From: an uncultured Candidatus Saccharibacteria bacterium
GTDB taxonomy: Bacteria > Patescibacteriota > Saccharimonadia > Saccharimonadales > JAGQNJ01
Assembly: GCA_964590205.1 (NCBI GenBank)
Contig: CAZPVO010000002.1
Location: 1,005 to 65,004, forward strand
Direction of reading: 5' to 3'
DNA length: 64,000 nt
Shown: positions 1-64,000 of the stretch, piece by piece
Numbering within the stretch: the stretch's first letter is position 1
Layout of the letters: each line of letters opens with the position of its first letter
Made by a program: the position numbers and the translations under genes
The notes under the pieces: generated by a model
Seen by the model: only the letters and a program-made list of their open reading frames with translations
Told to the model about the DNA's origin: nothing
The model's database searches: none

Positions 1-155
1 ATAAAATACGCTGCCTGGTATTTCGGTGCGGTTTCACTCAGAACAATTTCAAAACCTTTTTGCTCATAATACTGAAGCAAACCGATAGCGTCTTTTGCCA
101 AAGAAATTGGAAAGTCATGCAAATTGGCCGTCGTTATTTTCTCAACATGCATCAT
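1..155 (-). CDS. hypothetical protein, 5' fragment (gene runs off the window start)
   Basis: Minus-strand ATGATG at 155/152, open to position 1 (MMHVEKITTANLHDFPISLAKDAIGLLQYYEQKGFEIVLSETAPKYQAAY...). Absent from the ORF track because it is truncated. No family recognised. Confidence 0.3.
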   Translation of the reverse strand, partial: MMHVEKITTANLHDFPISLAKDAIGLLQYYEQKGFEIVLSETAPKYQAAYF

Positions 156-200
156 GGCCATATGGTACCCCACTTACAACAGTAGTGAAAGCACAAAATT

Positions 201-314
201 TTACTTGGAGTGGAGAACGCGCAGGTATACGAAAACAATGGCAACCACGATCAGAAGAACCATAAAAATAATCAGCGGAATAAAGCCATATTGGTTTTGC
301 TTAAGTTTTGTCAT
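201..314 (-). CDS. small single-pass membrane protein (37 aa)
   Basis: Own translation: MTKLKQNQYGFIPLIIFMVLLIVVAIVFVYLRVLHSK, with one clear hydrophobic helix. Below the ORF-track size cut-off. Lies in the gap before the GGDEF gene. Confidence 0.3.
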   Translation of the reverse strand: MTKLKQNQYGFIPLIIFMVLLIVVAIVFVYLRVLHSK

Positions 315-365
315 GTTGATATTATTATAGATAGAAAATTAAAAAATAAAAACTTCATTACGCTT

Positions 366-1199
366 ATGATGACTGATGATCAACCCAATACTAACGAACT
401 CCACCGCATCGCCGATATGGGTATTGATATGCCGGCAGATAATGTGTCACCAACTCCCGATCGTTTTGGGGATGGATCAGTAATGGAACAACAGGCATAT
501 GAAATGGCTTTTAGAGGCGCAAAAGCAATTGTTGATGGTATGCAGTCCAAGAAGGAATTGGAACAACTGCAGAGTGAAGGCGAAGAAAAAGACGCCATTA
601 TTGGTTTGCACGAGATTGAAAAAGCAGACCTTGAATACAAGGCAACACACGATCGGCAAACTGATATTTTGAACCGTGCTGCTTTTCTAGAACAAGCCAG
701 TCGTAGGATAGGTCACGTACGGCGACGAGAAGATCGCGGTCGTAAGCATACCCTGGCAATCTGTGATCTTGATAATTTTAAAGGCGTAAATGATACATAC
801 GGGCACAGTGGCGGTGACGAAGTTCTTGATAAAACAGTTAAGGTTCTGGTTTCTCAACTTCATCAGGCCATTCGTGAAGGGCTAATTTCTGACGGACTTG
901 TTTGTCGGTTTGGTGGAGACGAACTTAGTTTACTGCTTCAAGATGCCCCAAGAGAAAGTTCTGAAAAAGTATTAAAGCGAATTCAAAAGCTCGTGAATGC
1001 AATCTCTATTCGAGAAAAAAGAGGTATTGGTCTAACTATTGGCGCGATCGAGGCAGACCAAGGTGCCCGCGTTTCTGATATGCTCGATGAAGCTGACACT
1101 GCGTTATATAAAGGCAAGCGGACAAACGGGAAAAATCAAGTTATATTCGTAAACCCCAATGGTGATGATGAAGATACCGGGCGTCGGCAAGGCGACTAA
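366..1199 (+). CDS. GGDEF-domain diguanylate cyclase (GGDEL variant)
   Basis: [21 protein letters not shown] and [11 protein letters not shown] motifs. Start moved to the ATGATG at 366 because the upstream part of the track ORF is low-complexity and overlaps a minus-strand small ORF. Confidence 0.8.
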
Positions 1200-2308
1200 T
1201 TCCAGAGTTTGCCTTTGTGATTTTCAAATTCTTCGAGTAATTCGCGCTGCTTGCGAGTTAACTTTTGAGGTGTGTCGACGATCACAGTCACAATGTGAGC
1301 ACCGCGATTTTTTGAATTTATGTGTGGTACACCGTGTCCTGACAATTTAAAGTCGGTGCCGCTGTGCGTACCTGTCGGAATTTTCATCGTGACTGGACCA
1401 TCAACTGTGGCGACTTCAATTTCTGTGCCAAGTGCCGCATCAATCATGCTGATGTGCTGTTCGCTCAAAATCAAATCGCCTTCACGCGTGAACTTTTTAT
1501 CCGGCTTAACACGTATATTCACGTACAGGTCACCCTTTGGTCCGTTGGCAACAGCTTCGCCGCGTTCGCGAAGTCGAATTGTTGCACCATCATCAATACC
1601 GGCTGGAACTTTGAGTTTGATTTCTTGTTTCTTAGGCTGAACACCTTTACCGTGACAAACTGTGCAGACTTTTTCAGGAACTTTTCCTGCGCCATGACAA
1701 GTTGGACAAACGCTGGCTTGTTGAATATTCCCAAAAACAGTACGAGTTACTGAAACAACCTGGCCGGAACCTTTGCAGGTTTCGCATGTTTTAAGCTCAT
1801 AACCAGGTTCGACAGTTTTGCCTTTGCAATGTTCGCAGGTGTCTTCAATGTCTAGGTGCAGATCTATTTCGGTGCCAAAAACCGCTTCTTCAAATGTGAG
1901 ATCAACATTTGTCTGTATATCGTGCCCGCGCGATTGTCGCTGATTACCACGACGCCCCCCGCCAAAGCCACCACCAAAAAAGTTCTCAAAAATATCACCC
2001 AGTCCCAGATCACCAAAATCAAAGTGCATGTTCTGTCCGCCGCCACCAAATGGATTACCGCCCGCGAATGGGTTGCCGTCACTGGCCGCAGAGCTCCCTA
2101 CTCCGGCATGACCAAACTGATCATAACGTTGGCGCTTGTTTGAATCTTTTAATACTTCGTACGCTTCATTAATTTCTTTAAATTTGGCTTCGTCACCACC
2201 TTTGTCAGGATGGTGTTCAACAGCAGCCTTGCGGAAAGCCTTTTTGATTTCGTCGGCACTAGCTGATTTACCAACGCCTAAAACTTCGTAATAATCACGC
2301 TTGGCCAC
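1196..2308 (-). CDS. dnaJ: chaperone DnaJ
   Basis: J domain ([10 protein letters not shown]...HPDK), G/F-rich linker and four CxxCxGxG zinc-finger repeats. GTG start at 2308 preceded by AGGAGG; the track ATG at 2362 would add a non-J-domain extension. Confidence 0.95.
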
Positions 2309-2564
2309 CAGAAGCCTCCTGCATAATTTGATCTTCACAAATTTGAAAAGCTCGCTCGACATCTTCTGGCTCGGTTAGAGAATATTTTTCAGCAATATCA
2401 ACTGAGAGATCTGCATGGTCAGTTGTCTCAGCAATTTCTGTTGGTATTAAAAGTGTATAACCAAGGTGCAACCACTCAAGGGTACCTCGAAGTTTCGTAT
2501 CTTGAGCTGCTTCATGAACAGCAATGTCCCTAAACCTGGCTTCAAAATCAATTGCTTCAGCCAT
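2295..2564 (-). CDS. hypothetical acidic protein (89 aa) inside the heat-shock operon
   Basis: ORF starting [11 protein letters not shown]. Overlaps the dnaJ start by 14 nt and the upstream ORF by 8 nt. No family recognised. Confidence 0.45.
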
Positions 2565-2805
2565 TGTTATCTCCACGAATTGCGTCACGAGACATGTCGA
2601 ATACTTGCTGCATTTGATCTTCACTAAGCTCGAATTCAGTTCTTACTGCTTCTGCCATTCCGTAAGCATCCGGCTCATCATCAAAATCCAACCGAATTAT
2701 TTTTTTAATAAATAAGTGTCTGGCTGCTTCTTCAACCCAGTTAACAGTAGCGTCAACGTAGCGCCGTCTTGCTGCATCGTAAGCTGATTCATCAAACTTA
2801 TCCAT
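2557..2805 (-). CDS. hypothetical acidic protein (82 aa)
   Basis: ORF MDKFDESAYDAARRRY..., tightly packed between the SemiSWEET-like gene and the next small ORF. No family recognised. Confidence 0.5.
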   Translation of the reverse strand: MDKFDESAYDAARRRYVDATVNWVEEAARHLFIKKIIRLDFDDEPDAYGMAEAVRTEFELSEDQMQQVFDMSRDAIRGDNNG

Positions 2806-3070
2806 ATATTAATATTCCTACGACAATGCTCATTTGCAAAGTAAACCACAGAATTTGGGTGATCCAAACAGGCTTTAAGTTGTGCGCGATTCCATATGCT
2901 AAAAAGGCAAGCCCGAGTACTGCATATCCAGCCCAGGTAATTATAGAAAGTCCTGCCACACTCTGTGTGCTATAAACTTTCCAAACTTGTGGAACAGTCA
3001 TGAGTGGCTGAAGCACACCAGCCACTAAAGCAATTTTTTCAGTTAGTTTTTTGTAATCGCGCTCAGCCAT
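2798..3070 (-). CDS. SemiSWEET / PQ-loop family small transporter (3 TM)
   Basis: About 90 aa with three hydrophobic helices and a PQ motif (LMTVPQVWKVY). ATG at 3070 overlaps the upstream stop (ATGGCTGA). Confidence 0.6.
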   Translation of the reverse strand: MAERDYKKLTEKIALVAGVLQPLMTVPQVWKVYSTQSVAGLSIITWAGYAVLGLAFLAYGIAHNLKPVWITQILWFTLQMSIVVGILIYG

Positions 3071-3296
3071 TTTGGCATCCTTCAAGTCTGCGACGTACAC
3101 AAATCAAGCTTTCATCAATGTGTCTTGGGTCTACATCCTCAGATGCATATGCTTCTTTCAATTCTGCTTGAGCATCAGGATCGCCCAGAATACTTCTAGC
3201 AATCGTCAGCCCATGTCGCCATGTACTAATGGACGCTCTGGGACTATTCTCACAAAGCGTCCAATATTCACATTCTGAACAAGGGCTTTCAGGCAT
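3063..3296 (-). CDS. hypothetical Cys-containing protein (77 aa)
   Basis: [22 protein letters not shown]... begins directly at the dnaK stop. No family recognised. Confidence 0.5.
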   Translation of the reverse strand: MPESPCSECEYWTLCENSPRASISTWRHGLTIARSILGDPDAQAELKEAYASEDVDPRHIDESLICVRRRLEGCQNG

Positions 3297-5221
3297 TATT
3301 TTTCCTTTTTGTCGTCTGGTTTTTCATCGACGACTTCGCCTTCAACTGGTTCGTCTTTTTTATCGTCGTCCGGTTTTTCATCATCTGAATCGTCTTCTGC
3401 GCCAGCTTCTTTTTGAGCTTGTTCGTACATTTTCGCACCGATTGGCATGAGTTTGTCGTTGAGTTCTTTAGCGGCTGCCTCAAGCGCATCTTTGTCCGCA
3501 GACTCATCAGCCAAAACTTTTTTAGCTGCTTCAACCGCTTCGTCTAACGCCTTTACATCATCTTCACTCAATTTGTCTTTGTTGTCAGTCTTTAGCTTAT
3601 CGGCTTGGTAGACAGCGCCATCAAGTTGATTTCGAACTTCAATGGCTTCACGCTTTTTCTTGTCGTCCTCGGCATGAGCTTCAGCTTCTTTGGCTGCTTT
3701 TTCGATATCGTCTTTACTCAAGTTTCCGCTGTTTTGGATGGTAATACTTTGCTCTTTACCGGTTCCCTTGTCCTTGGCAGTCACATTTAAAATTCCATTG
3801 GCGTCCAGATTGAATGTAACTTCAATTTGCGGCACACCACGTGGTGCTGGAGGAATTCCATCAAGCACGAACCGTCCTAAACTTTTGTTGTCGGCAACCA
3901 TTTCGCGCTCACCTTGCACAACATGAATCTCAACCTGGTTCTGATTATCAGCCGCTGTTGAGAACACTTCGCTCTTAGATGTTGGAATAGTTGTATTGCG
4001 TTCAATCAGTTTGGTGGCAACGCTACCAAGTGTTTCAAGACCAAGACTAAGTGGTGTTACGTCGAGCAACAACACATCTTTAACGTCACCCTGCAATACG
4101 CCGCCTTGAATAGCAGCACCAACGGCAACAACTTCGTCCGGGTTCACACCCTGCTTTGGATCTTTACCAAAAATCTTCTTCACTTTTTCGATCACAGCTG
4201 GCATTCGAGTCATTCCACCAACCAAAATCACTTCGTTGATGTCTTTTGCATCAAGCTTGGCATCTTTCAAAGCTTTTTTGCATGGGTCTTCAGTTTTATC
4301 GATCATGTCTTGCACGAGTTCAACCAATTTGGCACGAGTTAGTTTGTACTCAAAGTGCTTTGGCCCCTCACTATCAGCCGTCAAGAATGGCAAGTTAATG
4401 TCAGCAACTTCAGTAGTAGATAGTTCTTTCTTGGCTTTTTCGGCTTCTTCTTTAAGCCTTTGCATAGCAGCCTTGTCTTTTTTAACGTCAATGCCGGACT
4501 CTTTTTTGAACTCATCCACAAAATGGTTCACTATCTTAAGGTCGAAATCTTCACCACCAAGATGCGTGTCACCATTGGTTGCAAGCACTTCGAACACGCC
4601 GTCACCCAACTGCAAAATAGAAACGTCGAATGTTCCACCACCAAGGTCAAACACGGCAATTTTTTCTTCTTTACCTTTGTCGAGACCGTAAGCTAGTGCA
4701 GCGGCAGTCGGTTCGTTAATAATTCGCTTAACTTCAAGACCAGCAATTTTTCCAGCATCTTTAGTAGCTTGACGCTGGGCGTCGTCAAAGTAAGCCGGCA
4801 CAGTAATGACCGCTTCACTGACTGATTCGCCCAAGAAAGCCTCGGCGTCAGCTTTGAGCTTGCCAAGGATCATAGCGCTAACTTCTTCTGGGCTATACTC
4901 TTTGTCACCCATTTTTACTTTTACGCCATTGCCGCTTTTGACAATTTCGTACGGCATCAGCTCAAGATCTTTTTGAACTTCTTTGTCAGCAAAACGCCGG
5001 CCAATCAGCCGCTTCACACCAAAAATTGTATTTTTTGGATTTGTCACACGCTGACGATTGGCAACTTGACCAACCAAGCGCTCGTTATTCTTATTAATCG
5101 CAACCACACTTGGTGTCGTGCGATTTCCCTCGCTGTTGGCAATAATTTCAGGCTTACCTGATTGCATTACAGCCATTGCTGAGTTTGTTGTTCCTAAATC
5201 AATTCCTATAATTTTTCCCAT
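3296..5221 (-). CDS. dnaK: chaperone DnaK (Hsp70)
   Basis: Full-length Hsp70 signatures ([29 protein letters not shown]), an acidic C-terminal tail, and RBS AAAGGAG upstream. Confidence 0.98.
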
Positions 5222-5236
5222 TGGTTACTCCTTTCG

Positions 5237-5506
5237 TTATGCCATGTCCCATTGATTTTCTAAACTTGCCCTGGCAGCTTGATCTGCAATATCTGCTGCT
5301 ACTTGTCCAAGATATTGTTCGTACTTAAATTGATGGTACGGTGGTAATTCACCTGATGCCATCTTGCGATGATTCTCGGCCATGTTGTCTGAAAAATAAA
5401 CTCCTCCAACGTAAAAGCCTCGAGCAGTTTCTCCACCAAGTCGAACAGGAACACCTTGTTTTATTAATGATGTTTCGGGTTCGGTACTGATTGTTTCCAT
5501 GCTCAT
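5237..5506 (-). CDS. hypothetical protein (89 aa)
   Basis: ORF with a GGAG RBS 11 nt after the upstream stop. Lies between grpE and dnaK. No family recognised. Confidence 0.5.
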   Translation of the reverse strand: MSMETISTEPETSLIKQGVPVRLGGETARGFYVGGVYFSDNMAENHRKMASGELPPYHQFKYEQYLGQVAADIADQAARASLENQWDMA

Positions 5507-5517
5507 GTTATTTCTCC

Positions 5518-5856
5518 TTAATTATTAGGTTCTTCTTTTTCAAGTAAAGATAAAACGCTATTTGATCTTCGCAATGTATAAAATCGAGGGCAGTCGCCAT
5601 TAACTATCGTCGCTGCACATCCTTTGGCGGCTATAATTTGCTCTAAGCTAAACCCTTCTCTCCGCGCAAAACGCCTTGCAGCTTCTTCGCTGACTGCGCC
5701 CTCGGTTCCTGTTAAGTTTGCAATATACTGTGATACTAGAAGTTCACTATCAAGTTCGGTAACTCCAGGATTCAGTGTCTGATTAGCCATAGAGCATAAA
5801 TTAGGGCCACAGTTGTCAGCAACACCCGGACTGTGCAATATATCCGGCCTACTCAT
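5518..5856 (-). CDS. hypothetical Cys-containing protein (112 aa)
   Basis: The ATG at 5856 forms an ATGA overlap with the upstream ORF stop (MSRPDILHSPG...). No family recognised. Confidence 0.5.
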   Translation of the reverse strand: MSRPDILHSPGVADNCGPNLCSMANQTLNPGVTELDSELLVSQYIANLTGTEGAVSEEAARRFARREGFSLEQIIAAKGCAATIVNGDCPRFYTLRRSNSVLSLLEKEEPNN

Positions 5857-6131
5857 TTTGCAACCTCTACTTGTACACGACACTCACCTAGAGCTTGCTT
5901 GGAAACACATACTGAAAGCGCATCTCCAAACTCAGCCCCTTTGTTATTGGCGGCCGCTTGGATGGCTACGAGTAGACTGCAATCATAATCTCTGCCGTCC
6001 TGCGCCAATTGCGGATCAATTTTGCTCCTAGCATCGTTGACCATGTTCAAAAAGTCATCTGGCTCCATTGTTGCTTGAGCCTCATTTAGGTAACAGCCTG
6101 GGCACGGTTTAAATTCAGCTATCGCTTTCAT
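5853..6131 (-). CDS. hypothetical Cys-containing protein (92 aa)
   Basis: Start overlaps the grpE stop by 4 nt (MKAIAEFKPCPGCY...). No family recognised. Confidence 0.5.
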   Translation of the reverse strand: MKAIAEFKPCPGCYLNEAQATMEPDDFLNMVNDARSKIDPQLAQDGRDYDCSLLVAIQAAANNKGAEFGDALSVCVSKQALGECRVQVEVAK

Positions 6132-6598
6132 TTTGCCGACTCCATTTTGACTTTGACCATAGCGTGACGAATGACTTCACCATCAACGACGTAGCCAGGT
6201 TGAAGTTCCTCTGAGACGACTTCAACTGTGCCTTCGCCTTCTTCCATGCCCACTGCTTCGTGCAGGGCAGGGTCAAACACTTCGCCGACAGTCTTAATTT
6301 TGGTCACACCAAGATCTGTTAAAACTTTGTCGAATTGCTTGACTGTACCTTCCACGCCTTTGACATAATCGTTGCCTTCCAGTTCTTTAGGCACGTGCTT
6401 GAGTGCTCGCTCTAAATTATCAATCGCTGGTAAAAGCTCGCGAATTACCTTAGCTTTTACTACATTTTGAAGCGCAGCGTATTGCTCATCGTGGCGACGA
6501 CGGATGTTCTCAGCATCGGCACGTTCGCGCTGCAATGCTTCGGTCAGCTCATCAATTCTGTCAGCCAGTTCTTCAATATCTGGTTGCTTTTTACTCAT
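6128..6598 (-). CDS. grpE: nucleotide exchange factor GrpE
   Basis: GrpE-like coiled-coil plus C-terminal beta domain (LLPAIDNLERAL, FDPALHEAV). The ATG at 6598 overlaps the hrcA stop (ATGAGTAA). Confidence 0.9.
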   Translation of the reverse strand: MSKKQPDIEELADRIDELTEALQRERADAENIRRRHDEQYAALQNVVKAKVIRELLPAIDNLERALKHVPKELEGNDYVKGVEGTVKQFDKVLTDLGVTKIKTVGEVFDPALHEAVGMEEGEGTVEVVSEELQPGYVVDGEVIRHAMVKVKMESAK

Positions 6599-7313
6599 AC
6601 AACGCTCCCTCCAAGGCTTCGCCGGCCTGGCCAACAAGACTCATGACATTGCGATAACTTTGACGGGTTGGACCAAGCACACCGATGTAACTATGATCAG
6701 AGTACGGGCTGCGGAAGCGGCTGATTATCAACGTACACTCAGCGCCACGGCCGATTGGGTTTTCTGAACCAATGTACACACTAAGTGGTTTGTTTGGCGC
6801 AGCTTCTCGTAGCCATGGCTCCAAATTGTCCAGAAGCCTCGCAACCTCCTGGACTCTCGCCGCATTCATAAATTCTGGCTGGTTGAACAAATTACTCAGA
6901 CCACTCATGTATAACTGATTGCCAATCGTGGCAATACCAAGGTTGTGAGTTAGCTCTACCAAAGTTTCGACAGCGTTACGAATAGTTTGCTCAGGCACCC
7001 CTGTGCCTGATACACGTGCTGACAGCGCACGCTCGGCACGTTTTGCTGGAGCAATTTCCGGTTGTTCCTGAACCAAATTTACATAAAATCGATAACCTTT
7101 ATCGGTTGGGATTCGTCCAGCACTGGTATGTGGCTGTTTAATTAAACCTTTTCGCTCGAGTGACGCCATTTCAGCTCTAATAGTTGCCGAACTCACATTA
7201 AAAACTTTGGCCAGCAAACTACTACCAACAGGGGCCGCAACCTCTGCGTATTGCTCGACGATAGCGGCTAGAATTTTTTGCTGACGATCGGTCAGAGTAG
7301 CACTGTTATCCAT
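6591..7313 (-). CDS. hrcA: heat-inducible transcription repressor HrcA (short, 240 aa)
   Basis: N-terminal wHTH LTDRQQKILAAIVEQY...VGSSLLA...SSATIRAEMASLERKGLI..HTSAGRIPTDKGYRFYV. A CIRCE operator lies immediately upstream. Confidence 0.85.
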   Translation of the reverse strand: MDNSATLTDRQQKILAAIVEQYAEVAAPVGSSLLAKVFNVSSATIRAEMASLERKGLIKQPHTSAGRIPTDKGYRFYVNLVQEQPEIAPAKRAERALSARVSGTGVPEQTIRNAVETLVELTHNLGIATIGNQLYMSGLSNLFNQPEFMNAARVQEVARLLDNLEPWLREAAPNKPLSVYIGSENPIGRGAECTLIISRFRSPYSDHSYIGVLGPTRQSYRNVMSLVGQAGEALEGALYE

Positions 7314-7315
7314 AC

Positions 7316-7360
7316 AGTGCTAAGTATAGTGAGTTGGCACTCGCAAGTCAAGAGTGCTAA
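7316..7360 (-). promoter_or_regulatory. CIRCE operator (TTAGCACTC-N9-GAGTGCCAA) plus a third half-site
   Basis: Minus strand reads TTAGCACTC ttgacttgc GAGTGCCAA (7360-7334). A further TTAGCACT arm follows at 7323-7316, 10 nt downstream. Confidence 0.8.
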
Positions 7361-7388
7361 ATCTACCTTGTGGCCAGGTCTTTAACAA
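7360..7388 (-). promoter_or_regulatory. putative sigma-70-type promoter of the hrcA operon
   Basis: Minus strand TTGTTA-N17-TAGATT, abutting CIRCE. The -10 overlaps the stop codon of the upstream 336-aa gene. Confidence 0.45.
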
Positions 7389-8373
7389 CTTTGTAGCTTA
7401 GGTTACGGACTACTTTTGCAAGCGCTTCGTTGCTTGCCGTACCTTCTAAAGGTGCCATTTCTATCTCCTCATAAGGGGAAGTATATTGACCGTAAGCAAC
7501 TTCAGTTACTTGACCATCCACTACTGTTACTGCAGTCTTCCCAAAAGACTCAAGCATCCCAGAACGAGGAAGCTTATATACTTCAACGAGTGCAAATGTA
7601 TCGCGATCACCAGATTCATCATCTACTACTCTTGTATACAAAACGTTAATTGCACCCTTGGTCCTGGTTTTTGAGCTGTATGTCTCTTTCCCATTCTCTC
7701 TATTAAATCGACGAAGTGAGTTAACTATGTCTGCAACGTGCTCTTCATTTTGCATTCGTTGTTTTTCTTCGCGTCTTTCTTGGCGTGTTTGATTGGCCCC
7801 CGTCGCAATAGTTGCCAACTGCAACGCTCTGACTACTCGATCTAGAGGTAATATGCCATGATCTGATTGGTCTTTCCATTCTTCAATACGGTAAGCTGTC
7901 GCTTTTACGCCACGCTTAGTGCCAAAGCGAAAATCGTCAATCCATGAATTATTGTACTCGTAGCTGTGAAGTCCAGTTACTCTCCCGCGTTGTTCATCGT
8001 GCTGTAATACAATCTGAGTGTAGAGCTTATTAGGAATTGGAAAAGCAGTACGCCACACATTTACGACTGTTTTGTCAGGAGTCTTTGACACATGCCCTCG
8101 AATACCGCCCTCTTCATCATCAGTCAACGGTTTACCTTGCCAGTCACTATGAAATGGCCCCTCTGGTAGTTTCATTGTAAGTTCACCCACGCTTTGCCAT
8201 AGATATACAGATCGGGCCTTTTCAATAGCACTTTTTACACCTTGCCAACCCTCAGAAAAGGCTTCTGTGCCGATTGCGATTGCATCCGAAAGCATTTCTG
8301 CGCCAGTGCCTAAAGCCGCAGGAACTGCAACTGCCATTTCACCACCCGCTTCAATCATTGTTTTTGCACTCAT
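7363..8373 (-). CDS. hypothetical protein (336 aa)
   Basis: Long uninterrupted ORF. No family recognised. Confidence 0.6.
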   Translation of the reverse strand: MSAKTMIEAGGEMAVAVPAALGTGAEMLSDAIAIGTEAFSEGWQGVKSAIEKARSVYLWQSVGELTMKLPEGPFHSDWQGKPLTDDEEGGIRGHVSKTPDKTVVNVWRTAFPIPNKLYTQIVLQHDEQRGRVTGLHSYEYNNSWIDDFRFGTKRGVKATAYRIEEWKDQSDHGILPLDRVVRALQLATIATGANQTRQERREEKQRMQNEEHVADIVNSLRRFNRENGKETYSSKTRTKGAINVLYTRVVDDESGDRDTFALVEVYKLPRSGMLESFGKTAVTVVDGQVTEVAYGQYTSPYEEIEMAPLEGTASNEALAKVVRNLSYKVVKDLATR

Positions 8374-8470
8374 ATGATGAGCTTATGGGGTGATCTTTAA
8401 AATTGCAAGCGTGAGCAACATAAAATTTGTATACTTGCGCCCCTGTTAGTCTTTTCGTTATAATCTATCT

Positions 8471-9100
8471 ATGAACGCTCAAGCGAGCAATACGCAAATT
8501 CAATCAATCAAAGAGTGGCTTGGCAATGGATCAATTAATATTTTTGGCCGGCCGTTTGCCGGAAAAGATACTGTTTGTCGAAAATTAGCTGAGGTACTCG
8601 CTGCTGAAATAATCGGTGGTGGCGATATTATGCGCAACACACCCGAATTTGCGGCAACCCAAGCTAAAGTAGATGATGGCAGTCTAGCCCCGAGCGATGA
8701 GTTTCTGCAGATGATTACACCCGTATTTTCAAGAGAAGATCTTCAGGGTAAATCGCTTGTTTTAAGCTCTGTTGGCCGATGGGATGGTGAACAACAAGGC
8801 GTACTGGCAGCAGCTGAAAAGTCTGGACATACAATTAAATGTGTCGTCTATGTTGATATCACGGTAAATGAACTTCACAAGCGTTGGGAAGCTTCACGAC
8901 AACTTGCCGACAGGGGTGTACGAAAAGATGACGATGAGTCAGCACTCGATAAACGCATATCCGAATTCAACAATAAAACAGTTCCTGTTTTGGATTTCTA
9001 TAAACAAAAAGGGTTACTCGTTGAAGTAAACGGCATGAACAGCCGTGAGGAAGTTTTGCAAGAAATTCTAGACAAACTCGTTAGTCGTACTTCATCATAA
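8471..9100 (+). CDS. adenylate-kinase-family nucleotide kinase (divergent P-loop)
   Basis: INIFGRPFAGKDT...LAE.L.AEIIGGGDIMR aligns with the Adk N-terminus (GxPGxGKGT...GD.LR). A TATAAT box lies about 10 nt upstream of the start. Confidence 0.55.
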   Translation: MNAQASNTQIQSIKEWLGNGSINIFGRPFAGKDTVCRKLAEVLAAEIIGGGDIMRNTPEFAATQAKVDDGSLAPSDEFLQMITPVFSREDLQGKSLVLSSVGRWDGEQQGVLAAAEKSGHTIKCVVYVDITVNELHKRWEASRQLADRGVRKDDDESALDKRISEFNNKTVPVLDFYKQKGLLVEVNGMNSREEVLQEILDKLVSRTSS

Positions 9101-9221
9101 AACCTGTAGTTACACCCCTTGCTTTTTAGATAGGCCAGCAACCATATGCTTGTGATGCACTATGGCGGTGTGTTGGTAACGATTGCCTAACAGATTGTGA
9201 TGACAGTTGTGACGTGTTACA

Positions 9222-10973
9222 TTGAGACATTGTAGTGGAGGAGACGTGGCGGAGCATCTAAATGTACCACATGGAGGGAAACTTGTAGATCTGATGGCCA
9301 GTGGATCATCAGCCGCCAAGTTAAAAAAGCAGGCTGTTAATTTCAAAAGTTGGGATTTAACTCCAAGGCAGTTATGCGATGTTGAAATGTTGGTGTCTGG
9401 CGCCTTTTCGCCCCTCACTGGCTTTATGAATAAAAAGGAGTACGAGAGCGTCTGCAAAGACATGCGCTTATCCGACGGCACTCTATGGCCCATGCCAATC
9501 ACGCTCGATGTTGATGATAAGTTTGCCAAGGACTTAAAAAAAGGTGTTCGTGTCGCGCTCCGAGATCAAGAAGGAGTCATCCTGGCCGTGCTAGAAGTTG
9601 GTGATGTGTGGAAGCCAAACAAAAGTAAAGAAGCGAAGTCAGTGTTCGGTACAAATGATCAAAATCACCCAACCGTGCAATACTTGCACCACAAATCACA
9701 CGACACATATGTAGGCGGCAAAATAACTGGGCTAGAGCTACCTCGTTACTACGACTTCAGTGAACTGAGATATACGCCAGTCGAGCTTCGCGAACATTTC
9801 AAGAAGCTGGGCTGGACCAAGGTAGTGGCCTTTCAAACCCGAAACCCTATGCACCGAGCACACGTTGAATTAGCACTTCGGGCAGCAAAGCAAACGCAAG
9901 CAAACCTACTCATACATCCGGTTGTGGGTATGACAAAACCGGGAGACGTTGATCATTACACACGTGTGCGAGTCTACCAGGCAGTCCTAAAGAAGTTCCC
10001 CAAGTCCACGGCTATGATCTCGCTTTTGCCGCTCGCCATGCGCATGGGTGGCCCGCGAGAAGCACTCTGGCATATGATTATCCGCAAAAATTATGGAGTA
10101 ACTCATTTTATTATTGGCCGTGATCATGCCGGACCGGGTAAAAACTCAAAAGGTAATGATTTTTATGAACCATATGATGCACAGCAACTGGCAGCCAAGT
10201 ATGCCAAGGAAATAGGTGTAAAGGTAATTCCCTTCCAAATGATGGTGTTCGTACCAGAACATGACGTGTACATGCCAATTGATGAAGTTCCTGATGGAGC
10301 GGAATATCTGAGTATTTCGGGAACTGAACTCAGGGCAAGACTCGCTGATGGTCGGCCATTGCCAAAGTGGTTCACCTACCCCGAGGTGGAAGTAGAGCTT
10401 CGCAAAACCTATAAACCGCGACCCAAACAAGGCTTGGCAATATTTTTCACCGGCCTTTCTGGTGCTGGAAAATCGACAATTGCCAATGCCTTGATGGTAA
10501 AACTTATGGAACAAGGAAAGCGAACTGTGACGCTGCTTGATGGTGATCATGCCCGCAAGCATCTGTCCTCAGAACTCGGGTTTAGTAAAGAGCACCGAGA
10601 TCTTAACGTAGCACGAATTGGCTTCGTAGCGAGTGAAATCTCAAAGCATGGCGGAATCGCACTCTGCACCCCTATCGCACCCTACGATAAAATTCGCAAA
10701 AAGGTTCGTACCATGGTTCGAGAAAGTGGCGGAAACTTTGTGCTGGTATATGTCGCGACACCGCTCGAAGAATGTGAAAAAAGAGATCGCAAAGGTCTCT
10801 ATGCAGCAGCACGAACTGGTAAGCTCAAAGCATTTACCGGAGTTTCCGACCCTTACGAGACTCCGGCCGACGCCGAGCTAGTGCTTAATACTGTTGGCTT
10901 TAGTCCTGACGAACTGGCAAACCGCATCTTGCTGTATCTCGAAAAAGAAGGTTTCTTGGAGACTACAACATAA
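9222..10973 (+). CDS. bifunctional sulfate adenylyltransferase / adenylylsulfate kinase (PAPS synthesis)
   Basis: ATP-sulfurylase motifs FQTRNPMHRAH and IIGRDHAGPG. C-terminal APS-kinase motifs FFTGLSGAGKST and LLDGDHAR. The exact start is uncertain (ATG 9222 or nearby GTG). Confidence 0.9.
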   Translation: MRHCSGGDVAEHLNVPHGGKLVDLMASGSSAAKLKKQAVNFKSWDLTPRQLCDVEMLVSGAFSPLTGFMNKKEYESVCKDMRLSDGTLWPMPITLDVDDKFAKDLKKGVRVALRDQEGVILAVLEVGDVWKPNKSKEAKSVFGTNDQNHPTVQYLHHKSHDTYVGGKITGLELPRYYDFSELRYTPVELREHFKKLGWTKVVAFQTRNPMHRAHVELALRAAKQTQANLLIHPVVGMTKPGDVDHYTRVRVYQAVLKKFPKSTAMISLLPLAMRMGGPREALWHMIIRKNYGVTHFIIGRDHAGPGKNSKGNDFYEPYDAQQLAAKYAKEIGVKVIPFQMMVFVPEHDVYMPIDEVPDGAEYLSISGTELRARLADGRPLPKWFTYPEVEVELRKTYKPRPKQGLAIFFTGLSGAGKSTIANALMVKLMEQGKRTVTLLDGDHARKHLSSELGFSKEHRDLNVARIGFVASEISKHGGIALCTPIAPYDKIRKKVRTMVRESGGNFVLVYVATPLEECEKRDRKGLYAAARTGKLKAFTGVSDPYETPADAELVLNTVGFSPDELANRILLYLEKEGFLETTT

Positions 10974-11042
10974 GGTACAATAAAACATAAGCATACGAGG
11001 AACAGTTGTTGTAATGAAAGAACTTCCCAGCGAGAAACAAAT
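10974..11042 (+). promoter_or_regulatory. conserved cassette leader 1 with 10-codon uORF (MKELPSEKQI)
   Basis: GGTACAATAAAACATAAGC block. The uORF 11014-11046 has its TGA overlapping the main ATG (ATATGA). Homologous to the leaders at 13224 and 15398. Confidence 0.5.
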
Positions 11043-12344
11043 ATGAGCAGGCTTCCAACTCCTGGTAGTGACAGCGGTAATTGGGGCGATATACTTAATG
11101 ACTTTTTGAGTCAGTCTATTAGTAGTGATGGAACACTAAAATCTAGTGCGGTATCTACAGCTGGTACTAATAGCTTTGTAAGTAAAACTGGCGATACTAT
11201 GTCGGGCGGGTTGATGGTAGCTATAAAAGCAGCGGCCGGTGGGACAGAGACAGCTACGCTAGGTACTGGCTCTGCATTTGGTGCAGGATACATCAGTGCA
11301 ACCTCTGGTCGCACAGCACTTCTTAAGTCGTCTGGCCCTGGATCATGGGCAGGCGGATACGTCTCTGGGGCGAGTGGAGTCGACGCTACACTCAGGTCTG
11401 ACACTAGCCAAGCTGCTTTCTCATTTGGCTCAATCAAAAAAGGTGGTGCTATCGAATCGTTGAATGAAGGTACCTGGGCTGGAGGCTATGCTTACTCGGG
11501 CGGTGCGGTTCGAGCCATTGCACAAGGTTCACAGGCTTTTGGCTATACCTACGGATCAACCACACTAATCAGATCTAATGCTCAGGGTGGTCATGCTTCT
11601 GGTGGTGCTTGGACATCAGGATCAATCAAAGCAAGTGGGTACGGATCTATTTCTCATGGCTACTCTAAGGGTGCCAGTTCAACGGTTTATGCTTCAGGAT
11701 CAGGTGCACAAGCATGGGGTTATGCATATGCAAGTGGCTCTGTATTGGCTCAATCACAAGGGACTCAAGCCACTGGCTTTGCAAGTGGTTCAAACGCTCG
11801 AGTATCTGCAGTTGGCAGAGGAGGCTTTGCTGGTGGATATGCACGATCGTCTGGGCAAGTAAGAACTACGAATAACGGTTCCTTTTCGCATGGCTATGCT
11901 AAAAATTTAAGTGCAGTAATTGAAGCAACCGGCTGGGGCTCGTTCGCACAGGGCTACACTCTCTCTGCAGGTGTCATCACATCAAGTGGTTATGGCAGCA
12001 TGGCGAGAGGAAGCTCGATTGGTGCAAGTAGTGCCATTACAGCTAGCAATGCTGGATCCTTTGCCAGTGGCTATTCAAAAAACAGCGGTACCATTGTTGC
12101 TTCAGCCAAGGGCGCCTTTGCTCACGGCTATGCCTCATCCGGCACTACCGTTACTGCTTCAGCAGCAAACTCGTTCCAATTCGGTAAAGGTACTAACTCT
12201 ACCGCCGATTCACTTCGTGTCGGTGTAGGAATTCGATTGTTCGGCACAGTTGCAACACCGGGCTCACCGGCAAATGGCGATGTTTGGCTTGACCCAGATG
12301 GGCATGTTAAAATACGTTCAAATGGCTCAACTATCTCACTGTAA
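11043..12344 (+). CDS. tail-fibre-like repeat protein, shared N-terminal module (paralogue 1)
   Basis: N-terminus MSRLPTPGSDSGNWGDILNDFL is shared with ORFs 13291 and 15468. The body is a long run of ~19-20-aa G/S/A-rich repeats (..GS.A.GY...S......AS..). No signal peptide. Confidence 0.65.
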   Translation: MSRLPTPGSDSGNWGDILNDFLSQSISSDGTLKSSAVSTAGTNSFVSKTGDTMSGGLMVAIKAAAGGTETATLGTGSAFGAGYISATSGRTALLKSSGPGSWAGGYVSGASGVDATLRSDTSQAAFSFGSIKKGGAIESLNEGTWAGGYAYSGGAVRAIAQGSQAFGYTYGSTTLIRSNAQGGHASGGAWTSGSIKASGYGSISHGYSKGASSTVYASGSGAQAWGYAYASGSVLAQSQGTQATGFASGSNARVSAVGRGGFAGGYARSSGQVRTTNNGSFSHGYAKNLSAVIEATGWGSFAQGYTLSAGVITSSGYGSMARGSSIGASSAITASNAGSFASGYSKNSGTIVASAKGAFAHGYASSGTTVTASAANSFQFGKGTNSTADSLRVGVGIRLFGTVATPGSPANGDVWLDPDGHVKIRSNGSTISL

Positions 12345-12362
12345 TTGTGAGGGTGGGATCTT

Positions 12363-13166
12363 ATGAAGGGTATTCACATGCTCTGTGGTTTGCCGCGAGC
12401 AGGCTCAACGTTGCTTGCAAATGTACTCGAGCAGCATCCTGATCTGTGGGTATCGGGCACTTCATCTCTATCACCATGCGTCCAATCAGTTTCTCAATGT
12501 TTATCCAATAATGAAGAAGTAAAATCAGAACTTTCTGTTGATCCACAATATTATGAGCGTTACAGAACTGGTATGTGCAGTTTCGCGGAGGGCTGGTACA
12601 AAGACGTTAACTCAACAGTCATCGATAAGGGGCGCCTTTGGACCTCAATGCGACCGCTGGTAGATGAGCTTTGGCCAAAAGCAAAATTTATTGTGTGCGT
12701 CAGAGATCCCCGTGATGTGATTGCCTCTGTTGAGAGCCGACATCGTGATACGGCACTGTTTATGCAAGATGGTGACCAAACGCTTTATGAATCTGCAGAA
12801 AACTTTATGAAAAAGGACGCTATGGTTGGTGGTCCAATGTGGCATATTGAGGATCTTATTCGCAGGCAAATGACCAAAAACATTGTTTTTGTAAGATATG
12901 AGTCGTTTGTTGTTAATCCACAACTGACTATGGACGAACTTTCTGACACGCTCAAACTCAAGTCATTCAAATGGAATTTCAAGAACGTTAAAAATCGTCA
13001 GCGTGATGCTGATGCGATTTGGAAGCAAAAATTTCCACATACCGGTGATGGATCGGTCAAAGCAAAAATTGGCTCTTGGCGTGATGTAATGGATAAGGAA
13101 CTTGCCGATAAGATCGTAAACGTCTATCCCCTGTACGCAACAACCTTTGGGTACAAAGAAGACTGA
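12363..13166 (+). CDS. PAPS-dependent sulfotransferase
   Basis: 5'-PSB-like GLPRAGSTLL near the N-terminus and 3'-PB-like VRDPRDVIASV. Begins 19 nt after the fibre gene. Confidence 0.75.
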   Translation: MKGIHMLCGLPRAGSTLLANVLEQHPDLWVSGTSSLSPCVQSVSQCLSNNEEVKSELSVDPQYYERYRTGMCSFAEGWYKDVNSTVIDKGRLWTSMRPLVDELWPKAKFIVCVRDPRDVIASVESRHRDTALFMQDGDQTLYESAENFMKKDAMVGGPMWHIEDLIRRQMTKNIVFVRYESFVVNPQLTMDELSDTLKLKSFKWNFKNVKNRQRDADAIWKQKFPHTGDGSVKAKIGSWRDVMDKELADKIVNVYPLYATTFGYKED

Positions 13167-13223
13167 TCTTGAACTTAGAGAACCGTATCTGTTCATAATT
13201 GCTGGTGTGTCCTTCCTCTAGTT

Positions 13224-13290
13224 GGTACAATAAACCATAAGCTCGTGAGGGCAAATTTTGGTATGAAGAAAAAAACTTTGAGGATAATAA
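13224..13290 (+). promoter_or_regulatory. conserved cassette leader 2 with 11-codon uORF (MKKKTLRIINE)
   Basis: GGTACAATAAACCATAAGCTCGTGAGGGCA block. The uORF 13263-13298 ends 2 codons into the main ORF. SD GAGGA lies inside the uORF. Confidence 0.5.
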
Positions 13291-13941
13291 ATGAGTAGGC
13301 TACCAACACCGGGTGGTGATGCCGGTAACTGGGGTGATATTCTTAATGACTTTTTAGATCAGTCGCATAATAGTGATGGGACATTAAAAGACAGTGCTGT
13401 TTCAAGTTCCGCATTGCTGAAAAGCAATAATTTGAGTGATGTGAGTTCAACGAGCTCTGCACGCACAAATCTAGGCTTAGGTGATTCGGCCACCAAAAAT
13501 GTTGGCTCAATTGCCGGTACGGTTGCTGCCGGTAATGACAGCCGCTTAAGCGATACTCGTGTGCCGACTGATGGGTCTGTAACGCCTACTAAGTTGGACC
13601 GTGGCTACACTGAATCAAAAAACGGTGGTAAAGAGGGCATCCAAGCCCACGGCAGTACAGGATCGGCTGTCACCATTAATCTTGCCAACGGCAATGTCCA
13701 CACAGCCACCCAAAACCAATCCTGCACATACACCTTTACTGGCGCCACCAGCAGTACATCCTGTTCGTTTCTATTAATACTTGGTGGCGTAACCGGCATC
13801 CCAACCTGGCCGGTAAACGTAAAGTGGGCCAATGGCAGCATCCCAACAATATCAGGAGAATGCATTCTAACTTTTGTAACAGTTGATGGCGGAACTAATT
13901 GGTATGGGTCATTGGTAGGCAATGACTTTGCAACAGCTTAG
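13291..13941 (+). CDS. tail-fibre-like protein, shared N-terminal module (paralogue 2)
   Basis: N-terminus MSRLPTPGGDAGNWGDILNDFLDQSHNSDGTLK. The C-terminus (...ILTFVTVDGGTNWYGSLVG) resembles phage fibre or receptor-binding tips. No signal peptide. Confidence 0.65.
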   Translation: MSRLPTPGGDAGNWGDILNDFLDQSHNSDGTLKDSAVSSSALLKSNNLSDVSSTSSARTNLGLGDSATKNVGSIAGTVAAGNDSRLSDTRVPTDGSVTPTKLDRGYTESKNGGKEGIQAHGSTGSAVTINLANGNVHTATQNQSCTYTFTGATSSTSCSFLLILGGVTGIPTWPVNVKWANGSIPTISGECILTFVTVDGGTNWYGSLVGNDFATA

Positions 13942-13947
13942 TAAACA

Positions 13948-15348
13948 ATGAGAACAACTGCGCTAAAACTAATAACTTCATCGCTTCTGGCCTCGCAACG
14001 ATTTGAGAACAACGTTTTGCGGCTTAATCCAACACTTTATTTACCGATGCAAGAATCTGCGGGCGAAACAACTTATCAAGACCTGACTTACAACGGTCAC
14101 GATGCGATCGAAAAACAAGCCGGCCACCAAACAAATGGCCAAACTGGTGGCTATGGCCGGTTGGCTGTTAAGTTCGACGGCACGTCACTCTCTGGGCTAA
14201 CAATACCTGAAACGCCAGAGATTGCGATGACAGCCAGCGGGTCCGAAAAAGTCTCAGTTATGTGTTTGTTTAAGGCCAACGGCAATGGTGGTTACTTAGT
14301 AACTCAAGATAATGGTGGTAATCGGCCGTGGGTAACAAGTGTGCAGGACAAACTATACGGCTACGCCAACAACCAATCTGGACCAGGACTTTATACCGAC
14401 AATGATTATCGAAGTGACGGCAAGTTTCACCTATTTATTGCCACTATGGACGATGGCACGAATGAGTGTAAACATTACGTCGATGGATTGGCCACGACAG
14501 TACTGGGAGGAACTCTTGGCCCTTTTCAAGCAACTAATGGCTCAACGCCAATTCAGATTGGTACCAATGTGGTCAACGATTTTCGATTCGATGGCTGGAT
14601 AAGTGACGTCGCTGTTTGGTATGGCGGTATTCTCACCGAAGACAATGTAGCCGAACTGTATAAAAATCTTATATACGGCAGTGGTTCTGCGTATGCCTAC
14701 CGCACAGCCGTGCTGACCGACGCGCCCTCATACTTATGGGTTGGTGATGATGCCTCCGGTGATTTTCAGGAATACAATAACGGGCCGGCCCTCACCCACC
14801 AAACCGGCACCATTAGATATCGCTTTGATGCGATTACAGCTGGCGAGCTTGTAGCTCAAGGTAGTGGATCAGCAGGCGCGCCTTCGCACTTTTCAACCAC
14901 CAATTCAGGCCCGCCGTCGGCAATCAGTGGTTCAGAATGGACCATGGAATGCTTGTTTAGGCAGCCAGGTGGCAACGACTCCGGCAGATTAGCATTTTAT
15001 ATTGGCGATTCTAGTTCGAATGGTGCTGGTATTTATGTTAATGGGCCAAGTGCCAACTTGCCCGTCCTGGGTTTATTGGGCGGTGTGGCTTTTGTTGGCA
15101 GTTCAACAAACATCAGTAAGGGTCCGGCACATCACCTTGTTTTGCGTCGCAAAGCTGGAGTAGTTTCACTTTGGGTTGACGGAGTTTCCGTAGCCACAAG
15201 CAGTTCAACACCAAACGCTCCTAGTAACGTTACAGAAATTTATCCTCATAGCGACAATGCAAACACCTATGGAACAATCGCCTTTACGGCAGTTTATAAC
15301 TCAGCTCTCTCAGACGCCCGAATAGCCATCCACGCCGCGGCAATGTAA
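13948..15348 (+). CDS. double LamG / concanavalin-A-like lectin domain protein
   Basis: Two LamG-type terminal motifs (FDGWISDVAVWYGGILTEDNVAELY; IAFTAVYNSALSDARI). Starts 7 nt after paralogue 2. Confidence 0.6.
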   Translation: MRTTALKLITSSLLASQRFENNVLRLNPTLYLPMQESAGETTYQDLTYNGHDAIEKQAGHQTNGQTGGYGRLAVKFDGTSLSGLTIPETPEIAMTASGSEKVSVMCLFKANGNGGYLVTQDNGGNRPWVTSVQDKLYGYANNQSGPGLYTDNDYRSDGKFHLFIATMDDGTNECKHYVDGLATTVLGGTLGPFQATNGSTPIQIGTNVVNDFRFDGWISDVAVWYGGILTEDNVAELYKNLIYGSGSAYAYRTAVLTDAPSYLWVGDDASGDFQEYNNGPALTHQTGTIRYRFDAITAGELVAQGSGSAGAPSHFSTTNSGPPSAISGSEWTMECLFRQPGGNDSGRLAFYIGDSSSNGAGIYVNGPSANLPVLGLLGGVAFVGSSTNISKGPAHHLVLRRKAGVVSLWVDGVSVATSSSTPNAPSNVTEIYPHSDNANTYGTIAFTAVYNSALSDARIAIHAAAM

Positions 15349-15397
15349 CGACCGGGGAATCAACACTTATCCTAGCTCTCACTAATGTTCTCTGTTA

Positions 15398-15467
15398 GAC
15401 TAGTAACCATAAGCTCTTGAGGGCATGTTTTGCTATGAAAGAAAAAATACTTAGGATACAAAACTAG
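15398..15467 (+). promoter_or_regulatory. conserved cassette leader 3 with 10-codon uORF (MKEKILRIQN)
   Basis: TAGTAACCATAAGCTCTTGAGGGCA block. The uORF 15435-15467 has its TAG directly abutting the main ATG. Confidence 0.5.
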
Positions 15468-16820
15468 ATGAGTAGATTACCAACTCCAGGAAGTGATGCC
15501 GGTAACTGGGGTGATATTCTTAATGACTTTTTAGATCAGTCGCATAACTCTGATGGAAGTCTAAAAAGTTCAGCCGTAACAGCTGCAGGCGGTGATTCAA
15601 GCACTAAAGTTAGCAAGTCTGGCGACACCATGACAGGCGGCTTACATGTTGATGATGGGGGTGGAGCAACATCAGATCTTGAAGCTGGTGCACTATACGT
15701 TAGTACGAATGATGGTCTACATCAGGCTTCTCTTAATTCGTCATACCTTTCAATTTCCGATACCACCACCGGTAATAATGTCGGGGGCTTTTTTGGGCAG
15801 GACGGCAAAGCTCTACTCTTTGGCGCAAGTACAAGCGACTATGCCTATGTTTCGGCACTGTCGACGGATTTTCAAGTTCGCTGGCAAGTCTTGCACGACG
15901 GATCAATCAGTTGGGGTGATGGATCGGCTTCCCCCGATACGGTCATATCTCGGACGGCTGCAAACACACTGTCAATGGGAGCCGGTGACAAGCTCCAACA
16001 AAATGCAGCGCCGACTACCGGTGATGACCTGACCAATAAAACCTATGTCGATAGCACGGCTGGTTCTCCGTCAGCCGCGGTCATTCTGGCTCCTGGATCT
16101 TCCACTAGAAATATTATCCAGCCTAGCGGCAACTTTAAGCCGCTCATTGTTCGTGGTCATTCAACCCAAGCCACTTCCCTACTTGAACTTCAAAACAGTA
16201 CCCCCACAGCCCTCTTTACAGTTGCCTCTGATGGTGCAGTTACTATGGCCAGCTCAGTCACTCACAGTTTGGGTGCAAGCACCGTTGTCAATCACTCAGG
16301 AGGTTTATATCAAGGACGGCAAGTTAAAGTTGACGGGTATTTTTCTAATACTTCAGGTAATCCACCGGGTGTCGGATTAATACGCTTAAATAACGCTGAG
16401 GTTATTGCTTGGCGCAATGCCGGCAATTCTGCTGATTACACACTTACGGTTGATAGTACTGATCAACTCGTGACAACAACAGGTGTGACGGCAAGTGGAC
16501 AAGTAACTGATCATCAGAACATTAATGCACAGACCGGCACAACGTATACGCTTGTTATTGGTGACGACGGCAAAATAATTACACTGAGTAATGCCTCGGC
16601 GATTACACTGACGGTGCCAACTAATGCTTCGGTGGCCTTTCCGATAGGTACGCGTATTGATCTGATTCAAAAAGGAGCTGGACAAGTAACTGTTGCTGCT
16701 GCAGGTGGAGTAACGATTAATGCGACACCGGGGCTTAAAGCACGTGCCCAATATTCTGCCGCCACACTTATTAAAGAGGCTACGAACACTTGGTACTTGG
16801 TTGGAGACCTGAGTGCATGA
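15468..16820 (+). CDS. tail-fibre-like protein, shared N-terminal module (paralogue 3)
   Basis: N-terminus MSRLPTPGSDAGNWGDILNDFLDQSHNSDGSLK. C-terminus ...FPIGTRIDLIQKGAGQVTV...NTWYLVGDLSA is phage minor-tail-like. No signal peptide. Confidence 0.65.
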   Translation: MSRLPTPGSDAGNWGDILNDFLDQSHNSDGSLKSSAVTAAGGDSSTKVSKSGDTMTGGLHVDDGGGATSDLEAGALYVSTNDGLHQASLNSSYLSISDTTTGNNVGGFFGQDGKALLFGASTSDYAYVSALSTDFQVRWQVLHDGSISWGDGSASPDTVISRTAANTLSMGAGDKLQQNAAPTTGDDLTNKTYVDSTAGSPSAAVILAPGSSTRNIIQPSGNFKPLIVRGHSTQATSLLELQNSTPTALFTVASDGAVTMASSVTHSLGASTVVNHSGGLYQGRQVKVDGYFSNTSGNPPGVGLIRLNNAEVIAWRNAGNSADYTLTVDSTDQLVTTTGVTASGQVTDHQNINAQTGTTYTLVIGDDGKIITLSNASAITLTVPTNASVAFPIGTRIDLIQKGAGQVTVAAAGGVTINATPGLKARAQYSAATLIKEATNTWYLVGDLSA

Positions 16821-18550
16821 GTGCCTATCCACTAGGGGTAGTTGCATCTGAATTAAATCGGCACACCAATGCCCCACTCGGTCCGTGGGCCGAAGGTGGC
16901 GACGTAGTGTTCATCGACGGCTGGGAAATCCACACCTTCACTGGTAACGGCACGCTCACCGTGCTACGAGACACGAATGCTGACTATCTCGTGGTCGGTG
17001 GTGGTGGCGGAGGCAGCGTCGGTGGTGGTGGAGCCGGTGGTCTACTCACAGGTACCGACACAGTATTGGTTGGCGACCTGCCGGTCACGGTCGGAGCAGG
17101 AGGTGCAGGCGAAACGTCGTCTGCCGACAACGCTGGAACTGGCAGCAACTCGGTCTGGAACGGTCACACTGCTCTTGGGGGTGGTGCAGGAGGTTTTATC
17201 GGTAATGGCCATCCCGGAGGCTCGGGTGGCGGTGGTGGTGGCATAGGCGGAGGTGGTGGCGGAGCTGGCACTGTCGGCCAAGGCAATAATGGTGGTGGCC
17301 CTGGCGGAGGCACATGTGGAGCGGGTGGTGGTGGTTCTGGCGCAGTTGGACAGCAGGCTAATCCATCGGGTGGAGACGGGCATGGCGGTGACGGTGGCGC
17401 AGGGACGTCATCGTCAATCTCTGGTTCATCTGTCGATTATGCCGGAGGCGGGGGTGGTGGTGGCACCGCTTCCCAAGGTAATGGCGCTGCAGGGGGCGGC
17501 AACGGGGCCAATTTCGGACCAGGTGCACCGGCCGCAGCAAATACCGGTAGTGGTGGTGGTGGTATCTATTCGGCATCACCTGGTGGTGCTGGAGGAAGTG
17601 GCGTCGTAATCCTGAGGGCACTCGGTTCACCTCGCCCTGACCCACCGTCTGCGCTGGTACTCACTCCCGGAGCAACGTCGATAGACGTCGCATGGACTAA
17701 CTCTCCATCTGGCAATGTCGACCACTATGAGTACCGAGTCAGTCATGACGGCGGTTCGACATGGTCGCCTGACTGGACGACAACTCCGTCTGGCTCGCCG
17801 TTCACAATAAGTGGCCTGACAGCAGGCACCGAGTACACGGTTGCTCTGCGCGCAGTCGACACTGATGCCATTGCATCAACGGTGATCAGCGACACAGCAT
17901 CGACGCCGAGTACCTACGATGCACTCATGGCAGGGCTGATCTCCAATCCACTTGATGTTTATTACCCTATGACCGAGACAAGCGGAACCACTATTCAAGA
18001 TTCGTCGGGTAATGGACTTAATCTAACCGCCTCGGCAACAATTGTTGGAGATGGTACATCAATCCAGTTCGATGGAAATTATGACGCTTCGCGAGCATTG
18101 GCATTTACCTCAGCTTTCCATGCACCCAAAACCGAGATCGTGTGGCTCAAAACCTCAACAGTTGTTGATACGCTTGCGATGCTCATGTGGCGTACCCCTG
18201 GTGGTGGCGATGCAGGCGGTTTATTTCTTAACTTCGTCGGTGATGACGGCAACGCCGAACTGTATCTGAACAGTGGAGCTCGCGGTGCTTGGGGTGGCAA
18301 TGCACTAAATAATAACCAGTGGCATATGCTCGCTTTTGTTCATGATGTTGGATTTGACTACTCAGTCTATCTCGATGGTGTTGCCGTGCGAGCAGGTGGC
18401 GGTGACGGTATTGGTTCGAGCAATGCCACCACCTTGTTTGTCGCTAGCAACGACGGCATCCAAAAGTTCATCGGTAGCCTTCGCCGAGTGTCTGTACTAC
18501 ACACACTACTCAGTGACTCGGACATCGCCGCGTTGTGGGCTGCTGGGTAA
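16817..18550 (+). CDS. glycine-rich domain / fibronectin-III / LamG protein
   Basis: ATGA overlap with paralogue 3. DYLVVGGGGGGS... poly-Gly domain ending GGSGVVILR, an FN3 segment (...YEYRVSHDGGSTWS...TEYTVALRAVD), and a LamG-type end (FIGSLRRVSVLHTLLSDSDIAALW). Confidence 0.65.
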   Translation: MSAYPLGVVASELNRHTNAPLGPWAEGGDVVFIDGWEIHTFTGNGTLTVLRDTNADYLVVGGGGGGSVGGGGAGGLLTGTDTVLVGDLPVTVGAGGAGETSSADNAGTGSNSVWNGHTALGGGAGGFIGNGHPGGSGGGGGGIGGGGGGAGTVGQGNNGGGPGGGTCGAGGGGSGAVGQQANPSGGDGHGGDGGAGTSSSISGSSVDYAGGGGGGGTASQGNGAAGGGNGANFGPGAPAAANTGSGGGGIYSASPGGAGGSGVVILRALGSPRPDPPSALVLTPGATSIDVAWTNSPSGNVDHYEYRVSHDGGSTWSPDWTTTPSGSPFTISGLTAGTEYTVALRAVDTDAIASTVISDTASTPSTYDALMAGLISNPLDVYYPMTETSGTTIQDSSGNGLNLTASATIVGDGTSIQFDGNYDASRALAFTSAFHAPKTEIVWLKTSTVVDTLAMLMWRTPGGGDAGGLFLNFVGDDGNAELYLNSGARGAWGGNALNNNQWHMLAFVHDVGFDYSVYLDGVAVRAGGGDGIGSSNATTLFVASNDGIQKFIGSLRRVSVLHTLLSDSDIAALWAAG

Positions 18551-18556
18551 GCACAC

Positions 18557-20335
18557 TTAGTCGCGTTTGAGCATAACTGTGAATGCTTCTGATGGAATTT
18601 CAACATTGCCAAACATTTTGGCACGTGCCTTTCCGCGCTTTTGTTTCTCTAGCAGTTTCTTACGACGAGTCACGTCACCACCATATAATTTTTGGGTAAC
18701 GTCTTTGCGATAAGCACTAATGTCTTCGCGGGCAATGAATTTTCCGCCAATCGCTGCTTGCAAACTGACTTTAAAGTTTTGGCGTGGAATAACGTCTTTG
18801 AGCTTTTCAACCACTACCCGTCCTAAACTTTGAGATTCAGATCGATGCACCATGATGCTCAGCGCTTCAACAATTTCGCCTGCGACATAAAAATCGACAC
18901 GCACTAAATCCTCAGCTCGATAATCTGCTAACTCATAATTAAACGAGCCGTAGCCGGAAGTAACGCTTTTGAGCTGATCATAAAAATCAGTTAACAAGTT
19001 TGCCAATGGTGCTTCAAAATCCAGCACCGCCAACTCATCAACGTAGCTGGTATTTTTTTGCAGACCGCGTTTGCTTGAAACCAGTTGAATTACAGCTCCA
19101 AGATATTGTTTTGGCACCACAACTTCGCCTTTAATCCATGGCTCTTTGATTTCTAAAATCGTAGCCGGGTCTGGCAAATCACTGGCTGATCTTATATCAA
19201 GTTCCTGCCCGTTTTGAAGATTCACATGATAATCAGTCGATGGGTTGGTGATAATCAGTGCGATGTTGTATTCCCGCTCCAGCCGCTCCTTAATAATGTC
19301 CATGTGCAAGAGCCCCAGAAAACCAACTCGCATACCAAAGCCAAGGACTGGTGAATTTTCGGGTTCAAAACGCAGTGCCGAATCGCTAAGCGATAATTTT
19401 TCAATCGCTTCTTTGAGCAAATTGTAGTTCTCATTGCTGTCTGGAAAAAAACCAGCATACACAAACGGTTGGACATCTTTATACCCCGGCAGAGGATTGC
19501 TCGCCTTATTTTTAGTGAGCGTGATTGTATCACCAACTTTTGCTTCGCGGGTTGATTTTAGATTGGTGACAACATAGCCAATTTCGCCTTCTTTTAAGTC
19601 ACCGGTTGAAGTCATGTCAGGTTTGAGCGCACCGACTTCCAGTGCAATGCCGTCGGTACTTGTGGCCATCATGGTAATTTCGCCGTTCTTTGGAATCTGC
19701 CCGCAAAAGACTCTTACATATAAAATAACGCCACGATAATCATCGTAGTAGCTATCAAAAATCAGCGCCTTGGTTTGTTTATCAGTTTCCGCTTTGGGAG
19801 CAGGAATTTTCTCAACAATTGTATCGAGAACTTTGTCGACACCATCACCGGTTTTAGCCGAAATCATTAAAATATCTTCTTGTTTACAACCAAGTAGGGA
19901 AATTACTTCAGCGCTAACCCGTTCGACATCTGCAGCAGGTAAGTCAATTTTGTTGAGCACTGGAATGATTGTCAGGTCTTGCTCAATCGCCAAATACACA
20001 TTGGCTAGCGTCTGAGCTTGAATGCCTTGACTGGCATCAACAACTAAAAGTGCTCCCTCACAGGCCTGCAAACTTCTGGATACTTCATAGCTAAAGTCAA
20101 CATGTCCAGGTGTATCAATAAGATTTAGCTCGAAGTCTTTGTACTGCATACGAACTGGGGCGAGTTTGATGGTGATACCTTTTTCGCGTTCCAAATCCAT
20201 TCGGTCAAGCAACTGATTCTTCATTGCCCGCTTTTCAACAGTTCCGGTCAATTCGAGCAAGCGATCGGCCAAGGTAGATTTCCCGTGGTCGATGTGCGCA
20301 ATTATACAAAAATTACGGATGTGGTCCTGATTCAT
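18557..20335 (-). CDS. lepA: elongation factor 4 (LepA)
   Basis: IRNFCIIAHIDHGKSTLADRLL, DTPGHVDF, NKIDL, and a LepA C-terminal domain. Confidence 0.97.
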   Translation of the reverse strand: MNQDHIRNFCIIAHIDHGKSTLADRLLELTGTVEKRAMKNQLLDRMDLEREKGITIKLAPVRMQYKDFELNLIDTPGHVDFSYEVSRSLQACEGALLVVDASQGIQAQTLANVYLAIEQDLTIIPVLNKIDLPAADVERVSAEVISLLGCKQEDILMISAKTGDGVDKVLDTIVEKIPAPKAETDKQTKALIFDSYYDDYRGVILYVRVFCGQIPKNGEITMMATSTDGIALEVGALKPDMTSTGDLKEGEIGYVVTNLKSTREAKVGDTITLTKNKASNPLPGYKDVQPFVYAGFFPDSNENYNLLKEAIEKLSLSDSALRFEPENSPVLGFGMRVGFLGLLHMDIIKERLEREYNIALIITNPSTDYHVNLQNGQELDIRSASDLPDPATILEIKEPWIKGEVVVPKQYLGAVIQLVSSKRGLQKNTSYVDELAVLDFEAPLANLLTDFYDQLKSVTSGYGSFNYELADYRAEDLVRVDFYVAGEIVEALSIMVHRSESQSLGRVVVEKLKDVIPRQNFKVSLQAAIGGKFIAREDISAYRKDVTQKLYGGDVTRRKKLLEKQKRGKARAKMFGNVEIPSEAFTVMLKRD

Positions 20336-20459
20336 GACGACTCATTATAACAGAGAAGCCGCATTTTTATCAGGGGAGAGAGCCAGAGCAAAAATCGCAT
20401 TTTTTGCCCTGCGCGCTGAGAGGGGATATTCCCCTCTCAAAAGGCGAAGCCGCAGTTAA

Positions 20460-22052
20460 CTACCAGTCGATTTTAACTGGCTTCAAAACAATACTCTTAA
20501 TACGGTTAACAACTGGTTGCGATTCCTCAAGTCCAAACAACAGTGACATGCCCAAATAGACAGCAAAAGTCACGACAGTAATTAAGATAACTTTGGAACC
20601 GAGTGTGATAAAACCTTTGTCGGCAATCTGCAGTGGAAATATCGAAATCATCACAAACGCAGTTACAATTGCAAAACCAGTTACTGACAATATGCGGACA
20701 ATGGCACCAACGAACTCCCAGTTAAAAATATGCGGATCGCGGTACATCATGACAATGGCCAGAATACCTACTTCAACTGAAGCTACGATTGATTCAGCCA
20801 ATGCTAGGCCAGCCACACCGTATGCGTCAGCTTTGGACAAGTTAAAAGCCAGGAAAATGTTCAAGCCGATTGCAAATAGGGACACAAATAACGGTGTTAG
20901 CGTATCTTTTTGCGCATAAAAATATCTGGATAGCATCGTGTAAATTGTTCTAAATAAAATTGCACCTGTTAAAAAGCCAAAAATCAGTGCAATTTGCGGC
21001 GCGTCTTTAGCAAAAATCATACGAGCCAAATAGCCACGCGCAAAGAAACTCACCACCACGACTGGCATCGCAATCCAAATCATGGCCCGAAGTATTTTTC
21101 GAAAATCACTCCTAAAAAGATCCGGCCGATTCTGTGACATGCGCTCAGTTAAGCGCGGAAATGCGGCCGTTGAAATCGCAGTTCCGATTAGCAAAATTGG
21201 CGCCGTGTGCAATATGAAAGCGTTTTCGTAATAACTGATGTTGCCCTCACCTAGTCGACGAGCAAAGTTAGTTTCGGCAATACTGTTAATAGCGTCGACT
21301 CCCTGGTCAATCGAGCGAGGCGGCAAATTCCGAAGCACCACGTGGAAATCCTTGTTTTTAAAATCAATCTTTTTCTTATACCTAAAGCCCATGCCAAACA
21401 TACCAAAGATGGCAATGATAAGTTGAAATGACGCACCGGCCAGCGCTCCGATTCCCAAGCCCACAATGCCAATGTTATTTCGGAACACAAAAATACTAAT
21501 AATAATCGAGAGGTTGTAGACCAAAGGCGCCATAGCGTAAAAGAAGAACCGACCTTTAGTTTGTTGAATGCTCATTAAAATTCCGCCCAATGTAAACAAC
21601 AGTGGGTTAAACGCAATGATACGCATAATAGTGGCCGCATTATTGAGCTGCTCAGGCGTGAGATCAGGCGCCACAATGTAATGCAACAGTGGCTTAGCGA
21701 AGACTATAATCACTAACCCAACAATAAACATGATGATAGCCAGCAAGTTAAGCAGACTCGAGGAAATATTCCAGGCGCCTTTTTTATCGCCCTTTTCAAA
21801 ATGATCCGACAGTACTGGAATGAAAGCAACGCTCAAAGCACCCGCCGCTAGTGTTAGAAAGAAGAAGTCAGGTATTTTAAATGCCGCAAAAAAGGTGTCG
21901 GTACTTTGTGGACCAATCGCACTAAAGTTCGCGTTGATCAACTTAACCCGCAAAAAGCCCAAAATTTGACCGATCAAAGCAGTACCAATAAGCAGCGCAG
22001 CCGCACCACTTAAAGAGATCCGCTTATTCGCTCGGCTAAATAGTGACTTCAT
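20460..22052 (-). CDS. murJ: lipid II flippase MurJ (MviN family)
   Basis: 530-aa polytopic membrane protein with a MurJ-like N-terminus (...ALIGQILGFLRVKLINANF...) and about 14 TM helices. Confidence 0.8.
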   Translation of the reverse strand: MKSLFSRANKRISLSGAAALLIGTALIGQILGFLRVKLINANFSAIGPQSTDTFFAAFKIPDFFFLTLAAGALSVAFIPVLSDHFEKGDKKGAWNISSSLLNLLAIIMFIVGLVIIVFAKPLLHYIVAPDLTPEQLNNAATIMRIIAFNPLLFTLGGILMSIQQTKGRFFFYAMAPLVYNLSIIISIFVFRNNIGIVGLGIGALAGASFQLIIAIFGMFGMGFRYKKKIDFKNKDFHVVLRNLPPRSIDQGVDAINSIAETNFARRLGEGNISYYENAFILHTAPILLIGTAISTAAFPRLTERMSQNRPDLFRSDFRKILRAMIWIAMPVVVVSFFARGYLARMIFAKDAPQIALIFGFLTGAILFRTIYTMLSRYFYAQKDTLTPLFVSLFAIGLNIFLAFNLSKADAYGVAGLALAESIVASVEVGILAIVMMYRDPHIFNWEFVGAIVRILSVTGFAIVTAFVMISIFPLQIADKGFITLGSKVILITVVTFAVYLGMSLLFGLEESQPVVNRIKSIVLKPVKIDW

Positions 22053-22099
22053 TTACACCTATTATAGGGGGAGACGAAGCAAATTTAAACCGCTAAACT

Positions 22100-23971
22100 C
22101 TAATATAATGCGGCGGTATGCGGCATCTTGGAGCCTTTGAGGATTTCAATCACCTCTTCAGCCTCAACAGTTTCTTTTTTAATAAGAGCAATTTTAAGCG
22201 TTTCAAGTTTTTCGCGGTTTACTTTGAGAACTTCGCGAGCTCGGTGTGCAGCCTCAGTAATAAGCTTCTCAACTTCATCATCAATCGTTTTAGCAGTTTC
22301 GTCAGAGAATTCTCGCTCGTGTACCATTTTCTCTAGCATCATGCCTTCTTCTACGTGGAAAACCTGGTTACGTAGTTTGCCGCTGCCCATACCTTGATTC
22401 ACAATCATGTCGCGGGCAAGCTCAGCCGCTTTAGGAAGATCAGAACCAGCGCCAGTTGTAACACGGTCTTTGCCGTAAATAAGTTCCTCAGCAATACGAC
22501 CACCAAGCATCCGAGCCAAAATATCTTTGTACTCAATAATACTGTGGTAGCTTTTATCTTCTGGTGGAATAAACCACGTCACGCCGCCAGTGCCGCCACG
22601 CGGAATAATGGTAACCTTGTGAACCATGTCGCTGTCTGGTAGAACATGGCCAACAATAGCGTGTCCGGCTTCGTGGTATGCGGTTAGCTCTTTTTCATGG
22701 TCATTCATGATTTTGCTCTTACGCTCTGGACCAATGGCAACTTTTTCGAAGGCCGCGGTAACGTCAGCTTGAGAAATTTCTTTATGATTATGCCGCGCTG
22801 CAGTAATGGCAGCTTCGTTGGCGATGTTGGCTAAATCAGCCCCTGAGCTTCCAGCTGTCTTGGCAGCTAGCGCGTCAAGATCAACAGCCCTTGATAAAGG
22901 TTTTTTGGCAAAATGAACTTTTAGAATTGCTTCGCGGTCTTTGCGGTCTGGCAAACCAATGTTTACCCGACGGTCGAAACGACCAGGTCGAAGCAAGGCA
23001 GGATCCAAAACATCAGCCCGGTTAGTTGCAGCCAGCACAATTACGTTTTGGCCTTGCTCAAAACCATCCATCTCAACCAAAATTTGGTTCAAGGTTTGCT
23101 CGCGCTCATCATGACCACCGCCCATTCCAGAACCTCGGCGTCGGCCAACAGCGTCAATTTCGTCAACAAAAATAATACATGGCGCATTCTTTTTGGCTTT
23201 GGCAAACAGGTCTCGCACACGTGATGCACCAACACCCACGAACATTTCTACAAACTCAGAACCAGAAATGCTAAAGAACGGCACATTTGCTTCACCAGCA
23301 ACAGCGCGCGCCAACATCGTTTTACCAGTTCCTGGAGGACCGACTAATAGAACGCCCTTTGGAATCCGCGCTCCTATTCCCTCAAATTTTTTCGGATACT
23401 TTAAGAACTCAACAATTTCCTGAAGATCCTGCTTGGATTCTTCGCTTCCGGCAATGTCGCTAAACATGACCTTGTCTTTTTCATTGCCATACAAACGAGC
23501 TCGGCTCTTACCAAAACTCATGGCTTGATTTCCCTGACCCTGCGCGCTGCGAAGCATAAAGAACAGCGCAAAAGTTATCAGCAACACCGGTAATACTGAA
23601 ATGCCAATATTCATCCAGGTCGAACCGGCGTTTGATTCCGGTTTTACATCAACTTCAACATCTCGGTTGGTGAGCCCCTGTTCGTAAATACTTGAACCCG
23701 CCTCCTTATGTGATTCTTCAGATGGAGCTGAGTCTCCCTTTTTAGTAATGACGATATCGTTGCCAGTTATTTCAATCTTTTGAATTTCCCCACGGTTAGC
23801 TCGATTAATAACATCCGAAAAAGATGTTTCTTTCAGCTTGGTTGGCTTATATAGTGCCGCGAAGATCACTAAACCAATCAGGAGAACTAAAATAATAAAA
23901 CCAAGATTTTTAAAACCTCGTCTTTTCCCGTAATCGTTCTTTCCACTGGATTTAAATGGCTTTTTATCCAT
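22100..23971 (-). CDS. ftsH: ATP-dependent zinc metalloprotease FtsH
   Basis: Two N-terminal TM helices, AAA+ Walker A GPPGTGKT, an SRH region, and HEAGH zinc motif. Confidence 0.97.
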
Positions 23972-24009
23972 ATACGTGGCCCTATTATACAGATTGAGCG
24001 AGTTTAACG

Positions 24010-24894
24010 CTACTTCTGATTAACTTTTAGTAACAACCACTTACTCTGAACTTCCACAACCAAGTTGCCCATTACCGGAATAAGTTTGCCTTTGCCAAGG
24101 GTTTTAGCGCCAATCACAATTCGCTCAACAGTGCGCTGATCGAAGTTGCCAATTTGATTTGCTCGCAACCAACTTGCCACAATTTCACGTGCCAATGCAT
24201 GATCGGCCATGACAATTTCTTGTCGCGAGATTTTGACAATTTCTTTGCTGACATATTGAGCGAGCAATTTATCAATTTGCGGATTTCGCTTAGAAAGATC
24301 AGCATGCAATTTTAAAAACTTCTTACGATCAGTATCGGACAAATTCGGCACAAGGTTATGCCTAATCCAATTTCGTAAATAGGTTGTGTCCACATTGGTT
24401 TCGTCTTCCTGCCATTCCAAGCCATTGTCTTCAGCGTATTTAAGAATTTCTGCTTTGGTATTTTTAAGCATCGGCCGCAAAACATCTGGCTGATCTTTTA
24501 ATGCTGTAATGCCTTTGCGACCTGTACCGCGTAGTAAATTAATCATAATTGTTTCGAGCAGATCATCCTGATGATGCGCAGTAATAATTGCCTTGGCATT
24601 TTGTTTTTTGAGCACCTTACGAAGAAATTTATATCGTGCATCACGCGCAACCGCTTCACTGGCATTCGGGCCAAGTTGAGCAATTTCGTACTCATACGGC
24701 ACGGCGTACACACGAGCTAAACCTTGCACAAACATTCGATCATCTGCCGAACTTAAACGCATGCCGTGATCGATGTGCGCCACGATAAGTTCTAATTTTG
24801 GATTTTGCACGAGTAGATTCAGCAGCACTACCGAATCGACCCCACCACTCACCGCCACCACATATTTGCCAGCCGGCAGTTTCTCCAACTTCAT
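24010..24894 (-). CDS. tilS: tRNA(Ile)-lysidine synthase TilS
   Basis: PP-loop VAVSGGVDSVVLL. Conserved position upstream of ftsH. Confidence 0.85.
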   Translation of the reverse strand: MKLEKLPAGKYVVAVSGGVDSVVLLNLLVQNPKLELIVAHIDHGMRLSSADDRMFVQGLARVYAVPYEYEIAQLGPNASEAVARDARYKFLRKVLKKQNAKAIITAHHQDDLLETIMINLLRGTGRKGITALKDQPDVLRPMLKNTKAEILKYAEDNGLEWQEDETNVDTTYLRNWIRHNLVPNLSDTDRKKFLKLHADLSKRNPQIDKLLAQYVSKEIVKISRQEIVMADHALAREIVASWLRANQIGNFDQRTVERIVIGAKTLGKGKLIPVMGNLVVEVQSKWLLLKVNQK

Positions 24895-24927
24895 AATTTA
24901 GAGATTACTCTGTTTAGATAACAAATA

Positions 24928-25626
24928 TCAAGTACTAGCTTTTAGAGAGGGGTCCCAATTGGCAGGATTCCCCAAGCTTCCATTGATAAAGTCATAGCCA
25001 TCATTATTTTGAACGGTAGGTCCGTACTCAGCAAGCAACAGTATATCGCCACCCAGATCAAACCATTCGTCATGAGTTGCCTGATGCTCCATAACCAGTC
25101 CCGTAAATTGACGCATGCTACCGTCGGGTCGAACAACAAAGAAATAGCTTCGCCCGTCTATTCGTGCATTAAAGTAATCTCGACCGTTAATCGTAAGTGG
25201 CCCGGTTGGCAGTGCTTGCTCGCCACCATCTAATAACCTTCCAAGATGATGTTTGAAATGCTCGTAGCTTCTATCGGCTTCAACTCTTGTTTTAACCGGT
25301 GCACCTCGCATATCTTTTCCGTGATACTTCTCGTATACATCACGGTATTCAATAGCTTGGGTGAAATCAACAGCGTTTTCACCTCGCAAATTAAAACCTT
25401 CGGTAAATTCAGCACCTGTTAAAGTTTCATACGATGCAAACAATTCTCGAACTTTATCATGCAACACGCCAATGTCAGGAGTTTCAGACGGTTCAAAAAC
25501 AGAGTACGAGCCAAAAGGTCGTCCCAACGTTGGATACATCTGAAGATAATCAGATCGCTCCTGAATTGCTTGTGGAAATCCGAGTGCGAGTTCGGCCTGT
25601 TCTCCTGCTTCAATCGTTGCTATCAT
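24928..25626 (-). CDS. hypothetical protein (232 aa)
   Basis: Long ORF with a GGAGGG RBS. No family recognised. Confidence 0.6.
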   Translation of the reverse strand: MIATIEAGEQAELALGFPQAIQERSDYLQMYPTLGRPFGSYSVFEPSETPDIGVLHDKVRELFASYETLTGAEFTEGFNLRGENAVDFTQAIEYRDVYEKYHGKDMRGAPVKTRVEADRSYEHFKHHLGRLLDGGEQALPTGPLTINGRDYFNARIDGRSYFFVVRPDGSMRQFTGLVMEHQATHDEWFDLGGDILLLAEYGPTVQNNDGYDFINGSLGNPANWDPSLKAST

Positions 25627-25654
25627 TTTTGTCCCTCCTTTTTTGTTACAAAAA

Positions 25655-25678
25655 AATACCTCCGGCTCCGGAGGTATT
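25655..25678 (-). terminator. intrinsic terminator (perfect 11-bp stem)
   Basis: AATACCTCCGG-ct-CCGGAGGTATT followed by a T-run on the minus strand. Lies downstream of ORF 25754-26152. Confidence 0.7.
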
Positions 25679-25753
25679 ACTCATTTTCAAATTGTACGTC
25701 TCTAGTATGCATACTAGAAGTACATTATAGCAGTTACGCTTAAACCATGCAAA

Positions 25754-26152
25754 TTACTCGTTAAGTATGTCAGGAGATACACCAATGCAATGGGCGATAT
25801 ACGATAGTGGACCCGGATATGTTGTCTTTGTAGTATCCATAATAAAACGTGTTCCTTCACGAAGCTCGGTTTCCGGGTTGCACATATTAAGTACAACCGT
25901 ATCTTGATCCATTAATTCCTCATTCGTTTCTGGATCAAGGAATGTTAGCGTTACAATTTGCCCCGGTTTTGGTTGATATAGCTTAATAATCTCTGGGGCA
26001 CCAGGCGAATTACAAATTTCTTTAAAGGTTGTGGGATCACCAACAACTTCAAACACTCTTAAATCGTCAAAATTAGTATCAAGCCAGCATGCTACTTGGC
26101 CATCATGCCAAGCATGATCAGGAAACAGTTTCTCCGCAGCGGAATCACTCAT
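25754..26152 (-). CDS. hypothetical protein (132 aa)
   Basis: ORF only. No family recognised. Confidence 0.55.
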   Translation of the reverse strand: MSDSAAEKLFPDHAWHDGQVACWLDTNFDDLRVFEVVGDPTTFKEICNSPGAPEIIKLYQPKPGQIVTLTFLDPETNEELMDQDTVVLNMCNPETELREGTRFIMDTTKTTYPGPLSYIAHCIGVSPDILNE

Positions 26153-26237
26153 TGCTCGCTTATTATACTATAATTAACAGGAAATAGCAATTTCTGCTAG
26201 TAAACAGGGGCGAAATCTGTTATATTTACCGAGTTGT

Positions 26238-26314
26238 GGCGGCGTAGCTCAGCCGGTTAGAGCGCAGGACTCATAAGCCTGAGGTCACAGGTTCGATCCC
26301 TGTCGCCGCTACCA
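26238..26314 (+). tRNA. tRNA with CAT anticodon (elongator Met or lysidine-dependent Ile2)
   Basis: GGCGGCGTAGCTCAGCCGGTTAGAGCGCAGGACTCATAAGCCTGAGGTCACAGGTTCGATCCCTGTCGCCGCTACCA. Cloverleaf elements, T-loop GGTTCGATCC, encoded CCA. Confidence 0.9.
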
Positions 26315-26593
26315 CTTCCGAACAAATTGAATCCTCTCAATTTACGGGGAATACATCCGACAAATAAAAAGACCCACGCATGATGGGTCTTTTATAATTT
26401 TTAGAGATTGATTAATCTTCGCTGAGGATTTGATCTATTTCTAAAATTCTTTTATCTGTAGTTGGTAACAGTTCGTATGCTAATTCCATTTTTTGGTGCC
26501 CTTTTTATTGTTTTATTGTTTTTATTTGTTGCAACAATACCCATTATTATACACGTATTTGCTTTTTTGTCAACTATTATGTAATAAAAAGTT

Positions 26594-27988
26594 TTACAAA
26601 CCGAGTTGTTGGCGAAGCGTGTCGAGCTCAGGCGGCGTCGGCCAGATGTTAAACTTACAGCCTTCAAGATCGATAGATTCTTGTAGCATAACAGGGGCCA
26701 GTTGACCTGGACCAGGACAATGCCGGTGGGCAAAACCAAGCCAATGGCCAGTTTCGTGATTAATAGCCATCGTTCGATAATCTTCAATATTGCCACCGCT
26801 TTGATTCCACGAATCTGTGCCGTTTTTCCAGCGATCATAGTTAATCACCACGTATGGGCTGACGGTACAGCTCCAAGCCGGGTCACAAATAGAACCAAAA
26901 GTAGCCATTTGATCGGCAGATGTCAGCCAATACGAAATTGCACAGCCGCTAGCAACCTTGTCATACTCAATCTGACCGCTGAGTGACCAGCCATTGTTAC
27001 TGTTCAGAACCTGGTTAATTTTGTTGCTGAAACCCGATAGTTCACTATTATCAACTCCGCGCACATTGGCACAATAGGTGTACGTTTTTTTCGGTGCTTC
27101 AACAAGCGACGCATCAAGTGACGTTTTGTTTTGTATCGCTGCTTTTGTATCACGCGTTAGATCAGTAATATTTTTAATGCCAATGCCCCAACTTCGTCCT
27201 AGATTAATAATGAAATCTTTAACTTTAGCCTCACTCAATATATATGTATTGGCGTTTACCTCGTGCAAACTGGCGATTTCCGCTGGTGTTAATTTGTGAC
27301 TTTTATCTTTAAATTTATACAGAACTGAAACCTGTGTCCGTGAGATCAAATCTTTGGTTTGATTACTTAAATCGGATCCTTTAACCTGCGATGGAATAAC
27401 TTTGATCGGTACTGTTACATTTGCTGAGTACTGAGCAAGCGAATCTTGAATAGCTGATTGTAATTTTGATTCGTCCAGCCAATAACCATTTATTTCGTTA
27501 ACAACCGAAAACTGCCCATCTTTGAGTTGAATTCGTGCATCAATTGGCGATTGCTTGAATGTTTCGACCAGCTGTTGCGACTGATCATGAAAAGTTTGCT
27601 GGTCAATTGTAGTCTGAGCCGGAACTTTTGGCGGACTTATAAAATTATAGATCGGTAGCCATGACCTTTGCTTGACTGCTTGCTCGGCAGTTTTTTGATT
27701 GTCTTGTGTTATGCCAAGACTACCTGTTTTGATTTGCACAGTTTTATCCTGATATTTGAACGCTAGATTTTCTGGGAGCAAGGCTATTGAGCTTAAATTA
27801 TTAGTCAGCGAATTTTTCGAGACACTGCCCACCTTGTGAGTTTGAATCGTCGTACCAGGGTATGTCCGATTGTGATACACCACCAATAGGACCAAATTAA
27901 TAACTGCAAAGGCTAAAAACCCCCAACCAACTGCAAGCAATCCGCGTCGAAAGTATTTGTTCTTTTTAATTTTGCTCAAAAACTTCAT
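26594..27988 (-). CDS. membrane-anchored putative zinc metallopeptidase (HExxH)
   Basis: N-terminal TM helix and a C-terminal MAINHETGHWLGFAH motif with conserved Cys residues. The middle region was not recognised. Confidence 0.5.
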   Translation of the reverse strand: MKFLSKIKKNKYFRRGLLAVGWGFLAFAVINLVLLVVYHNRTYPGTTIQTHKVGSVSKNSLTNNLSSIALLPENLAFKYQDKTVQIKTGSLGITQDNQKTAEQAVKQRSWLPIYNFISPPKVPAQTTIDQQTFHDQSQQLVETFKQSPIDARIQLKDGQFSVVNEINGYWLDESKLQSAIQDSLAQYSANVTVPIKVIPSQVKGSDLSNQTKDLISRTQVSVLYKFKDKSHKLTPAEIASLHEVNANTYILSEAKVKDFIINLGRSWGIGIKNITDLTRDTKAAIQNKTSLDASLVEAPKKTYTYCANVRGVDNSELSGFSNKINQVLNSNNGWSLSGQIEYDKVASGCAISYWLTSADQMATFGSICDPAWSCTVSPYVVINYDRWKNGTDSWNQSGGNIEDYRTMAINHETGHWLGFAHRHCPGPGQLAPVMLQESIDLEGCKFNIWPTPPELDTLRQQLGL

Positions 27989-28063
27989 GTCTATATTGTC
28001 TTATTATATCTGACGATAGAAGTTCTGGCTTGGTCATGTTAAGTTTAATTCCGGCATTGCAAC

Positions 28064-28513
28064 TTACTTTGTTACAAACATAAGCAAACTAAAGCCTGCC
28101 ACATAAAAAATTACTTCCGGAATAACGCCCCAAGGTCGTTCGCACCATTGAATTTTTTTGTGAAAATCGGTTAAGAATGTCTTTGGTGGCTTGAGCCCTT
28201 TACGCTCAAAAAAATAATAACGGTACGGCCACTCAAAGTCTGGAGACACCGCAACAACAGAGGCCAATAAAGCCAGGTTCCAACCATAAAGTCCTGTAGA
28301 CAAAAGCAATAATAAGCCGATGATGCCGAATCCTTCCATGACAAAAATCATCTTATTCCTCATTGCTACACCATAGCCTTCGCCGTCATACCCAAAGTGT
28401 GGCAGGCTATCGAGCACAAAATGCGAAGCAAAGGCCAAAGGCAAAACAAGAGCCGGCTGCTTTATGGTTACTGCAAGTAGTGTCCCAGCTATTACATGAT
28501 TACTTGTCGTCAT
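28064..28513 (-). CDS. membrane protein, YdjM/DUF457-like metal-dependent hydrolase family
   Basis: 149 aa with 4 TM helices and His/Asp-containing SHFVLDSLPHF. Confidence 0.4.
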   Translation of the reverse strand: MTTSNHVIAGTLLAVTIKQPALVLPLAFASHFVLDSLPHFGYDGEGYGVAMRNKMIFVMEGFGIIGLLLLLSTGLYGWNLALLASVVAVSPDFEWPYRYYFFERKGLKPPKTFLTDFHKKIQWCERPWGVIPEVIFYVAGFSLLMFVTK

Positions 28514-28613
28514 GACCGCAGTATAGCAAACCAGAGGCCATTGACAGGCCTACCTCTGTTTGATAAGATTACTGGGACTAAAATTCAAAGCCTAAAAAGT
28601 TCCGTCACAACGA

Positions 28614-28688
28614 AGCGGGGTGGAGCAGCGGCAGCTCGCGTGGCTCATAACCACGAGGTCGCAGGTTCGAGTCCTGCCCCCGCAACCA
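28614..28688 (+). tRNA. initiator-type tRNA-Met (CAT)
   Basis: AGCGGGGTGGAGCAGCGGCAGCTCGCGTGGCTCATAACCACGAGGTCGCAGGTTCGAGTCCTGCCCCCGCAACCA. Closely resembles E. coli tRNA-fMet (GCGGGGTGGAGCAGC...CCCCGCAACCA) and has an unpaired 1:72 position. Confidence 0.85.
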
Positions 28689-30237
28689 AGTAAGAATTTA
28701 AAGCCCTTTCGGGGGCTTTTTGTATTGAAATACATCTGTAAAGCTCGCTTATTTCTGAGGTTCCAAACTTATGGCTTGATGAGTCATACACTACACCCCT
28801 TGGGAACAACATGCTTTGGAACCTAATTTGCAAGTCAACCTCTGAAGAAGCCCATTGCTTGTCTACATTCTCCATAACGTTTATAGCTTGCTCAATGTCG
28901 GTTTCACGAATCATTTGCTGTTGTTCTAGCTTTGTTAAGTCAGATGTCACTTCAAGCTTTTGATTATCTAGGTCGGCTATATACGCGTCTTTCTCGTCTT
29001 TTGTAAGTTCTTCAGCAACGAACTTATCAATTGCCTTACTTCGCAGTTCGGATATTTTGTTTAGCTTTTCTCTGCTCAGGCCTATCCTTACATTAAGACT
29101 ATCTAGTGCAGCATTAGACTCTTTAACAAGTACGTGCTTATAAACCTTCAAGATTTCGCTAGAGGGTTTAATTTTTTCGAGCATCTTTTCAAACTCGTTG
29201 TGTACTATGTCCGCCTTCACCGACGGAACTTTACCAACACATGACTTTCGAGCACAGTGATACCTTGGAGATGACTGTCCATTACCCGTGGTTGGTGCAG
29301 ATGAGTATAGTGATTTATTACAATTACGGCATAGCAACAAACCACGTAAAGGATACCTGCTGTTTATGTGGTCATGTCTTTCACCTTTTCGAGAGTTTTC
29401 ACCATAAAGCAGGTTATGATTTCGTTTAAAGACTTCCTCACTAATAATGGCAGGGTGCTTACCTTGGACATTTTTGTAGTTTGTAAACTTATCCGATACA
29501 TAACCTGCATACGTCGGGTTCTTTATTAGCCTATGTATACTGTCTTCGCCTAAGAATTTATCATATCGGCTCTTAAGCCCAACTTGCTTTGCATAACGTG
29601 TGAGCTCAGCCTTTGAAATATCACCAACACTAAATCTTTCCAATACACTCTTTACTTTATCAGCCATAGGTGTCTTTCTAAGTGTTGGTCTTAGCTTGCC
29701 TAAATCATTAGGAATTTTATTAGGCAAATAGCCAACAATAGGTGGGTGCTGATAGAACCCCTGCATTGCTAATGAACGCATGTTATCAATTGTCACTTCA
29801 GCTTTTCCTTCATTATCAAGTTGGCCAAGAGCAACAAGCAGATTTTCCATAAACCTCCCCTCTTTTGTGTCGTTAACAGCTGGTTCTGTTGCTGACCGAA
29901 TCGTTATCCCGCTTGCCCTCAACACGAGTTTGACGTTGGTGGTGTATGAATCGTTATCACGAGAGGCTCGCTTCATGTTGTAAACAACCCAGTGGTTTAT
30001 TTCAGACTTGTGTTTAATGCAGTAGTTCAGCAGTGCTTGTAATCCATCACGCTCTGTATTCTTGCCAGACTTAGCAATATCTTCAAACCATTTAACTATG
30101 TGTATATTGTTTAGGTCAGCAAATCTCTGAATACTGTCACGTTGCGTAATAGGACTTTCGTTATTTACCTGCCTTTGTGACGATATCCTTATGTAAGCGA
30201 CTGCTTTTTTCTTGGACTCATTCATACTTGTTTCCAT
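28645..30237 (-). CDS. large serine recombinase (integrase)
   Basis: Resolvase catalytic N-terminus AVAYIRISSQRQ, a recombinase domain, a zinc ribbon CRNC...RYHCARKSC, and a coiled-coil. The last ~15 codons are antisense to the tRNA. Confidence 0.9.
   Translation of the reverse strand: METSMNESKKKAVAYIRISSQRQVNNESPITQRDSIQRFADLNNIHIVKWFEDIAKSGKNTERDGLQALLNYCIKHKSEINHWVVYNMKRASRDNDSYTTNVKLVLRASGITIRSATEPAVNDTKEGRFMENLLVALGQLDNEGKAEVTIDNMRSLAMQGFYQHPPIVGYLPNKIPNDLGKLRPTLRKTPMADKVKSVLERFSVGDISKAELTRYAKQVGLKSRYDKFLGEDSIHRLIKNPTYAGYVSDKFTNYKNVQGKHPAIISEEVFKRNHNLLYGENSRKGERHDHINSRYPLRGLLLCRNCNKSLYSSAPTTGNGQSSPRYHCARKSCVGKVPSVKADIVHNEFEKMLEKIKPSSEILKVYKHVLVKESNAALDSLNVRIGLSREKLNKISELRSKAIDKFVAEELTKDEKDAYIADLDNQKLEVTSDLTKLEQQQMIRETDIEQAINVMENVDKQWASSEVDLQIRFQSMLFPRGVVYDSSSHKFGTSEISELYRCISIQKAPERALNSYLVAGAGLEPATSWL
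28699..28722 (+). terminator. intrinsic terminator after tRNA-fMet
   Basis: AAAGCCC-tttc-GGGGCTTT followed by TTG. Confidence 0.6.
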
Positions 30238-30262
30238 AATACACCATGTAATTTATTGGAAC

Positions 30263-30418
30263 CTATAATTTGAGTGATTTTCTAGCTATTAGGGTTAGTA
30301 CATTAACTAGTTCTTGCACTTGGTGGTCGGTTAAGTAACTATACTTGCGTCCTAGCAGTTTTTTAGCCTCTATGACGGTAGTTTTGGGAGGTTCATGCAA
30401 GTCATTGCTATTGAGCAT
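30263..30418 (-). CDS. possible small protein (51 aa), not in ORF track
   Basis: Own translation MLNSNDLHEPPKTTVIEAKKLLGRKYSYLTDHQVQELVNVLTLIARKSLKL. The ATG overlaps the upstream gene stop by 11 nt. It fills the gap before the recombinase. Confidence 0.3.
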   Translation of the reverse strand: MLNSNDLHEPPKTTVIEAKKLLGRKYSYLTDHQVQELVNVLTLIARKSLKL

Positions 30419-30713
30419 CAGAAGCCCTCACAGGGCTGCTAAATGTACGAGCCTCTTTCACATACTTGCTGAATAATTTTCCTGGGAAGTCTCCTTCTGA
30501 GGCACGCCTACGCCATTCGTTGACCTGTGCATAGCCAAAGTCTTTTACTACACCGCAATACCATTTTCGAAACTGCACATTGTTATATTCAGCAACCAAT
30601 TCGTCAGCAAGCTTATCAATGGCTTCAATTGGTAACTGTTTAATTGAAGTGTCCGATGAACTGTCTATTGGCAGTTGTTTGTTACTTAAAATATTTGAAA
30701 TGCCAGTACTCAC
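30408..30713 (-). CDS. hypothetical protein (101 aa), element-borne
   Basis: ORF only. No family recognised. Confidence 0.5.
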   Translation of the reverse strand: MSTGISNILSNKQLPIDSSSDTSIKQLPIEAIDKLADELVAEYNNVQFRKWYCGVVKDFGYAQVNEWRRRASEGDFPGKLFSKYVKEARTFSSPVRASDAQ

Positions 30714-30766
30714 ATCCCAATTGTATGTACGACTTCAGAATGTAGCTGCCCCAACAAACAAAATTA

Positions 30767-31159
30767 TTATCTGGTCTTTAAATATTTCTTATTTCTGTTG
30801 TAGTATTTTTGTAAGTCAAATTCAGTTAAGAAGGGATATTCGCCATCAAAGTATGGTATCTCGTCGTTCGCATATGCTTCATGTATGTTTTTAAATGTTA
30901 GTTTACGTTTCCTTAAGAAATACACGCCATATAGTAAAACAAGGTCTTTCGGTGGCTTCACTCTTTTATAGTGCTTTTTCCCTGTTACTTTTGCACGTGC
31001 ATCACTAAACGTATCCCATGCCTGAAGAAACTCTTCCTTCGTAGCATCAATCCCAAATGAAATAATAAATTTCTGCTTCTCAACGTCGTAGTCCATTCCT
31101 ATATTTTTATTTGGAATGTTCTTTTTCATTTTGAACCAGAGCTTTAACCGAAGCTCCAC
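30767..31159 (-). CDS. hypothetical protein (up to 130 aa), element-borne
   Basis: ORF only. The start is uncertain (internal Met at MKKNIPNK). Confidence 0.45.
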   Translation of the reverse strand: MELRLKLWFKMKKNIPNKNIGMDYDVEKQKFIISFGIDATKEEFLQAWDTFSDARAKVTGKKHYKRVKPPKDLVLLYGVYFLRKRKLTFKNIHEAYANDEIPYFDGEYPFLTEFDLQKYYNRNKKYLKTR

Positions 31160-31484
31160 CTAGTATGGGTTTTACCTCTTGTAATGTATGTTCAAAATCA
31201 TGTTTTAGACTAAATTCGTCTTTCTTTTTTCTTTCTAGATACTTTAATGCCAAGTCAGGACTTTTCTCAAACGATTTAATAACAGAAGCTCTGGCTTTAA
31301 GAATTGGCATTTCTTTTAACTGTGTTTTTCGCTCCAGAAACTTTGGGTTCTTCTCTTGAAATTTATAGAGTGTTGCGGGGGCTATATTAGCATATAAGGT
31401 GGCTTCTAAGTCTGTACAGCCTAATGCAAACGCCTCTTCAAGCTTGCTTCTCACTTCGCTTGTCATTATTGTTGGTCTACCCAT
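31107..31484 (-). CDS. HTH protein, terminase-small-subunit-like / DNA-binding
   Basis: The ATG at 31484 is preceded by AGGAGGG. MGRPTIMTSEVRSKLEEAFALGCTDLEATLYANIAPATLYKF resembles N-terminal HTH domains of phage small terminase or transposase-associated proteins. Confidence 0.45.
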   Translation of the reverse strand: MGRPTIMTSEVRSKLEEAFALGCTDLEATLYANIAPATLYKFQEKNPKFLERKTQLKEMPILKARASVIKSFEKSPDLALKYLERKKKDEFSLKHDFEHTLQEVKPILGGASVKALVQNEKEHSK

Positions 31485-31500
31485 ATTTTTAACCCTCCTA

Positions 31501-32118
31501 TTAATGCAATGTCGTAGCGATGTCAACACACTCATTAATTGCTTGAGTATTGCTAACACCAACATATGAGGTGCATTGGTTTCTAGCATTATTACTGTCT
31601 GGTATATAAAAATATACGTAAAAGTATTCAGTTATAGGCTGGGCGTAGGTCTCTTTTGTAGAGTGCCCATCGCTGTACGTACAATTTTTACTCCAGCCGT
31701 TTACACCTTGAATATGTCCAGCACCGTTTCTATATAAAGAATGTGTCTCATACTGCACATCATTGTTGTTGGTACAACTTATAAGTGTTGGGCTAGAGAT
31801 AGTTTCCTGAGTTGGAGCTGACGGATTATTGCTACTAACTGAAGGTTTAATGCTACTACTTGTTGAAGACGATTGACTATTATTATCAGATTTTGTTGTT
31901 TGTGTTGTAGGATTGGTTGTAGTTGTCTTTTCTTTAGCATTAGGTTGTTCATTTGACGTTTGATTTTGGTTGCTTTGATTATTTAATGAATCATGGGATT
32001 TTAAGGCATAGATACCTACTGGCAGGGATATTAGCAATCCGAAAAATAGACCAATTAATAGCTTGGTGTTATTTTTAGTAACTTTTTTTATACCGCTAAG
32101 ATATTTCTTCACACCCAC
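31501..32118 (-). CDS. membrane-anchored/secreted protein with S/T/N-rich linker
   Basis: N-terminal TM helix (LLIGLFFGLLISLPVGIYAL), then a low-complexity QTSN/ST-rich stretch, then a Cys-containing globular end. Confidence 0.55.
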   Translation of the reverse strand: MGVKKYLSGIKKVTKNNTKLLIGLFFGLLISLPVGIYALKSHDSLNNQSNQNQTSNEQPNAKEKTTTTNPTTQTTKSDNNSQSSSTSSSIKPSVSSNNPSAPTQETISSPTLISCTNNNDVQYETHSLYRNGAGHIQGVNGWSKNCTYSDGHSTKETYAQPITEYFYVYFYIPDSNNARNQCTSYVGVSNTQAINECVDIATTLH

Positions 32119-32327
32119 ATTATATACTTAAAAAATCAAGTACTGTTAGCATGGTTAGATACTGTATACGCCGGCGTATATGTATATACGGCAAATAATG
32201 AAGATATCCAATTAAGGAGTCTCTTTATGTTTTCGGTCAATATTGGTGATACAATCGAAATAGCAATGTGAGTATGAGTTGTATAACATCCATCGCCCAC
32301 ATGCTTATTAACAAGGTGGCAAACTCA

Positions 32328-32993
32328 CTAAGCAGCTACGGGCTTAAGCAACGATTTATCATTGTTCCTAGGGCTGTTTACGTCCCTGCTAACCTCATAG
32401 ATTTCTAGACCATTGTCTTCGAACGGAAACAGTAGTGACTCTAAGTTCTCAGGTTTGTCGTTTGATGGCTCAATCCAAGAAGCTTCGGCTTCAGGATGTA
32501 ATATCACTGGCATTCTATTGTGAATTGCCTTCATCTCTTTATTCGGTTCTGTGGTCATAATCGAATACGTTTTAATTTCATGACCATCTTTGCTTTTCCA
32601 ATTATCCCAGATCCCAGCAAAGGAATATAATTCGATCTTTTTAGGGTGAATGTAGAAGGGTATTTTGCCGTCTTTAGAAGCCCGCCACTCGTAGAAACCT
32701 GTGGCTGGCACTAAACATCGGTGATTTAGCACAGTACGCTTCCAGAAACCCCCAAAGGCCTTGTCAGCTCGAGTGTTAATAAGCTCTTTAACTAAGTCTT
32801 TTCCCAGCATACGCGGTATACCCCATTGCATGGTTTCAATACGCCGCTTTCCGGTTTCGTCTTCAATAATTACAGGCATTTCCTGTGAAGGCGACACATT
32901 GTAGTTTTCCCGAATGTCTTTCGGTTTGTTATCCACTTTAAAACGCTTCACAAGCTTTCCGGTTTTCACATCGAGTGTATAACGACCGCACAT
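32328..32993 (-). CDS. SOS-response-associated peptidase (SRAP / YedK-HMCES family)
   Basis: True start MCGRYTL (catalytic Cys2) at 32993. Family-typical ...FYEW... and ...MPVIL... motifs. Confidence 0.85.
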   Translation of the reverse strand: MCGRYTLDVKTGKLVKRFKVDNKPKDIRENYNVSPSQEMPVIIEDETGKRRIETMQWGIPRMLGKDLVKELINTRADKAFGGFWKRTVLNHRCLVPATGFYEWRASKDGKIPFYIHPKKIELYSFAGIWDNWKSKDGHEIKTYSIMTTEPNKEMKAIHNRMPVILHPEAEASWIEPSNDKPENLESLLFPFEDNGLEIYEVSRDVNSPRNNDKSLLKPVAA

Positions 32994-33019
32994 ACTACTA
33001 ATTGTACTAGGAGATTGTA

Positions 33020-33286
33020 ATGAGAGAAAAAGTAAATCAAGAAGTAAGCGTTGTGATGTACTATTCAGCCAAGAAAAAGCAGGCAGTGCCACACATGCTG
33101 TATTGGCAGAATAAGGACTATATGCTCGGCAAAGTTGATTATTACCACAACTACATGGAGGGACGGGAGAAACAACATATTTTCGAGTTGTGCGACAAAG
33201 ACACTTCGCTGTGGTTCAGGCTGAGGCTAGATAGCAGTAATTTACACTGGACGCTGGAGGCTATTAGCGATGGACTTGCAACTTAA
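33020..33286 (+). CDS. hypothetical protein (88 aa) preceding the Y-family polymerase
   Basis: ORF overlapping or abutting the polymerase start. Its position is analogous to UmuD/YolD-type accessory genes, but no motif was recognised. Confidence 0.45.
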   Translation: MREKVNQEVSVVMYYSAKKKQAVPHMLYWQNKDYMLGKVDYYHNYMEGREKQHIFELCDKDTSLWFRLRLDSSNLHWTLEAISDGLAT

Positions 33287-34505
33287 CGATATAGACCCGC
33301 TGATAATGCATGTAGACCTCAATAGTGCCTATGCAATCATTGAACAACAGGCTAATCGATTGATTAGACATAAACCTGTGGGTGTTGCAGCATATGACTC
33401 ACCTGGGGGTTTCATAATCGCCTCATCATATGAAGCAAAGCGTTTGGGCATTAAGCTCATGAGAATAAGAGAGGCACGAGATATTACCAAGGACTTAGTA
33501 ATACTTACTCCTGACCCTGAGAAATACTTTGATGCACATAGAAGGTTTAGGGAGGTATTGGAGCGATATACAAATGAAGTTACACCAAAGTCTGTCGACG
33601 AGTTTGTCGTTGAATTCACACGCTCAAAAACTGTCAGAGAGGGCAAGAGCCTTGTTGAGGCGGGGTTTAAGATAAAAAGAGATATAAAGAAGTCGCTCGG
33701 CGAATACGTGACCGTAAATATAGGAATTGCACCGAATAGATTCTTGGCTAAGGTGGCTGCCGGTATGGATAAGCCAGATGGACTTGACGTAATTACGGCC
33801 AAAGACATCCATAATATATATGGGCAATTAGACCTTATGGATTTACCAGGTATTAATCATCGCTATAAAGCACGACTGAATATTGCGGGTATATATACTC
33901 CATTAGAATTTCTAAATGCACCCATGCCAAAACTTAAGAAAGAAGTCTTCAGAAGTATCGTTGGTTACTATTGGTTTCTTCGATTACGCGGATATGAAAT
34001 CGACTCGGAAAAGTTTAAGACTAAAAGCTTCGGAAACGACTATGCAGTTGGCGATAAGACAAGTGACCCAGATAAAGTAGCAAGATTGTTAATGAAGTTG
34101 TGTGAGAAGACTGGCAGAAGGCTCCGCAAACACGACTATCAAGCTTCTGGAGTATTCCTTGGCCTTGGGTTTGAGAATGGAACTTGGTGGGGAAAGAGCA
34201 AACGTTCTAAGAGCTACTTATACTCAACACAAGATATATATTTGCATTGTGTAAGGTTGATGAGAACAGTTTCATTCCCTGCCCGTGTAGTGCATATAAA
34301 CATCTCAGTGTTTGGGCTAGTCCCAGCAACACCAGTACAGCTTGGACTATTTGATGGCACAAGGTTAGATACAAGGTCGCTCGCAATCGCGTCTGACCGT
34401 GTTAATAATAGGTATGGCGAGTATACTGTTATACCTGCAACCATGGCAAACATGCAAGATACAATAATCAAGCGAGTGCCCTTCGGAAGCGTTCGTGATA
34501 TCTAA
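33270..34505 (+). CDS. Y-family DNA polymerase (DinB/UmuC-like)
   Basis: HVDLNSAYAIIEQ (catalytic Asp block), SVDEFVVEF (SxDE block), GIAPNRFLAKVAAGMDKPDG, LPGIN. Alternative start at 33306. Confidence 0.85.
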   Translation: MDLQLNDIDPLIMHVDLNSAYAIIEQQANRLIRHKPVGVAAYDSPGGFIIASSYEAKRLGIKLMRIREARDITKDLVILTPDPEKYFDAHRRFREVLERYTNEVTPKSVDEFVVEFTRSKTVREGKSLVEAGFKIKRDIKKSLGEYVTVNIGIAPNRFLAKVAAGMDKPDGLDVITAKDIHNIYGQLDLMDLPGINHRYKARLNIAGIYTPLEFLNAPMPKLKKEVFRSIVGYYWFLRLRGYEIDSEKFKTKSFGNDYAVGDKTSDPDKVARLLMKLCEKTGRRLRKHDYQASGVFLGLGFENGTWWGKSKRSKSYLYSTQDIYLHCVRLMRTVSFPARVVHINISVFGLVPATPVQLGLFDGTRLDTRSLAIASDRVNNRYGEYTVIPATMANMQDTIIKRVPFGSVRDI

Positions 34506-34932
34506 AAACTTTGCTGTGCATAACCGTTTTCACAAGATTGAATTATGTTATATACTCAAATTAATCAAGCCAGTGGTTTGAGCGTCTAAGGAAATAAATA
34601 AACCCCAATCTAAGTGAGAGGGGTTTATTTATATCATTTTTCTTTTTTTGCCTTTCGGCCAGGAGGGTTACCAAGCTTCGACCAGCAATATCATCTAAGG
34701 AAATTAGATGGGTAACCCCCCAAAAAATAAATGTGCCCGTAAGCTTGGTGGTACTATTACTAACCACCGAGCTTATAGATACATTTGCATTTAAAAGTTT
34801 GGAATGTTTGTAATAGTTTCTGGTCGAAGAGCCACCCCTTACGACTATAGACATCATAGACTTGCAGACAAGCTAAAGCAATAACTATAACGGTGTATTA
34901 TTTAGTACATTAAGGCCGTATCAGTTCTTGAC

Positions 34933-35050
34933 GTTCTAGTCCCCTGCGGTAGAGTAACTTAACTGTAGTTTTCCCCTAGAGAGCTGTAACCATCTTACTA
35001 GCTCCCAACTGATTTGGTTCCAATTCGAGTGTACGTGGGCAACCATAAGC
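34933..35050 (+). repeat. tRNA-fMet-like 118-nt repeat, copy 1
   Basis: Aligns end to end with copies at 36426 and 37243. Ends in GGTTCCAATTCGAGTGTACGTGGGCAACCATAAGC. Confidence 0.8.
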
Positions 35051-35055
35051 ATGTT

Positions 35056-35087
35056 GACCCTTGTTCAGACAGGGGTCTTTATTTTTT
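35056..35087 (+). terminator. intrinsic terminator after repeat copy 1
   Basis: GACCC-ttgttcagaca-GGGGTC followed by TTTATTTTTT. Confidence 0.7.
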
Positions 35088-35090
35088 CAC

Positions 35091-35630
35091 TTATTGTGGC
35101 CCTAATTCTGTCCTTGGGTCTATACCCAATGCTTTGTAAATTTCAGCTCTTCGCTTTGAGTTAAAATCTACCTTTCCATGCTCGATGCGGTTAACTACAA
35201 AACGAGAGCTATCGCCTAAACGCTCCGCAAATTCTGTTTGGTTTAATCCAAGTTCCTTTCGAGTAGTTCTTACCCGCTCAGATATTTCTTCAGGGGTTTC
35301 TTGCCAATATTCATGCACAGTTACATATCTATCTAGGCCAAGAGTAGCTGTTATGTCAGCAGCCGCACGTAGCAGCTCTGCCTGGCTGGCTTCATCACCT
35401 CTAGGCAAGCCCGCTTCTCTAAACGAAAGCTCTCTTAAGATTCCGATAAGAGCTACATTATAGTCACTTACCATATCTCTCTGCATGGCTATTCTATAGT
35501 CTTCAAGATTATCTGCTACTTCTATCAGTGGGAAAACCTCATCATTGAAAGGGTGGGCCTCACATGGAATTAGGTGACTGGGGTCTAGTGGCGGCATTGA
35601 ATACGGTTTGACTTCATGTTGTTCTGGCAT
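35091..35630 (-). CDS. XRE-family HTH regulator with unknown N-terminal domain
   Basis: C-terminal LGLNQTEFAERLGDSSRFVVNRIEHGK. Divergent from ORF 35739. Confidence 0.7.
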   Translation of the reverse strand: MPEQHEVKPYSMPPLDPSHLIPCEAHPFNDEVFPLIEVADNLEDYRIAMQRDMVSDYNVALIGILRELSFREAGLPRGDEASQAELLRAAADITATLGLDRYVTVHEYWQETPEEISERVRTTRKELGLNQTEFAERLGDSSRFVVNRIEHGKVDFNSKRRAEIYKALGIDPRTELGPQ

Positions 35631-35683
35631 AGTTATTCCTTATTTCTTAACCTTGACATCCTAACAAACACATTCCATAACTA

Positions 35684-35703
35684 ATATGAATTGTTTTTCA
35701 TAT
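35684..35703. promoter_or_regulatory. inverted repeat ATATGAA-N6-TTCATAT in divergent promoter region
   Basis: Perfect 7-bp arms between the divergent XRE and wHTH genes. Candidate operator. Confidence 0.4.
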
Positions 35704-35738
35704 TTTTTGAGCTTTTTATCTAATGCTATGCTTAAGGA

Positions 35739-36416
35739 ATGGTACAAAATGCAGGCTTATTAATGCTCCGTTCATTTCAGCAACAGAACTCTCGAACATT
35801 TGTTGAACTATGCAAAGAAGCAGGTTACCCAACAGACTTGGGGGGCTATTACTTGCGTCAACTTCTGAACAGTCAATATTTGGAAAAGGGCAAGCGTGGT
35901 GAGTACCTTTTAGCTGCAAAAGGACGACAATACCTAGCCACCACAAAAGACAAGCCCAAAACAGCTCCTAGGCCACACATATTAGTGGTTCCTACTGTTG
36001 GTAAAAATTTTGTAGCTATTGAGCGTTCGGCTCAACCTTTTCTAAAAAGGAAGGAATGGCCAGCAACATTGATACACAGTGGAGAAGCAAAAGATGAAGC
36101 CGTTCACAGGTTACTAGCAAAACAACTAACTCAAACCGATAACATCACATATTGTGGGGTCTTTCGAAGATTAGATTATTACGAAGACCAGCTTTTTGAT
36201 GACAAGTTATTCTTTGTACACAAAGTTGATTTACAAGATATCCCAACACCTAACGATGCCAAGCATAAAATAGTTCAAATTAATGAGGGTGAAATAGAAA
36301 GGTTACAGAATAAATCTAGGAGCTTATTAGATATTTTGCACTTCGTAAACTCTGGAAAAAGCTACCAGGAACAAAAGTACACCCTGGAATACGATGACTT
36401 TGAACCCACCTCATAA
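35739..36416 (+). CDS. winged-helix regulator-like protein with C-terminal Nudix-like (degenerate) domain
   Basis: The N-terminus is MarR/wHTH-like (FVELCKEAGYPTDLGGYYLRQLLNSQYLEKGKRGEYLL). The C-terminal part has only a degenerate Nudix-box-like stretch (SGEAKDEAVHRLLAKQL). Confidence 0.45.
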   Translation: MVQNAGLLMLRSFQQQNSRTFVELCKEAGYPTDLGGYYLRQLLNSQYLEKGKRGEYLLAAKGRQYLATTKDKPKTAPRPHILVVPTVGKNFVAIERSAQPFLKRKEWPATLIHSGEAKDEAVHRLLAKQLTQTDNITYCGVFRRLDYYEDQLFDDKLFFVHKVDLQDIPTPNDAKHKIVQINEGEIERLQNKSRSLLDILHFVNSGKSYQEQKYTLEYDDFEPTS

Positions 36417-36425
36417 ACTTCAGAA

Positions 36426-36543
36426 GTTCTAGTCTGCTGCGGTAGAGTAACTTATCTTTGGTTCACCCCTCGAGAGCTGCAACCACCTAACTAGCTCTCT
36501 ACTGATATGGTTCCAATCCGAATGTACTTGGGCAACCATAAGC
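36426..36543 (+). repeat. tRNA-fMet-like 118-nt repeat, copy 2
   Basis: Starts 10 nt after the ORF 35739-36416 stop. Aligns with copies 1 and 3. Ends GGGCAACCATAAGC. Confidence 0.8.
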
Positions 36544-36549
36544 ATTTTG

Positions 36550-36575
36550 ACCTCTGTCTAATCGCAGAGGTTTTT
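36550..36575 (+). terminator. intrinsic terminator after repeat copy 2
   Basis: ACCTCTG-tctaatcg-CAGAGGT followed by TTTT. Confidence 0.7.
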
Positions 36576-36627
36576 CAGTAAATTATTCGAGTATTTTGAC
36601 ATATTGAGTGTGCTATTATAAAACTTA

Positions 36628-37233
36628 ATGACTAACCCAAATCAGCAAGCAGCTGAACAGCCCTCTACCCCACAGCAAGCTGCAGGTATATTCACACAAA
36701 TTGGTGAGTTGACTGCATTCCAAGGCAAGCAATACGGTGATACCCATTCTTTTAGTGATAAACAAGTCGAAGTTCCAGACAGTATTGCTACACATTTCCC
36801 TAAAGCCGAAGCCGATAGTGAAAGTATTGATACAAACATGTATGTGAGTCAACATTTTGACCGAGAGTCAGGGCAGCCTCAAAGGACTGGTGTTGTCGGC
36901 ATCGTTACATTTACCCAAAGTGAAAGACACGATGCTGATTTAATTTATGCTACGCATGTTAATTATCACGTCATCAGTGATACTGGTGAAACCTTTCGTC
37001 TGGAAAGACATGTTACAAACACTGAACATGGCCCCCATAAAGTTGCAGAACATGCACTTGGTAGAGCAGCAACTCGCGAGGATATACAACGTAAACTAGA
37101 TGAAACCAGAGAATTATTAGCTAAGGTGCGGGAATCGAGAAAAGTTGAGGCAGAGTTAGGCTTGCTGACAGTATCGTCTCGTGAAGCAGAACAAATCTTG
37201 AAGGTTCTTAGTAAATATAATGAGGCAGAATAA
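36628..37233 (+). CDS. hypothetical protein (201 aa), element-borne
   Basis: ORF only. No family recognised. Confidence 0.55.
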   Translation: MTNPNQQAAEQPSTPQQAAGIFTQIGELTAFQGKQYGDTHSFSDKQVEVPDSIATHFPKAEADSESIDTNMYVSQHFDRESGQPQRTGVVGIVTFTQSERHDADLIYATHVNYHVISDTGETFRLERHVTNTEHGPHKVAEHALGRAATREDIQRKLDETRELLAKVRESRKVEAELGLLTVSSREAEQILKVLSKYNEAE

Positions 37234-37242
37234 AGACCACAG

Positions 37243-37357
37243 GTTCTACAATTATGCGGTAGAGTATGCTAACTGATGCTCAACTCTAGAAAGCTGTAAC
37301 CACCTAACTAGCTCTCTATTGATTAGGTTCCAATTCGAATGTACCCCCGCAACCAAG
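37243..37357 (+). repeat. tRNA-fMet-like repeat, copy 3 (most tRNA-like)
   Basis: Starts 10 nt after the ORF 36628-37233 stop. Its 3' end CCCCCGCAACCAAG is identical to the tRNA-fMet 3' end plus flank. 5' TGCGG can pair with 3' CCGCA. Confidence 0.8.
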
Positions 37358-37363
37358 AAAAGA

Positions 37364-37390
37364 GTTTCACCATTATGGTGGAACTTTTTT
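37364..37390 (+). terminator. intrinsic terminator after repeat copy 3
   Basis: GTTTCACC-attat-GGTGGAAC followed by TTTTTT. Confidence 0.7.
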
Positions 37391-37442
37391 CTTTATTGGA
37401 GCAAGATTCGGTTCTGCGACTTGGCTGCTTTAGTAGACAATA

Positions 37443-37521
37443 GTCGCAGGTTCGGTCGTTAGTCTGTTGCCCGAGAGAATCTCGGCGTACAGATTAACGT
37501 GCGATTGTCCTGCCCCCGCAA
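37443..37521 (+). other. split remnant of tRNA-fMet 3' half (possible old att junction)
   Basis: GTCGCAGGTTCG ... 52-nt insert ... GTCCTGCCCCCGCAA, then AAAGTAAAAT, which resembles the tRNA flank CCAAGTAAGAAT. Confidence 0.55.
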
Positions 37522-37573
37522 AAAGTAAAATCCTCATCGTAAGATAGGGATATTATTTTGGTATGATTAGTTT

Positions 37574-38317
37574 ATGCAGATACTTGAAACGAATAACTTC
37601 GAGGTAGCAGCTAATATAAAAGGCGATCCTAATGCAAAGCAAGTCGTCATATTAATGCCAGGCCGTTTGGATACTAAGGATTATGCAAACTTTGTTAGTC
37701 ATCTAAACGTTTTAGCCAGCGAAGGTTTTTACGCAGCAGCAATAGATGTACCAGGAACCTGGGACAGTCCAGGAGACATAGCCAACTACTCAACCAGTAC
37801 ATATATACAGACCGTAAACGAGTTGATTGATTACTTTGGCAATCGCCCTACCGTACTTCTTGGGCACAGCCGTGGTGGCGCGACAGCAATGTTAGCATCT
37901 GAAAATCCAAACGTTGTGGGCCTTGTGCTGGTAAATGCGGCCTACGGCAATCCATCAGCCCCAGATCAGGCAAGTGTTGAAAGCAATGTACATCCAGAAG
38001 GCAGAGACCTGCCACCTGGAAATGTGCGTACTAAAGAGCAAAAACATTTTGACCTACCAATGAACTATTTTGAAGATGGGGCTAAATATAATCCGTCGCA
38101 GGCGCTTGCTAATTTCGACGGCCTTCGACTTTTAATTCACGGGACAAAAGACGAATTTGTTCCCATAGACAAAGTGAAATCAATTTACAGCAGCTTATCT
38201 GATCCTAAAATGTTTCTTGAAGTTGACAGCGCACACGATTATCGCTTATACCCAGAAGTTATTGAAGAAGTAAACGAAGCATTGCGAGATTTTATTGGTA
38301 AGTTGGTTGTGGGTTAG
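37574..38317 (+). CDS. alpha/beta hydrolase
   Basis: Nucleophile elbow GHSRGG and C-terminal acid/His region (...GTKDEFV...SAHDY). Confidence 0.7.
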   Translation: MQILETNNFEVAANIKGDPNAKQVVILMPGRLDTKDYANFVSHLNVLASEGFYAAAIDVPGTWDSPGDIANYSTSTYIQTVNELIDYFGNRPTVLLGHSRGGATAMLASENPNVVGLVLVNAAYGNPSAPDQASVESNVHPEGRDLPPGNVRTKEQKHFDLPMNYFEDGAKYNPSQALANFDGLRLLIHGTKDEFVPIDKVKSIYSSLSDPKMFLEVDSAHDYRLYPEVIEEVNEALRDFIGKLVVG

Positions 38318-38372
38318 ATTAAAGTACTGGCTAAAAAAAGCGTACAATATAAATAACTAACTAGGAGTTTTT

Positions 38373-38609
38373 ATGTTCGAAGCAGTTTCATTACTAGGTT
38401 TTACGCTCAGCACCGTTTGGGCAATTATTATTTTGATCGTTTGGATCGCAATTGCTTTTTGGCCTGCTCGCGTAGCCGCTCGAAAAGGTTATAGCTTTCT
38501 GCTCTTTTTCATTCTGAGTCTATTCTGTTTTTTCTTGTCACTTTTGGTCGCATATTTGATGCCTCGTAAAAACCCACCGGTCGCTCCTGCGGCTCCAACT
38601 GAAGGCTAA
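38373..38609 (+). CDS. small membrane protein (78 aa)
   Basis: Two hydrophobic helices. RBS AGGAG upstream. Confidence 0.55.
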   Translation: MFEAVSLLGFTLSTVWAIIILIVWIAIAFWPARVAARKGYSFLLFFILSLFCFFLSLLVAYLMPRKNPPVAPAAPTEG

Positions 38610-38624
38610 TTCGCTCGACAAAGT

Positions 38625-38900
38625 ATGGTAAAGCTCCGTCTAGGCATTATATTGATGATTGTTTCCTGGCTCCCTTTTGCTCAGGTAATTATTCTTGTAG
38701 CTCAAAGCAATGGTCAGCTCACCTCAGCCAGTGCGGCAAGTGAATTTCGACTCAGTGTTTGGGCGATTCAAATCGTTATTGGTATTATCGGTGTTTTCTT
38801 AGTTGGCAAAATTGCTGTTGCAGTCGCTAAAAAAGATGGCTGGCGAAAAACACCTCGAAACTTGTGGAAACTATTTAAGCAAGGTCCGCAGGAAGAGTAG
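38625..38900 (+). CDS. small membrane protein (91 aa)
   Basis: Two hydrophobic helices. Confidence 0.5.
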   Translation: MVKLRLGIILMIVSWLPFAQVIILVAQSNGQLTSASAASEFRLSVWAIQIVIGIIGVFLVGKIAVAVAKKDGWRKTPRNLWKLFKQGPQEE

Positions 38901-40073
38901 CTAGTTTTTTGCTTTGACAGGTCGTTTAGCCAAATTGTATTGAGGTTTTGGCATGTGTGCGTGAAGTTCAAGCAGCAGTGAGCCAACACCAATCCATACA
39001 GTGGCAGCAAGCACGAAAATGCCGATTATCGGTACAAACAATAATACGAGTAAAACTGCTGAGCCAACGAGCATTATGAGCAGGGCATTTGTTGAACCCC
39101 TTAACATCAATCGACCAAAGTAATAGGCCGCGACGGGACCACAAAGCAGCATAATGACTAGCCATACCAGTCCTCCAAGAATCGCTAACGGAATTCCAAT
39201 GATTGTAACAGCAATCAAAAATAGCACCGGTGGTACCACGATCTGGGCGACAAGTCCTACTAACAAGGCTTTCCAAGGTCGAGGCATTGCCCGGCTGCTG
39301 GCGTTATCGAAGAATCGAGGCATGATCAGTACCAAAATCATTGCCGTGAAGAACATGGCAAAAAATGCATAAATCACAAAGGCAAGCTTTATACCCGTGC
39401 CAATCACAAGCAAATTCGGGCCATTGTCCTTCTGCTGTTTTGGAATTGTCTGATTGACAGCTCCGCCAACCGTTGCACCATTATCCTTAGTCAATAAATT
39501 GCTACTTGTGTAATCAACATTGCCGCCAATGTGTGCTGTAGAAGTTAAATGCAAATCATCTGTCGAAGTTTTAACATTTCGGCCAACATTGCCAGCAATC
39601 GTTAAGCTTCCGCTGCCAGCTACCACATCCCTGCCCACAGAACCATTAAGATTTGCCATAGCGTTTCCAAGAGTTAGATCACCGCCAATTTTGGCATTTG
39701 AGTCAAGCACAAATGATTGTGCAATAACTGTAGCATTGCCGCTAACATCACCAAGGAGATTAACAGTTTGGCCAGCAACACGAATATTACCGTTAATCTT
39801 GCCGCTAACTGTTACAGTTTGGCCGGCGCAAATAATGTCGCCATTAACTGTCCCCGAAACCGTAACTGTTTGGCCAGCGCAGTAGATGTCGCCATTAACC
39901 TGGTTGCTAACCGTAACCGTGTTACCAGCTGCATAAACACTCGAATCCGTTACTGGCTGATTTACATCCGCATTACTTCCCGAATAAAAACTCTGCGCGC
40001 TAGCCATGCCAACAATTGACATACCCAGCACTATTGTTAGTGCAGCTGCGAGGGCCACTAATAATCTCTTCAT
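38901..40073 (-). CDS. secreted beta-helical repeat (bactofilin-like) protein with C-terminal multi-TM anchor
   Basis: Signal peptide, then repeated NGDI.CAGQTVTVSG.VNG units, then about 4 C-terminal TM helices. Confidence 0.55.
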   Translation of the reverse strand: MKRLLVALAAALTIVLGMSIVGMASAQSFYSGSNADVNQPVTDSSVYAAGNTVTVSNQVNGDIYCAGQTVTVSGTVNGDIICAGQTVTVSGKINGNIRVAGQTVNLLGDVSGNATVIAQSFVLDSNAKIGGDLTLGNAMANLNGSVGRDVVAGSGSLTIAGNVGRNVKTSTDDLHLTSTAHIGGNVDYTSSNLLTKDNGATVGGAVNQTIPKQQKDNGPNLLVIGTGIKLAFVIYAFFAMFFTAMILVLIMPRFFDNASSRAMPRPWKALLVGLVAQIVVPPVLFLIAVTIIGIPLAILGGLVWLVIMLLCGPVAAYYFGRLMLRGSTNALLIMLVGSAVLLVLLFVPIIGIFVLAATVWIGVGSLLLELHAHMPKPQYNLAKRPVKAKN

Positions 40074-40165
40074 AATTCCCCCTTGTTTATATTTGTATTG
40101 TACACCTGTATATTGTGAAATTGCAGCTATTTATCGACCATGTTTTGCGTTATTACAATATTTTG

Positions 40166-40345
40166 TTGACAAGAAGATTTAAAAGAGTACATTACAAAAC
40201 ATGGTATCAATTAACCTTTGTGCTCTTAAGTCAATGCCGGCGGCCACGATTGTGGTAGTAGCGGGGAGTGCCTAGGTTTTTGCCAGTTTAAATTAATCAA
40301 TTCGAGCGAACCAAGCCTCCCCACCAAAATCGGGGAGGTTTTTAT
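40166..40345 (+). promoter_or_regulatory. promoter plus ~150-nt structured leader ending in an intrinsic terminator (attenuator/riboswitch-like)
   Basis: TTGACA-N16-TACATT at 40166-40193. Terminator GCCTCCCC-accaaaatc-GGGGAGGT + TTTTTATTT at 40315-40345. Upstream GGGGAG (40263-40268) could alternatively pair with CTCCCC. Confidence 0.45.
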
Positions 40346-40367
40346 TTGCCGAGAGAGGAGAACAAAA

Positions 40368-40664
40368 GTGCCTTTGCCAGAAGTTCCTGAAATTCCACTG
40401 GAACGCGAATTCGAGTATATTCAGCGTGCCGAACTAATTGTGAATGAAGCCTGCGAGCCGGTCATTAAGGAAATGGCCGCACGGCTCATACGCAATACCG
40501 AGCGAGAATTGAGCGAACCGACTCGACCGATAAATGTTCTTCGTTTTTTATGGAAAAATTTTTGGGGTAACCAAAATATCCCTGATGTTGGTAATAATTT
40601 TGAAGGGCATAACATCAAAGAATGGACCGCTGTTCAGGATCCATCCTTTGACGTGCGTGGTTAG
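40368..40664 (+). CDS. hypothetical protein (98 aa)
   Basis: GTG start preceded by GAGAGGAG. No family recognised. Confidence 0.5.
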   Translation: MPLPEVPEIPLEREFEYIQRAELIVNEACEPVIKEMAARLIRNTERELSEPTRPINVLRFLWKNFWGNQNIPDVGNNFEGHNIKEWTAVQDPSFDVRG

Positions 40665-41125
40665 TTACCAAAAAGCTGCCTGTTTAGTTCATCTCTATCA
40701 TTCGCGCTTAGCACATAAATGTCTTGATCTAATTTAGTGGACTCGTTGAGCGAATTTTCAAATACATTTACAATTTCGCTTTCTAGATCATCTCTAGCTA
40801 TGCGGTTGATAGAAATCTTTTGGCAACCTCGGCAATGGTGAATCAGCATGATCTCACCTTGCTTGCCAAACCCCTCATGTTTAAAGGTTAGCCCAATTGG
40901 CTCCATACCACCGTGACATGTTTCACGCCTATCACCTGGTTTGTTATCGACATGCTTTGACCACAAGCATACATTGCAGTGGTTACGATTGTTGGTTCCC
41001 ATGAATGGATCAAAACCAACCCAAATTTTGCAATGACTACAGCGGAAGCCGCCAGCTTTTTCTTCACTTTTTTGTTGGCGTGCTTTTTGTTTTTCAAAAT
41101 TAAAATCATAGTTAGAATTCCTCAT
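40661..41125 (-). CDS. RNHCP-domain zinc-ribbon protein
   Basis: CSHCK...NNRNHCNVC...HHCRGC motif pattern typical of the RNHCP domain. ATG at 41125 preferred over the track GTG at 41143. Confidence 0.55.
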   Translation of the reverse strand: MRNSNYDFNFEKQKARQQKSEEKAGGFRCSHCKIWVGFDPFMGTNNRNHCNVCLWSKHVDNKPGDRRETCHGGMEPIGLTFKHEGFGKQGEIMLIHHCRGCQKISINRIARDDLESEIVNVFENSLNESTKLDQDIYVLSANDRDELNRQLFGN

Positions 41126-41390
41126 GTTAATTTCCAATCTCACGAAAAAAACCAGCCTCTCGGCTGGTCTTAAAAAGCAAGATAGAAATTAAAGTCTGGT
41201 TTAAACTAGCGTGATCAACTTAGTGACAATATTTTAGACATCAGCCAAGAGGATCCCCGAACTTCGGGGCATTGCAATTGCTGAACGGTGGCCTAAATTA
41301 TTGCTAACCATAGGAGGTAGATTAGAATATTTATTCAATTATGTCAACTATATTGCTTGTGTTTGCACTTAGTGAGAGAATTAAAACAAT

Positions 41391-42134
41391 ATGAGTGACG
41401 AAAAACAAGAAAACAAAACTTCACATTCTGAACCAACATCTGTGCATCATCCGCATCATGAAGAAACTGACACAATGTCTATTGTTGCATTAGTAGCTTC
41501 TTTCATTATGCCACCGGCTGGTCTGGCACTCGGTATTGTTGCCAACGCTGAACTAAAGAAAAAACAGGTTCAAAACAGAAGTTTGGCAGTTGCGAGTATT
41601 ATCATTTCCAGCATTCTTACAGGACTAATGGTGTTATTCCTTATTTTCTTCTTCATTGTCTGGGGCATTGTGCTCCACACCTTTACACATACCGTTGATA
41701 ACAATATACAGCAAGCCCAAAAGCAAAGTGATGTCGAAACTCAACAAGTTAATTCGACCAGCAATGCATTTATGCGAGCACTTCAAAACAAAGACTATTC
41801 AAGTGCCTATTTGCTCCTTGATGAAGATGCGCGTGTCGCAGCTGGTTCAGTCGATGCGTTCCAAAAAACACTCGTCGGTAAGGATATTAAGTCATACACA
41901 CTCGACACGCCAAAAAAGGTACCATCTAGTGATCCGCGGCCAACCCCAAGTTACTCAGGCGAACCCGTCAATACTATGCATATGCACCATTCACCAAGTG
42001 AATATGACGTCAGTGGTACTATTGTCTATACCGACGGCAAGGCTGGCACGGTGCAGTTAACGCTTGGGGGCAACTCACCAGCTCCGAATGCCACTAACTT
42101 CACAATAAGCTACTACAGTTTCATAAAAGACTAG
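41391..42134 (+). CDS. membrane protein (DUF4190-like N-terminus)
   Basis: Two TM helices (SIVALVASFIMPPAGLALGIVA...) followed by an extracytoplasmic domain. Confidence 0.55.
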   Translation: MSDEKQENKTSHSEPTSVHHPHHEETDTMSIVALVASFIMPPAGLALGIVANAELKKKQVQNRSLAVASIIISSILTGLMVLFLIFFFIVWGIVLHTFTHTVDNNIQQAQKQSDVETQQVNSTSNAFMRALQNKDYSSAYLLLDEDARVAAGSVDAFQKTLVGKDIKSYTLDTPKKVPSSDPRPTPSYSGEPVNTMHMHHSPSEYDVSGTIVYTDGKAGTVQLTLGGNSPAPNATNFTISYYSFIKD

Positions 42135-42577
42135 TTATCAGTGCGGAAGAAAAAGTTTCGCCATGCTTCGAGGTTTTGCTCGTAACCTGGTTGCTGAGTT
42201 TCTGTTTTAGGTTTTGTTTTTGCGCTAGCCGGTTGCCAATCAATTGAATGCGCCAACGCCACACTGGTTGGTACAATTAACGCCTTCTCACCAGGCGCAG
42301 CTTTGCCTAACTGCCGGCGTGCTTCGATCTCTAAAAACTGGTCTGTTTGTAAATAAGTATTTTTTAGCTTTTGGTTTTCATTTTGCAATTTACTTACTTC
42401 GTTTTCCTGCTGTAATTTAGAAATCTGATTTTGCAGATCAGCATTTGTTTGGATAGCTTTGACGCAGCTCCAACTCACCAACAAAACCAAAATCCCAAAA
42501 GCCACTTGACCAATCACCCGAACATCGGTGATGTTATGGATTATATAGTTGGTTTGATTTTTGATTTTTTCAAACAT
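42131..42577 (-). CDS. septum formation initiator (FtsB/DivIC family)
   Basis: Single TM helix, then a coiled-coil (LQNQISKLQQENEVSKLQNENQKLKN), then EIEARRQLG. Confidence 0.65.
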   Translation of the reverse strand: MFEKIKNQTNYIIHNITDVRVIGQVAFGILVLLVSWSCVKAIQTNADLQNQISKLQQENEVSKLQNENQKLKNTYLQTDQFLEIEARRQLGKAAPGEKALIVPTSVALAHSIDWQPASAKTKPKTETQQPGYEQNLEAWRNFFFRTDN

Positions 42578-42634
42578 TTTGTACCCACTATTATACAACC
42601 CTTACCAATATTCTGTTATACTCACATCTGTTAC

Positions 42635-42710
<76 letters not shown>

Positions 42711-42831
42711 CGTCAGACATCACGACAACCTCACCCTAATTTTGGTAATCGAGTGGCCAAAATCTGGTGAGGTCTTTTTGTGCCTTCCTTTTCCACAAAT
42801 TGAATCCCCTCAATTTGCGGGGTCAAGTTTC

Positions 42832-44418
42832 TTAGGCTGGTTTTTTGTTGGGAAGATTTTTTGAAAGCATAAATGACAGCAAGGCGATAGCCACTACAAA
42901 GAACATCGCTTCTTCCAGCCCTTTTATTTGGGCATCAGTATAAGTTTGCGAAACTTGTTCGGCATCTTCTGGCGATAAGCCTTTATCAAGCGCAATACTG
43001 TAAGCCTGTTGCTCGCTCACAATTTGTACACCTGACTGAGAATTTTCACTAATGGTTGATTTTACATCAGAGGGCAGGGAAGTTTGATTAATTGAACTCA
43101 CGAACCCTGTTGATAATGACATAATGAAAATTGAACCAAGCAGTGCTGTACCGAGTGACGAACCAAGATTCTGAAATGTTCCTTGTAAACCCCCGCCTTC
43201 GGCTGAGTTTTCTGCTCCAACAGCTGTCATATTCACGTTACCGAGCTGCGAGGCCAACAAACCAAGTCCTGCACCAACCGTAAACATGCCTAGCGCAAAC
43301 GTTGCACCTTTTAGTTCAGGATTTATAGCCGCCAGTAGCAACAAACTACCGAACACCAAAGCTATTTGACCAATGCGCGCAATTTTGCGCGGCGAATGCT
43401 TGAGCGTCAGTTTGGTTCCAACAATCGAGAACACAATCAGTGCAACGGACAGCGGAAAGATTTTCATGCCCGTGTGCAGCGCATCCAAACCCAAAATGGT
43501 TTGCAAGTACACTGGAATCACAAAGAAAATCGCCGCCGTAATTAAATACTGCGACATCAGTACAGACAAACCGCTGCGCAGCTCAGCGATTTTGAATAAC
43601 GAAACTTTAAGTAGTGCTGGCTTGCCTTCTGATTCCATTCTGGCTTGTCGCTTGTAGAATCGCCACAGAATAATAACGCCAAACAAAATCATCCAGGCAA
43701 CCAGTGAAATACCAAATGGTGTAACTGGTTTGCCATTAAGCTGTGGCGCGCTAAGCGGTTGCACCCAGCCCCAAACTTTACTTTGCAAGATTCCAAGAAC
43801 TAAAACGCCCATGCCAACAGTCGAAAGAATTACGCTTGGCACATCAAGTTTTGGTGGAGATTTAATTTTCTCGTCAGCAATCTTATTTGTCACCAGCAAG
43901 ACGAAGGCCATAATAATCGTTTCACCAATAAACACATATCGCCATGATAGGTAAGTCGTCATAAAGCCCCCAATTAATGGACCGGCGGCTGCAGCTGCAC
44001 CAGAAACACCACCAATAAGCGCAAAAGCCACGACACGGTCTTTTCCCCTATAATTTACGGCTGCTAAAGCGGCGATCGCTGGGATTACCAGTACGGCACC
44101 TAAACCTTCAACAATGGACCAACCAAGCAGTAAAATTGTTAAATTCGGTGCCAAGCCAGTCGTGAGAGACCCAATACCATAGACAACTGCGCCAATTTTA
44201 AAAGCTTTACGCCTGCCCCAAATATCGCCAAGTTTCCCGCCAGTTAACATCAATGCAGCCATTGTCAGCGTGTAGAGCGTGATCGCTACTTGCATGCCAG
44301 TAATTGTGGTGTGCAGATCGGCCGCCACAGTAGACAGCGACACATTCATAACCGTGCTGTCTAGCACCATCACAAATTGCGCTAGCGCCAGTATGGCAAT
44401 CACCGTCCACTTTTTCAT
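42832..44418 (-). CDS. MFS transporter, DHA2 (EmrB/QacA-like, 14 TM)
   Basis: 528 aa with the MFS motif GKLGDIWGRRK and about 14 predicted TM helices. Confidence 0.8.
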   Translation of the reverse strand: MKKWTVIAILALAQFVMVLDSTVMNVSLSTVAADLHTTITGMQVAITLYTLTMAALMLTGGKLGDIWGRRKAFKIGAVVYGIGSLTTGLAPNLTILLLGWSIVEGLGAVLVIPAIAALAAVNYRGKDRVVAFALIGGVSGAAAAAGPLIGGFMTTYLSWRYVFIGETIIMAFVLLVTNKIADEKIKSPPKLDVPSVILSTVGMGVLVLGILQSKVWGWVQPLSAPQLNGKPVTPFGISLVAWMILFGVIILWRFYKRQARMESEGKPALLKVSLFKIAELRSGLSVLMSQYLITAAIFFVIPVYLQTILGLDALHTGMKIFPLSVALIVFSIVGTKLTLKHSPRKIARIGQIALVFGSLLLLAAINPELKGATFALGMFTVGAGLGLLASQLGNVNMTAVGAENSAEGGGLQGTFQNLGSSLGTALLGSIFIMSLSTGFVSSINQTSLPSDVKSTISENSQSGVQIVSEQQAYSIALDKGLSPEDAEQVSQTYTDAQIKGLEEAMFFVVAIALLSFMLSKNLPNKKPA

Positions 44419-44482
44419 ACCCTAACTTTCGCTTAATCAAACAATAAAAGCAAGCTGGAGCTCAATGGATTTGAATCAATGA

Positions 44483-44857
44483 TTAAACTTCGGCGTGTCG
44501 ATTACCAACAGTTACCAGTCGCATTAACAGCCATGTCAACAATGCATAGGCTGCGATGGCAATGAGTGTCTCAAACTCAAAGTGAACGATTCCGTATTTG
44601 GCCGTGTAATTAAAGATTCCGAAAAAAGGCGCCACAAATGGAGTTGTCAGTGTATAGATAAAATTAACCAGCGCGTTTGCTGAGTTGGCGCCCAACAACA
44701 CTAGTACAAACCTAATTAGTAGCAACCCGATAATTACTGAACCGATGGTATTAATAATTCGCGCCGCCACATTTGTGGTGTGGTCGACATCGTCTTCATA
44801 ATAATCCCTACCATCATCTCTGTGAATTACTCTAGTTTCTCTTACTGTGTGTGCCAT
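44483..44857 (-). CDS. membrane protein (YggT-like)
   Basis: Two or three TM helices. Weak resemblance only. Confidence 0.4.
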   Translation of the reverse strand: MAHTVRETRVIHRDDGRDYYEDDVDHTTNVAARIINTIGSVIIGLLLIRFVLVLLGANSANALVNFIYTLTTPFVAPFFGIFNYTAKYGIVHFEFETLIAIAAYALLTWLLMRLVTVGNRHAEV

Positions 44858-44964
44858 GGTTAAAGTCCTCCTTAAACAACTTCAGTATAGGAGTTAATAA
44901 CAAAGCCTGCAGTTAGGATTTTTGAGTTTGGTTTTATATAAATTTACAGATTGAAGTTAAAAAT

Positions 44965-45534
44965 TTAACTCTGACTGCGGTTCGCTTTGAGAGTTTGCGC
45001 CCACCATGTCAAATTGGCAATTAGTCCATCAAGATTACCGGTAACGGCTGTTTCATCTACTGATCCGTCTTTGTGAATCGCATCCCATGGATGCACTATG
45101 CTGACAAATGTTTTACTGAGTGGTGCCATGCCGACTTTGGCTGTCACGTTTACCAGCTGTTCGACTGCTCGAGTTGCACCGTAAGTGCCGTAGCCAATAA
45201 ATGCGACTGGTTTACGGTCCCACTCATGATAGATCGTATCAAATGCATTTTTGAGTGGCGCAGGAATTCCATTGTTATACTCTGCCGTGATAAAAACAAA
45301 ACCATCCAGGCCTTCAACTTTCTTGCTCCAGGCAATTACCTTATCCTGCGTGTAGTGGCCGGTTGATGGTGATTCAGGTTCGCTCAAAAAAGGTAAATCA
45401 ACTTCTTTTAAGTCAATTAGTTCAAATTCTAAATCAGGATTACCAGAAACTTTTTGCATAAACCAGTTAGCGACGTGATGGCCAACTCGGGTAGGGCGGG
45501 TAGTAGAAATAACAACACCTATCTTCATACTCAT
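44965..45534 (-). CDS. NAD(P)H-dependent FMN reductase
   Basis: MKIGVVISTTRPTRVG...FVFITAEYNNGIPAPLKNAFD pattern of the FMN_red family. Confidence 0.75.
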   Translation of the reverse strand: MSMKIGVVISTTRPTRVGHHVANWFMQKVSGNPDLEFELIDLKEVDLPFLSEPESPSTGHYTQDKVIAWSKKVEGLDGFVFITAEYNNGIPAPLKNAFDTIYHEWDRKPVAFIGYGTYGATRAVEQLVNVTAKVGMAPLSKTFVSIVHPWDAIHKDGSVDETAVTGNLDGLIANLTWWAQTLKANRSQS

Positions 45535-45626
45535 AATTTATAGACTCCGTATTTTATTATCAACTCACTTTACAATATATAGTAACTAGCTATACTTTGT
45601 AAAGTCACTTTGTTACAATTAATTTA

Positions 45627-45941
45627 ATGCCTGTAAAAAATCTATCAAAACCTGGTTGCCTGGAATGCACGCTAAAGATTGTAGGCGATAAATGGACCCC
45701 TCTCATTCTGCGTGATTTGACTGTGAATAGTTCCTCGTTCAGCCAGCTCGAAAAGTCCTTAATTGGTATTAGTCCTCGTACGCTCAGCCAGCGCCTCAAT
45801 AAGCTTGAATCTGAGCAAATCATATCTAAAAGATTATATGTGGAACGACCACGAAGATACCGATATGAACTGACACAAAAGGGGAAAGAGCTCCACACAA
45901 TTTTGCTTAAAATGGCCGACTGGGGCGCTCAATATTCATAA
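45627..45941 (+). CDS. HxlR-family transcriptional regulator
   Basis: C.ECTLKIVGDKWTPLILRDL...SPRTLSQRLNKLE. Divergent from the FMN reductase, a typical pairing. Confidence 0.85.
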   Translation: MPVKNLSKPGCLECTLKIVGDKWTPLILRDLTVNSSSFSQLEKSLIGISPRTLSQRLNKLESEQIISKRLYVERPRRYRYELTQKGKELHTILLKMADWGAQYS

Positions 45942-46128
45942 GACCTAAAACTTTTGCATAATAGTTAACACGTTAAGTATTAATTTCTTTACACTTGGGG
46001 CTTAAACTGTTCCTATTTACTGCCTAAAGAGAAGATGAGCGTATCAACCCCTTCTAACAGAGGTGACTACTGTTTTACTCCCCTGCTAGTCCCCTACTAA
46101 TCTGTTAGCCAGAGAGCAACAGAGTATA

Positions 46129-46617
46129 TTAGTGGGCTGATGGTAATTTTGAGGGATCTACTGGTCGTGGAGGGCTTAATGGAACAACTTTGCTCGCACG
46201 GACCTCACGGAGTGTGTCTCGAGAATCATCAAATGGCTTTGGCATGGTTTCAGATATAACTTCCTCTGATGTTTCTGGTTTGGAATCAAAGTCCATTACA
46301 AGTTGGTCAGCAACCGGTGTATGACCAAAAGCCTTTTCGCGAGCTTCGCGTACACCTTCCGCTTGTTGATCTAGCTGTTCCCTTGTGCGTCCTTTTAGAT
46401 CGCGTGGACCGCTTCCAAGCTCTGAACCATAACGCTCTTTTCGCTCACGCTGAAATGCACTTCTCAAAACTGCTTTGTCAGATTGAGGTGGTTTGGGCTT
46501 GGAGTCATTTTCTTTTTTTGGGCCAAAGGTAGGTCTTTCAACCGGAGCCTCGTCATCAATAATGCGCCAAGGGCTGGCTTCGTAATCTTGGTCTGGGTTA
46601 TATCTTTGGCTTGACAT
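46129..46617 (-). CDS. hypothetical basic/acidic low-complexity protein
   Basis: ORF with start moved to MSSQRYNPDQ at 46617. No family recognised. Confidence 0.45.
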   Translation of the reverse strand: MSSQRYNPDQDYEASPWRIIDDEAPVERPTFGPKKENDSKPKPPQSDKAVLRSAFQRERKERYGSELGSGPRDLKGRTREQLDQQAEGVREAREKAFGHTPVADQLVMDFDSKPETSEEVISETMPKPFDDSRDTLREVRASKVVPLSPPRPVDPSKLPSAH

Positions 46618-46696
46618 GATAGATTGTATTATACCACAAGAAACCAAATTTTACAACCTTGAGCATGATTTCAAACTTTGTGCAATAATTGTAGGA

Positions 46697-47422
46697 ATGG
46701 CTATTTTACCGACGACATTGGCTACTGCTGTTTTTGGCTTTGAAGTTCCTTTAACTCAGCTTTTTACTTACGGTGCTGGCATCTTTGTGATTATTTTTGC
46801 TATACCATCATGGGTGTCCTTGATACGACAACGTGGAATATTTATGGGTGTGATGTTGGTTATTTTGTTGGGCATCATGGCAGTTGCCTTCGAAACATTT
46901 GCGACCAAAACAGGATTACCTTACGGAAAATACGCCTATGACAACGTTTTGGGCAATAAAGTGCTTGGTGGAGCACCGTGGACAATTGGCATTGCTTATC
47001 CATTGTTATTGCTCGCTGCTTTTTGGCTAGCCAGTAAAATCACCGGAGGTTTTTTCAGGCCACTGCTTGCCGCTATATTTACCGTTGCAACAACGCTCGT
47101 TCTTGATCCAGCATCTGTGAAGCTTCAACTATGGAAATGGGAAACACCCGGCCATTACTTTGGCGCACCGTACACCCATTTGGTTGGCTGGTTTGTAGCC
47201 GGTTTGCTTGGAGCTTGGTTCATTCAGCTGTTTTGGGGTGATCGTCGAGTCCGCCGTGGTGTAGCATTCAGTGGTGTACTCATGCTTTGGTTCTGGACCG
47301 GTGTTAATTTAGGTGTCAAATATTGGATTCCGGCTGCAATCGGCGCCGCTTTTAGCATTTTGATATTTATGATTATGATCTGGGAACGCCGAGCCGAGAA
47401 AAAACAAAAAGAAGAAGATTAG
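46697..47422 (+). CDS. membrane protein, carotenoid-biosynthesis-protein (DUF422/CruF-like) family
   Basis: Seven TM helices. GLPYGKYAYDNVLG...APWTIGIAYPLL resembles the family signature. Start at MAILPTT. Confidence 0.45.
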   Translation: MAILPTTLATAVFGFEVPLTQLFTYGAGIFVIIFAIPSWVSLIRQRGIFMGVMLVILLGIMAVAFETFATKTGLPYGKYAYDNVLGNKVLGGAPWTIGIAYPLLLLAAFWLASKITGGFFRPLLAAIFTVATTLVLDPASVKLQLWKWETPGHYFGAPYTHLVGWFVAGLLGAWFIQLFWGDRRVRRGVAFSGVLMLWFWTGVNLGVKYWIPAAIGAAFSILIFMIMIWERRAEKKQKEED

Positions 47423-47862
47423 CTTACATAGCCGTTTTCTAGTAAGAACTTATCCTGCACATCATGCATATTGTCTGGTAATTTGTTAAACCATTCACCA
47501 TGAGCAGTCTCTTTATTAAACATAAAGTCGCCGCTGTATTTTTCGACTTCATACACGATGCTAACTGGATGATCAAAACTATGCTCAACATGATTTGAGA
47601 AATCTATAACCGCAACTTGCTTGGCCTTTTCAATCACAATTCCAAGCTCCCGTTCGGCCACGCGTCTAACGGCTTGCTCTAATGTTTCGTCAAAGAATAC
47701 CGTACCTCCAGGTATATGCCACTGGCCTTTGCATGGCTCGATGTCGCGCAAAGTCAGGTAAACACCTTTTGGGCTCTTTAAAACAATGTCGACACACAAA
47801 CGTGGTACCTTTGAATAAATTGACTTGAACTCTTCAGGCGTTAGCGGATAATCTTTGTTCAT
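47419..47862 (-). CDS. Nudix hydrolase
   Basis: Nudix box GGTVFFDETLEQAVRRVAERELG. Confidence 0.8.
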   Translation of the reverse strand: MNKDYPLTPEEFKSIYSKVPRLCVDIVLKSPKGVYLTLRDIEPCKGQWHIPGGTVFFDETLEQAVRRVAERELGIVIEKAKQVAVIDFSNHVEHSFDHPVSIVYEVEKYSGDFMFNKETAHGEWFNKLPDNMHDVQDKFLLENGYVS

Positions 47863-47895
47863 CAGCTAATTCTAGCAGGCTGGCTGACAGAAAGC

Positions 47896-49005
47896 TCACT
47901 CCCAGCGGAAAACTCTAAAGGCGATGAAGTAGATAACAATCATCCACACGCCAATCAGAAGCAATTGCGGTCCAAGTTGCGTGAGGTGTTTACCTTCAGT
48001 GGCGATAAGTCGAATACCGTCAATCACCGGTGTCAGTGGCAAAAAGTTAGATACTGTCTGGAGCCACTCTGGCATCAAAAAGCGCGGGAAGAATGTACCC
48101 GACAGGAACATCATCGGGAAAACTACCATGTTCGCTAGTGGCGCCGCCTGACGTTCATTCTTCGCCCAACCACCTATACCTAAACCTATACCTAAAATGA
48201 GCGTAATACCCAGCACAATAAACAGCACCAATTCAATGTAATTACCAACTACATTGAGATGAAAGATAGTTATGGCCACAATAAACATGACAGCAATTGA
48301 CATGAGCCCTACGACCGCTTGAGAAGTCATATTTGCCGCAAAGAACTGCCAAACTTTGAGTGGTGTCGTGTGAAGGCGACGAAGGACGCCCTGCTTTTTG
48401 AGCTCAGGAAATACATTAACCGGGCCAAAAATTCCCATGCCGATTATGCTAAAGCCTAGTAATCCGGCAAAGGTGTAATCAAATTGCGTCAGTGCCTGTT
48501 GGCTACTCTGTTCCGTCGTCACGGTAAATGGCACATACGTATCAACGAACTTAGAATTAATACCCTCAAATTCTGATTGCAAAATCGAACCCAAGGCTTT
48601 CCCTGCTTCTAGGTTATTTTGAGTATAAATTACTTTAGCCTGACCCGAAGGATATTGTTGTCCTTGCTGTATTTGCCCAAATTCTGGGGGTAAAATAATG
48701 GTGGCATCGAGTTGGCCACGACTCATTTTTGCGTTTGCTTTTTCAATAGTGGTTGATTGCCCATCTATCTTAAGCACTTTTTGCTGGTGAGCTTCTTGTT
48801 CGAATTGCTTCGCAAACTCGGTGTTTGACTGATTAATAAATGCTACGCGGAACGAAGTATCGTGGCTACCACCAAAAATGCTACCAAACACAAACAAGAA
48901 AATAAGTGGGAACAAAAAGATAAAGAAGATAGCTGTTTTGTCACGAAACGCTCGCCTAATAGAAATTTTGGCAAAAACTCGTACTGGTAAAAATTTTTTC
49001 TTCAT
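47896..49005 (-). CDS. ABC-2 type exporter permease
   Basis: N-terminal TM helix, a large extracytoplasmic loop and five C-terminal TM helices. Overlaps the ATPase gene stop. Confidence 0.75.
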   Translation of the reverse strand: MKKKFLPVRVFAKISIRRAFRDKTAIFFIFLFPLIFLFVFGSIFGGSHDTSFRVAFINQSNTEFAKQFEQEAHQQKVLKIDGQSTTIEKANAKMSRGQLDATIILPPEFGQIQQGQQYPSGQAKVIYTQNNLEAGKALGSILQSEFEGINSKFVDTYVPFTVTTEQSSQQALTQFDYTFAGLLGFSIIGMGIFGPVNVFPELKKQGVLRRLHTTPLKVWQFFAANMTSQAVVGLMSIAVMFIVAITIFHLNVVGNYIELVLFIVLGITLILGIGLGIGGWAKNERQAAPLANMVVFPMMFLSGTFFPRFLMPEWLQTVSNFLPLTPVIDGIRLIATEGKHLTQLGPQLLLIGVWMIVIYFIAFRVFRWE

Positions 49006-49763
49006 TAGTCGCGTAGTTCCTTCCCTGTCAGATCAATAAAGACATCTTCAAGATTTGCCTGTTCAACATGTTGCTCTTTCGTGAAGCCTTTTTTCAGTAG
49101 TTGCTTAACCAGATTCTTTGGCGTGTCGAGGGCAATAATCTTGCCGTTATCCATAATCGCTACACGATCGCAAAGCATTTCAGCCTCTTCCATATAATGA
49201 GTTGTCAAAATAACTGTCACACCCTTTTTGTTGATGTCCTGCACAAGTTCCCAGAGGTTACGACGAGCCTGTGGATCAAGTCCAGTAGTTGGTTCGTCCA
49301 TAAAGAACACAATTGGTTTGTGCACAAGTGAAGCAACAATACTAAAGCGTTGCTTTTGGCCTCCAGAAAGATTTTCTACGTACGAACTGGCTTTATCCAG
49401 TAAACCAACTTCTTCGAGTAAATGCTTAGCCTGAACTCGTTGCCCATAGGCTGAAGCTAACTGTTCAAGCTGTTCAGTCAACTTAACCTTGTCCATAAAA
49501 GCCGGGCTTTGTGGTTGTACACCAATGATGTGCTTTACCTTTTGAGGTTCTTTACTAACATCGAGACCATTCACGATGGCTGAGCCACCATCAATTTCGC
49601 GAATGGTTTCAATCATTTCCAGCGTAGTTGTCTTGCCGGCACCATTTGGTCCTAAAATGCCAAAGATCTCGCCTTCTGCAACCTCAAAACTAATATCTTT
49701 AACGACAGGCTTGCCGTCGTACTCCTTGCGAAGCTTTTTTACAACTAAGATTGGTTTAGACAT
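49005..49763 (-). CDS. ABC transporter ATP-binding protein
   Basis: Walker A GPNGAGKTT, signature LSGGQKQR, Walker B FFMDEP. Start at MSKPILVV. Confidence 0.9.
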   Translation of the reverse strand: MSKPILVVKKLRKEYDGKPVVKDISFEVAEGEIFGILGPNGAGKTTTLEMIETIREIDGGSAIVNGLDVSKEPQKVKHIIGVQPQSPAFMDKVKLTEQLEQLASAYGQRVQAKHLLEEVGLLDKASSYVENLSGGQKQRFSIVASLVHKPIVFFMDEPTTGLDPQARRNLWELVQDINKKGVTVILTTHYMEEAEMLCDRVAIMDNGKIIALDTPKNLVKQLLKKGFTKEQHVEQANLEDVFIDLTGKELRD

Positions 49764-49834
49764 AGTCGCTAGTATACAAATAAAAAACACCCCCTGCAAT
49801 CAGGGGGTGTTCTTGTCCGACTTCTCGGGCGACT

Positions 49835-50032
49835 TTAGGCGCCTTTTTTAACAGTCAAGAAACCGTTACGTGGGTTTTCGTTAACTGAGTAACCATCAGG
49901 AAGGTCGCAAGCCTCTGGGCGTTGGTCCTTACTGAAGTAATAAATTCGTTGTTGTTTGCCGCCACGAAGTGTAACGTCTTTGCAGTTTAAGTAGTATGTA
50001 ACACCCTTACTATTTGTGTGCTTGTAAGCCAT
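49835..50032 (-). CDS. small conserved hypothetical protein (65 aa)
   Basis: MAYKHTNSKGVTYYLN...RIYYFSK. GAGGGAG RBS upstream. Confidence 0.55.
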   Translation of the reverse strand: MAYKHTNSKGVTYYLNCKDVTLRGGKQQRIYYFSKDQRPEACDLPDGYSVNENPRNGFLTVKKGA

Positions 50033-50313
50033 CTTAGATAACTCTCCCTCTTAGGTTAACGATAGTACCCCTACGATACTCTGGGGGGTTTTTGTTTGTC
50101 AACCCTGTTAACTGACTTTATTAAATTTTTTAACACCTTAGAATAATTTTTACCTCTGTTGAAAGCGAGCGGTTTGTTGTAAAAGTTTGTACTTGCCAGA
50201 GATAGCTTTTCATACTCTGGTAAGTATGCGTCGGAAATCCATATTGCGTCGTCCCATGCTTATGCTTTACACTAGTTGATGTATCAATAAACAAAATAGA
50301 GGTAGGGATAAAT

Positions 50314-50889
50314 ATGGATTTTTCTCAGCGTACGAGTCGTCCCGCATCGACTAGTGATCATTCCAGTCCGGAGGGTTCGTCAAAATCAAAAAATAAAAAG
50401 TCACGTTTTTGGGGTAACTTACCGGTTCTCTCAATTGTGTTGCTGTATTCTTTGACTATTCTTATTATTGCTTTGGCAATTTACGCTTTTGTCATTGGTA
50501 ATCGTGTAAATGGTCAAGATAAATATGTAGCTAAAGATAAATATCAAGCTGTGTTCTTAAACGGTGGCCAAGTTTACTTTGGTAAAGTTACTACCGCCAA
50601 CAGCAAATATCTAACTTTGAATGACATTTACTATCTCAAAGTTAACCAAGCTGTTCAGCCTGGTCAGGAACCAAAGAGCAGTGATATCAGCCTTGTAAAA
50701 CTTGGTTGTGAACTTCACGGTCCATATGACCAAATGGTTATCAACAATGATCAGGTTATCTTCTGGGAAAACTTGAAGGATGATGGACAAGTTGTCAAAG
50801 CTGTTAAACAGTTCCAGCAACAGAATCCAAATGGTCTGAAGTGTGACACTGCTGCGCCAGCTGCAAGCCAAGGAAATACAAAGCCTTAG
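50314..50889 (+). CDS. membrane-anchored hypothetical protein
   Basis: A Ser/Lys-rich N-terminus, one TM helix and an extracytoplasmic domain. Confidence 0.55.
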   Translation: MDFSQRTSRPASTSDHSSPEGSSKSKNKKSRFWGNLPVLSIVLLYSLTILIIALAIYAFVIGNRVNGQDKYVAKDKYQAVFLNGGQVYFGKVTTANSKYLTLNDIYYLKVNQAVQPGQEPKSSDISLVKLGCELHGPYDQMVINNDQVIFWENLKDDGQVVKAVKQFQQQNPNGLKCDTAAPAASQGNTKP

Positions 50890-50939
50890 CGTTTAGATTC
50901 ACGCAAATAAAAACAGCTCCTCAAAACCAGGAGCTGTTT

Positions 50940-51551
50940 TTATAAGTGTTGTTTGAGATCGTGACGAATAAACTTCTCGACGGCAAAGCGAATTACAAAA
51001 AGAATAAAGAAAATAACGCTAAGCAGCAGACTAAAACCAGCAAGATCAGGTGACCATCGTGGCGATGTAAAGCTAAATTTATAGAGTGAATCTGGAATTG
51101 GCCGCTCTTTCTCACCATGCGTCGTCACATATTCAGTAATGCAAGGCACTCGTGGTCCACCAGAGAAACTGCCAGGATATTGAGCTTCGCATATTGCCTG
51201 CGCATCGCTATAAACTTTATTGTTCGCTGTATCAACTCTGGCTTTTTCGGCAGCAACAAGTCTTTCATAGCGATATTTAAGCTGTACTGGTTGTTGAATG
51301 GAAGTTCCGGTAGAAAGATCGGTGTTCATATGCGCGTACACATACTCACGAAGCTGGCGCAGTGCTGTTTCGACATCGCCATTATCTTTATCTACTTGGA
51401 CAACGTGATCACGCAGTTTAACTGCATGCAGGTTGTTTTGACGCATTGCAAATATACCAATGACCCCAAAGATAATGGCGAAAGCTAAAAAGTGCCAGTA
51501 CGTTATGGGACGAAGTTTACGCCAATAGTGATGCAATTTAGCTTTATCCAT
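50940..51551 (-). CDS. membrane protein (two TM, large loop)
   Basis: TM helices near both ends. No family recognised. Confidence 0.55.
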   Translation of the reverse strand: MDKAKLHHYWRKLRPITYWHFLAFAIIFGVIGIFAMRQNNLHAVKLRDHVVQVDKDNGDVETALRQLREYVYAHMNTDLSTGTSIQQPVQLKYRYERLVAAEKARVDTANNKVYSDAQAICEAQYPGSFSGGPRVPCITEYVTTHGEKERPIPDSLYKFSFTSPRWSPDLAGFSLLLSVIFFILFVIRFAVEKFIRHDLKQHL

Positions 51552-51610
51552 ATGTTTATTTTAATGCTTTTACAAATACCATTGTATCACCTATCTGTTA
51601 GACTATTGAT

Positions 51611-52909
51611 ATGCATCTATATGTTTCAGGTATTGGCGGTGCCGGCGTGGGACCATTAGCCCAAGTTGCTAAAGCTGCTGGCTATGATGTTTCGGGCTCC
51701 GATAAACAAGATTCTCAATATATTCAGTATCTAAAAAAGCATGGCATTACCGATATTCATATCGGTCAAACCAAGGAAGCTATCGCTGAACTTCATGCCA
51801 AAAATCCGATTGATTGGATCGTGTTTAGCTCCGCCGTAGAAAAAGAAAACGCCAAGCATCCTGAGATGGAATTTGCCCGCGAGCAAGATATTAAGTTCAG
51901 TAAACGCGACGTATTTTTAACGCAATTTTTGAGTGATCACAAGCTCAAACTGGTGGCGATCGCCGGAACCCAAGGTAAAACCACTACCACTGCGATGGCG
52001 GTCTGGATGTTCAAACAATTAGACCTCCCCGTAAGTTTTATTCTGCCGGCCAAAACCAGTTTTGCTGACATGGGTGAGTTCGATCCGAAATCTGAGTATT
52101 TTGTGTACGAGTGTGATGAGTTTGATCGCAATTTTCTGGCCTTTGAGCCTTTTATTAGTCTAATTACTGGTGTTAGTTGGGATCACCACGAAATTTTTCC
52201 AACCCGCGAAGATTACCAGGATGCATTCAAAGAATTTATCAGCCAATCTGAACATACTATTTTATGGGAAGAAGACGCCCAATATCTTGGCTTGCAACCA
52301 AACGACACGCTGAACATTCAAGACCCACGAATTATTGAAACCACAAAGGCCGAAATTGACTTGCCCGGGATGTTTAACCGACTCGATGCGTGGTTGGTCG
52401 TGCAATCCATGCAGCGCATCACCGACAAATCTGTCGAGGAACTGGTAGCCATCGTCAATAAATTCCCTGGCCTGCAGCGTCGCATGGAAGAAATCGTGGA
52501 AAACCTGTACAGCGATTACGCGCACACGCCCGAAAAAATTCGTGGCGGATTATCTGTTGCGACTGAGCTGGCCGCCAAAACCGGTCAAAAAGTAGTTATC
52601 GTATACGAACCCCTGACCAACCGTCGTCAACACTACATGATAGATGATTACAAAGATTGCTTTGATGGCGCTGATAAAGTGTATTGGATCCCGAGTTATC
52701 TGGCCCGTGAAGATCCTAGCCAGCGGGTTATTTCACCAGAAGAGTTAATTTCGCATTTATCAAATCCCGAAATTGCTGAGCCAATGGACCGTAATGAGAA
52801 ACTCAAAGAGACAATCCAAAAACATCTGAGTGCGGGTGATATGGTCGTTGGCATGGCTGGCGGTGGTGGTGATAGTTTAGACGAATGGTTAAGGAAGGAA
52901 TTCAAGTAA
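51611..52909 (+). CDS. murC: Mur ligase, UDP-N-acetylmuramate--L-alanine ligase (MurC/Mpl-like)
   Basis: N-terminus GIGGAGVGPLAQVAKAAGYDVSGSD and ATP-binding IAGTQGKTTTT. Confidence 0.75.
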   Translation: MHLYVSGIGGAGVGPLAQVAKAAGYDVSGSDKQDSQYIQYLKKHGITDIHIGQTKEAIAELHAKNPIDWIVFSSAVEKENAKHPEMEFAREQDIKFSKRDVFLTQFLSDHKLKLVAIAGTQGKTTTTAMAVWMFKQLDLPVSFILPAKTSFADMGEFDPKSEYFVYECDEFDRNFLAFEPFISLITGVSWDHHEIFPTREDYQDAFKEFISQSEHTILWEEDAQYLGLQPNDTLNIQDPRIIETTKAEIDLPGMFNRLDAWLVVQSMQRITDKSVEELVAIVNKFPGLQRRMEEIVENLYSDYAHTPEKIRGGLSVATELAAKTGQKVVIVYEPLTNRRQHYMIDDYKDCFDGADKVYWIPSYLAREDPSQRVISPEELISHLSNPEIAEPMDRNEKLKETIQKHLSAGDMVVGMAGGGGDSLDEWLRKEFK

Positions 52910-53235
52910 TGGTTCAAAAAGTTGTTACGTATAGTGTTAAAAGTGACGCACTCGAAGCCGCAATTGGTGTTTTAAAAGAATTCGTTGAAGGCGTCCGCAA
53001 AAACGAGCCGCAAACCAACTATCACATTTATCAAGTAAGAGATAATAAAGTTCAATTCATTCATATGGCTGGTTTTGCTGATGAGCAGGCTGAGAAAAAA
53101 CATCACCAAGCTGAATACACCCAAAAGTTCTTAGCCGATCTTAAGGACCTTTGCGAAACACAACCAATAGCCACCGATATCGATGTTGTGGCCTTCACTA
53201 AAGGCGACGGTGTTGTCGACTGGGCTAACGAATAA
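52909..53235 (+). CDS. antibiotic-biosynthesis-monooxygenase (ABM)-like small protein
   Basis: About 108 aa with a ferredoxin-like pattern. ATG overlaps the murC stop (TAATG). Weak call. Confidence 0.4.
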   Translation: MVQKVVTYSVKSDALEAAIGVLKEFVEGVRKNEPQTNYHIYQVRDNKVQFIHMAGFADEQAEKKHHQAEYTQKFLADLKDLCETQPIATDIDVVAFTKGDGVVDWANE

Positions 53236-53728
53236 CCTTGTAGTGGTTTTGAATAATCCCGTTTACTACTGGTTTACTGCTAAGTAGTTCGAGTTTTATA
53301 TCGATATTGTAATCACCGAATAGTCTGATACCCTCGCCCAAAGTAAATGGATAGATGCTGATGATTATTTCGTCAATAAGCCCAGCTTCAGCAAAACGTC
53401 CATTGGTGTCGCCACCGCCAGAAAGAACTGTTGAACTAAAACCGCGTTTTTCAATTTCTTCTAATACTTTGGCTGGCTCAGCATTTACAAAAACAACCTT
53501 GTCAGTGTCGTCTTCTGGATGAGTCGTACAAACAAACGTAACTCTACCATCTTCTTCAAAGTCTTCTTTGTATTGGTCATATGTAACTCTACCGACTATG
53601 CAACAACCAGCTTTTTCAATTTCTTTTCGATATAGTGCATCGTCTTGCTCATCTACCCAATCAGAACCACCTCCTGCCTCGGCGATATAGCCATCCAAAC
53701 TTATTGCTGGATAAAAAATTACTTTCAT
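53225..53728 (-). CDS. dihydrofolate-reductase-like protein (RibD C-terminal domain family)
   Basis: MKVIFYPAISLDGYIA...GRVTY...LSGGG. ATGA overlap with the upstream gene. Confidence 0.65.
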   Translation of the reverse strand: MKVIFYPAISLDGYIAEAGGGSDWVDEQDDALYRKEIEKAGCCIVGRVTYDQYKEDFEEDGRVTFVCTTHPEDDTDKVVFVNAEPAKVLEEIEKRGFSSTVLSGGGDTNGRFAEAGLIDEIIISIYPFTLGEGIRLFGDYNIDIKLELLSSKPVVNGIIQNHYKVIR

Positions 53729-54186
53729 TTGCTGAGAGTCCATTCTTGGCGAGGTTTTTCAGGGAAGTCTTTGTTATCAAACAGCACAAACTTGGTTGGC
53801 TCGAGCACGTAAACTTTGTGTGGATTTTCGCCTGATACCACTGCATCTAAAAATGGCTTGCTGCTGCCGTGCTTTTTGCGATACTTTTCGATGATATCTT
53901 CGTACTTGTGCCAATCAACTTTTTTGGCCTGGCCTTCAATTGAAATACCTACGACGTAATCTTGTGCCTTGGTGTTTTCGTGCACCATTATTACGGCCGA
54001 AGCTCGTGGATTGATTTCAAGCTCTTTAGAATGTCGACGTTCTGGCGTGCTCAGCCAATATAAATTCAAATCGTCATCTGAAACATAATGAAGATTGCAA
54101 ACCCACGGCTGGTTGTTAGTGCAGCTAGCAAATTGCATCACATTAACTTTTGGGATTGATTCTCGGATAATTTCTTCTACATTCAT
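53725..54186 (-). CDS. pyridoxamine 5'-phosphate oxidase family protein
   Basis: Size and split-barrel-like pattern (...ASAVIMVHE...). Moderate resemblance only. Confidence 0.5.
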   Translation of the reverse strand: MNVEEIIRESIPKVNVMQFASCTNNQPWVCNLHYVSDDDLNLYWLSTPERRHSKELEINPRASAVIMVHENTKAQDYVVGISIEGQAKKVDWHKYEDIIEKYRKKHGSSKPFLDAVVSGENPHKVYVLEPTKFVLFDNKDFPEKPRQEWTLSK

Positions 54187-54524
54187 CGATTGTCGCCTTT
54201 CCCTTTTATAACGTCGCGTTTTTTTCGGTCTTGCAGTTTTTTAACATTAAGTTCCATGATTTCATCAAAAGATAAGCCTAGACTGTGTGCTAATACGGCG
54301 ATGTACCATACAATGTCGCCAAGTTCTTTCTTCATATCAGCCAAAAACTCATCAGTAATTTTGCCTTCGTTATAGGCAACCATCTTTTTCCATTTCTCGA
54401 TCACTTCGCCTGACTCACCAACAATGCCCATCGCCCAAATAGTTTTGTCCATTAATGTGTCCTCGTATTTTGGATTGGTGTAGGCCGTAGTTAGAGCTTG
54501 TTTTTGATATTCATCGAAGGTCAT
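54183..54524 (-). CDS. MazG-like nucleotide pyrophosphohydrolase
   Basis: FDEYQ..A..TA, GIVGESGEV and ELGDIVWY motifs. Confidence 0.8.
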   Translation of the reverse strand: MTFDEYQKQALTTAYTNPKYEDTLMDKTIWAMGIVGESGEVIEKWKKMVAYNEGKITDEFLADMKKELGDIVWYIAVLAHSLGLSFDEIMELNVKKLQDRKKRDVIKGKGDNR

Positions 54525-55111
54525 GTTGTAATTCTACCATTTTCATCGATCTTAATTGCACCTGGCCGAACAACTTCAATAGCGTCATCAATAATACGAA
54601 TAATGGTTGAAGGCGGTCTGTTACTGAGGTCACCGCCATCCACATAAAAGTCTACTTTATCGCCAAAGTATTTTTTGGCCTCGCTAACATTATTTGCTGG
54701 CGGATCGCCGGGTGTGTTCGCACTACTTGTTACAAGTACGCCAGTTTTCTCGAGTAGTTTCTGTAAGTCATTATCTTTTGGGATGCGAATTGCCAGACTC
54801 ATTTTGCCTTGGTGCAAATAGTTCAAAGTTGGGCCAGTTGGAATAATAATACTGATTGGATTTGGCCAATATTGCTCAACGGCCGTTAAGTAGCGTCGTT
54901 TAATGCCAAGGTTTTCAAGCTGTTCAATGCTGGCAGCAATCAAGGTACCGGGTTTTTGTTCGCGTTCTTTGAGCTCATACAATCGAGCCACAGCAGCCTC
55001 ATCTGCTGCAGGCGCCACCACACCATAAATCGTATCACTCGGGATTACACCAATTTTGCCCGTACTCAGCAGTTCAATTAGTTTTGGATCGCTCAATGAT
55101 TTTATGTCCAT
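54521..55111 (-). CDS. tsaC: L-threonylcarbamoyladenylate synthase (TsaC/YrdC)
   Basis: YrdC-domain motifs IGVIPSDTIYGV, KPGTLIA and TSSANTPG. Confidence 0.85.
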   Translation of the reverse strand: MDIKSLSDPKLIELLSTGKIGVIPSDTIYGVVAPAADEAAVARLYELKEREQKPGTLIAASIEQLENLGIKRRYLTAVEQYWPNPISIIIPTGPTLNYLHQGKMSLAIRIPKDNDLQKLLEKTGVLVTSSANTPGDPPANNVSEAKKYFGDKVDFYVDGGDLSNRPPSTIIRIIDDAIEVVRPGAIKIDENGRITT

Positions 55112-55146
55112 TAATACCTCTTATGGTTTATACTATCTCTGAATAT

Positions 55147-56043
55147 ATGTTACAAAACTTTTTAGAAAAACGAGTGGATCATCTTCACTATTTAGTGAAT
55201 TCAATCGCGAATTGGTTCGATCAACACCTTATCAATATTTTGATAATTCTTATTTTGTGCTGGGTTTTGCGCAAGTTCGGAACGAAATTCTTTAGTACCG
55301 TTATTCATAAAACAGTTCGTGCCGATCTATACCCAACAGAAGCAGACCGAAAGAAACGAATAAAAACGTTGGATAATCTTATTGCGGCCATCATGAAAGT
55401 TGTAACTTGGCTGGTTGCTATTTTTATGATCATTAGCGAACTCGGCATCAATACAGCACCGTTACTCGCAAGTGCTGGTGTAATCGGCTTGGCAGTTGGC
55501 TTCGGAGCACAATCACTCGTAAAAGATTTTGTGACAGGCATTTTTATTATCACCGAGCACCAGTACCGCGTCGGCGACATTGTGCAAATTGGTCAGGTTT
55601 TAGGAACAGTTGAAGCCATTACAATTAGAACCACTATAATCCGAGAGCTCAATGGCGATCTTCATCACGTACCAAACGGCTCGATTGTCGTGACAACTAA
55701 CAAAACCATGGGTCACGGCTCAATTAATGAAGATGTAACTGTTAGCCGCGATACAGATATTAATGAAGTCGAGCACATTATTAATCATGTTGGAGAAGAA
55801 GTTGCTGCAATGCCCGAGCTGAAACACATGGTTAAAGAGCCTCCTCATATGTCGAGTGTTAAAGGCTATGATGCTTCAGGTATCGTACTAAAAATCCTTG
55901 CCAAAACAACAACTGGGGACGCTTGGCGCGTAAAAAGTGTGTTTTACAAGCGCCTATTCAAAGCTTTTGATCAGCACAACATTGAAGTTCCATACCAAAA
56001 GATGGTCGTTTATCAGGCATCACCTAAGTCTAAAAAAACTTAG
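55147..56043 (+). CDS. small-conductance mechanosensitive channel (MscS family)
   Basis: Three TM helices, then GAQSLVKDFVTGIFIITEHQYRVGDIV. Start moved to MLQNFLEK to clear the divergent tsaC start. Confidence 0.85.
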   Translation: MLQNFLEKRVDHLHYLVNSIANWFDQHLINILIILILCWVLRKFGTKFFSTVIHKTVRADLYPTEADRKKRIKTLDNLIAAIMKVVTWLVAIFMIISELGINTAPLLASAGVIGLAVGFGAQSLVKDFVTGIFIITEHQYRVGDIVQIGQVLGTVEAITIRTTIIRELNGDLHHVPNGSIVVTTNKTMGHGSINEDVTVSRDTDINEVEHIINHVGEEVAAMPELKHMVKEPPHMSSVKGYDASGIVLKILAKTTTGDAWRVKSVFYKRLFKAFDQHNIEVPYQKMVVYQASPKSKKT

Positions 56044-56052
56044 AACTAATTA

Positions 56053-56484
56053 CTAAAGCCCGAGAGTTTGGTTTGTCAGATCATCAACCCGAAAATCAGT
56101 TGAGTCGCTAATATTCGTAAGATTTTTGTCGATATCGCCTTTGACGTTTTCAACATCATCAGGCGATACACGATTTGAGGCAGTCGTATTTTGATTATTG
56201 TTTTGAACAGGTTTAGGTGCAGGTTTTTTTCTGGAAAGTACAAAAATCGCTGTTGTCAGTCCAATTAATACAAGTGCAACAGAGATTGCAATAATTATCG
56301 GCACCATTGGTAGTTTTTTATGATTCTTTGGTTTCTTCATAGACATCTCCATAGGCAGCGTTGGGACATCGGTTGAGTTCATGGGTGTTTGTGGCGCTGG
56401 CAAAGAATTCAATTTATCTGCCGCAGCTTCAGGTGCCGAAATGTCTGGATTCACTTGTCTGGCCCTGGGATCATTGATATCCAT
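56053..56484 (-). CDS. membrane-anchored hypothetical protein
   Basis: Central TM helix. No family recognised. Confidence 0.5.
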   Translation of the reverse strand: MDINDPRARQVNPDISAPEAAADKLNSLPAPQTPMNSTDVPTLPMEMSMKKPKNHKKLPMVPIIIAISVALVLIGLTTAIFVLSRKKPAPKPVQNNNQNTTASNRVSPDDVENVKGDIDKNLTNISDSTDFRVDDLTNQTLGL

Positions 56485-57098
56485 TATTGTCCTGCTCCTG
56501 TCGTGTTACCACTGCTGAGTCGCTGTTTGATATCATCGAGCGTTGCTTTAACAGTCGTTGTTGCATAGTTACGGACATCTGTAACGTCTGGCGTTAAATG
56601 ATCGTGATATAAACGAGCTGTTTCCAGCGCACCAGCAAAACCAAGTGGATCTGCTGCGCAGTCTACCGTCACTGCATCAGAGACCGCCTGTTTATAAGCA
56701 GCCATGTCAGCAGTATAGATTGCAACCTTTGCATTGTATGTATCGGTTACATTTTTTAGCGTCGTCGTTTCGAAAGCTTGATCGTTCAATCGTTTCTGAA
56801 GGTTAGCCAGCGAGTCAGCAATATTTTGATACGCTGTTTTGTGGCTAGTCTCCGCTGATAGAATTCTAACTTGCAACGTTTTCATCGCTGCTTGCGCTAC
56901 TGGACATCGTAACTTTATGCCTTGGGTGTTTTGATGCGTGTCAATATTACGATCTTTTTTATATTGATCCAGTCGTTGTTGCAAAGTTGTAGTGGGGGTT
57001 GCAGTTTGAGCACTAGCTGCAAACGGCATCCATGAACTTGCGGTGAATGTCGTCAAAAAAAGTCCCAAAACTAGAATAAATTGAAGCTGTTTTTTCAT
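56484..57098 (-). CDS. secreted hypothetical protein
   Basis: Clear signal peptide MKKQLQFILVLGLFLTTFTASSW...ASAQ. Confidence 0.55.
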   Translation of the reverse strand: MKKQLQFILVLGLFLTTFTASSWMPFAASAQTATPTTTLQQRLDQYKKDRNIDTHQNTQGIKLRCPVAQAAMKTLQVRILSAETSHKTAYQNIADSLANLQKRLNDQAFETTTLKNVTDTYNAKVAIYTADMAAYKQAVSDAVTVDCAADPLGFAGALETARLYHDHLTPDVTDVRNYATTTVKATLDDIKQRLSSGNTTGAGQ

Positions 57099-57101
57099 GC
57101 C

Positions 57102-57914
57102 CTAATTAGTTTCATTTATGAAAACCCGTAAACCTAAAGAGAAGAGGTGTGGGTTTTTGATAATTAAGTGCTCACGGACAAGATCATTTAGCACTCTTGA
57201 TAAGCGCTCGTCACTGATTACTTGCTTAAGCTCATTGAGTGTATAAGGTTTGTCGCTAAGTTGCTTCAAAACTTTACCGCGAACTTGGCGCAAGCTACCT
57301 TCAAACTTTGATTGCTTGGCATAATGTTTACTGTTACTAATATTATTTCTTTGGGTTTTTAAGTAACTACCGTAGTCCATAAGTGCCCAATAAAACTCGC
57401 GTGGGTTTTTCTGATCGAGAGTTTTTTCGATCAATGGAACTAGTTCACGATCAGAAACATCGGTTCTACCATGAAAAAAATGATAAATAAAAACGCTGCG
57501 AACATTGGTCTCAATAAAAACCACCTGTTGATTAAATGCATATACCATAATTGCACCAGCCGTGTTTTTGCCAACACCTGGCAAGGTTGTCAGCTCTTCA
57601 ACTTTTTGTGGAAATTTGCTGCCAAAATCACTAACTAACTTTTTTGCAGCCGCGTGCAAATATTTTGCTCGCCGATTATAGCCAAGCCCATTCCAAATTT
57701 TTAGAACATCTCCCAAAGGTGCTTGTGCCAACTTTTGGGCGCTTGGAAATTTAGATAAAAACTCTTGGTACTTCGGAATTACTCTACTAACCTGCGTTTG
57801 TTGCAGCATAATCTCGGAAACAAGAATTTTATAGGGATCATTAGTGTGGCGCCAGGGTAAATTACGCCCATGCGAATCATAATACTCCCAAAGAGTTTTC
57901 TGAAAGTCGTTCAC
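57102..57914 (-). CDS. HhH-GPD adenine DNA glycosylase (MutY-like, short)
   Basis: LPWRHTNDPYKILVSEIMLQQTQV, HhH LPGVGKNTAGAI. No four-Cys FeS cluster loop and no C-terminal Nudix-like domain seen. Confidence 0.7.
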   Translation of the reverse strand: MNDFQKTLWEYYDSHGRNLPWRHTNDPYKILVSEIMLQQTQVSRVIPKYQEFLSKFPSAQKLAQAPLGDVLKIWNGLGYNRRAKYLHAAAKKLVSDFGSKFPQKVEELTTLPGVGKNTAGAIMVYAFNQQVVFIETNVRSVFIYHFFHGRTDVSDRELVPLIEKTLDQKNPREFYWALMDYGSYLKTQRNNISNSKHYAKQSKFEGSLRQVRGKVLKQLSDKPYTLNELKQVISDERLSRVLNDLVREHLIIKNPHLFSLGLRVFINETN

Positions 57915-57939
57915 AAATCTATTTTAACAGGCTAGCGTG

Positions 57940-58194
57940 TCAGGAAGTTTTGGAGGCGACGTATGTCATAACGACTGTTGCTGCCACAAATTGTGGAAAT
58001 ACCACCATCAGATATCCAAAAAATGTATCTTGAGTATTAAAGGCTACGATTAACACCGCAACTAGATACAAAATAAACGGCACATAGGTGAGCCAACCCT
58101 GCCAACTTGCTGGCAAGTAGCTTCCACGTACCTTTTTAAACCATATGTCTCTTTTAACTTTTTTAGCTCGTGATTTTGTCGATTTCTTTGGCAA
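57940..58194 (-). CDS. small membrane protein (84 aa)
   Basis: A basic N-terminus and two TM helices. Confidence 0.5.
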   Translation of the reverse strand: MPKKSTKSRAKKVKRDIWFKKVRGSYLPASWQGWLTYVPFILYLVAVLIVAFNTQDTFFGYLMVVFPQFVAATVVMTYVASKTS

Positions 58195-58393
58195 GGTCTT
58201 TATCCTTTTCTGTTATCTTTTGTTCGCTATGAGTAAACAATAGCACTTTTACCCTCCCCCAGCCAAGTTCTACATCTGGGTGATGATTATTTTTTTCAGC
58301 AATTGCACCCACCTTATTCACAAACTCAAGTGCCGACTTAAAATCGTCAAACTTGAATTCTTTCGCTAGTTTTCCGTTCTCCTCACTCCACAT
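58163..58393 (-). CDS. pterin-4-alpha-carbinolamine dehydratase
   Basis: FKSALEFVNKVGAIAEKNNHHPDVELGWGRVKVLLFTHS. Confidence 0.8.
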   Translation of the reverse strand: MWSEENGKLAKEFKFDDFKSALEFVNKVGAIAEKNNHHPDVELGWGRVKVLLFTHSEQKITEKDKDLAKEIDKITS

Positions 58394-58401
58394 GCGTCTA
58401 A

Positions 58402-58962
58402 TTATAGGCCAAATTTAGCTTGGATGGCCCGAACGAGTTCAGGAAATGCAAGCATTTCTTGTTTATCGCTCCCATAATGACCCTTATTGGAATCCTCAAA
58501 GTATTCAGTTTTTAAGTTTTTATTAATATGCCGTGCTTCCTCAATTGGAATATAAGGATCATCGGTCGAAGCGTACTGTAAAATCCAGTTTTGGTTGGCT
58601 TTAATTTTATCCCATTGCCATGGTCGATTATAGTATCCGCTCTTAATTTCGTGCTCATCGCCAAGATCGGTATAACATGCACCGACTAGTACTGAACCGT
58701 AAAGTTTATTACTCTCTGCATAACGCATCGCTGCAACTGCACCTGACGAATGACCAATAATAACCGTGTTTTCATCGGCTTTTAATTTGTCTTTAAGAAA
58801 CGGCAGCCAATATTTTTCTCGTGCCAAGTCATTGTCTGGCATTGTGGGTGCTAATACCTCAAAACCCAGTTTTTCCAGCTCTTTCTTTACTTGAGGAAAC
58901 CAGTTGTCGCTACCAGTACCGCCAAAATTTCCATGAACTAAAATAACTTTGGGTAATTTCAT
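58402..58962 (-). CDS. alpha/beta serine hydrolase (YdeN/RBBP9-like)
   Basis: ILVHG... and GHSSGA nucleophile elbow. About 186 aa. Confidence 0.65.
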   Translation of the reverse strand: MKLPKVILVHGNFGGTGSDNWFPQVKKELEKLGFEVLAPTMPDNDLAREKYWLPFLKDKLKADENTVIIGHSSGAVAAMRYAESNKLYGSVLVGACYTDLGDEHEIKSGYYNRPWQWDKIKANQNWILQYASTDDPYIPIEEARHINKNLKTEYFEDSNKGHYGSDKQEMLAFPELVRAIQAKFGL

Positions 58963-59270
58963 GCTAGTGCTCCGTCGATGTAATCTTTTAGTTCTTGGTT
59001 CAAATCATCAATTACTACAAAGGTAATCATTGGAACTTCTTCAACACTGGTTTGTCTTACATCCTGAATCAATTTGTCTTTTTGTCTGTCGGTCGTAAAA
59101 GAAGTAAAGGTCATATAATCCATATCTGTCACTTTGCCCTTCCATAAATACCGAGCCGGCAGCGCTATAAATTGTCCACCAGTTGCCAGTTTTTTCTCAA
59201 GCAGAGAGTTCAAAATTTTATCAGCTTGCTGTTGATTTTCTGCACTAATTTTTACTTCGTAATAAGTCAT
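58959..59270 (-). CDS. cutA: divalent-cation tolerance protein CutA
   Basis: Size and motifs (...YLWKGKV...) match the CutA1 family. Confidence 0.65.
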   Translation of the reverse strand: MTYYEVKISAENQQQADKILNSLLEKKLATGGQFIALPARYLWKGKVTDMDYMTFTSFTTDRQKDKLIQDVRQTSVEEVPMITFVVIDDLNQELKDYIDGALA

Positions 59271-59737
59271 AGGTCTTTGGTGAGCCTTTCGTACTGGTCT
59301 TTATCAAATTTGAATTCTTCGCTGGTTTCAGAAATCTCAATACAGTTTTCTGGCTTGAATGGCGGCGTGTTAATTGCAACTATCATTAAATCTTTTGTTG
59401 GAATTGCGTAGTGTGTTGTGTTTGGTGGTGTTACAACAACCGAACCTTTTTGAATTTTATCTTCAATGCCACCATGAACTGCTAGACCTTCACCGGCTAT
59501 TACAAAGTAAATTTCACTTGTTCTATTGGTGTGATAATGAGGTGAAGCAACTTTTACGTTTCGCATATCTACAACCGCAAAATCCTCATTCGGCCGATTT
59601 GGAATTGGGTTCGGCATTTCATAAACTGGCCCACAGTAGGTATCTTTGGGTTCCACATTTTTTACAAGTTCCTGCCAATCCGTAATCGAATCACAGTATT
59701 CTTTCCAAACTTTAACTACTTCATCTATATCAGCCAT
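59267..59737 (-). CDS. cupin-domain protein
   Basis: Cupin motifs PHYH...EIYFVIAGEG and PPNTTHY. Confidence 0.65.
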   Translation of the reverse strand: MADIDEVVKVWKEYCDSITDWQELVKNVEPKDTYCGPVYEMPNPIPNRPNEDFAVVDMRNVKVASPHYHTNRTSEIYFVIAGEGLAVHGGIEDKIQKGSVVVTPPNTTHYAIPTKDLMIVAINTPPFKPENCIEISETSEEFKFDKDQYERLTKDL

Positions 59738-60669
59738 TAGTTCACCTTATTAGTTGGTTTTTCGTTTAGGAAATTCTTGATGTTATCAATGTAGATTCGC
59801 TTTTTGAGTTGGCTAGCTTCCCGAGTCATATAGCCAATGGCTGGATAAATTCGGCATGTAGGAAGTGGCTTTAGTTGTTTTAGCTGATCCTCAGTCATTT
59901 CATCGCTATGATCAAGCATAAACACAATCCCATTTTTCTTTAGTCGCGCAACTAGCGCATCAAAGTCGATTAATTCCATAGGGCTCGGATTTATAACAAT
60001 GGCATTTTGTTTTAATTTGCCGATTCGCTCAGCGTTAATAATGTCTTTGGTTTCAGGATTGAGTGCTAAGTTTAAGGTAATGATGTCAGAATTTTCTAGC
60101 AGATCGTCGAGCTCGACATATTTTATACCTTGAGCCTCAGCATCATCTTTGCGATTGCGGGACCAGTATGAAACGTCGGCGCCAAAAGCCTGTGCAAGCT
60201 GTGCCGTTCGTTTGCCAATATCTCCGAGGCCAACTACACCAAACTTTTTACCCTTGATTTCCATGCCCGGCTTATCATCTTCATATGCACCACCCCAAGC
60301 TAACTTTAGCCCTCGGCCAAGACCGCGGCACCATTCAATCAAAATACCGAACGTGAATTCAGCTACTGCTTCGGTGGCGTAATCAGCAATATTTGTGACG
60401 GTAATGCCTTTGCTAGCTGCGTACTGTACATCGATACCACCATAACCCGTGCCGAGCATACCGATATATTTTAAGTTTGGCAGCTTGTCGATTAATTCTT
60501 TTGGAATTTTTGCGCCAAGTTTTACAAGCAGTGCGTCGGTATCTTTATCAAGCTCGTCTTCAGTTTTTATCAGCACGCGCTTCTCAGCTAATTCATCTAG
60601 TTCTTTCCAATAACTGTCTTCGAGCTCATCACCCGAAAACCCCAAGCATGCAATTTTTCGTAACTTCAT
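59737..60669 (-). CDS. D-isomer-specific 2-hydroxyacid dehydrogenase
   Basis: NAD-binding VGLGDIGKRTA. Catalytic-domain pattern. Start at MKLRKIACLG. Confidence 0.8.
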   Translation of the reverse strand: MKLRKIACLGFSGDELEDSYWKELDELAEKRVLIKTEDELDKDTDALLVKLGAKIPKELIDKLPNLKYIGMLGTGYGGIDVQYAASKGITVTNIADYATEAVAEFTFGILIEWCRGLGRGLKLAWGGAYEDDKPGMEIKGKKFGVVGLGDIGKRTAQLAQAFGADVSYWSRNRKDDAEAQGIKYVELDDLLENSDIITLNLALNPETKDIINAERIGKLKQNAIVINPSPMELIDFDALVARLKKNGIVFMLDHSDEMTEDQLKQLKPLPTCRIYPAIGYMTREASQLKKRIYIDNIKNFLNEKPTNKVN

Positions 60670-60743
60670 AGCTACATCATAGCAAACGAACACTCTTGAA
60701 ACATGGTTTTGCTTAAAAGCGAGCAGCATGTTTAAGTACAGGT

Positions 60744-61091
60744 ATGGGAATAGATATTCGCAATCTCAGTTATGATCAAGCGCGTGATGCTGTCTGGAAA
60801 GGACGGAATACCGGAAACAGAGCCGAGACTTTAAGTATTGAAGGGTTCGATGCATTAGTTACTTTTGCCACTGACGAAGCTGTCAGAGAATTGCACCGAC
60901 ATGATGATGACTATATAGATGATGATAGCGACGATATAAAAAATCCCGACTGGGAAACAATAGCTGAAGAAGCAGCAAAAATAGCGGCACAAGTAATTTG
61001 TGATGCGCTTTTAGTACTTGATAAAGAAGCCACGGCGTCAGTTACTTCAACAGAAATTCCTCAGGCTACCTGGCACGACAACGAACCATAA
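60744..61091 (+). CDS. hypothetical acidic protein (115 aa)
   Basis: ORF only. Confidence 0.5.
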   Translation: MGIDIRNLSYDQARDAVWKGRNTGNRAETLSIEGFDALVTFATDEAVRELHRHDDDYIDDDSDDIKNPDWETIAEEAAKIAAQVICDALLVLDKEATASVTSTEIPQATWHDNEP

Positions 61092-61302
61092 ATAATCTGA
61101 CAACCCGAGAGCAAAAATCACACAGTAGCAGCGCACTAGCGTGCTGTGCTTGAGTGCTCTGTGTTGGTGAAAATGAAGCACGGAACAAGCCGTACAAGTG
61201 GTACGGTGACGTGAGTACTGGAGTTTTCAACAGCGCAGAGCGTCAAGAGTGCCGGTGGAGTTTCTGGCTCTGCCAGAAAACAGACCGGCATGGCACAGTG
61301 CG

Positions 61303-63255
61303 CTAGTAGTAGTACCATTTGTCGATGCCACCAGTATTGGTCACATCTTTGATCTTGCGCGGTTGGCCACCTTCAACATTCAGCACATAGTCAGCTGTTT
61401 CTTGATCAGTGTTAATTCGATACACAAGCGTGTTATCTGACACCCAAGACACTGGATATTTGAGCCCGCTTTGGGTTTGCAGCGTTGTTTCTTTTTTGTC
61501 ATCAACATTATAAATAATAAGAGCGCCCTTGCCGTCGCGCTGATCAACCCAAACACTTCGTTTATTTGCGGGGTTGTTAATATACACACGAGTTTTAGGA
61601 TTTGCGGGCGGTACAATTTTTGTTGGCTGCGTATTTGAGCCAATATTGTACTGGAACCAGTCCTGCTGTGCTGCAAAAATCATTTGATCGTAGTTAGTCC
61701 TAAAAATATTCCAGGTTTCTTTTTGATAAACAGTTTGCCTATTATTGCCGTCAGGATCAACCTTAAATAAACTGGTGTCTGAACCATTTTGGAAGGCTGC
61801 AGCCGGTGCGTAGTAAATAGTATTCGCAACCAGTGCTACGTCGTTAAAGTAATTCGCTGCCGCAAGTTCTTTGAGTTCTTTTTTGTCGGGATCATAGCTC
61901 ATAAGTCGCTGACGTTTTGGATTATTTCCGCTAGCGCCTTGAGCAATTTGCACAAACACAAATTTACCATCTGCCCAACCGACGACTTGAATTTGCTCAC
62001 TCGTCGCAATCGTACTCACTTTGTTATCATCCAGGTTAACCAGATTTAAGTTGCTGAGCAAAAAACCTTCGTTGTTACGTTGATTGTCGTGAGTCGACAC
62101 GACCGCGACCAAATTTTGACTTGGGTGTGGTGCGAGCACCATGTCATCACGCTCAGTTCCACTACCAGCAAAAGCAACTTGTTCATTCGTGCCATCAACA
62201 TCAATTTTGTAAACATCGTATTTGCCAGAACGCTTAGAAACAAAAGCATGTTTATGTGACGGTACCATTTTCACTGAAACTTTTTGCTCGACATTGTCAC
62301 TCAGCGGCAATTGTTCATCACGATATTTATCGGCAGTGATTTTTACGCTGCTGGCATTGACGTCGGACTGGTCTAGTGTAAGAACAATCTTACCGTCTTT
62401 ATCCGAAAATGCACTCGATTCACCACTTGATGCTTCGGCTTTTTCAATCGGCTTGTTCGACAAAAAGTCAGTGGTGTAAAACGTATATTGCACGCCGGTT
62501 GGATCGACTTTTTGTTGGCCCAGTGGATTGCTACCCCAACCCACGGTAACTTCTTTTGTAATTGGCGCAAAGGCTCGCTTTTTAACCACCAAATTTGTTT
62601 TGCCAAGTTTTACTTTTTGCAATTGCACATAACCATTGTCGTCAGTTTTGCCAGTTTGATTAGCAACCGTTACCTCAACGTTTTTGAGTGGTTGTTGCGT
62701 GCTATTATCTAAAACGGTGACCGAAGCTTTGCTGCGAACAGTTGCCAAATTCAACAAATAATAACGTGAGGTCGGATAAACTGCCAGCCCGGCAATGATG
62801 AGCATCATAATAATAAGTGTGGCATTGCGAGCTTTGGGATTTCCCCACCATGCTTTGAAGAAATCTTTAATTTTTTCGCCCGTGGTGCGTTTAGGCGGAG
62901 GTGCAGCATCACGCTCGCGTTCTTGATCTTCGGCTAAAAGCACTTCATCGCTATCACTGGCGGCAATGTCATCAACAGCTTCGTCCAATTCTTCATCTTT
63001 TGGTCCTTCACTAACCGCGGCGTCTGTTTTTGTAGAGTCTGGCTTGATAACCTCTGCTGGTTTTGGCGCAGGTGTTTCGGGTTTTTCCTTAGCTGGCGTT
63101 TGCGTAACAAGTGGCGCAGTCCCCGGCATATTTGTTTCATCGTATGGTTTTTCGCCGCTTTGGGTCGGACCCATAATTGACTCAATCTTTTGATTGAGCT
63201 CTTCTTGGTGCTTTTTAAACTGGTCGTCTTTTTTGTTCATGAGAAATTTCTGCAT
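61303..63255 (-). CDS. membrane-anchored protein with carboxypeptidase-regulatory-like and TolB-like beta-propeller regions
   Basis: A charged N-terminus, one TM helix, VTVLDNSTQQPLKNVEVTV...TDDNGYV (CarboxypepD_reg-like), then repeated propeller-like segments. Confidence 0.55.
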   Translation of the reverse strand: MQKFLMNKKDDQFKKHQEELNQKIESIMGPTQSGEKPYDETNMPGTAPLVTQTPAKEKPETPAPKPAEVIKPDSTKTDAAVSEGPKDEELDEAVDDIAASDSDEVLLAEDQERERDAAPPPKRTTGEKIKDFFKAWWGNPKARNATLIIMMLIIAGLAVYPTSRYYLLNLATVRSKASVTVLDNSTQQPLKNVEVTVANQTGKTDDNGYVQLQKVKLGKTNLVVKKRAFAPITKEVTVGWGSNPLGQQKVDPTGVQYTFYTTDFLSNKPIEKAEASSGESSAFSDKDGKIVLTLDQSDVNASSVKITADKYRDEQLPLSDNVEQKVSVKMVPSHKHAFVSKRSGKYDVYKIDVDGTNEQVAFAGSGTERDDMVLAPHPSQNLVAVVSTHDNQRNNEGFLLSNLNLVNLDDNKVSTIATSEQIQVVGWADGKFVFVQIAQGASGNNPKRQRLMSYDPDKKELKELAAANYFNDVALVANTIYYAPAAAFQNGSDTSLFKVDPDGNNRQTVYQKETWNIFRTNYDQMIFAAQQDWFQYNIGSNTQPTKIVPPANPKTRVYINNPANKRSVWVDQRDGKGALIIYNVDDKKETTLQTQSGLKYPVSWVSDNTLVYRINTDQETADYVLNVEGGQPRKIKDVTNTGGIDKWYYY

Positions 63256-63304
63256 TCATTTTAGCAAAAAATGCTCATGCTTTATAGAGGTATTTAAACT
63301 ATGT

Positions 63305-63661
63305 TTATCGTTTTGCCTTTGGTGACAGCTTTTTAAAAATTAAAAAACTACCGACGACAATGAGAATCGCCACGCTGCAAAGGAAAAGTACGTTCATAAG
63401 GGTATGGTTACTTGGACTATTATTTGGAGCAGCTTCGCTGGCTAAGAGTGATTCAATGCTTGAACCATTCGTTTGGACTGTAATGGTTGCGCTTGAGTTT
63501 GGATTGCTAAATAAACTCTGCGTGTTCACAACGTTTTGCAAATTGCTGTTGTTGGCAACGTTTGGTTGTAAATTTGTGGGTGCAGAGCTTTGCGGATTCT
63601 GTGTTTGCACACCAGAACTTGCCGCTTGATCCTGAATTGACCCTTGTTCTACAGTAACCAT
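63305..63661 (-). CDS. hypothetical protein with C-terminal TM anchor, N/S/Q-rich
   Basis: A low-complexity N-terminus and one C-terminal TM helix. Confidence 0.45.
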   Translation of the reverse strand: MVTVEQGSIQDQAASSGVQTQNPQSSAPTNLQPNVANNSNLQNVVNTQSLFSNPNSSATITVQTNGSSIESLLASEAAPNNSPSNHTLMNVLFLCSVAILIVVGSFLIFKKLSPKAKR

Positions 63662-63681
63662 GTCTATTAATACTACCTTTT

Positions 63682-64000
63682 CTATCCCTCACTCGCCAGT
63701 AATTTATCTAGTTCTGGCTTTACAAGCGAATAGATTAATTCATGCCCAGCGTCATTCGGGTGTAAATCATCCTCAAAAAAAAGTTTTGATTTATCACGAC
63801 TTTCAAATTCTGATAAGACATCGGCCTTACTTATATGATTTTTTTCGGCCACTTCGCTAATGATTGCATCATACTTTTTAATTCGCTCAACAAGGAAGTA
63901 GAGATTTTTGAATTTAGTTTGATCTTCCACGACTGAGTTTGGACTAACGAATAGTATTTTGTCGCCGTGGCGTTTACATACCTCGATTATCTTTTGAAGA
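63682..64000 (-). CDS. SGNH/GDSL hydrolase, 3' part (gene runs off window end)
   Basis: Block V DDLHPNDAGH. The frame stays open upstream of the track GTG (63930) to the window edge (...KILFVSPNSVVEDQ...). Confidence 0.6.
   Translation of the reverse strand, partial: LQKIIEVCKRHGDKILFVSPNSVVEDQTKFKNLYFLVERIKKYDAIISEVAEKNHISKADVLSEFESRDKSKLFFEDDLHPNDAGHELIYSLVKPELDKLLASEG

Follow-up and report, generated by a model that had tools for sequence, protein, structure and literature searches.

Probable small accessory genes in two variable slots of a predicted HrcA/CIRCE heat-shock operon of the Saccharimonadales

The 64,000-nucleotide stretch of DNA analyzed here (the window) belongs to a genome of the Saccharimonadales (TM7, CPR) and carries on its minus strand the gene order hrcA-grpE-[92, 112, 89 aa]-dnaK-[77, 90, 82, 89 aa]-dnaJ. 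Our preferred reading, to which we assign a probability of roughly 70%, is that the seven small ORFs are accessory genes housed in two variable slots of a class I HrcA/CIRCE heat-shock operon. The slots characterize the order as a whole: in most species they hold one to eight same-strand ORFs, and these are exchanged much more rapidly than the chaperone genes on either side. The weakest step of this reading concerns the products, which would most likely be dispensable, lineage-specific small cytosolic proteins co-expressed under stress.

Every coordinate and junction given for this arrangement by an earlier sequence-only reading was recovered from the sequence. The gene hrcA (6591..7313) is 72–82% identical to the HrcA of most related loci, whose genes match the Pfam HrcA family, and is overlapped over 8 nt by grpE (6128..6598). 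In the first slot the start of ORF1 (92 aa; 5853..6131) overlaps the grpE stop in an ATGA at 6128–6131, ORF2 (112 aa; 5518..5856) overlaps ORF1 in a second ATGA at 5853–5856, and ORF3 (89 aa; 5237..5506) is preceded by the ribosome-binding site (RBS) AAGGAG, as is dnaK (3296..5221) by one of AAGGAG type. The second slot opens with ORF4 (77 aa; 3063..3296), which shares a single nucleotide with dnaK in a TAATG at 3296, and continues through three 8-nt overlaps: that of ORF5 (90 aa; 2798..3070), a PQ-loop/SemiSWEET-family membrane protein, with ORF4 at 3063–3070, that of ORF6 (82 aa, pI 4.4; 2557..2805) with ORF5 at 2798–2805, and that of ORF7 (89 aa, pI 4.2; 2295..2564) with ORF6 at 2557–2564. 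Finally, dnaJ (1196..2308) begins with GTG, overlaps ORF7 by 14 nt and has its AGGAGG RBS within that ORF. The overlap at 2798–2805 extends the earlier list of junctions, all of which are present. Each of the seven ORF starts combines an RBS with a coupled junction, and the 1-, 4-, 8- and 14-nt overlaps would permit translation by termination-reinitiation coupling. As had also been claimed, the ORFs are largely acidic (six of them, with pI 4.2–4.9) or cysteine-containing, with 5, 4 and 5 cysteines in ORF1, ORF2 and ORF4, respectively.

Directly upstream of hrcA a tandem pair of CIRCE elements brackets a promoter-like site. When scored against the consensus TTAGCACTC-N9-GAGTGCTAA, the HrcA operator CIRCE-1 (TTAGCACTC-N9-GAGTGCCAA; 7334..7360, minus strand) showed one mismatch, and CIRCE-2 (TTAGCACTG-N9-CAGTGCTAC; 7297..7323, minus strand), which spans the hrcA start codon, showed three; 0.01 such matches are expected by chance in the window, and no further CIRCE was found within its 64 kb. 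The putative sigma-70-like promoter, TTGACT-17-TATACT (7323..7351, minus strand), is a consensus match of 10 out of 12 positions and the best promoter-like site in 1000–8600; its -35 hexamer falls inside the 9-nt spacer of CIRCE-1, and CIRCE-2 lies directly 3' of its -10 hexamer. A sequence scan of the operon revealed no convincing internal promoter or terminator, the sole minus-strand terminator-like site being a weak 5-bp stem within dnaK, a count below the shuffle expectation. As in class I operons, hrcA, grpE, dnaK and dnaJ are ordered on one strand uninterrupted by internal terminators. With the CIRCE pair and promoter confined to the region upstream of hrcA and the junctions coupled, the eleven genes look like one unit, and the proposed co-regulation of the inserted ORFs by HrcA is plausible: the seven ORFs would be transcribed from the single CIRCE-flanked promoter and have no promoters of their own. 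Of 70 related loci, 66 likewise have a CIRCE ahead of hrcA. However, dnaK has a CIRCE of its own in its upstream gap in 32 of the 70, unlike in the window with no internal CIRCE, and hence the single-operon organization is not universal in the order.

The coding status of the ORFs was assessed along several lines. In the window, same-strand ORFs with a length of 70 aa or more fill the two gaps to 97% and 100%, whereas in dinucleotide shuffles of these gaps (2000 each) the mean coverage was 7–8% and the maximum 74%. As none of the 2000 shuffles reached the observed value, this tiling is far above chance. Across 102 gaps of related operons, too, same-strand ORFs covered a fraction of 0.89, compared with 0.49 on the antisense strand. 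Codon scores were clear for ORF3, strong for ORF6 and ORF7, marginal for ORF1 and ORF2 and ambiguous for ORF4. ORF1, ORF3 and ORF4 gave pN/pS values of 0.38–0.55 against their homologues, with pS saturated. Frames open by chance in enlarged intergenic regions could account for the weaker codon scores of ORF1, ORF2 and ORF4 and for the want of a family match in six of the seven. Yet this explanation is at odds with the shuffles, with the RBS and coupled junction at every start, with the strand asymmetry of coverage and with same-slot homologues in which pN is below pS; we consider it highly improbable overall and strongly disfavored for six of the ORFs, being possible for ORF2 alone. Independent evidence thus supports six of the seven as real genes, and ORF2 is a putative gene backed by its tiling and coupling.

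For the six ORFs other than ORF5, searches of Pfam, NCBIfam, PHROGs and PADLOC gave no match, in agreement with the earlier statement that they belong to no recognized family, and when 15 billion proteins are clustered at 90% identity each of the six stands alone in its cluster. The sequence-only reading had staked its coding claim on conservation of the frames in close relatives and on codon-level selection, and this held in part. Five of the seven ORFs are absent from the closest relative, whose slots hold other ORFs instead, but ORF1, ORF3 and ORF4 have one to three rare homologues each, with pN below pS, which occupy the same slot wherever their context is readable.

In the grpE-dnaK slot, the acidic ORF1 displays the cysteine pattern CxxC...Cx8C. 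A search of 1.84 billion representatives recovered one homologue, P0013, with 39% identity and E 2.4e-5; both this and a second homologue, L047_g1, lie directly 3' of grpE. Four cysteines are conserved in the family, and pN/pS is 0.55. ORF3, also acidic, has homologues at 50% (P0011) and 46% (P0014) identity, with a pN/pS of 0.43 and the context hrcA-grpE-P0011-dnaK for the former; on these comparisons it is a predicted rare conserved small protein. ORF2, acidic and with 4 cysteines, recovered only itself in an exhaustive HMMER search and is an orphan known by its tiling and coupling.

In the dnaK-dnaJ slot, the acidic ORF4 shows the pattern CxxCx5C...Cx7C. Its homologue P0010 (60% identity, E 8e-24), found in the context dnaK-P0010-dnaJ, conserves all five cysteines, and pN/pS is 0.38. 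The predicted structure of ORF4 is helical (pLDDT 70) with no fold match. ORF1 and ORF4 thus have in common four to five conserved cysteines comprising an N-terminal CxxC and a C-terminal Cx7-8C, a constellation that would suit metal binding. ORF6 matches sister-species ORFs located 3' of SemiSWEET (E 3e-8 and 1e-6), and phmmer searches with ORF7 detected ORFs directly upstream of dnaJ in three related loci (L022, L009 and L016). A profile of the family converges on 14 ORFs, all within the dnaK-dnaJ slot, and the copy nearest dnaJ in most cases overlaps its start. ORF6 and ORF7 are diverged paralogues, placed in tandem, from a family confined to this slot; a four-helix structure is predicted for ORF7 (pLDDT 72), again with no fold match.

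ORF5 is the one member of the set with a recognizable family. It scores 27.4 bits against the Pfam PQ-loop profile PF04193, above the gathering cut-off of 22 (E 2.9e-6), and its residues 8–88 align end to end with residues 13–95 of the Vibrio sp. SemiSWEET 4QND (E 1.1e-13); a match was also obtained to 9KON, 'Sugar transporter SemiSWEET' (E 2.8e-11). The Pro-Gln motif of the first hydrophobic segment, P27-Q28 in 'MTVPQVWKVY', is aligned with 'TMPQLYKLY' of 4QND. In the HMMER alignment W46 coincides with the Trp, and N64 falls one position off the Asn, of a 4QND pair that we take to be sugar-site residues. Against NCBIfam SemiSWEET_1/2/3 ORF5 remained below the cut-offs, the best being SemiSWEET_3 with 60.9 bits against 100 (E 1e-16). 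These matches place it in the SemiSWEET superfamily, in none of the three curated NCBIfam subfamilies, and bear out the earlier proposal of a SemiSWEET-like gene in the operon; the product is predicted to be a small transporter. Between sister strains its dN/dS is 0.08. Operon-borne SemiSWEETs were found only in the closest relatives (70–87% identity) and a few distant lineages, and the genes of homologues at 61–63% identity sit elsewhere in the respective genomes. The heat-shock linkage is therefore a lineage-specific trait and not a property of the family.

Comparison of related operons placed the window in a wider setting. Chaperone genes had been described as contiguous in most bacteria; the outgroup operons are indeed contiguous, but interruption extends across the Saccharimonadales and is not peculiar to the window. 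Among 57 related species operons 51 contain one or more inserted ORFs (median 3), the seven of the window being the second highest number, and six have no insert. The grpE-dnaK gap has a median of 377 nt and exceeds 200 nt in 52 of 71 cases; for the dnaK-dnaJ gap the corresponding values are 582 nt and 45 of 56. Both gaps reach up to 2.8–3.6 kb, and operons with gaps of 2–30 nt also occur. The survey was directed at the gaps of the heat-shock operon, and in these 87 of 121 slot ORFs (72%) are acidic, versus 25 of 217 small ORFs (11.5%) in a control set of mechanically called ORFs that may include spurious ones (Fisher p = 7e-30). Recognizable occupants include CutA1, NYN, Transgly_assoc (transglycosylase-associated membrane protein) and SemiSWEET. 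Slot occupants are predominantly small, acidic and soluble, and probably helical.

The turnover of slot content is pronounced. Of 295 gap ORFs compared by BLAST, 238 remained singletons, and the sister species, with a DnaK 92% identical to that of the window, has in common with it only the SemiSWEET (87% identical) and a 30%-identical homologue of ORF6. As a sign of recombination, the sister lineage has, relative to the window, a 50%-identical hrcA and a 92%-identical grpE. In two conspecific strains a block from mid-ORF through dnaJ is 51–89% identical, in contrast to flanks of 95–99%, and a 74-aa ORF of one strain is missing from the other, with the break lying exactly between AAGGAGAAATAATATG and GAAGGAGAATAATAAATG. 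While the indel and the mosaic are directly seen, the mechanism of turnover is one that we infer from this one strain pair and from divergence patterns. Two recombinational routes are likely: 'ORF plus RBS' cassettes would be gained or lost precisely by exchange between the near-identical RBS-spacer-ATG sequences found ahead of successive genes, and homologous recombination anchored in the highly conserved grpE, dnaK and dnaJ would import diverged alleles together with their neighbors.

Such single-ORF gain and loss looks cassette-like, and anti-defence loci typically encode small acidic proteins that are hypervariable and strain-specific, as would be expected if the operon had by chance received cargo from a phage, an anti-phage or anti-defence island or an array of integron-like cassettes. 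We nevertheless judge a mobile origin very improbable: the region 1100–7500 contains no integrase, transposase or attC-like inverted repeats, its short repeats are at chance level, its GC content is continuous with the flanks, and the ORFs are all co-oriented and coupled with the chaperone genes. Searches with the ORFs gave no PADLOC match at E <= 0.1 and no significant PHROGs match (best E 0.022 over 13 residues). An integron-like array in particular was rejected, there being no recombinase in or beside the operon and no attC-type repeats, for which the overlapping ORFs leave no room.

Alternatively, the ORFs could be translated spacers, whose peptides are of little or no use and in which selection mainly keeps the DNA open and coupled, holding ribosomes on the mRNA and sparing the downstream dnaK and dnaJ from polarity, with acidic soluble sequence as the least harmful filler. 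Gaps almost fully tiled by same-strand ORFs despite almost no sequence conservation, pervasive overlapping junctions among slot ORFs, and an ORF2 that has no homologue and scores marginally on codon usage are what this would predict. So are two slot ORFs with relaxed dN/dS of 0.34–0.63 between sister strains and decayed remnants retained as short ORFs, such as the 41-aa C-terminal SemiSWEET fragment of L032 and the split copy of L023. On the other hand, three further sister-strain slot genes evolve under strong purifying selection (dN/dS 0.04–0.13), and some occupants are members of families with known functions. In ORF1, ORF3 and ORF4, whose cysteines are conserved, pN falls clearly below pS, and codon usage is gene-like in ORF3, ORF6 and ORF7. 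Moreover, operons with gaps of 2–30 nt show that a spacer can be dispensed with. We regard a spacer role as unlikely.

The same observations bear on the suggestion of the sequence-only reading that the products are stress or co-chaperone factors, for which gene position is the sole tie to the chaperones. In its strongest form, they would be dedicated, lineage-specific co-chaperones or regulators binding GrpE, DnaK, DnaJ or HrcA and co-produced stoichiometrically, comparable to DafA of Thermus, CbpM of E. coli or HagF of Chlamydia. The ORF1 family always comes first after grpE, the ORF6/ORF7 family keeps to its slot, the acidic bias is strong, the predicted models are compact and helical, and DafA (PMC3727329) and HagF (bioRxiv 10.1101/2025.05.30.657042) offer precedents for small operon-encoded or HrcA-regulated modulators. 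Given how conserved DnaK and DnaJ are, dedicated partners of theirs should persist, yet most slot ORFs are singletons, two of them evolve under the relaxed constraint noted above, no known co-chaperone was matched by sequence (Pfam, NCBIfam) or fold, and the unrelated SemiSWEET, CutA1 and NYN occupy the same slots. The extreme turnover, the six insert-free operons and the presence or absence of ORFs within a species disfavor an obligatory chaperone partnership, and we think dedicated partners unlikely. As accessory genes, some slot products may still target GrpE, DnaK or DnaJ; the best candidates are the ORF1 and ORF6/ORF7 families, which keep to their positions. A more speculative proposal, to which we give little credence, is that the slots are a dedicated nursery fed by recombination, whose fast-evolving acidic/Cys4 proteins serve as strain-specific, direct DafA/CbpM/HagF-like modulators of Hsp70 or the repressor, or as decoy clients. 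If true, they would constitute a previously unrecognized, hypervariable class of Hsp70 co-factors that could tune proteostasis and thereby influence how these ultra-small episymbionts respond to stress and attach to hosts.

Among known systems, the hrcA-grpE-dnaK-dnaJ operon of Bacillus subtilis has three further genes after dnaJ. Gram-positive class I operons and the window have in common the gene order with hrcA first, a CIRCE within one mismatch at the promoter and extra non-chaperone genes; however, the Gram-positive extras follow the chaperone genes, whereas those of the window lie between them, and the Saccharimonadales extras are very small, coupled, mostly unknown and variable by species and strain. 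DafA, a small, lineage-restricted DnaK-DnaJ assembly factor, is encoded among dnaK-system genes and made along with their products. By size and gene position it would be the closest precedent for ORF1, ORF4, ORF6 and ORF7, which are of 77–92 aa, lie within the dnaK cluster and are coupled to grpE, dnaK or dnaJ. The DnaK3-DnaJ3-DafA3 complex of Thermus thermophilus has been described (PMC3727329). DafA is conserved within its genus, unlike ORFs of the kind seen in the window, which turn over between close relatives. CbpM of E. coli is encoded beside a J-protein and modulates this co-chaperone; since the only Pfam match of the seven ORFs is the PQ-loop of ORF5, none matches a family holding CbpM. 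The Chlamydia HagF is a lineage-specific, heat-shock-controlled modulator of HrcA with three modelled domains and at least 242 residues, encoded at a separate locus (bioRxiv 10.1101/2025.05.30.657042). In size and location it is unlike the window ORFs. ORF5 resembles SemiSWEET/PQ-loop proteins such as 4QND in its size of about 90 aa, its PQ motif and its full-length alignment, and differs from bacterial SemiSWEETs in its sub-cut-off NCBIfam score and its placement, in some lineages, in a heat-shock operon. Like pangenome 'islets', the slots have conserved flanks, variable content, within-species presence and absence and mosaic alleles; they differ in sitting inside a tightly coupled essential operon and in a cargo almost entirely of 50–150 aa products devoid of mobility genes.

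Eleven consecutive genes on the minus strand, taken from the ORF list and sequence of the window, make up the operon: hrcA (7313-6591), grpE (6598-6128), ORF1 (6131-5853; 92 aa), ORF2 (5856-5518; 112 aa), ORF3 (5506-5237; 89 aa), dnaK (5221-3296), ORF4 (3296-3063; 77 aa), ORF5 (3070-2798; 90 aa), ORF6 (2805-2557; 82 aa), ORF7 (2564-2295; 89 aa) and dnaJ (2308-1196, with a GTG start). The tight junctions described in the sequence-only reading were all found, namely the ATGA overlaps at grpE/ORF1 and ORF1/ORF2, the 8-nt overlaps at ORF4/ORF5 and ORF6/ORF7 and the 14-nt overlap of ORF7 into dnaJ; to these we add a third 8-nt overlap, at ORF5/ORF6, and a 1-nt TAATG overlap at dnaK/ORF4. RBS of the AAGGAG type precede ORF3 and dnaK. 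In the two gaps between the chaperone genes, 97% and 100% of the length is taken up by same-strand ORFs of 70 aa or more, a level that none of 2000 dinucleotide-preserving shuffles of each gap attained (mean coverage 7-8%, maximum 74%). A search against Rfam found no structured RNA in the operon region, the only matches being three distant tRNAs. Convergent with dnaJ, and overlapping its stop by 4 nt, lies an ORF resembling a GGDEF-type diguanylate cyclase (210-1199, plus strand); in the sister species (OZ246406.1, locus L083) a GGDEF gene lies downstream of dnaJ and is co-oriented with it, so that the neighbor is kept and its orientation differs.

A pattern search returned exactly two CIRCE-like elements, both directly 5' of hrcA, and none anywhere else in the 64-kb window, against 0.01 expected by chance. 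CIRCE-1 (7334-7360) has the form TTAGCACTC-N9-GAGTGCCAA with one mismatch, and its spacer contains the -35 hexamer of a sigma-70-like promoter (7351-7323; TTGACT-17-TATACT) that is the best such site in the region. CIRCE-2 (7297-7323; three mismatches) begins right after the -10 hexamer and covers the hrcA start codon. Promoter-like and terminator-like sites showed no excess over shuffles. Given that CIRCE occurs only 5' of hrcA and that no convincing minus-strand terminator was found inside the operon, the eleven genes look like a single HrcA-repressed unit. The earlier proposal that HrcA and CIRCE co-regulate the inserted genes is thus backed by the CIRCE pair and promoter at hrcA and by the lack of an internal CIRCE, with the single unit being read from sequence only. 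Among 70 related loci, a second CIRCE is present in the gap just 5' of dnaK in 32, in many cases as two tandem copies some 47 nt from each other (for example, 10755/10802 in L004, 10902/10950 in L039 and 13209/13256 in L061), and 8 have a CIRCE 5' of dnaJ. Since CIRCEs also precede dnaK or dnaJ there, many relatives have two or three CIRCE-controlled units where the window has one. The window's own pair, spaced 37 nt start to start, is mirrored by the dnaK-upstream pairs of these relatives, and Saccharimonadales seem to have tandem HrcA operators as a rule.

The genes upstream of hrcA differ between the window and the sister species. In the window, a 336-aa ORF without known function (7363-8373, minus strand) ends immediately 5' of the CIRCE/promoter region, and the sister species has gmk and a 149-aa ORF that varies in presence between strains. 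Further upstream, a 583-aa ORF (9222-10973, plus strand) resembles, by eye, a fusion of ATP sulfurylase with APS kinase, its C-terminal part containing a P-loop, FFTGLSGAGKST; such metabolism would be notable in a CPR bacterium of reduced genome.

Few bacterial gene clusters are as conserved as the Hsp70 operon. To survey relatives, one genome per species was scanned with the window GrpE, and hrcA, grpE, dnaK and dnaJ were mapped in the resulting 80 loci, nearly all of which belong to Candidatus Saccharibacteria/Saccharimonadales; GrpE and DnaK of the closest one, OZ246406.1, are 91% and 92% identical to those of the window. The grpE-dnaK gap has a median of 377 nt, exceeds 200 nt in 52/71 loci and reaches 2.8 kb, while the dnaK-dnaJ gap has a median of 582 nt, exceeds 200 nt in 45/56 and reaches 3.6 kb. 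A smaller third slot lies between hrcA and grpE (gap over 200 nt in 20/70 loci), which in one relative (L094, 179-520) holds a 113-aa ORF. The non-Saccharibacteria outgroup operons among the loci retrieved are contiguous. These gaps code on the operon strand, with a mean same-strand ORF coverage of 0.89 versus 0.49 antisense, and junction overlaps of 1, 4, 8 or 14 nt are common across them. At least one inserted ORF of at least 50 aa is found in 51 of the 57 operons with both gaps measurable (median 3), the remaining six having none. The interruption noted from the sequence is therefore real in the window but not specific to this genome, which, with seven inserted ORFs, the second highest number among the 57, is one rich case of an order-wide architecture. 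Much larger inserts are also seen: three operons encode a polytopic membrane protein of some 960 aa in the dnaK-dnaJ gap (L011, 12861-15791; L013, 12981-15896; L070, 2682-5552) and three others a protein of 626-680 aa in the grpE-dnaK gap (L051, 2960-4840; L057, 11115-13001; L061, 11170-13212), neither of which matched Pfam.

The content of these slots is highly variable. All-against-all BLASTP grouped 295 gap ORFs into 255 components, including 238 singletons. The recurrent families comprise CutA1 (11 loci), NYN (5 loci) and a transglycosylase-associated membrane protein, which have a Pfam identity, as well as SemiSWEET, a 52-aa membrane peptide and two large proteins without known function. 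The six ORFs of the window other than ORF5 each form a one-member cluster at 90% identity among 15 billion proteins. In the sister species, the grpE-dnaK slot holds 75- and 74-aa ORFs entirely different from those of the window, and dnaK is followed by 86-, 144- and 84-aa ORFs, a SemiSWEET and a further 84-aa ORF, of which only the SemiSWEET (87% identical) and the last ORF (30% identical to ORF6) have counterparts in the window. Variation extends into the species: L082, a strain conspecific with L083 and 95-99% identical to it in flanking DNA, lacks the 74-aa ORF, and the two strains also differ in the presence of the 149-aa gene 5' of hrcA. The 74-aa indel is exact, with AAGGAGAAATAATATG and GAAGGAGAATAATAAATG bounding the ORF in L083 and the first copy fused directly to dnaK in L082. 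Because it breaks exactly between these sequences, the unit gained or lost is an ORF plus the next RBS-ATG, and recombination probably acts on the repeated RBS-spacer-start sequence; a nearly identical AAGGAGAAATAACATG precedes ORF3 of the window.

Larger exchanges are suggested at two places. L082 and L083 are only 51-89% identical over a block that begins midway in the last slot ORF and takes in the whole of dnaJ. Synonymous sites are saturated in dnaJ, against a dS of 0.27 in dnaK, and the divergent block suggests that homologous recombination, with breakpoints within the operon, has replaced alleles here. Similarly, hrcA of the sister lineage is only about 50% identical to that of the window (L083, 5497-6213, against 6591-7313), and the adjoining grpE is 92% identical; HrcA of most other Saccharimonadales is 72-82% identical to the window's, and grpE genes adjoining divergent hrcA are 79-92% identical. 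This looks like another allele replacement, with its breakpoint at the hrcA/grpE boundary. An hrcA fragment in L094 (3-182) is 38% identical. Gene remnants are retained in some slots, such as a 41-aa C-terminal SemiSWEET fragment in L032 and a split copy in L023, and a ComEC-type competence gene lies near the operon in the sister genome. Our preferred reading, to which we assign a probability of about 70%, is that the seven ORFs occupy accessory-gene slots of a CIRCE/HrcA operon. Read-through and translational coupling would account for the expression of the slot genes, and turnover would proceed both by cassette gain and loss mediated by the RBS repeats and by homologous recombination that uses the conserved chaperone genes as anchors. 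A mobile-element or defense origin found no support, as PHROGs and PADLOC searches were empty and the flanks of the window ORFs hold no repeats or inverted repeats of note.

The slot products share a compositional bias. The acidic character and cysteine content noted earlier were borne out, with six products having a pI of 4.2-4.9 and with 5, 4 and 5 cysteines in ORF1, ORF2 and ORF4, respectively; the ORF5 product is hydrophobic and basic. Excluding the window's own ORFs, 87/121 (72%) slot ORFs of 60-160 aa are acidic (pI <5.5) without a hydrophobic segment, versus 25/217 (11.5%) small ORFs that were called by the same procedure from the non-operon parts of these loci (odds ratio 20, Fisher p 7e-30); as this control may include spurious ORFs, the effect size is approximate and the direction robust. 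One could envisage many slot proteins as near-neutral translated spacers, in which only openness and a harmless acidic composition are selected. The dominance of singletons, the empty operons and the presence or absence of ORFs within a species would fit such spacers, but families faithful to their position and conserved cysteines (see below) speak against them, and we regard this as unlikely. Selection on the slot genes shared by the sister strains spans strong constraint to relaxed, with dN/dS of 0.04 for the 75-aa membrane ORF, 0.08 for the SemiSWEET, 0.13 for the 144-aa ORF, 0.34 for the 84-aa ORF and 0.63 for the 86-aa ORF, the last 84-aa ORF being a mosaic with 48% amino acid identity.

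That six of the ORFs match no recognized family held up in profile searches against Pfam, NCBIfam, PHROGs and PADLOC, which returned nothing significant for ORF1-ORF4, ORF6 and ORF7, nor do these have paralogs elsewhere in the window. With a codon log-odds score trained on the long ORFs of the window, ORF3, ORF5, ORF6 and ORF7 fell inside the distribution of true genes and above every spurious overlapping ORF, with ORF1 and ORF2 marginal and ORF4 ambiguous. A word-indexed search with the six concatenated was empty even for queries present in the collection and hence uninformative, whereas an exhaustive HMMER search with ORF1-ORF4 concatenated against 1.84 billion representatives recovered all four self-hits as positive controls, making it a valid test. 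It detected homologs of ORF4 (P0010, 60% identity, E 8e-24), ORF1 (P0013, 39%, E 2.4e-5) and ORF3 (P0011, 50%, E 1e-5; P0014, 46%, E 1.8e-4), and nothing but itself for ORF2. P0012, a 544-aa repeat protein matching just 35 residues of ORF1, was not counted. All three homologs with retrieved contigs occupy the same slot as in the window, in the contexts grpE-P0013-87 aa-dnaK (GrpE 79% and DnaK 93% identical to the window), hrcA-grpE-P0011-dnaK and dnaK-P0010-dnaJ. As no close strain carries the window ORFs and the distant homologs are synonymously saturated (pS about 0.8), we report pN/pS rather than dN/dS: with pN of 0.31-0.43, it amounts to 0.38-0.55, compared with 0.13-0.22 for the neighboring grpE and dnaK of these pairs, the mark of a coding sequence on which purifying selection is weaker. 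The check by conservation and selection suggested earlier thus gave a divided answer, in that the sister species lacks most of the ORFs, whereas ORF1, ORF3 and ORF4 have same-slot homologs with pN below pS. The tiling statistics, coupled starts and same-slot homologs oppose the notion that the ORFs are not genes, with ORF2 as a possible exception. For six of the seven there is support that they are genes, and ORF2 may be one too, on the strength of its length, coupling and place in the tiling.

Certain families show faithfulness to a position. A third member of the ORF1 family is the first ORF after grpE in the related locus L047, and cysteine conservation covers four residues in ORF1 and all five in ORF4. 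Profile searches gave no link that would unite the cysteine-patterned ORFs (ORF1, ORF2, ORF4 and those of L006 and L058/L062) in one family, and their shared CxxC...Cx7-8C layout is a likeness of pattern, not demonstrated homology. ORF6 and ORF7 are related, both matching the ORF ahead of dnaJ in the sister strain (E 3e-8 and 2e-4), and an iterated profile converged on 14 ORFs from 10 operons, in every case in the dnaK-dnaJ slot, with a C-terminal motif of approximately [FY]-x-[LIM]-[STD]-x-x-[ED]-h-x-x-A-h-x-h-C-x-[DE]. A search with the family alignment yielded only ORFs known from the fetched loci and the 90-aa P0020. Near the 3' ends of ORF7 (2326-2349), ORF6 (2612-2635) and ORF2 (5560-5583) there is a short direct repeat whose coding-strand core is GAAGATCAAAT; it encodes the conserved E-D-Q-I/M of the motif in ORF6 and ORF7, is in a different frame in ORF2, and may have been left by a duplication with a subsequent frameshift, or have arisen by chance. 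AlphaFold2 models of moderate confidence were obtained for ORF7 (four helices, pLDDT 72, 8-sequence alignment) and ORF4 (helical, pLDDT 70, two sequences); neither matched a PDB fold at E <= 1 and no function could be deduced. The positional faithfulness and conserved cysteines would suit true modulators of GrpE, DnaK, DnaJ or HrcA, for which DafA (PMC3727329) and HagF (bioRxiv 10.1101/2025.05.30.657042) are precedents. CbpM offers a further one. Nevertheless, with singletons dominating, some operons empty and ORFs present or absent within a species, we consider it unlikely, to the same degree as for translated spacers, that some of the slot proteins have such a role.

The SemiSWEET-like nature of ORF5 was confirmed by the Pfam PQ-loop model (27.4 bits versus a gathering score of 22), by NCBIfam SemiSWEET_3 (E 1e-16, below the model's cut-off) and by a full-length alignment, PQ motif included, with the solved Vibrio SemiSWEET 4QND (E 1e-13). 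ORF5 and its homologs occur in the dnaK-dnaJ slot in the window, the sister species, L054, L023, L032 and the genome encoding P0024, which is 70% identical to ORF5 and overlaps dnaJ by 8 nt. Homologs of 61-63% identity (P0027, P0029 and P0031) lie in unrelated neighborhoods, and one of 45% sits in an archaeal context. Given the placement of the 61-63% homologs, the heat-shock linkage is a trait of some lineages and does not show that SemiSWEETs generally are stress proteins.

If accessory-gene slots are the correct reading, the Hsp70-operon junctions of a whole CPR order of reduced genomes are used to express small proteins that are rapidly replaced. This would provide an easily surveyed system for how orphan small genes arise, spread and face selection, for whether accessory DNA in naturally competent symbionts recombines by way of conserved anchor genes, and for whether lineage-specific small Hsp70 modulators exist beyond DafA, CbpM and HagF. 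The position-faithful types, that of ORF1 after grpE and that of ORF6/ORF7 before dnaJ, form a shortlist for binding. Even as mere hitch-hikers the slot ORFs would be useful for annotation, in that such small ORFs should be called as Saccharibacteria genes; operon context alone is no ground for assigning them a function. The main value lies in a tractable system and candidate source, not a demonstrated new mechanism. Full-text searches of the literature on Saccharibacteria dnaK/hrcA or SemiSWEET, or on small ORFs in dnaK operons, turned up no account of this architecture. Its components, a class I heat-shock operon, a SemiSWEET and accessory hotspots flanked by core genes, are known; what is new, as far as we found, is their combination as order-wide, hypervariable, acid-biased small-protein slots inside an Hsp70 operon.

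Follow-up and report, generated by a model that had tools for sequence, protein, structure and literature searches.

The eight genes at positions 8471 to 18550 of the window, by which we mean the whole 64-kb stretch of Candidatus Saccharibacteria DNA analysed here, appear to form a phage-derived cluster of virion (receptor-binding) fibres with a sulfation pathway of its own, which would modify the adjacent fibre. We consider this reading somewhat better than even, at a probability of about 0.55.

Gene content of the block

The block encodes an adenylate-kinase-like (adk-like) protein, a bifunctional PAPS synthase (Sat/CysC), a sulfotransferase (ST) and five fibre-type proteins, the following features being distinguished:

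8471..9100, +, divergent P-loop kinase of the adenylate kinase family (Pfam ADK, 1.8e-14)
9246..10973, +, bifunctional sulfate adenylyltransferase/APS kinase, Sat-CysC (Pfam and NCBIfam NF004040)
10974..11042, +, leader copy 1, upstream of the cassette 1 fibre (repeat families D1, D6 and D7)
11043..12344, +, cassette 1 fibre: 37-aa adaptor, about 15 repeat rungs and a conserved C terminus
12363..13166, +, PAPS-dependent ST with a TPST-like fold, predicted cytoplasmic (Pfam, PHROGs, PDB profile search and AF2/Foldseek)
13224..13290, +, leader copy 2 (repeat families and three-way alignment)
13291..13941, +, cassette 2 fibre, 216 aa: adaptor and tail-fibre-type C-terminal part (best PHROG, phrog_9017, 1.9e-11)
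13948..15348, +, cassette 2 partner: lectin domains of ConA/LamG type, two in number (two stretches matching Pfam Laminin_G_3, 9e-17)
15396..15467, +, leader copy 3 (repeat families and three-way alignment)
15468..16820, +, cassette 3 fibre, 450 aa: adaptor and 100-aa phage fibre C-terminal domain (PHROGs)
16817..18550, +, cassette 3 partner: Gly_rich_2, fn3 and, by eye, a C-terminal ConA/LamG-like region (Pfam and PHROGs)

ORF calling placed all eight genes on the + strand, with successive gaps of 145, 69, 18, 124, 6, 119 and -4 nt, which bears out the same-strand layout with short gaps or overlaps (-4 to 145 nt) that an earlier note on this sequence had described. The motifs quoted there were all found as well, those of the PAPS synthase in ORF 9222-10973 (QTRNPMHRAH, GRDHAG, GLSGAGKST and LDGD) and those of the ST in 12363-13166 (PRAGST and RDPRD). 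Two ORF starts need correcting: Sat/CysC likely starts not at 9222 but at GTG 9246, the start also chosen when the genes of Logan contig L001 were called separately, and the cassette 3 partner likely starts not at 16790 but at ATG 16817, overlapping the preceding stop codon by 4 nt. The junction hrcA - 336-aa ORF - adk-like gene - Sat/CysC - fibre - ST was reproduced in an independent assembly (L001, SRR9179560).

PAPS synthesis and sulfotransferase

Sat/CysC matched Pfam PUA_2 (2e-57), ATP-sulfurylase (3e-84) and APS_kinase (5e-56), has an intact P-loop (GLSGAGKST) and LDGD motif and, at 914.7 bits, passes the NCBIfam equivalog cutoff of 669 for the bifunctional enzyme (NF004040). Judged by its sequence, the predicted activity is the conversion of sulfate and 2 ATP into PAPS. 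The gene upstream of it scored at most 76 bits against NCBIfam adenylate kinase models with cutoffs of at least 150, making it a divergent relative only, and none of the other ST loci examined contained a homologue. Its membership in the sulfation unit is uncertain; one possible role would be the recycling of AMP/ADP once PAPS has been used.

The ST (Pfam Sulfotransfer_1, 3e-17, and Sulfotransfer_3, 3e-16; phrog_27463, 8.5e-28) carries 5'-PSB (PRxGST) and 3'-PB (RDPRD..S) motifs that are invariant among 20 homologues. TPST1/2 ranked first in a PDB profile search (2e-14) and were also the best Foldseek matches (E, 7e-11; TM, 0.65 to 0.69) of its AF2 model (pLDDT, 90.7), heparan-sulfate 3-O-sulfotransferases and the CurM ST being significant fold matches too. 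While K89 is the conserved equivalent of TPST2 Lys158, the position of the TPST catalytic Glu (TPST2 E99) aligned with an invariant threonine, Thr33, which sets the ST apart from canonical TPSTs. No membrane segment was found in it.

Three fibre cassettes

The fibre genes are organized in three cassettes of two genes each, and every cassette opens with a leader that recurs in all three, followed by an invariant 37-aa adaptor at the fibre N terminus. The leader, a conserved sequence of approximately 70 nt, is present in three copies with 79% mean column identity (three-way alignment); copy 1 holds TGGTACAAT, which resembles an extended -10 element, and a short uORF, and no conserved RNA structure was found in the leader copies. 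The adaptor family has 5793 members, N-terminal in every case, and is represented in Streptomyces phages and in a bona fide phage contig (L234).

In cassette 1, the repeat unit is 19 to 20 aa long (G-x-[FW]-[AS]-x-G-Y), and its approximately 15 rungs are predicted to form a beta-solenoid, followed by the conserved C terminus QFGxGTN..ADSL.VG..IRL.G...NGD.W. Self-similarity peaked at offsets of 39, 19 and 58, with values of 0.92, 0.45 and 0.27, respectively (shuffled maximum, -0.06 +/- 0.06), and a single-sequence AF2 model contained some 35 short strands (pLDDT, 62.6). Among the repeats compared, a tyrosine follows [FW][AVSG]xG in 41 of 109, against a background of 3.4%; where another residue stands at this ladder position, it is usually S, T, R, Q, N or E, an occupancy suggesting that the position is exposed. 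The cassette 1 fibre is the candidate substrate for sulfation. In the fibres of L004 and L008, Tyr is missing from this position, although both are followed by an ST.

The cassette 2 fibre, in which 33 of the 37 N-terminal residues are identical in the paralogues, matches PHROG tail fibre families, and the gene for its partner begins 6 nt past its stop codon. For the cassette 3 fibre, PHROG matches were phrog_8780 (minor tail protein, 1e-21) and phrog_21510 (unknown function, 7e-26); its C-terminal 100-aa domain has 1818 homologues, many of them 70 to 78% identical, and is found in minor tail proteins of Gordonia phages. Its partner matched Gly_rich_2 (2.7e-16) and fn3 (4e-8) in Pfam, as well as phrog_2295 (1e-38).

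Fibre-ST pairs and PAPS genes in phages

The co-occurrence of ST and fibre genes in relatives, on which the earlier note had staked its proposal, holds: an FAxG-repeat fibre gene lies just upstream of the ST in 13/13 homologues (at least 34% identity, upstream DNA readable). The gap measures -25 to +35 nt in eight loci and 72 to 355 nt in five, and start and stop codons often overlap. Homologues of the cassette 1 fibre are found directly upstream of the ST in L002, L004, L005, L007, L065, L146, L151, L225, L226 and L251. The reverse search, started from the fibre C-terminal motif, located an ST at most 5 kb downstream in four of six independent viral loci and added three loci to the 13, bringing the pair to at least 16 independent loci. 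Since two fibre loci (L253 and L258) have no ST, the enzyme is an accessory rather than an obligate partner.

The paired fibres carry different N-terminal domains and come from phages of widely varying G+C and genome layout. Counterparts of other block proteins occur downstream of the ST: a protein with three LamG_3 domains in L065, the cassette 3-type C-terminal domain in L065 and L225, and a Gly_rich_2 protein in L226. Several fibre-ST contigs are bona fide phages, with portal (2e-64), major head (3e-34), head-tail adaptor and major tail proteins in L005 and a Mu-like prohead protease and tape-measure protein in L002; in L226, a 1630-aa protein and an M23 peptidase are encoded upstream. Relatives of the fibre modules, then, adjoin portal, major head, tape-measure and tail genes, an observation that the earlier note had named as one that would tell against its proposal. 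Every fibre module of the block (adaptor, FAxG-repeat fibre, 100-aa domain, LamG and Gly_rich_2 partners) is of phage virion type, and the recurrence of the fibre-ST pair in many phages suggests that some phage fibres are sulfated.

PAPS genes were also found beside related STs. The actinophage contig L005 has the gene order fibre-ST-CysD-CysN-CysC, and PAPS synthesis was therefore reached there via a non-homologous ATP sulfurylase. Its CysD is 62 to 64% identical to annotated actinobacterial CysD; as a side observation, a CysD search against plasmids matched 161 Sinorhizobium records. An APS kinase adjoins the ST in 14 more distant viral loci and five metagenome loci, the APS_kinase of L040 being confirmed by Pfam (5e-12), and the CysC beside the ST in L202 is 61 to 62% identical to that of the window. 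PAPS-synthesis genes have thus been recruited independently next to related STs, which, together with the recurrent fibre-ST pair, strengthens the earlier suggestion that PAPS synthesis, ST and fibres make up one functional unit.

Proposed mechanism and alternatives

The acceptor substrate, the sulfation site and the role of this orphan locus in the cell we infer as follows. Sat/CysC would make PAPS from sulfate and ATP in the cytoplasm, and the TPST-like ST, encoded 18 nt past the beta-solenoid fibre gene, would use it to O-sulfate the fibre before assembly or release. The most likely acceptors would be hydroxyl side chains exposed once per rung, the ladder being rich in Tyr, Ser and Thr, and a glycan attached to the fibre would be a less likely one; we favour protein because TPSTs come out on top by both sequence profile and fold and because the block contains no glycosyltransferase. 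Cassettes 2 and 3 would provide alternative fibres, and since the 37-aa adaptor is common to the three cassettes, all three fibres could dock to one partner. Own PAPS synthesis would render fibre modification independent of PAPS production by the host cell. No report of sulfated phage virions or fibres was found in the literature searched.

Alternatively, the ST and PAPS genes might be phage "moron" cargo that sulfates an envelope glycan, lipid or small molecule of the host, for example to block superinfection or alter the cell surface, their position next to fibres reflecting only a common insertion hot-spot. We regard this as unlikely, although several observations agree with it. Sulfotransferases have been listed among the abundant auxiliary genes of viruses that infect Patescibacteria, and were not linked to virions there (PMC12285232). 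A more distant ST, in Synechococcus phage S-SCSM1, sits among replication/recombination-annotated genes instead of adjoining fibres, and the fold matches include the heparan-sulfate 3-O-sulfotransferases and CurM ST mentioned above. Moreover, the ST comes with glycosyltransferases or FkbM methyltransferases in L002, L005 and L030 (GT2/GT1, GT1 plus an FkbM methyltransferase, and an RfbT-like methyltransferase), which fits glycan modification, enzymes of these kinds being typical of glycan tailoring. However, a hot-spot does not account for a single fibre type lying ahead of the ST in all 13 close relatives, given their varied fibre N-terminal domains and phage genomes and the frequent overlap of start and stop codons; several loci do without a glycosyltransferase (none in the window's block, none on record within 10 kb in L004, L225 and L226); and the ST, devoid of a membrane segment, has protein sulfotransferases as its top relatives by sequence and fold.

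Less probable still, an episymbiotic or surface-attached bacterium may have kept an orphan phage receptor-binding cluster, displaying or releasing sulfated fibres to bind a partner cell, much as Streptococcus mitis uses the phage proteins PblA and PblB. The block does sit amid housekeeping genes, between hrcA-grpE-dnaK-dnaJ and lepA-murJ-ftsH-tilS, and the 64-kb window is free of morphogenesis genes (capsid, portal, large terminase, tape measure and baseplate), which makes the locus an orphan here and also counts against the phage-fibre reading that we favour. All eight ORFs are intact, each cassette has its own conserved leader, and GC3 (0.33 to 0.47 inside the block) is like that of flanking genes (0.34 to 0.46), the higher G+C of the block thus being due to its Gly/Ala-rich composition and not to foreign codon usage. 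The fibre modules are, in addition, related to those of phages of Gordonia, Streptomyces and Rhodococcus, actinobacteria and as such known hosts of Saccharibacteria. Against this stand an adaptor N terminus of the kind used for virion docking and the possibility that another part of the genome holds a prophage or tailocin using these fibres; furthermore, inspection by eye revealed neither a signal peptide nor an anchor nor a secretion gene, and the LepA encoded beside the block is only 46% identical to LepA of the two Patescibacteria MAGs compared. With every fibre module of phage virion type and no such signal or anchor in sight, the earlier note's idea that the block serves a reduced-genome episymbiont for host attachment or as a surface system is unsupported.

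Finally, a chance neighbourhood, in which two ordinary host genes of sulfur and nucleotide metabolism (Sat/CysC and the adk-like gene) happen to adjoin a decaying prophage fibre remnant, is very improbable. In its favour, Sat/CysC is a standard bifunctional enzyme, the leader repeat begins only past its stop codon, and the other fibre-ST loci examined contain homologues of the APS-kinase half alone, not of Sat or the adk-like gene. Against it, PAPS genes adjoin related STs in L005 and the 14 viral and five metagenome loci, the CysC of L202 being similar to the window's, no gap separates the Sat/CysC stop codon from the first fibre leader, all ORFs are intact, and no further sulfate-assimilation gene was identified within the 64-kb window.

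Comparison with known systems

As part of the proposed fibre-sulfating unit, the ST can be compared with TPST1/2, its best solved relatives, with which it shares the PAPS-dependent fold, the 5'-PSB Arg, the 3'-PB Arg/Ser and the Lys158 equivalent. It differs from them in being only 16 to 20% identical, in the replacement of the catalytic Glu by an invariant Thr, in its predicted cytoplasmic location with no membrane anchor, in its phage fibre module context and in its putative substrate, a Gly-rich beta-solenoid instead of an acidic peptide. The coupling of an ST to a dedicated ATP-sulfurylase/APS-kinase is reminiscent of RaxST-RaxP/RaxQ of Xanthomonas oryzae, in which a sulfotransferase is coupled to dedicated genes for these two activities. 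Similarly, NodP/NodQ/NodH of Sinorhizobium combine dedicated PAPS synthesis with a sulfotransferase for sulfation of Nod factor, a lipo-chitooligosaccharide; a second, dedicated set of sulfate-activation genes, clustered with a specific sulfotransferase, there yields a sulfated surface or signal determinant. However, fibre genes and phage are absent there, NodH is not the closest relative of our ST, and the NCBIfam match of the ST to NoeE spans 25 residues only.

AIDA-I/Aah and TibA/TibC are beta-helix adhesins with 19-residue repeats, modified along the helix by an adjacently encoded, dedicated cytoplasmic enzyme. The 19- to 20-aa period, the predicted beta-solenoid and the adjacent modifying-enzyme gene are matched in the block, but its fibre has no autotransporter barrel, and a sulfotransferase takes the place of the heptosyltransferase; UpaB, TibA and Ag43 lead the Foldseek list for the fibre with none significant (E > 0.1), making this an analogy only.

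Glycosyltransferases encoded by mycobacteriophages reportedly modify capsid and tail proteins (Freeman et al. 2023). In both cases, phage-encoded cytoplasmic enzymes whose genes lie within the structural module would decorate virion proteins post-translationally, and L002 and L005 have glycosyltransferases as well as the ST; the chemistry proposed here is sulfation, and the module adds biosynthesis of the cofactor, PAPS (for virion glycosylation by phage-encoded glycosyltransferases, see PMC11256854). Phage sulfotransferases and sulfur-activation genes have already been catalogued in viromes (PMC12285232), as have PAPS reductase morons in Burkholderia phages (PMC2920897), both treated as boosters of host metabolism. 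Unlike in those reports, sulfur genes would here be tied to a specific fibre partner and to a complete PAPS-to-acceptor unit.

Gene content and surroundings of the block

Eight ORFs, all on the + strand and with intergenic spacings of 145, 69, 18, 124, 6, 119, and -4 nt, make up the block from 8471 to 18550. The gene content that the earlier note had read from the DNA alone was borne out by the ORFs, the Pfam and NCBIfam assignments, and the motifs, with two start codons slightly corrected.

Features of the block (window positions)
8471-9100, +, only a divergent adenylate-kinase relative (Pfam, NCBIfam)
9222/9246-10973, +, Sat/CysC (Pfam PUA_2, 2e-57; ATP-sulfurylase, 3e-84; APS_kinase, 5e-56)
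11043-12344, +, 433-aa repeat fibre; cassette 1, spacing to the sulfotransferase 18 nt
12363-13166, +, sulfotransferase (ST; Pfam Sulfotransfer_1/3); cassette 1
13291-13941, +, 216-aa fibre (f216); cassette 2, spacing to the LamG protein 6 nt
following f216, +, LamG protein; cassette 2
15468-16820, +, 450-aa fibre (f450); cassette 3, 4-nt overlap with the Gly_rich_2/fn3 protein
following f450, +, Gly_rich_2/fn3 protein; cassette 3

Sat/CysC scored 914.7 bits, against a cutoff of 669, with the NCBIfam equivalog for bifunctional sulfate adenylyltransferase/adenylylsulfate kinase (NF004040; residues 7 to 572 of 575), and its catalytic motifs are intact in both halves (HRAH, GRDHAG, the P-loop GLSGAGKST, and LDGD); since the P-loop and LDGD are preserved, the enzyme is predicted to make PAPS. 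Besides the adenylate-kinase relative, Sat/CysC, and the ST, the block encodes five Gly/Ser/Thr-rich proteins, two of which (f216 and f450) match PHROG tail-fibre or minor-tail families, while Pfam finds two Laminin_G_3 stretches in another and Gly_rich_2 together with fn3 in yet another.

Housekeeping genes flank the block (hrcA-grpE-dnaK-dnaJ and, at the opposite end, lepA-murJ-ftsH-tilS), and its left junction was recovered in an independent Logan assembly. Divergent from it, on the - strand, lies a 336-aa ORF (7363-8373) with no match in Pfam, PHROG, or NCBIfam, whose only conserved counterpart is in the Logan copy of the locus. The LepA encoded in the window shares 46% identity with its counterpart in a Saccharibacteria MAG and equally with that in a Parcubacteria MAG, favoring neither lineage. 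Reading the block as a foreign island from its G+C content was rejected: the extra G+C derives from Gly and Ala codons, and GC3 in the block equals that of its flanks, so that base composition gives no hint of a recent arrival.

Three cassettes of two genes each make up the fibre part, and every cassette opens with a repeat of about 180 nt that comprises a 70-nt leader and the first 111 nt of the coding sequence. The three fibres consequently start with a common 37-aa adaptor (MSRLPTPGSDxGNWGDILNDFLxQS..SDG.LK.SAV), identical at 33 of its 37 positions, and the first leader directly abuts the stop codon of Sat/CysC. Each leader (10974-11042, 13224-13290, and 15396-15467) carries a short uORF starting with ATGAA(A/G) (MKELPSEKQI*, MKKKTLRIINE*, and MKEKNT*, respectively) that terminates at or just beyond the fibre start codon, and two of the three copies contain an extended -10-like sequence, TGGTACAAT. 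No conserved RNA structure was found across the three leader copies (-1.97 kcal/mol), and a promoter and terminator scan gave counts below the shuffled expectation.

The sulfotransferase is paired with a repeat fibre in phage-like relatives

Homologues of the ST (48 matches) sit on phage-like contigs, and in one virome study sulfotransferases rank with the most common auxiliary genes of viruses that infect Patescibacteria (PMC12285232). For the earlier note, a lack of co-occurrence of the ST with fibre genes in relatives would have spoken against its reading; co-occurrence is what we found: at every one of the 13 loci with at least 34% identity and readable upstream DNA (contigs L002, L004, L005, L007, L008, L065, L146, L149, L151, L225, L226, and L251, plus the window), a repeat-fibre gene lies just upstream of the ST gene. 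In all 13, its product is a Gly-rich fibre with G-x-[FW]-[AS]-x-G repeats, ending, except in L004, L008, and L149, in the C terminus QFGPGTN..ADSL.VG..IRL.G..NGD.W...V.IRSNG; the distance from fibre stop to ST start is within -25 to +35 nt at eight loci. At their N termini these fibres carry different domains, with Mtd_N in L002 and L005 and the 37-aa adaptor in the window alone; what is conserved as a unit is thus the repeat body together with the ST. A reverse search from the fibre C terminus found an ST within 5 kb downstream at four of six independent viral loci and none at the other two, making the ST a frequent accessory instead of an obligate partner. The fibre-ST association is real and conserved, and its mechanism is what we infer.

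More distant STs (31% identity or less) were considered as members of the same system and rejected, since none had the fibre gene or Sat/CysC within 10 kb in 80 bacterial genomes, 10 Patescibacteria MAGs included. In two Patescibacteria MAGs, one of Parcubacteria and one of Saccharibacteria (L102, 6474-9146, and L123, 7022-15922), such an ST, with about 29% identity, sits among gatB, a gene for a large TPR protein, and lepA, with no fibre or PAPS genes at either locus; lepA likewise borders the block in the window.

PAPS-synthesis genes recur beside related sulfotransferases

The actinophage contig L005 has the gene order fibre, ST, small ORF, CysD, CysN, CysC, and glycosyl- and methyltransferases, with a CysD that is 62 to 64% identical to annotated actinobacterial CysD. 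By its predicted gene functions, this contig holds the same combination as the window, with a nonhomologous ATP sulfurylase. Furthermore, an APS kinase gene lies directly after or near the ST gene at 14 more distant viral loci and 5 metagenome loci (confirmed by Pfam APS_kinase at 5e-12 for the viral contig L040), and on contig L202 the CysC beside the ST is 61 to 62% identical to that of the window. We argue chiefly from this repeated, independent colocalization that the PAPS genes serve the ST and not sulfur assimilation. Among the window ORFs scanned, none encodes assimilatory sulfate reduction (cysH/cysIJ or sir).

A gene for a 125-aa HxGH nucleotidyltransferase often follows at the ST loci that bear an APS kinase. 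It forms a compact trio with the ST and a 145-aa APS kinase on L040 (9100-11620) and on L027 to L030, L037, L038, and L053 to L057, viral contigs of low GC (about 0.35) where the trio adjoins genes for giant collagen-like fibres and is in some cases interrupted by an FkbM methyltransferase. This nucleotidyltransferase (CTP_transf_like) could be a minimal substitute for ATP sulfurylase.

The enzyme is TPST-like

The AF2 model of the ST (pLDDT, 90.7) has a sulfotransferase fold, the protein contains no membrane segment, and its PAPS-binding motifs, PRxGST (5'-PSB) and RDPRD..S (3'-PB), are invariant in 20 homologues. Sequence and structure searches both rank protein-tyrosine sulfotransferases (TPSTs) first: an hmmsearch of PDB sequences gave TPST1 at 2e-14 and the next family at 3e-6, and Foldseek gave TPST1/2 at 7e-11 (TM, 0.65 to 0.69), followed by the CurM ST and HS 3-OST. 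The catalytic K158 of TPST2 aligns with the invariant D88-K89 of the ST family; however, the TPST catalytic base (E99 of TPST2, the second Glu of CGEET) aligns with the invariant Thr33. With its catalytic Glu replaced by an invariant Thr, the ST is therefore TPST-like but not a TPST.

Phage-derived fibre modules at an orphan locus

Homology of the block's fibre proteins to virion fibres (tail, neck, or head) was found through PHROG families, Gordonia minor tail proteins, adaptor-bearing phages, and relatives encoded in structural modules, and on these grounds every fibre module in the block is a phage module. The C-terminal 100 aa of f450 form a very common fibre-end domain (1818 homologues, many at 70 to 78% identity) that is present in about 200 minor tail proteins of Gordonia phages. 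This domain (NAQTGTTYTLVL...TWxLVGDL) keeps 70 to 78% identity across otherwise unrelated fibres and often stands in two to three tandem copies per protein (P0052, P0059, P0066, and P0068, relatives of window 16500-16817).

A profile of the adaptor matched 5793 cluster representatives at an E value of ≤0.001 (2335 at ≤1e-10), always at the N terminus, in proteins of 84 to 1439 aa with unrelated C-terminal parts. Among its carriers are the Streptomyces phages BRock, GiJojo, and LuckySocke and 24 IMG/VR contigs, one of which (L234) encodes a large terminase, portal, and major head protein. These phage matches came from profile search and broader alignment; strict sequence patterns retrieved no viral contig, and a 41-aa query against a word-indexed database gave no match.

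Homologues of the repeat fibre sit within structural modules of L002 (Mu-like prohead protease and tape-measure protein), L005 (portal, major head, head-tail adaptor, and major tail protein), and L226, and the LamG_3 and Gly_rich_2 partners recur 3' of the ST in L065 and L226. On L005 (5846-18197), the fibre, ST, CysDNC, and glycosyltransferase genes are bordered by the major head gene and by that for the head-tail adaptor, and the fibre there may belong to the head or neck instead of the tail.

The earlier note had named, as evidence against its surface-system reading, fibre genes that prove to be prophage structural genes flanked by capsid, terminase, or baseplate genes in related genomes; in the relatives the fibre genes do lie among virion genes, whereas the flanks of the block in the window hold nothing of the kind. 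With all ORFs of more than 300 aa assigned, the 64 kb contain no portal, capsid, large terminase, tape-measure, or baseplate gene, so that fibres encoded within a virion morphogenesis module are seen in the relatives and not here, nor is there an intact prophage (integrase/att plus contiguous head, tail, and lysis modules) at the block. The sole integrase (28645-30237) lies 10 kb away, beyond lepA, murJ, ftsH, and tilS, in a separate 3.5-kb element. Given the lack of morphogenesis genes and the placement of the integrase, the locus is a fibre cluster that is intact but an orphan. It may be a remnant, a domesticated adhesin set, or a supply of fibres for a prophage or tailocin that is encoded elsewhere in the genome and uses them in trans. 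No secretion or anchoring feature was seen, and the idea in the earlier note of an episymbiont's attachment system, though possible, gained no positive support.

The separate integrated element (28614-32118), small and low in GC (0.37 to 0.41), may be a phage satellite or prophage stub: it comprises a tRNA-Met gene, the integrase, which is a large serine integrase (phrog_95, 8e-59), and a small-terminase-like gene (31107-31589; phrog_4102, 2e-16). The window has only three tRNA genes, all of them tRNA-Met (CAT) and all in a stretch of 17 kb (26238-26314, 28614-28688, and 42635-42710); the element appears to have integrated at one of them.

A candidate acceptor and comparison with known systems

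The repeat fibre has a strong 19/39-aa periodicity and, in a single-sequence AF2 model of only moderate confidence (pLDDT, 62.6), is beta-solenoid-like; Foldseek returned no significant match for this model, its list consisting of beta-helix adhesins and tailspikes. Tyr occupies the position that follows [FW][AVSG]xG, one per rung, in 41 of 109 repeats (background, 3.4%); the other occupants are mostly Ser, Thr, or other polar residues, which suggests an exposed, hydroxyl-rich ladder. A Tyr ladder as the universal acceptor is weakened by the fibres of L004 and L008, which have no Tyr at this position.

A glycan is a plausible acceptor in L002, L005, and L030, where glycosyl- and methyltransferases accompany the ST. 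No glycosyltransferase was found near the ST in the window, L004, L225, or L226, and direct O-sulfation of the protein is therefore the more economical reading. For the phage family and the orphan locus in the window, we tentatively propose, with a probability of about 0.3, that a TPST-like enzyme with a noncanonical active site O-sulfates a beta-solenoid virion fibre directly in the cytoplasm, fed by phage-borne PAPS synthesis; no bacteriophage particle would have been sulfated in any earlier description, and the enzyme would represent a new class of protein sulfotransferase in prokaryotes, and the locus studied here would possibly have been domesticated, from actinophage-type receptor-binding modules, as a sulfated adhesin set.

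If true, a conserved gene pair of fibre and ST that has acquired PAPS synthesis repeatedly would suggest that phages use sulfation to tune receptor binding, charge, or immune/defence recognition of their fibres. Viromics papers count sulfotransferase and cysC "auxiliary metabolic genes" as boosters of host metabolism, and the proposal would also give these genes a new meaning. The prediction is directly testable because three genes of the window should suffice for reconstitution in Escherichia coli, and the ST family, with its invariant Thr, could be a useful tool for cytoplasmic protein sulfation.

In the literature searched, we found no report of a phage sulfotransferase tied to fibre genes or of sulfated virions. 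To our knowledge, the known modifications of phage virions are glycosylations, and protein sulfation is seen as essentially eukaryotic, with RaxST/RaxX as a rare bacterial exception. Among the closest known systems, which work in a partly similar way, the AIDA-I/Aah pair likewise features a 19-aa-repeat beta-helix modified by an adjacent enzyme; the repeat fibre shares the 19/39-aa periodicity of the AIDA-I/TibA class but falls outside it, with no translocator domain, no heptosyltransferase, and no significant Foldseek match. Glycosylation of mycobacteriophage virions is likewise a case of phage enzymes decorating structural proteins, and RaxST/RaxPQ and NodH/NodPQ likewise combine a dedicated PAPS supply with a specific sulfotransferase.

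Follow-up and report, generated by a model that had tools for sequence, protein, structure and literature searches.

A large Saccharibacteria protein family with a common N-terminal module, phage-like distal domains and a probable tract of gene conversion

In modular receptor-binding proteins of phages a conserved N-terminal anchor is combined with an exchangeable C-terminus, as in the T7-like gp17 proteins, the anchor-branch pairs of receptor-binding proteins in Klebsiella phages and the CBA120 tailspikes. In the multigene surface families of Mollicutes (Mycoplasma vlp, vsa and vsp), 5' regions and N-termini are conserved and the promoters carry simple-sequence repeats. Antigenic variation by gene conversion is known from Neisseria pilE/pilS and Borrelia vlsE, and invertible tail-fibre cassettes from Mu (Gin), P1 (Cin) and the R64 shufflon. 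Published work on how episymbiotic Patescibacteria recognise their hosts and attach to them implicates type IV pili and a small number of adhesins (PMC10633639; PMC12206443). The locus described here, from a Saccharibacterium, has features of each of these systems and is compared with them below.

Three paralogues in a variable island

Three open reading frames in the window (the whole stretch of 64 kb that was analysed) share a 37-residue N-terminal module, MSRLPTPG[SG]D[SA]GNWGDILNDFL.QS..SDG[TS]LK.SAV, and continue into unrelated C-termini. They are located at 11043-12344 (p1), 13291-13941 (p2) and 15468-16820 (p3), and these, like all features given below, are on the forward strand. A six-frame search of the window returned the motif in these three copies only, and at E < 1e-5 BLASTP showed no similarity of one C-terminus to another, in agreement with the original prediction of three paralogues that share one N-terminal module and nothing distal to it. 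A short motif, SK[TS]GDTM[ST]GGL, is common to p1 and p3 and lies shortly behind the module.

In p1 (433 aa; module at 11043-11153) the module is followed by a predicted beta-solenoid of ~19-residue repeats, the strands of which are regular over residues 60-380 of the AlphaFold2 model (pTM 0.77). This model gave no match in the PDB at E < 1e-3, and p1 gave none in Pfam or PHROG. In p2 (216 aa; module at 13291-13401) an NLSDV..ARTNLGLG linker leads to a C-terminal beta-sandwich fibre-tip domain, modelled with pLDDT mostly >90 over residues 121-210. The p2 C-terminus matches PHROG tail-fibre families (e.g. 9017 at 1.9e-11), and the beta-sandwich model returned 214 matches at E < 1e-3 among the viral structures of BFVD, mostly tail-fibre, Mtd or collagen-fibre proteins. 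p3 (450 aa; module at 15468-15578) has a fibre-like region and then a C-terminal domain common to phage minor-tail and fibre proteins (PHROG 21510, 7e-26; 8780, minor tail, 9.7e-22; 16053, tail fibre, 1.9e-8). The distal-domain homology that marks a phage fibre or receptor-binding protein is present in p2 and p3; p1 has no such match. In the p2 model the module itself is predicted to consist of a coil, a single amphipathic helix formed by WGDILNDFL and a hairpin at DG[ST]LK, with confidence that is moderate at best (pLDDT 67-84 in p2, 41-53 in p1).

The similarity of the three copies begins ~65 nt in front of each ATG, with promoter-like and leader sequence that is conserved. The repeat takes in the 5' control region and so exceeds the extent first described. 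The 5' region of p1 (10974-11042), homologous to those upstream of p2 and p3, holds a -10-like TACAAT (10976-10981), the leader motif ACATAAGC (10985-10992) and members of repeat families D1 and D9. That of p2 (13223-13290) has an extended -10-like element, TGGTACAAT (TACAAT at 13226-13231), followed by CCATAAGC (13235-13242), with repeat families D6 and D9, and that of p3 (15393-15467) has TGTTAGACT (TAGACT at 15396-15401), CCATAAGC (15407-15414) and repeat family D6.

Each module gene heads a two-gene unit, the second gene of which lacks the module and is translationally coupled or nearly so. The partner of p1, starting 18 nt after it, encodes a sulfotransferase (12363-13166; Pfam Sulfotransfer_1 2.6e-17, Sulfotransfer_3 3.2e-16; PHROG 27463 8.5e-28). 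A bifunctional ATP-sulfurylase/APS kinase (PAPS synthase) encoded at the left edge of the island (9222-10973; Pfam ATP-sulfurylase 2.6e-84, PUA_2, APS_kinase 4.7e-56) would provide the donor substrate for this enzyme. Unit 2 ends with a 466-aa LamG/concanavalin-like protein (13948-15348, 6 nt after p2; Pfam Laminin_G_3 9e-17, in two stretches). The partner in unit 3 is a glycine-rich protein with fibronectin III (16817-18550; Pfam Gly_rich_2 2.7e-16, fn3 4.2e-8; PHROG 2295 1e-38), the ATG of which overlaps the stop codon of p3 (ATGA, 16817-16820). Its C-terminal region is LamG-like by inspection only, Pfam having given no LamG match.

The variable island that contains the three genes is bounded by two conserved housekeeping blocks, hrcA-grpE-dnaK on one side and lepA-murJ-ftsH on the other. 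The same backbone carries different family genes in other genomes, and the content of the island varies between related genomes. The genome is that of a cellular Saccharibacterium and not of a phage, and the gene context is not that of a prophage.

The module family and a proposed docking role

The module family comprises at least 6,179 clusters (50% identity) at E <= 1e-3, and 3,474 at <= 1e-10. Among the models of the Pfam, PHROG and NCBIfam libraries searched none matched the module, and the proteins of this family are therefore now annotated as hypothetical. Reference genomes gave 181 matches, and the best 80 of these 181 are nearly all labelled Saccharibacteria or Saccharimonadales, with several per genome. 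In size and architecture the module proteins make up a very large family, as yet without a name, of the Saccharibacteria (class Saccharimonadia). The module nearly always starts at residue 1, in proteins of 55 to >1,200 aa, and its Arg3, Leu4 and Pro5 are nearly invariant, while 100 C-termini of the family fell into 79 clusters.

The domains carried by relatives of the module proteins are fibre tips, BppL_N, DUF5907, collagen, tail collar, pectate lyase, GDSL esterase and GDPD; the collagen repeats, found in 6 of 130 module proteins, are a hint of trimer formation. The module was also found at the true N-terminus of Streptomyces phage proteins (BRock, GiJojo, LuckySocke and others), and in gp34 of GiJojo the sequence behind it resembles, by inspection only, a beta-helical tailspike. 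Judged from these homologies, the distal parts are phage-like and appear to come from the phage receptor-binding repertoire, with its fibre shafts and tips, beta-helical lyases, esterases and phosphodiesterases. The likeness to phage fibres and receptor-binding proteins that had been proposed at the outset, with a constant N-terminal module and interchangeable distal parts, hence finds agreement in PHROG, in BFVD and in the domains of the relatives. In a few proteins (e.g. P0003 and P0004) the module is present as internal tandem copies, which would fit a structural unit, not necessarily an anchor.

The explanation that we consider probable as a whole is that the three genes are paralogues of this family, that p2 and p3 have undergone gene conversion (see below), that the module serves docking or oligomerisation and that the distal parts act outside the cell. 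The module would be a common docking or oligomerisation unit that attaches varied fibres and enzymes to one partner in the cell, working like the N-terminal anchors on phage baseplates. It is proposed that the module is constant, and occasionally homogenised within a genome, because this partner is shared. The distal parts probably act extracellularly, on envelope glycopolymers of an Actinobacteria-type host. None of 104 family members, nor any of the six proteins of the island, has a signal-peptide-like hydrophobic N-terminus; over residues 1-50, 12-residue hydrophobicity peaked at 1.69 or below in the 104 members versus 2.18 in the MurJ control. An extracellular role would therefore need some other export route.

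Less favourable to docking is that no gene neighbour is conserved across the family loci; the commonest, TatC, lies within 5 kb in just 13 loci. The TatC encoded beside many family genes is unusually long.

Tat exports folded proteins, and there is some chance, though a low one, that the module, instead of being a structural anchor, is a non-canonical signal for export or targeting, perhaps in connection with TatC, by which folded fibre-like proteins are released. A signal of this kind would suit the position of the module at residue 1, its nearly invariant Arg3, Leu4 and Pro5 and the lack of Sec-like N-termini among the 104 members, but it would have to function with a single Arg (M-S-R-L-P), without the twin arginine of the Tat motif (S/T-R-R-x-F-L-K) and without a hydrophobic h-region. 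In 10 loci, with at least five different arrangements among them, TatC directly adjoins a family gene; this adjacency may be inherited synteny, however, and the 64 kb window has no TatC. The internal tandem repeats of the module in some proteins, and its presence on phage proteins, which need no export, likewise argue against such a signal.

It is less likely again that the island is a prophage remnant or part of a Saccharibacteria phage, its genes encoding receptor-binding proteins of a virion, anchored in the baseplate and without a role in the cell. The phage fibre, tailspike and tail-collar families matched by C-termini and relatives, the module in the Streptomyces phages named above, and the G+C content of the island (0.48-0.55, above the ~0.44 of its flanks) are compatible with such an origin. 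Capsid, portal, terminase, tail tube and integrase genes were nevertheless not found around the island, and in place of neighbouring tail or baseplate genes its flanks, in full, are HrcA-GrpE-DnaK-DnaJ and LepA-MurJ-FtsH-TilS. Housekeeping genes are also the commonest neighbours across 80 loci, and several module copies are dispersed over each ~1 Mb genome. Two motif scans of 2.9 million IMG/VR viral contigs did not find the module, and no PHROG family covers it.

Identity tracts among paralogues

The perfect identity of p2 and p3 over 55 nt was confirmed at its exact length: 13316-13370 in p2 and 15493-15547 in p3, in both cases codons 9-27, are the same, and the match extends by zero bases on either side. 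Between p2 and p3 there are 5 synonymous and 1 non-synonymous differences in codons 1-9, no differences in codons 10-26, and 7 synonymous and 2 non-synonymous differences in codons 27-37. Inside the tract p1 differs from p2 in 9 of 17 codons. The codon comparison thus reproduces both the synonymous differences noted earlier in front of the tract and the divergence of p1. The source assembly is of metagenome type, and no close relative of the genome is on record; simplification of the assembly graph could mask 1-2 SNPs in the 55-nt tract.

A Sawyer-type permutation of polymorphic sites gave P = 0.0005 for the p2/p3 tract, none of 20,000 all-site shuffles reached 55 nt, and the probability of a 17-codon agreement from genome codon bias alone is 2e-7. 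In the flanks, the codons of p2 and p3 agree at 4 of the 16 degenerate positions that are conserved, versus 0.30 expected for unrelated genes; the flanks are synonymously saturated and the divergence is non-uniform. Saturated flanks, a difference-free tract and a freely varying p1 together argue for short ectopic gene conversion and not for uniform divergence or an RNA element. A recent conversion between p2 and p3 would have overwritten an old, saturated divergence. The gene conversion of the original prediction is accordingly supported by the permutation, by the codon-bias null and by comparable tracts in other genomes, while simple duplication with uniform divergence, the alternative named beside it, is contradicted by saturated flanks around a tract with zero differences. 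Taken alone, the 55-nt tract is ordinary ectopic gene conversion.

Comparable identity tracts between paralogues recur in other genomes. Two adjacent paralogues (L031) have a perfect tract of ~190 nt, counted by eye on the alignment, with diverged flanks, and L040/L041 have common tracts of 35-42 nt versus a between-locus 99.9th percentile of 29 nt. On three contigs of one MAG (L017, L028 and L080) the same leader and gene start, ~128 nt identical, precede divergent sequence. Amino-acid identity of the module is 0.69 within genomes versus 0.63 between genomes, and the same codon is used at conserved residues at 0.42 within versus 0.36 between genomes (label permutation, 0/2,000).

Cassette exchange and variation had been suggested together with conversion, and the module could on this account be a recombination substrate for programmed switching, either by shufflon-like inversion or by pilE/pilS-like conversion from silent cassettes. 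The identity tracts in several genomes, the contigs of one MAG that break exactly at the common 5' region and the differing island content of related genomes are compatible with such switching, but we regard it as improbable in view of the layout of the island. Its three module genes are complete, run in the same direction and have an ATG, a -10-like promoter hexamer and a leader apiece, and no silent cassette was found there. The window has no inverted copy of the module, the variable parts are not bracketed by inverted repeats, and neither a recombinase nor a reverse transcriptase is found among the island ORFs; for a diversity-generating retroelement, no RT domain was seen in these ORFs and no TR/VR-like repeat in 9000-20000. 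The p2 and p3 tracts are 2,177 bp apart in direct orientation and lie in conserved codons, so that a crossover in this constant part would only delete or duplicate 2,177 bp, leaving a protein essentially equal to p3, and would make no new chimeras.

Nucleotide-level selection (RNA structure, a regulatory site or a translation ramp) or an assembly artefact is a highly improbable source of the identity, for although the tract is near the mRNA 5' end and 55 is a frequent de Bruijn k-mer size, p1 and ~100 family members use many different codons in the tract, folds of the leaders plus tract are no better than those of shuffles (z-scores +0.25 to +1.9), an Rfam scan of the 64 kb window returned tRNAs only, an assembler is unable to create two copies with different flanks, and independent tracts are present in other assemblies, one of them a complete chromosome record.

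Comparison with known systems

As a tentative extension of the docking role, Saccharibacteria may have adopted the phage receptor-binding toolkit as a cell-encoded, fast-turnover arsenal with which to recognise and open host envelopes. The 37-residue module would then be a universal adaptor that plugs proteins into one putative display or export platform, possibly TatC-linked, and the module-less downstream partner would join this platform via the module protein. Gene conversion would keep the adaptor uniform in each genome, and simple-sequence repeats in the leaders might turn single genes on and off in certain lineages. In some Saccharibacteria genomes, at least three others than the present one, (GA)n or (CT)n repeats of 6-10 units stand a short way in front of family genes and at no other place in 1.3 Mb; no dinucleotide repeat is present upstream of the three window genes.

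With thousands of members that carry receptor-binding and envelope-degrading domains, in variable islands of ~1 Mb genomes and with a single conserved handle, the family offers testable candidates for host-range determinants. Genetic tools for Saccharibacteria now exist. According to a 2026 report (PMC13578794), a prophage of the actinobacterial host is able to bind TM7x and to infect it, which makes for a plausible route of module exchange between actinophages and Saccharibacteria.

Like pilE/pilS, vlsE, Gin, Cin and the R64 shufflon, the locus has short identical tracts between paralogues that indicate non-reciprocal transfer, and a constant N-terminal part with alternative C-termini. It differs from them in having no single expression site, silent cassettes, recombinase or inverted repeats, and the converted tract is in the constant part, whereas in pilE/pilS and vlsE it is the variable part. 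With the Mollicutes families it has in common a small-genome, host-dependent bacterium and paralogues with a common promoter or leader and N-terminus, the rest being variable; its N-terminus, however, is not a lipoprotein signal peptide, and its variable parts are phage-like folded domains and not repetitive antigen tails.

Unlike modular phage receptor-binding proteins, the Saccharibacteria genes are chromosomal in an episymbiont, among housekeeping genes and without virion genes, they are dispersed in several copies per genome, and their module has no PHROG, Pfam or NCBIfam model. The resemblance lies in a constant N-terminal module on unrelated distal domains that show homology or structural likeness to phage fibre and enzyme domains, and in the same module on Streptomyces phage proteins. 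As in the phage pairs of an anchor and a second receptor-binding protein, a module gene is often followed by a tightly coupled partner that lacks the module.

The p2–p3 identity tract

The three paralogous ORFs p1 (11043–12344, 433 aa), p2 (13291–13941, 216 aa) and p3 (15468–16820, 450 aa), all on the forward strand, have their first 37 residues in common (MSRLPTPG.D.GNWGDILNDFL.QS..SDG.LK.SAV). A six-frame motif search of the 64 kb window returned no further copies of this N-terminal module, and the C-terminal parts of the three proteins show no mutual similarity (BLASTP, E < 1e-5). A short motif, SK[TS]GDTM[ST]GGL, stands right behind the module in p1 and p3.

Positions 13316–13370 in p2 and 15493–15547 in p3 show no difference over exactly 55 nt, and the next base on either side is a mismatch. 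Divergence around this tract is non-uniform: codons 1–9 carry five synonymous and one non-synonymous changes and codons 27–37 seven synonymous and two non-synonymous, with zero changes in codons 10–26. The conserved degenerate codons of the flanks are identical at 4 of 16 positions, compared with a same-codon expectation of 0.30 for unrelated genes under the codon usage of this genome, and the flanks are therefore synonymously saturated. Codon bias alone would bring about the 17-codon agreement with a probability of 2e-7. When the 63 polymorphic sites were permuted (Sawyer-type test), the 13-site concordant run had P = 0.0005, and a 55-nt run was reached in none of 20,000 shuffles of all 163 sites. 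Judged on these sequence statistics, the best reading of the tract is ectopic gene conversion over a short stretch between p2 and p3, or mosaic recombination of equivalent effect, as the original prediction had suggested. In an assembly of the metagenome type, graph simplification could have erased one or two SNPs, which leaves the gene-conversion conclusion unaffected.

The two explanations that had been named as refuting gene conversion were both rejected. Uniform divergence after duplication is at odds with saturated flanks enclosing change-free codons 10–26. A functional RNA element finds no support in the predicted folds of the three leaders and the tract, whose stability does not exceed that of shuffles (z-scores +0.25 to +1.9), or in an Rfam search of the window, which gave three tRNAs and nothing else. 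Moreover, p1 differs from p2 in 9 of the 17 tract codons and these codons are highly varied among ~100 members of the family (all proteins with the module); there is therefore no constraint on the nucleotide sequence itself. The exact 55-mer had no match in JGI metagenomes. The closest full-length relative of p2 is just 33% identical, and those window proteins that are present in the protein collection are singletons at 90% identity.

Identity tracts between paralogues recur in other genomes. In a complete-chromosome record (L031), two adjacent paralogues share a perfect tract, ~190 nt long by an eye count on the alignment, which begins within the module and has strongly diverged sequence on either side. 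Paralogues on one contig (L040/L041) have identical runs of 35–42 nt, the 99.9th percentile for pairs from different loci being 29 nt. Three contigs of one MAG (L017, L028, L080) open with a common leader and gene start, identical over ~128 nt, and then diverge; such contig starts are what an assembler produces at a long exact repeat. Among 102 non-redundant members from 64 genomes, amino-acid identity of the module is 0.69 within and 0.63 between genomes, and same-codon use at conserved residues is 0.42 versus 0.36, a value reached in none of 2,000 label permutations; for 26 of 63 members the nearest relative lies in their own genome. Most paralogue pairs are nonetheless old and saturated, and the picture is one of sporadic homogenisation and not of continuous concerted evolution.

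A variable island with three led units

The segment holding p1–p3 is an island of variable content whose place in the chromosome is conserved. One flank encodes GGDEF, DnaJ, DnaK, GrpE and HrcA together with an adenylate-kinase-like protein and an uncharacterised protein of 336 aa, the other LepA, MurJ, FtsH and TilS. The gene of the 336-aa protein (7363–8373, reverse strand) lies between HrcA and the island, and its product was without match in Pfam and PADLOC. Comparison of window positions 7363–20335 with eight fetched family loci (L030, L025, L039, L066, L051, L008, L080, L061) showed that at least eight other loci of Saccharibacteria have the backbone TilS-FtsH-MurJ-LepA ... HrcA-GrpE-DnaK-DnaJ too, and that the family genes in or beside it differ in number and kind between genomes; this interval is variable in many Saccharibacteria. 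G+C rises from ~0.44 in the flanks to 0.48–0.55 in the island. The setting is cellular and not that of a prophage: phage structural genes, integrases and recombinases are absent from the island and its immediate flanks. A reading as a defence system was rejected, there being no PADLOC hits.

The island consists of a PAPS synthase gene followed by three two-gene units (11043–18550), each behind its own conserved leader. p1 is followed after 18 nt by a sulfotransferase gene and p2 after 6 nt by the gene of a 466-aa LamG-domain protein, while p3 overlaps, through ATGA at 16817–16820, the gene of a protein with glycine-rich and fibronectin III domains. Between 9222 and 13166, the PAPS synthase (ATP-sulfurylase plus APS kinase) and the PAPS-type sulfotransferase share the island with fibre-like genes; the sulfotransferase coupled to p1 matches the phage protein family PHROG 27463. 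Similar coupling, taken as a same-strand module-less gene following within 40 nt or with a stop/start overlap, was found for 38 of 93 family genes (38 pairs in L003–L075). Among the module-less partners are LamG proteins, GDPD proteins, a sulfotransferase and fibre-tip domains encoded on their own; in L030 and L039 the p2-type tip domain forms a small ORF of its own. A conserved-neighbour search across loci found no universal partner gene.

Some 65 nt 5′ of each ATG can be aligned (p1 versus p2 73%, p2 versus p3 80%). These regions contain, on the forward strand, the −10-like hexamers TACAAT (10976–10981, p1; 13226–13231, p2) and TAGACT (15396–15401, p3), preceded by TGn in p2 and p3. An octamer, (A/C)CATAAG(C/G), lies at 10985–10992, 13235–13242 and 15407–15414 on the same strand; in all three leaders it has the form (A/C)CATAAGC and follows the hexamer by 3–5 nt. 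Within 100 nt upstream of family genes in the fetched loci (L002–L080), CATAAG is enriched ~14-fold (3.1 per kb, background 0.23 per kb) and present in 29% of upstream regions versus 7% of those of control ORFs; its reverse complement is likewise enriched. The octamer CCATAAGC also occurs 5′ of the start of the 336-aa protein gene (8381–8388, reverse strand). The CATAAG motif could be a transcription start region or a regulator site. A scan for consensus promoters and terminators was uninformative, with fewer hits than in shuffles.

A constant module on phage-like distal domains

A genome scan with the module gave 181 confirmed hits, the best 80 of which come almost all from MAGs with the label Saccharibacteria, Saccharimonadales or Saccharimonadia, in many cases several from one genome; from 80 loci, 104 members were recovered. 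A word-indexed search with a 61-aa N-terminus had found one relative only, and an exhaustive profile search was needed. Its query was the 42-residue module as a profile and its target a set of 1.84 billion cluster representatives, of which 6,179 matched at E ≤ 1e-3 and 3,474 at E ≤ 1e-10. The module almost always begins at residue 1, in proteins of 55 to more than 1,200 aa; L4, P5, W14, G15, L18, N19 and G30 are invariant among 130 diverse members. None of the models in Pfam, NCBIfam or PHROGs matched the module.

A few family proteins, among them P0003 and P0004, carry the module in two to three N-terminal tandem copies, P0004 having three copies of LPTVGGSSGVWGT.LNNWLLVAHN.DGTLKD followed by a GHL15-type glycosyl hydrolase. 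Such tandem copies argue that the module is a folded structural unit and no cleaved leader. One locus labelled Limnocylindrales (Chloroflexota) (L077, contig DATLDE010000005.1, 10001–16456) has CPR-like genes and 34–35% G+C in its flanks, with two family genes in 2-kb windows of 57–59% G+C and TatC between them; its family genes are compositionally distinct from their surroundings. The taxonomic label of this locus is probably wrong; altogether, Chloroflexi labels are doubtful for two loci.

The distal parts form a mosaic of reshuffled segments: one hundred C-termini fell into 79 clusters at 60% coverage, yet 94 of the C-termini are joined through local matches. Pfam searches of 130 representatives bearing the module identified DUF5907 (30), BppL_N (16), pectate-lyase-like, GDSL esterase and collagen domains (6 each), phage-tail-repeat (5) and, in one or two cases each, CBM5/12, GDPD, tail collar, phage tail tip, polysaccharide deacetylase and YadA stalk.

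As modelled by AlphaFold2 (mean pLDDT 81.5), p2 comprises a coil (residues 1–11), a helix (12–25), a small hairpin (26–32), a flexible linker and a C-terminal beta-sandwich (121–210, block-mean pLDDT mostly >90). At E < 1e-3 the model has 214 matches among predicted viral proteins, for the most part of the tail-fibre, Mtd or collagen-fibre type, and its top PDB matches are a phage capsid spike and N-terminal regions of tailspikes. The p3 C-terminus matches PHROG minor-tail and fibre families (up to 7e-26). p1 is predicted to form a regular beta-solenoid (pTM 0.77), for which a fold search gave no significant solved relative and generic beta-helix resemblance only. The fibre-like modular architecture proposed earlier is thereby supported, a constant module being joined to phage-like distal parts. 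The module also stands at the true N-terminus of BRock gp186 and GiJojo gp34 of Streptomyces phages, the latter resembling a beta-helical tailspike past the module, by inspection only. Two motif scans found no module in IMG/VR viral contigs; WGDILNDF in one IMG/VR phage protein was a chance occurrence in an unrelated protein.

Distal-domain turnover and a putative role at the host envelope

Distal domains clearly turn over on an evolutionary time scale, since the island varies between genomes and the C-termini are mosaic. The idea that the tract serves cassette exchange and variation is not supported for the genes of the window, which are complete, separately led and in direct orientation, with the tract in their constant part; the effect of crossing over within it would be loss or duplication of 2,177 bp, without any new combination arising. 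Recombinases, inverted repeats and silent cassettes were not found at the island. Speculatively, the conserved module might serve as one homology arm in distal-domain exchanges, an idea favoured by the natural competence of Saccharibacteria (PMC10633639). All (GA)n/(CT)n tracts of 6–10 units in the 1.3 Mb of fetched loci lie ≤150 nt upstream of a family gene (L017 61–74; L028 61–74; L080 77–90; L040 226–245 and 9949–9970; L077 9940–9951 and 14311–14330), which suggests slipped-strand phase variation in some lineages. No such tract lies upstream of p1, p2 or p3.

The enzyme and lectin domains joined to the module (pectate lyase, GDSL esterase, GDPD, deacetylase, CBM and LamG) have cell-envelope polymers as their targets in phages. 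Saccharibacteria are obligate epibionts of Actinobacteria (PMC10633639). Given these attached domains and this lifestyle, the most economical reading would be that the proteins act outside the cell, where they would bind or open the envelope of the host; the frequent coupling to module-less partners fits with this. Export is the weak point of this reading: a signal-peptide-like or membrane-spanning hydrophobic stretch was found in none of 104 members and none of six island proteins. A lead for the export route is TatC, which directly adjoins a family gene in 10 loci and at least five gene arrangements (L030 8567–9613, L039 8401–9666, L038 6222–7259, L062 2658–3632, L072 1539–2486; also L044, L049, L034, L056, L077). 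The homologue is long (~290–420 aa), and two copies scanned against Pfam matched TatC at 1e-47. Family proteins lack a Tat signal, the module having neither a twin arginine nor an h-region, and TatC is absent from the window. A histidine kinase directly adjoins a family gene in six loci; the window has no histidine kinase gene.

Neither modular receptor-binding proteins nor ectopic gene conversion is new. Within the libraries and literature searched, where a search on tail-fibre-like or receptor-binding proteins of Saccharibacteria or Patescibacteria turned up no account of this family, the N-terminal module appears undescribed, as does this very large, cell-encoded Saccharibacteria family of phage-type binding and degrading proteins. 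Its main interest is as a testable candidate for host recognition by episymbionts. The constant module would probably serve a single interaction common to the members, be it docking to one partner or nucleation of the oligomer, and this would account for its fixed position, for its strong conservation in thousands of otherwise unrelated proteins and for its tolerance of within-genome homogenisation. In this it may be likened to the N-terminal anchors of phage receptor-binding proteins, and the coupling of a module gene to a module-less partner resembles the layout of some phages, in which an anchor is accompanied by a second receptor-binding protein.
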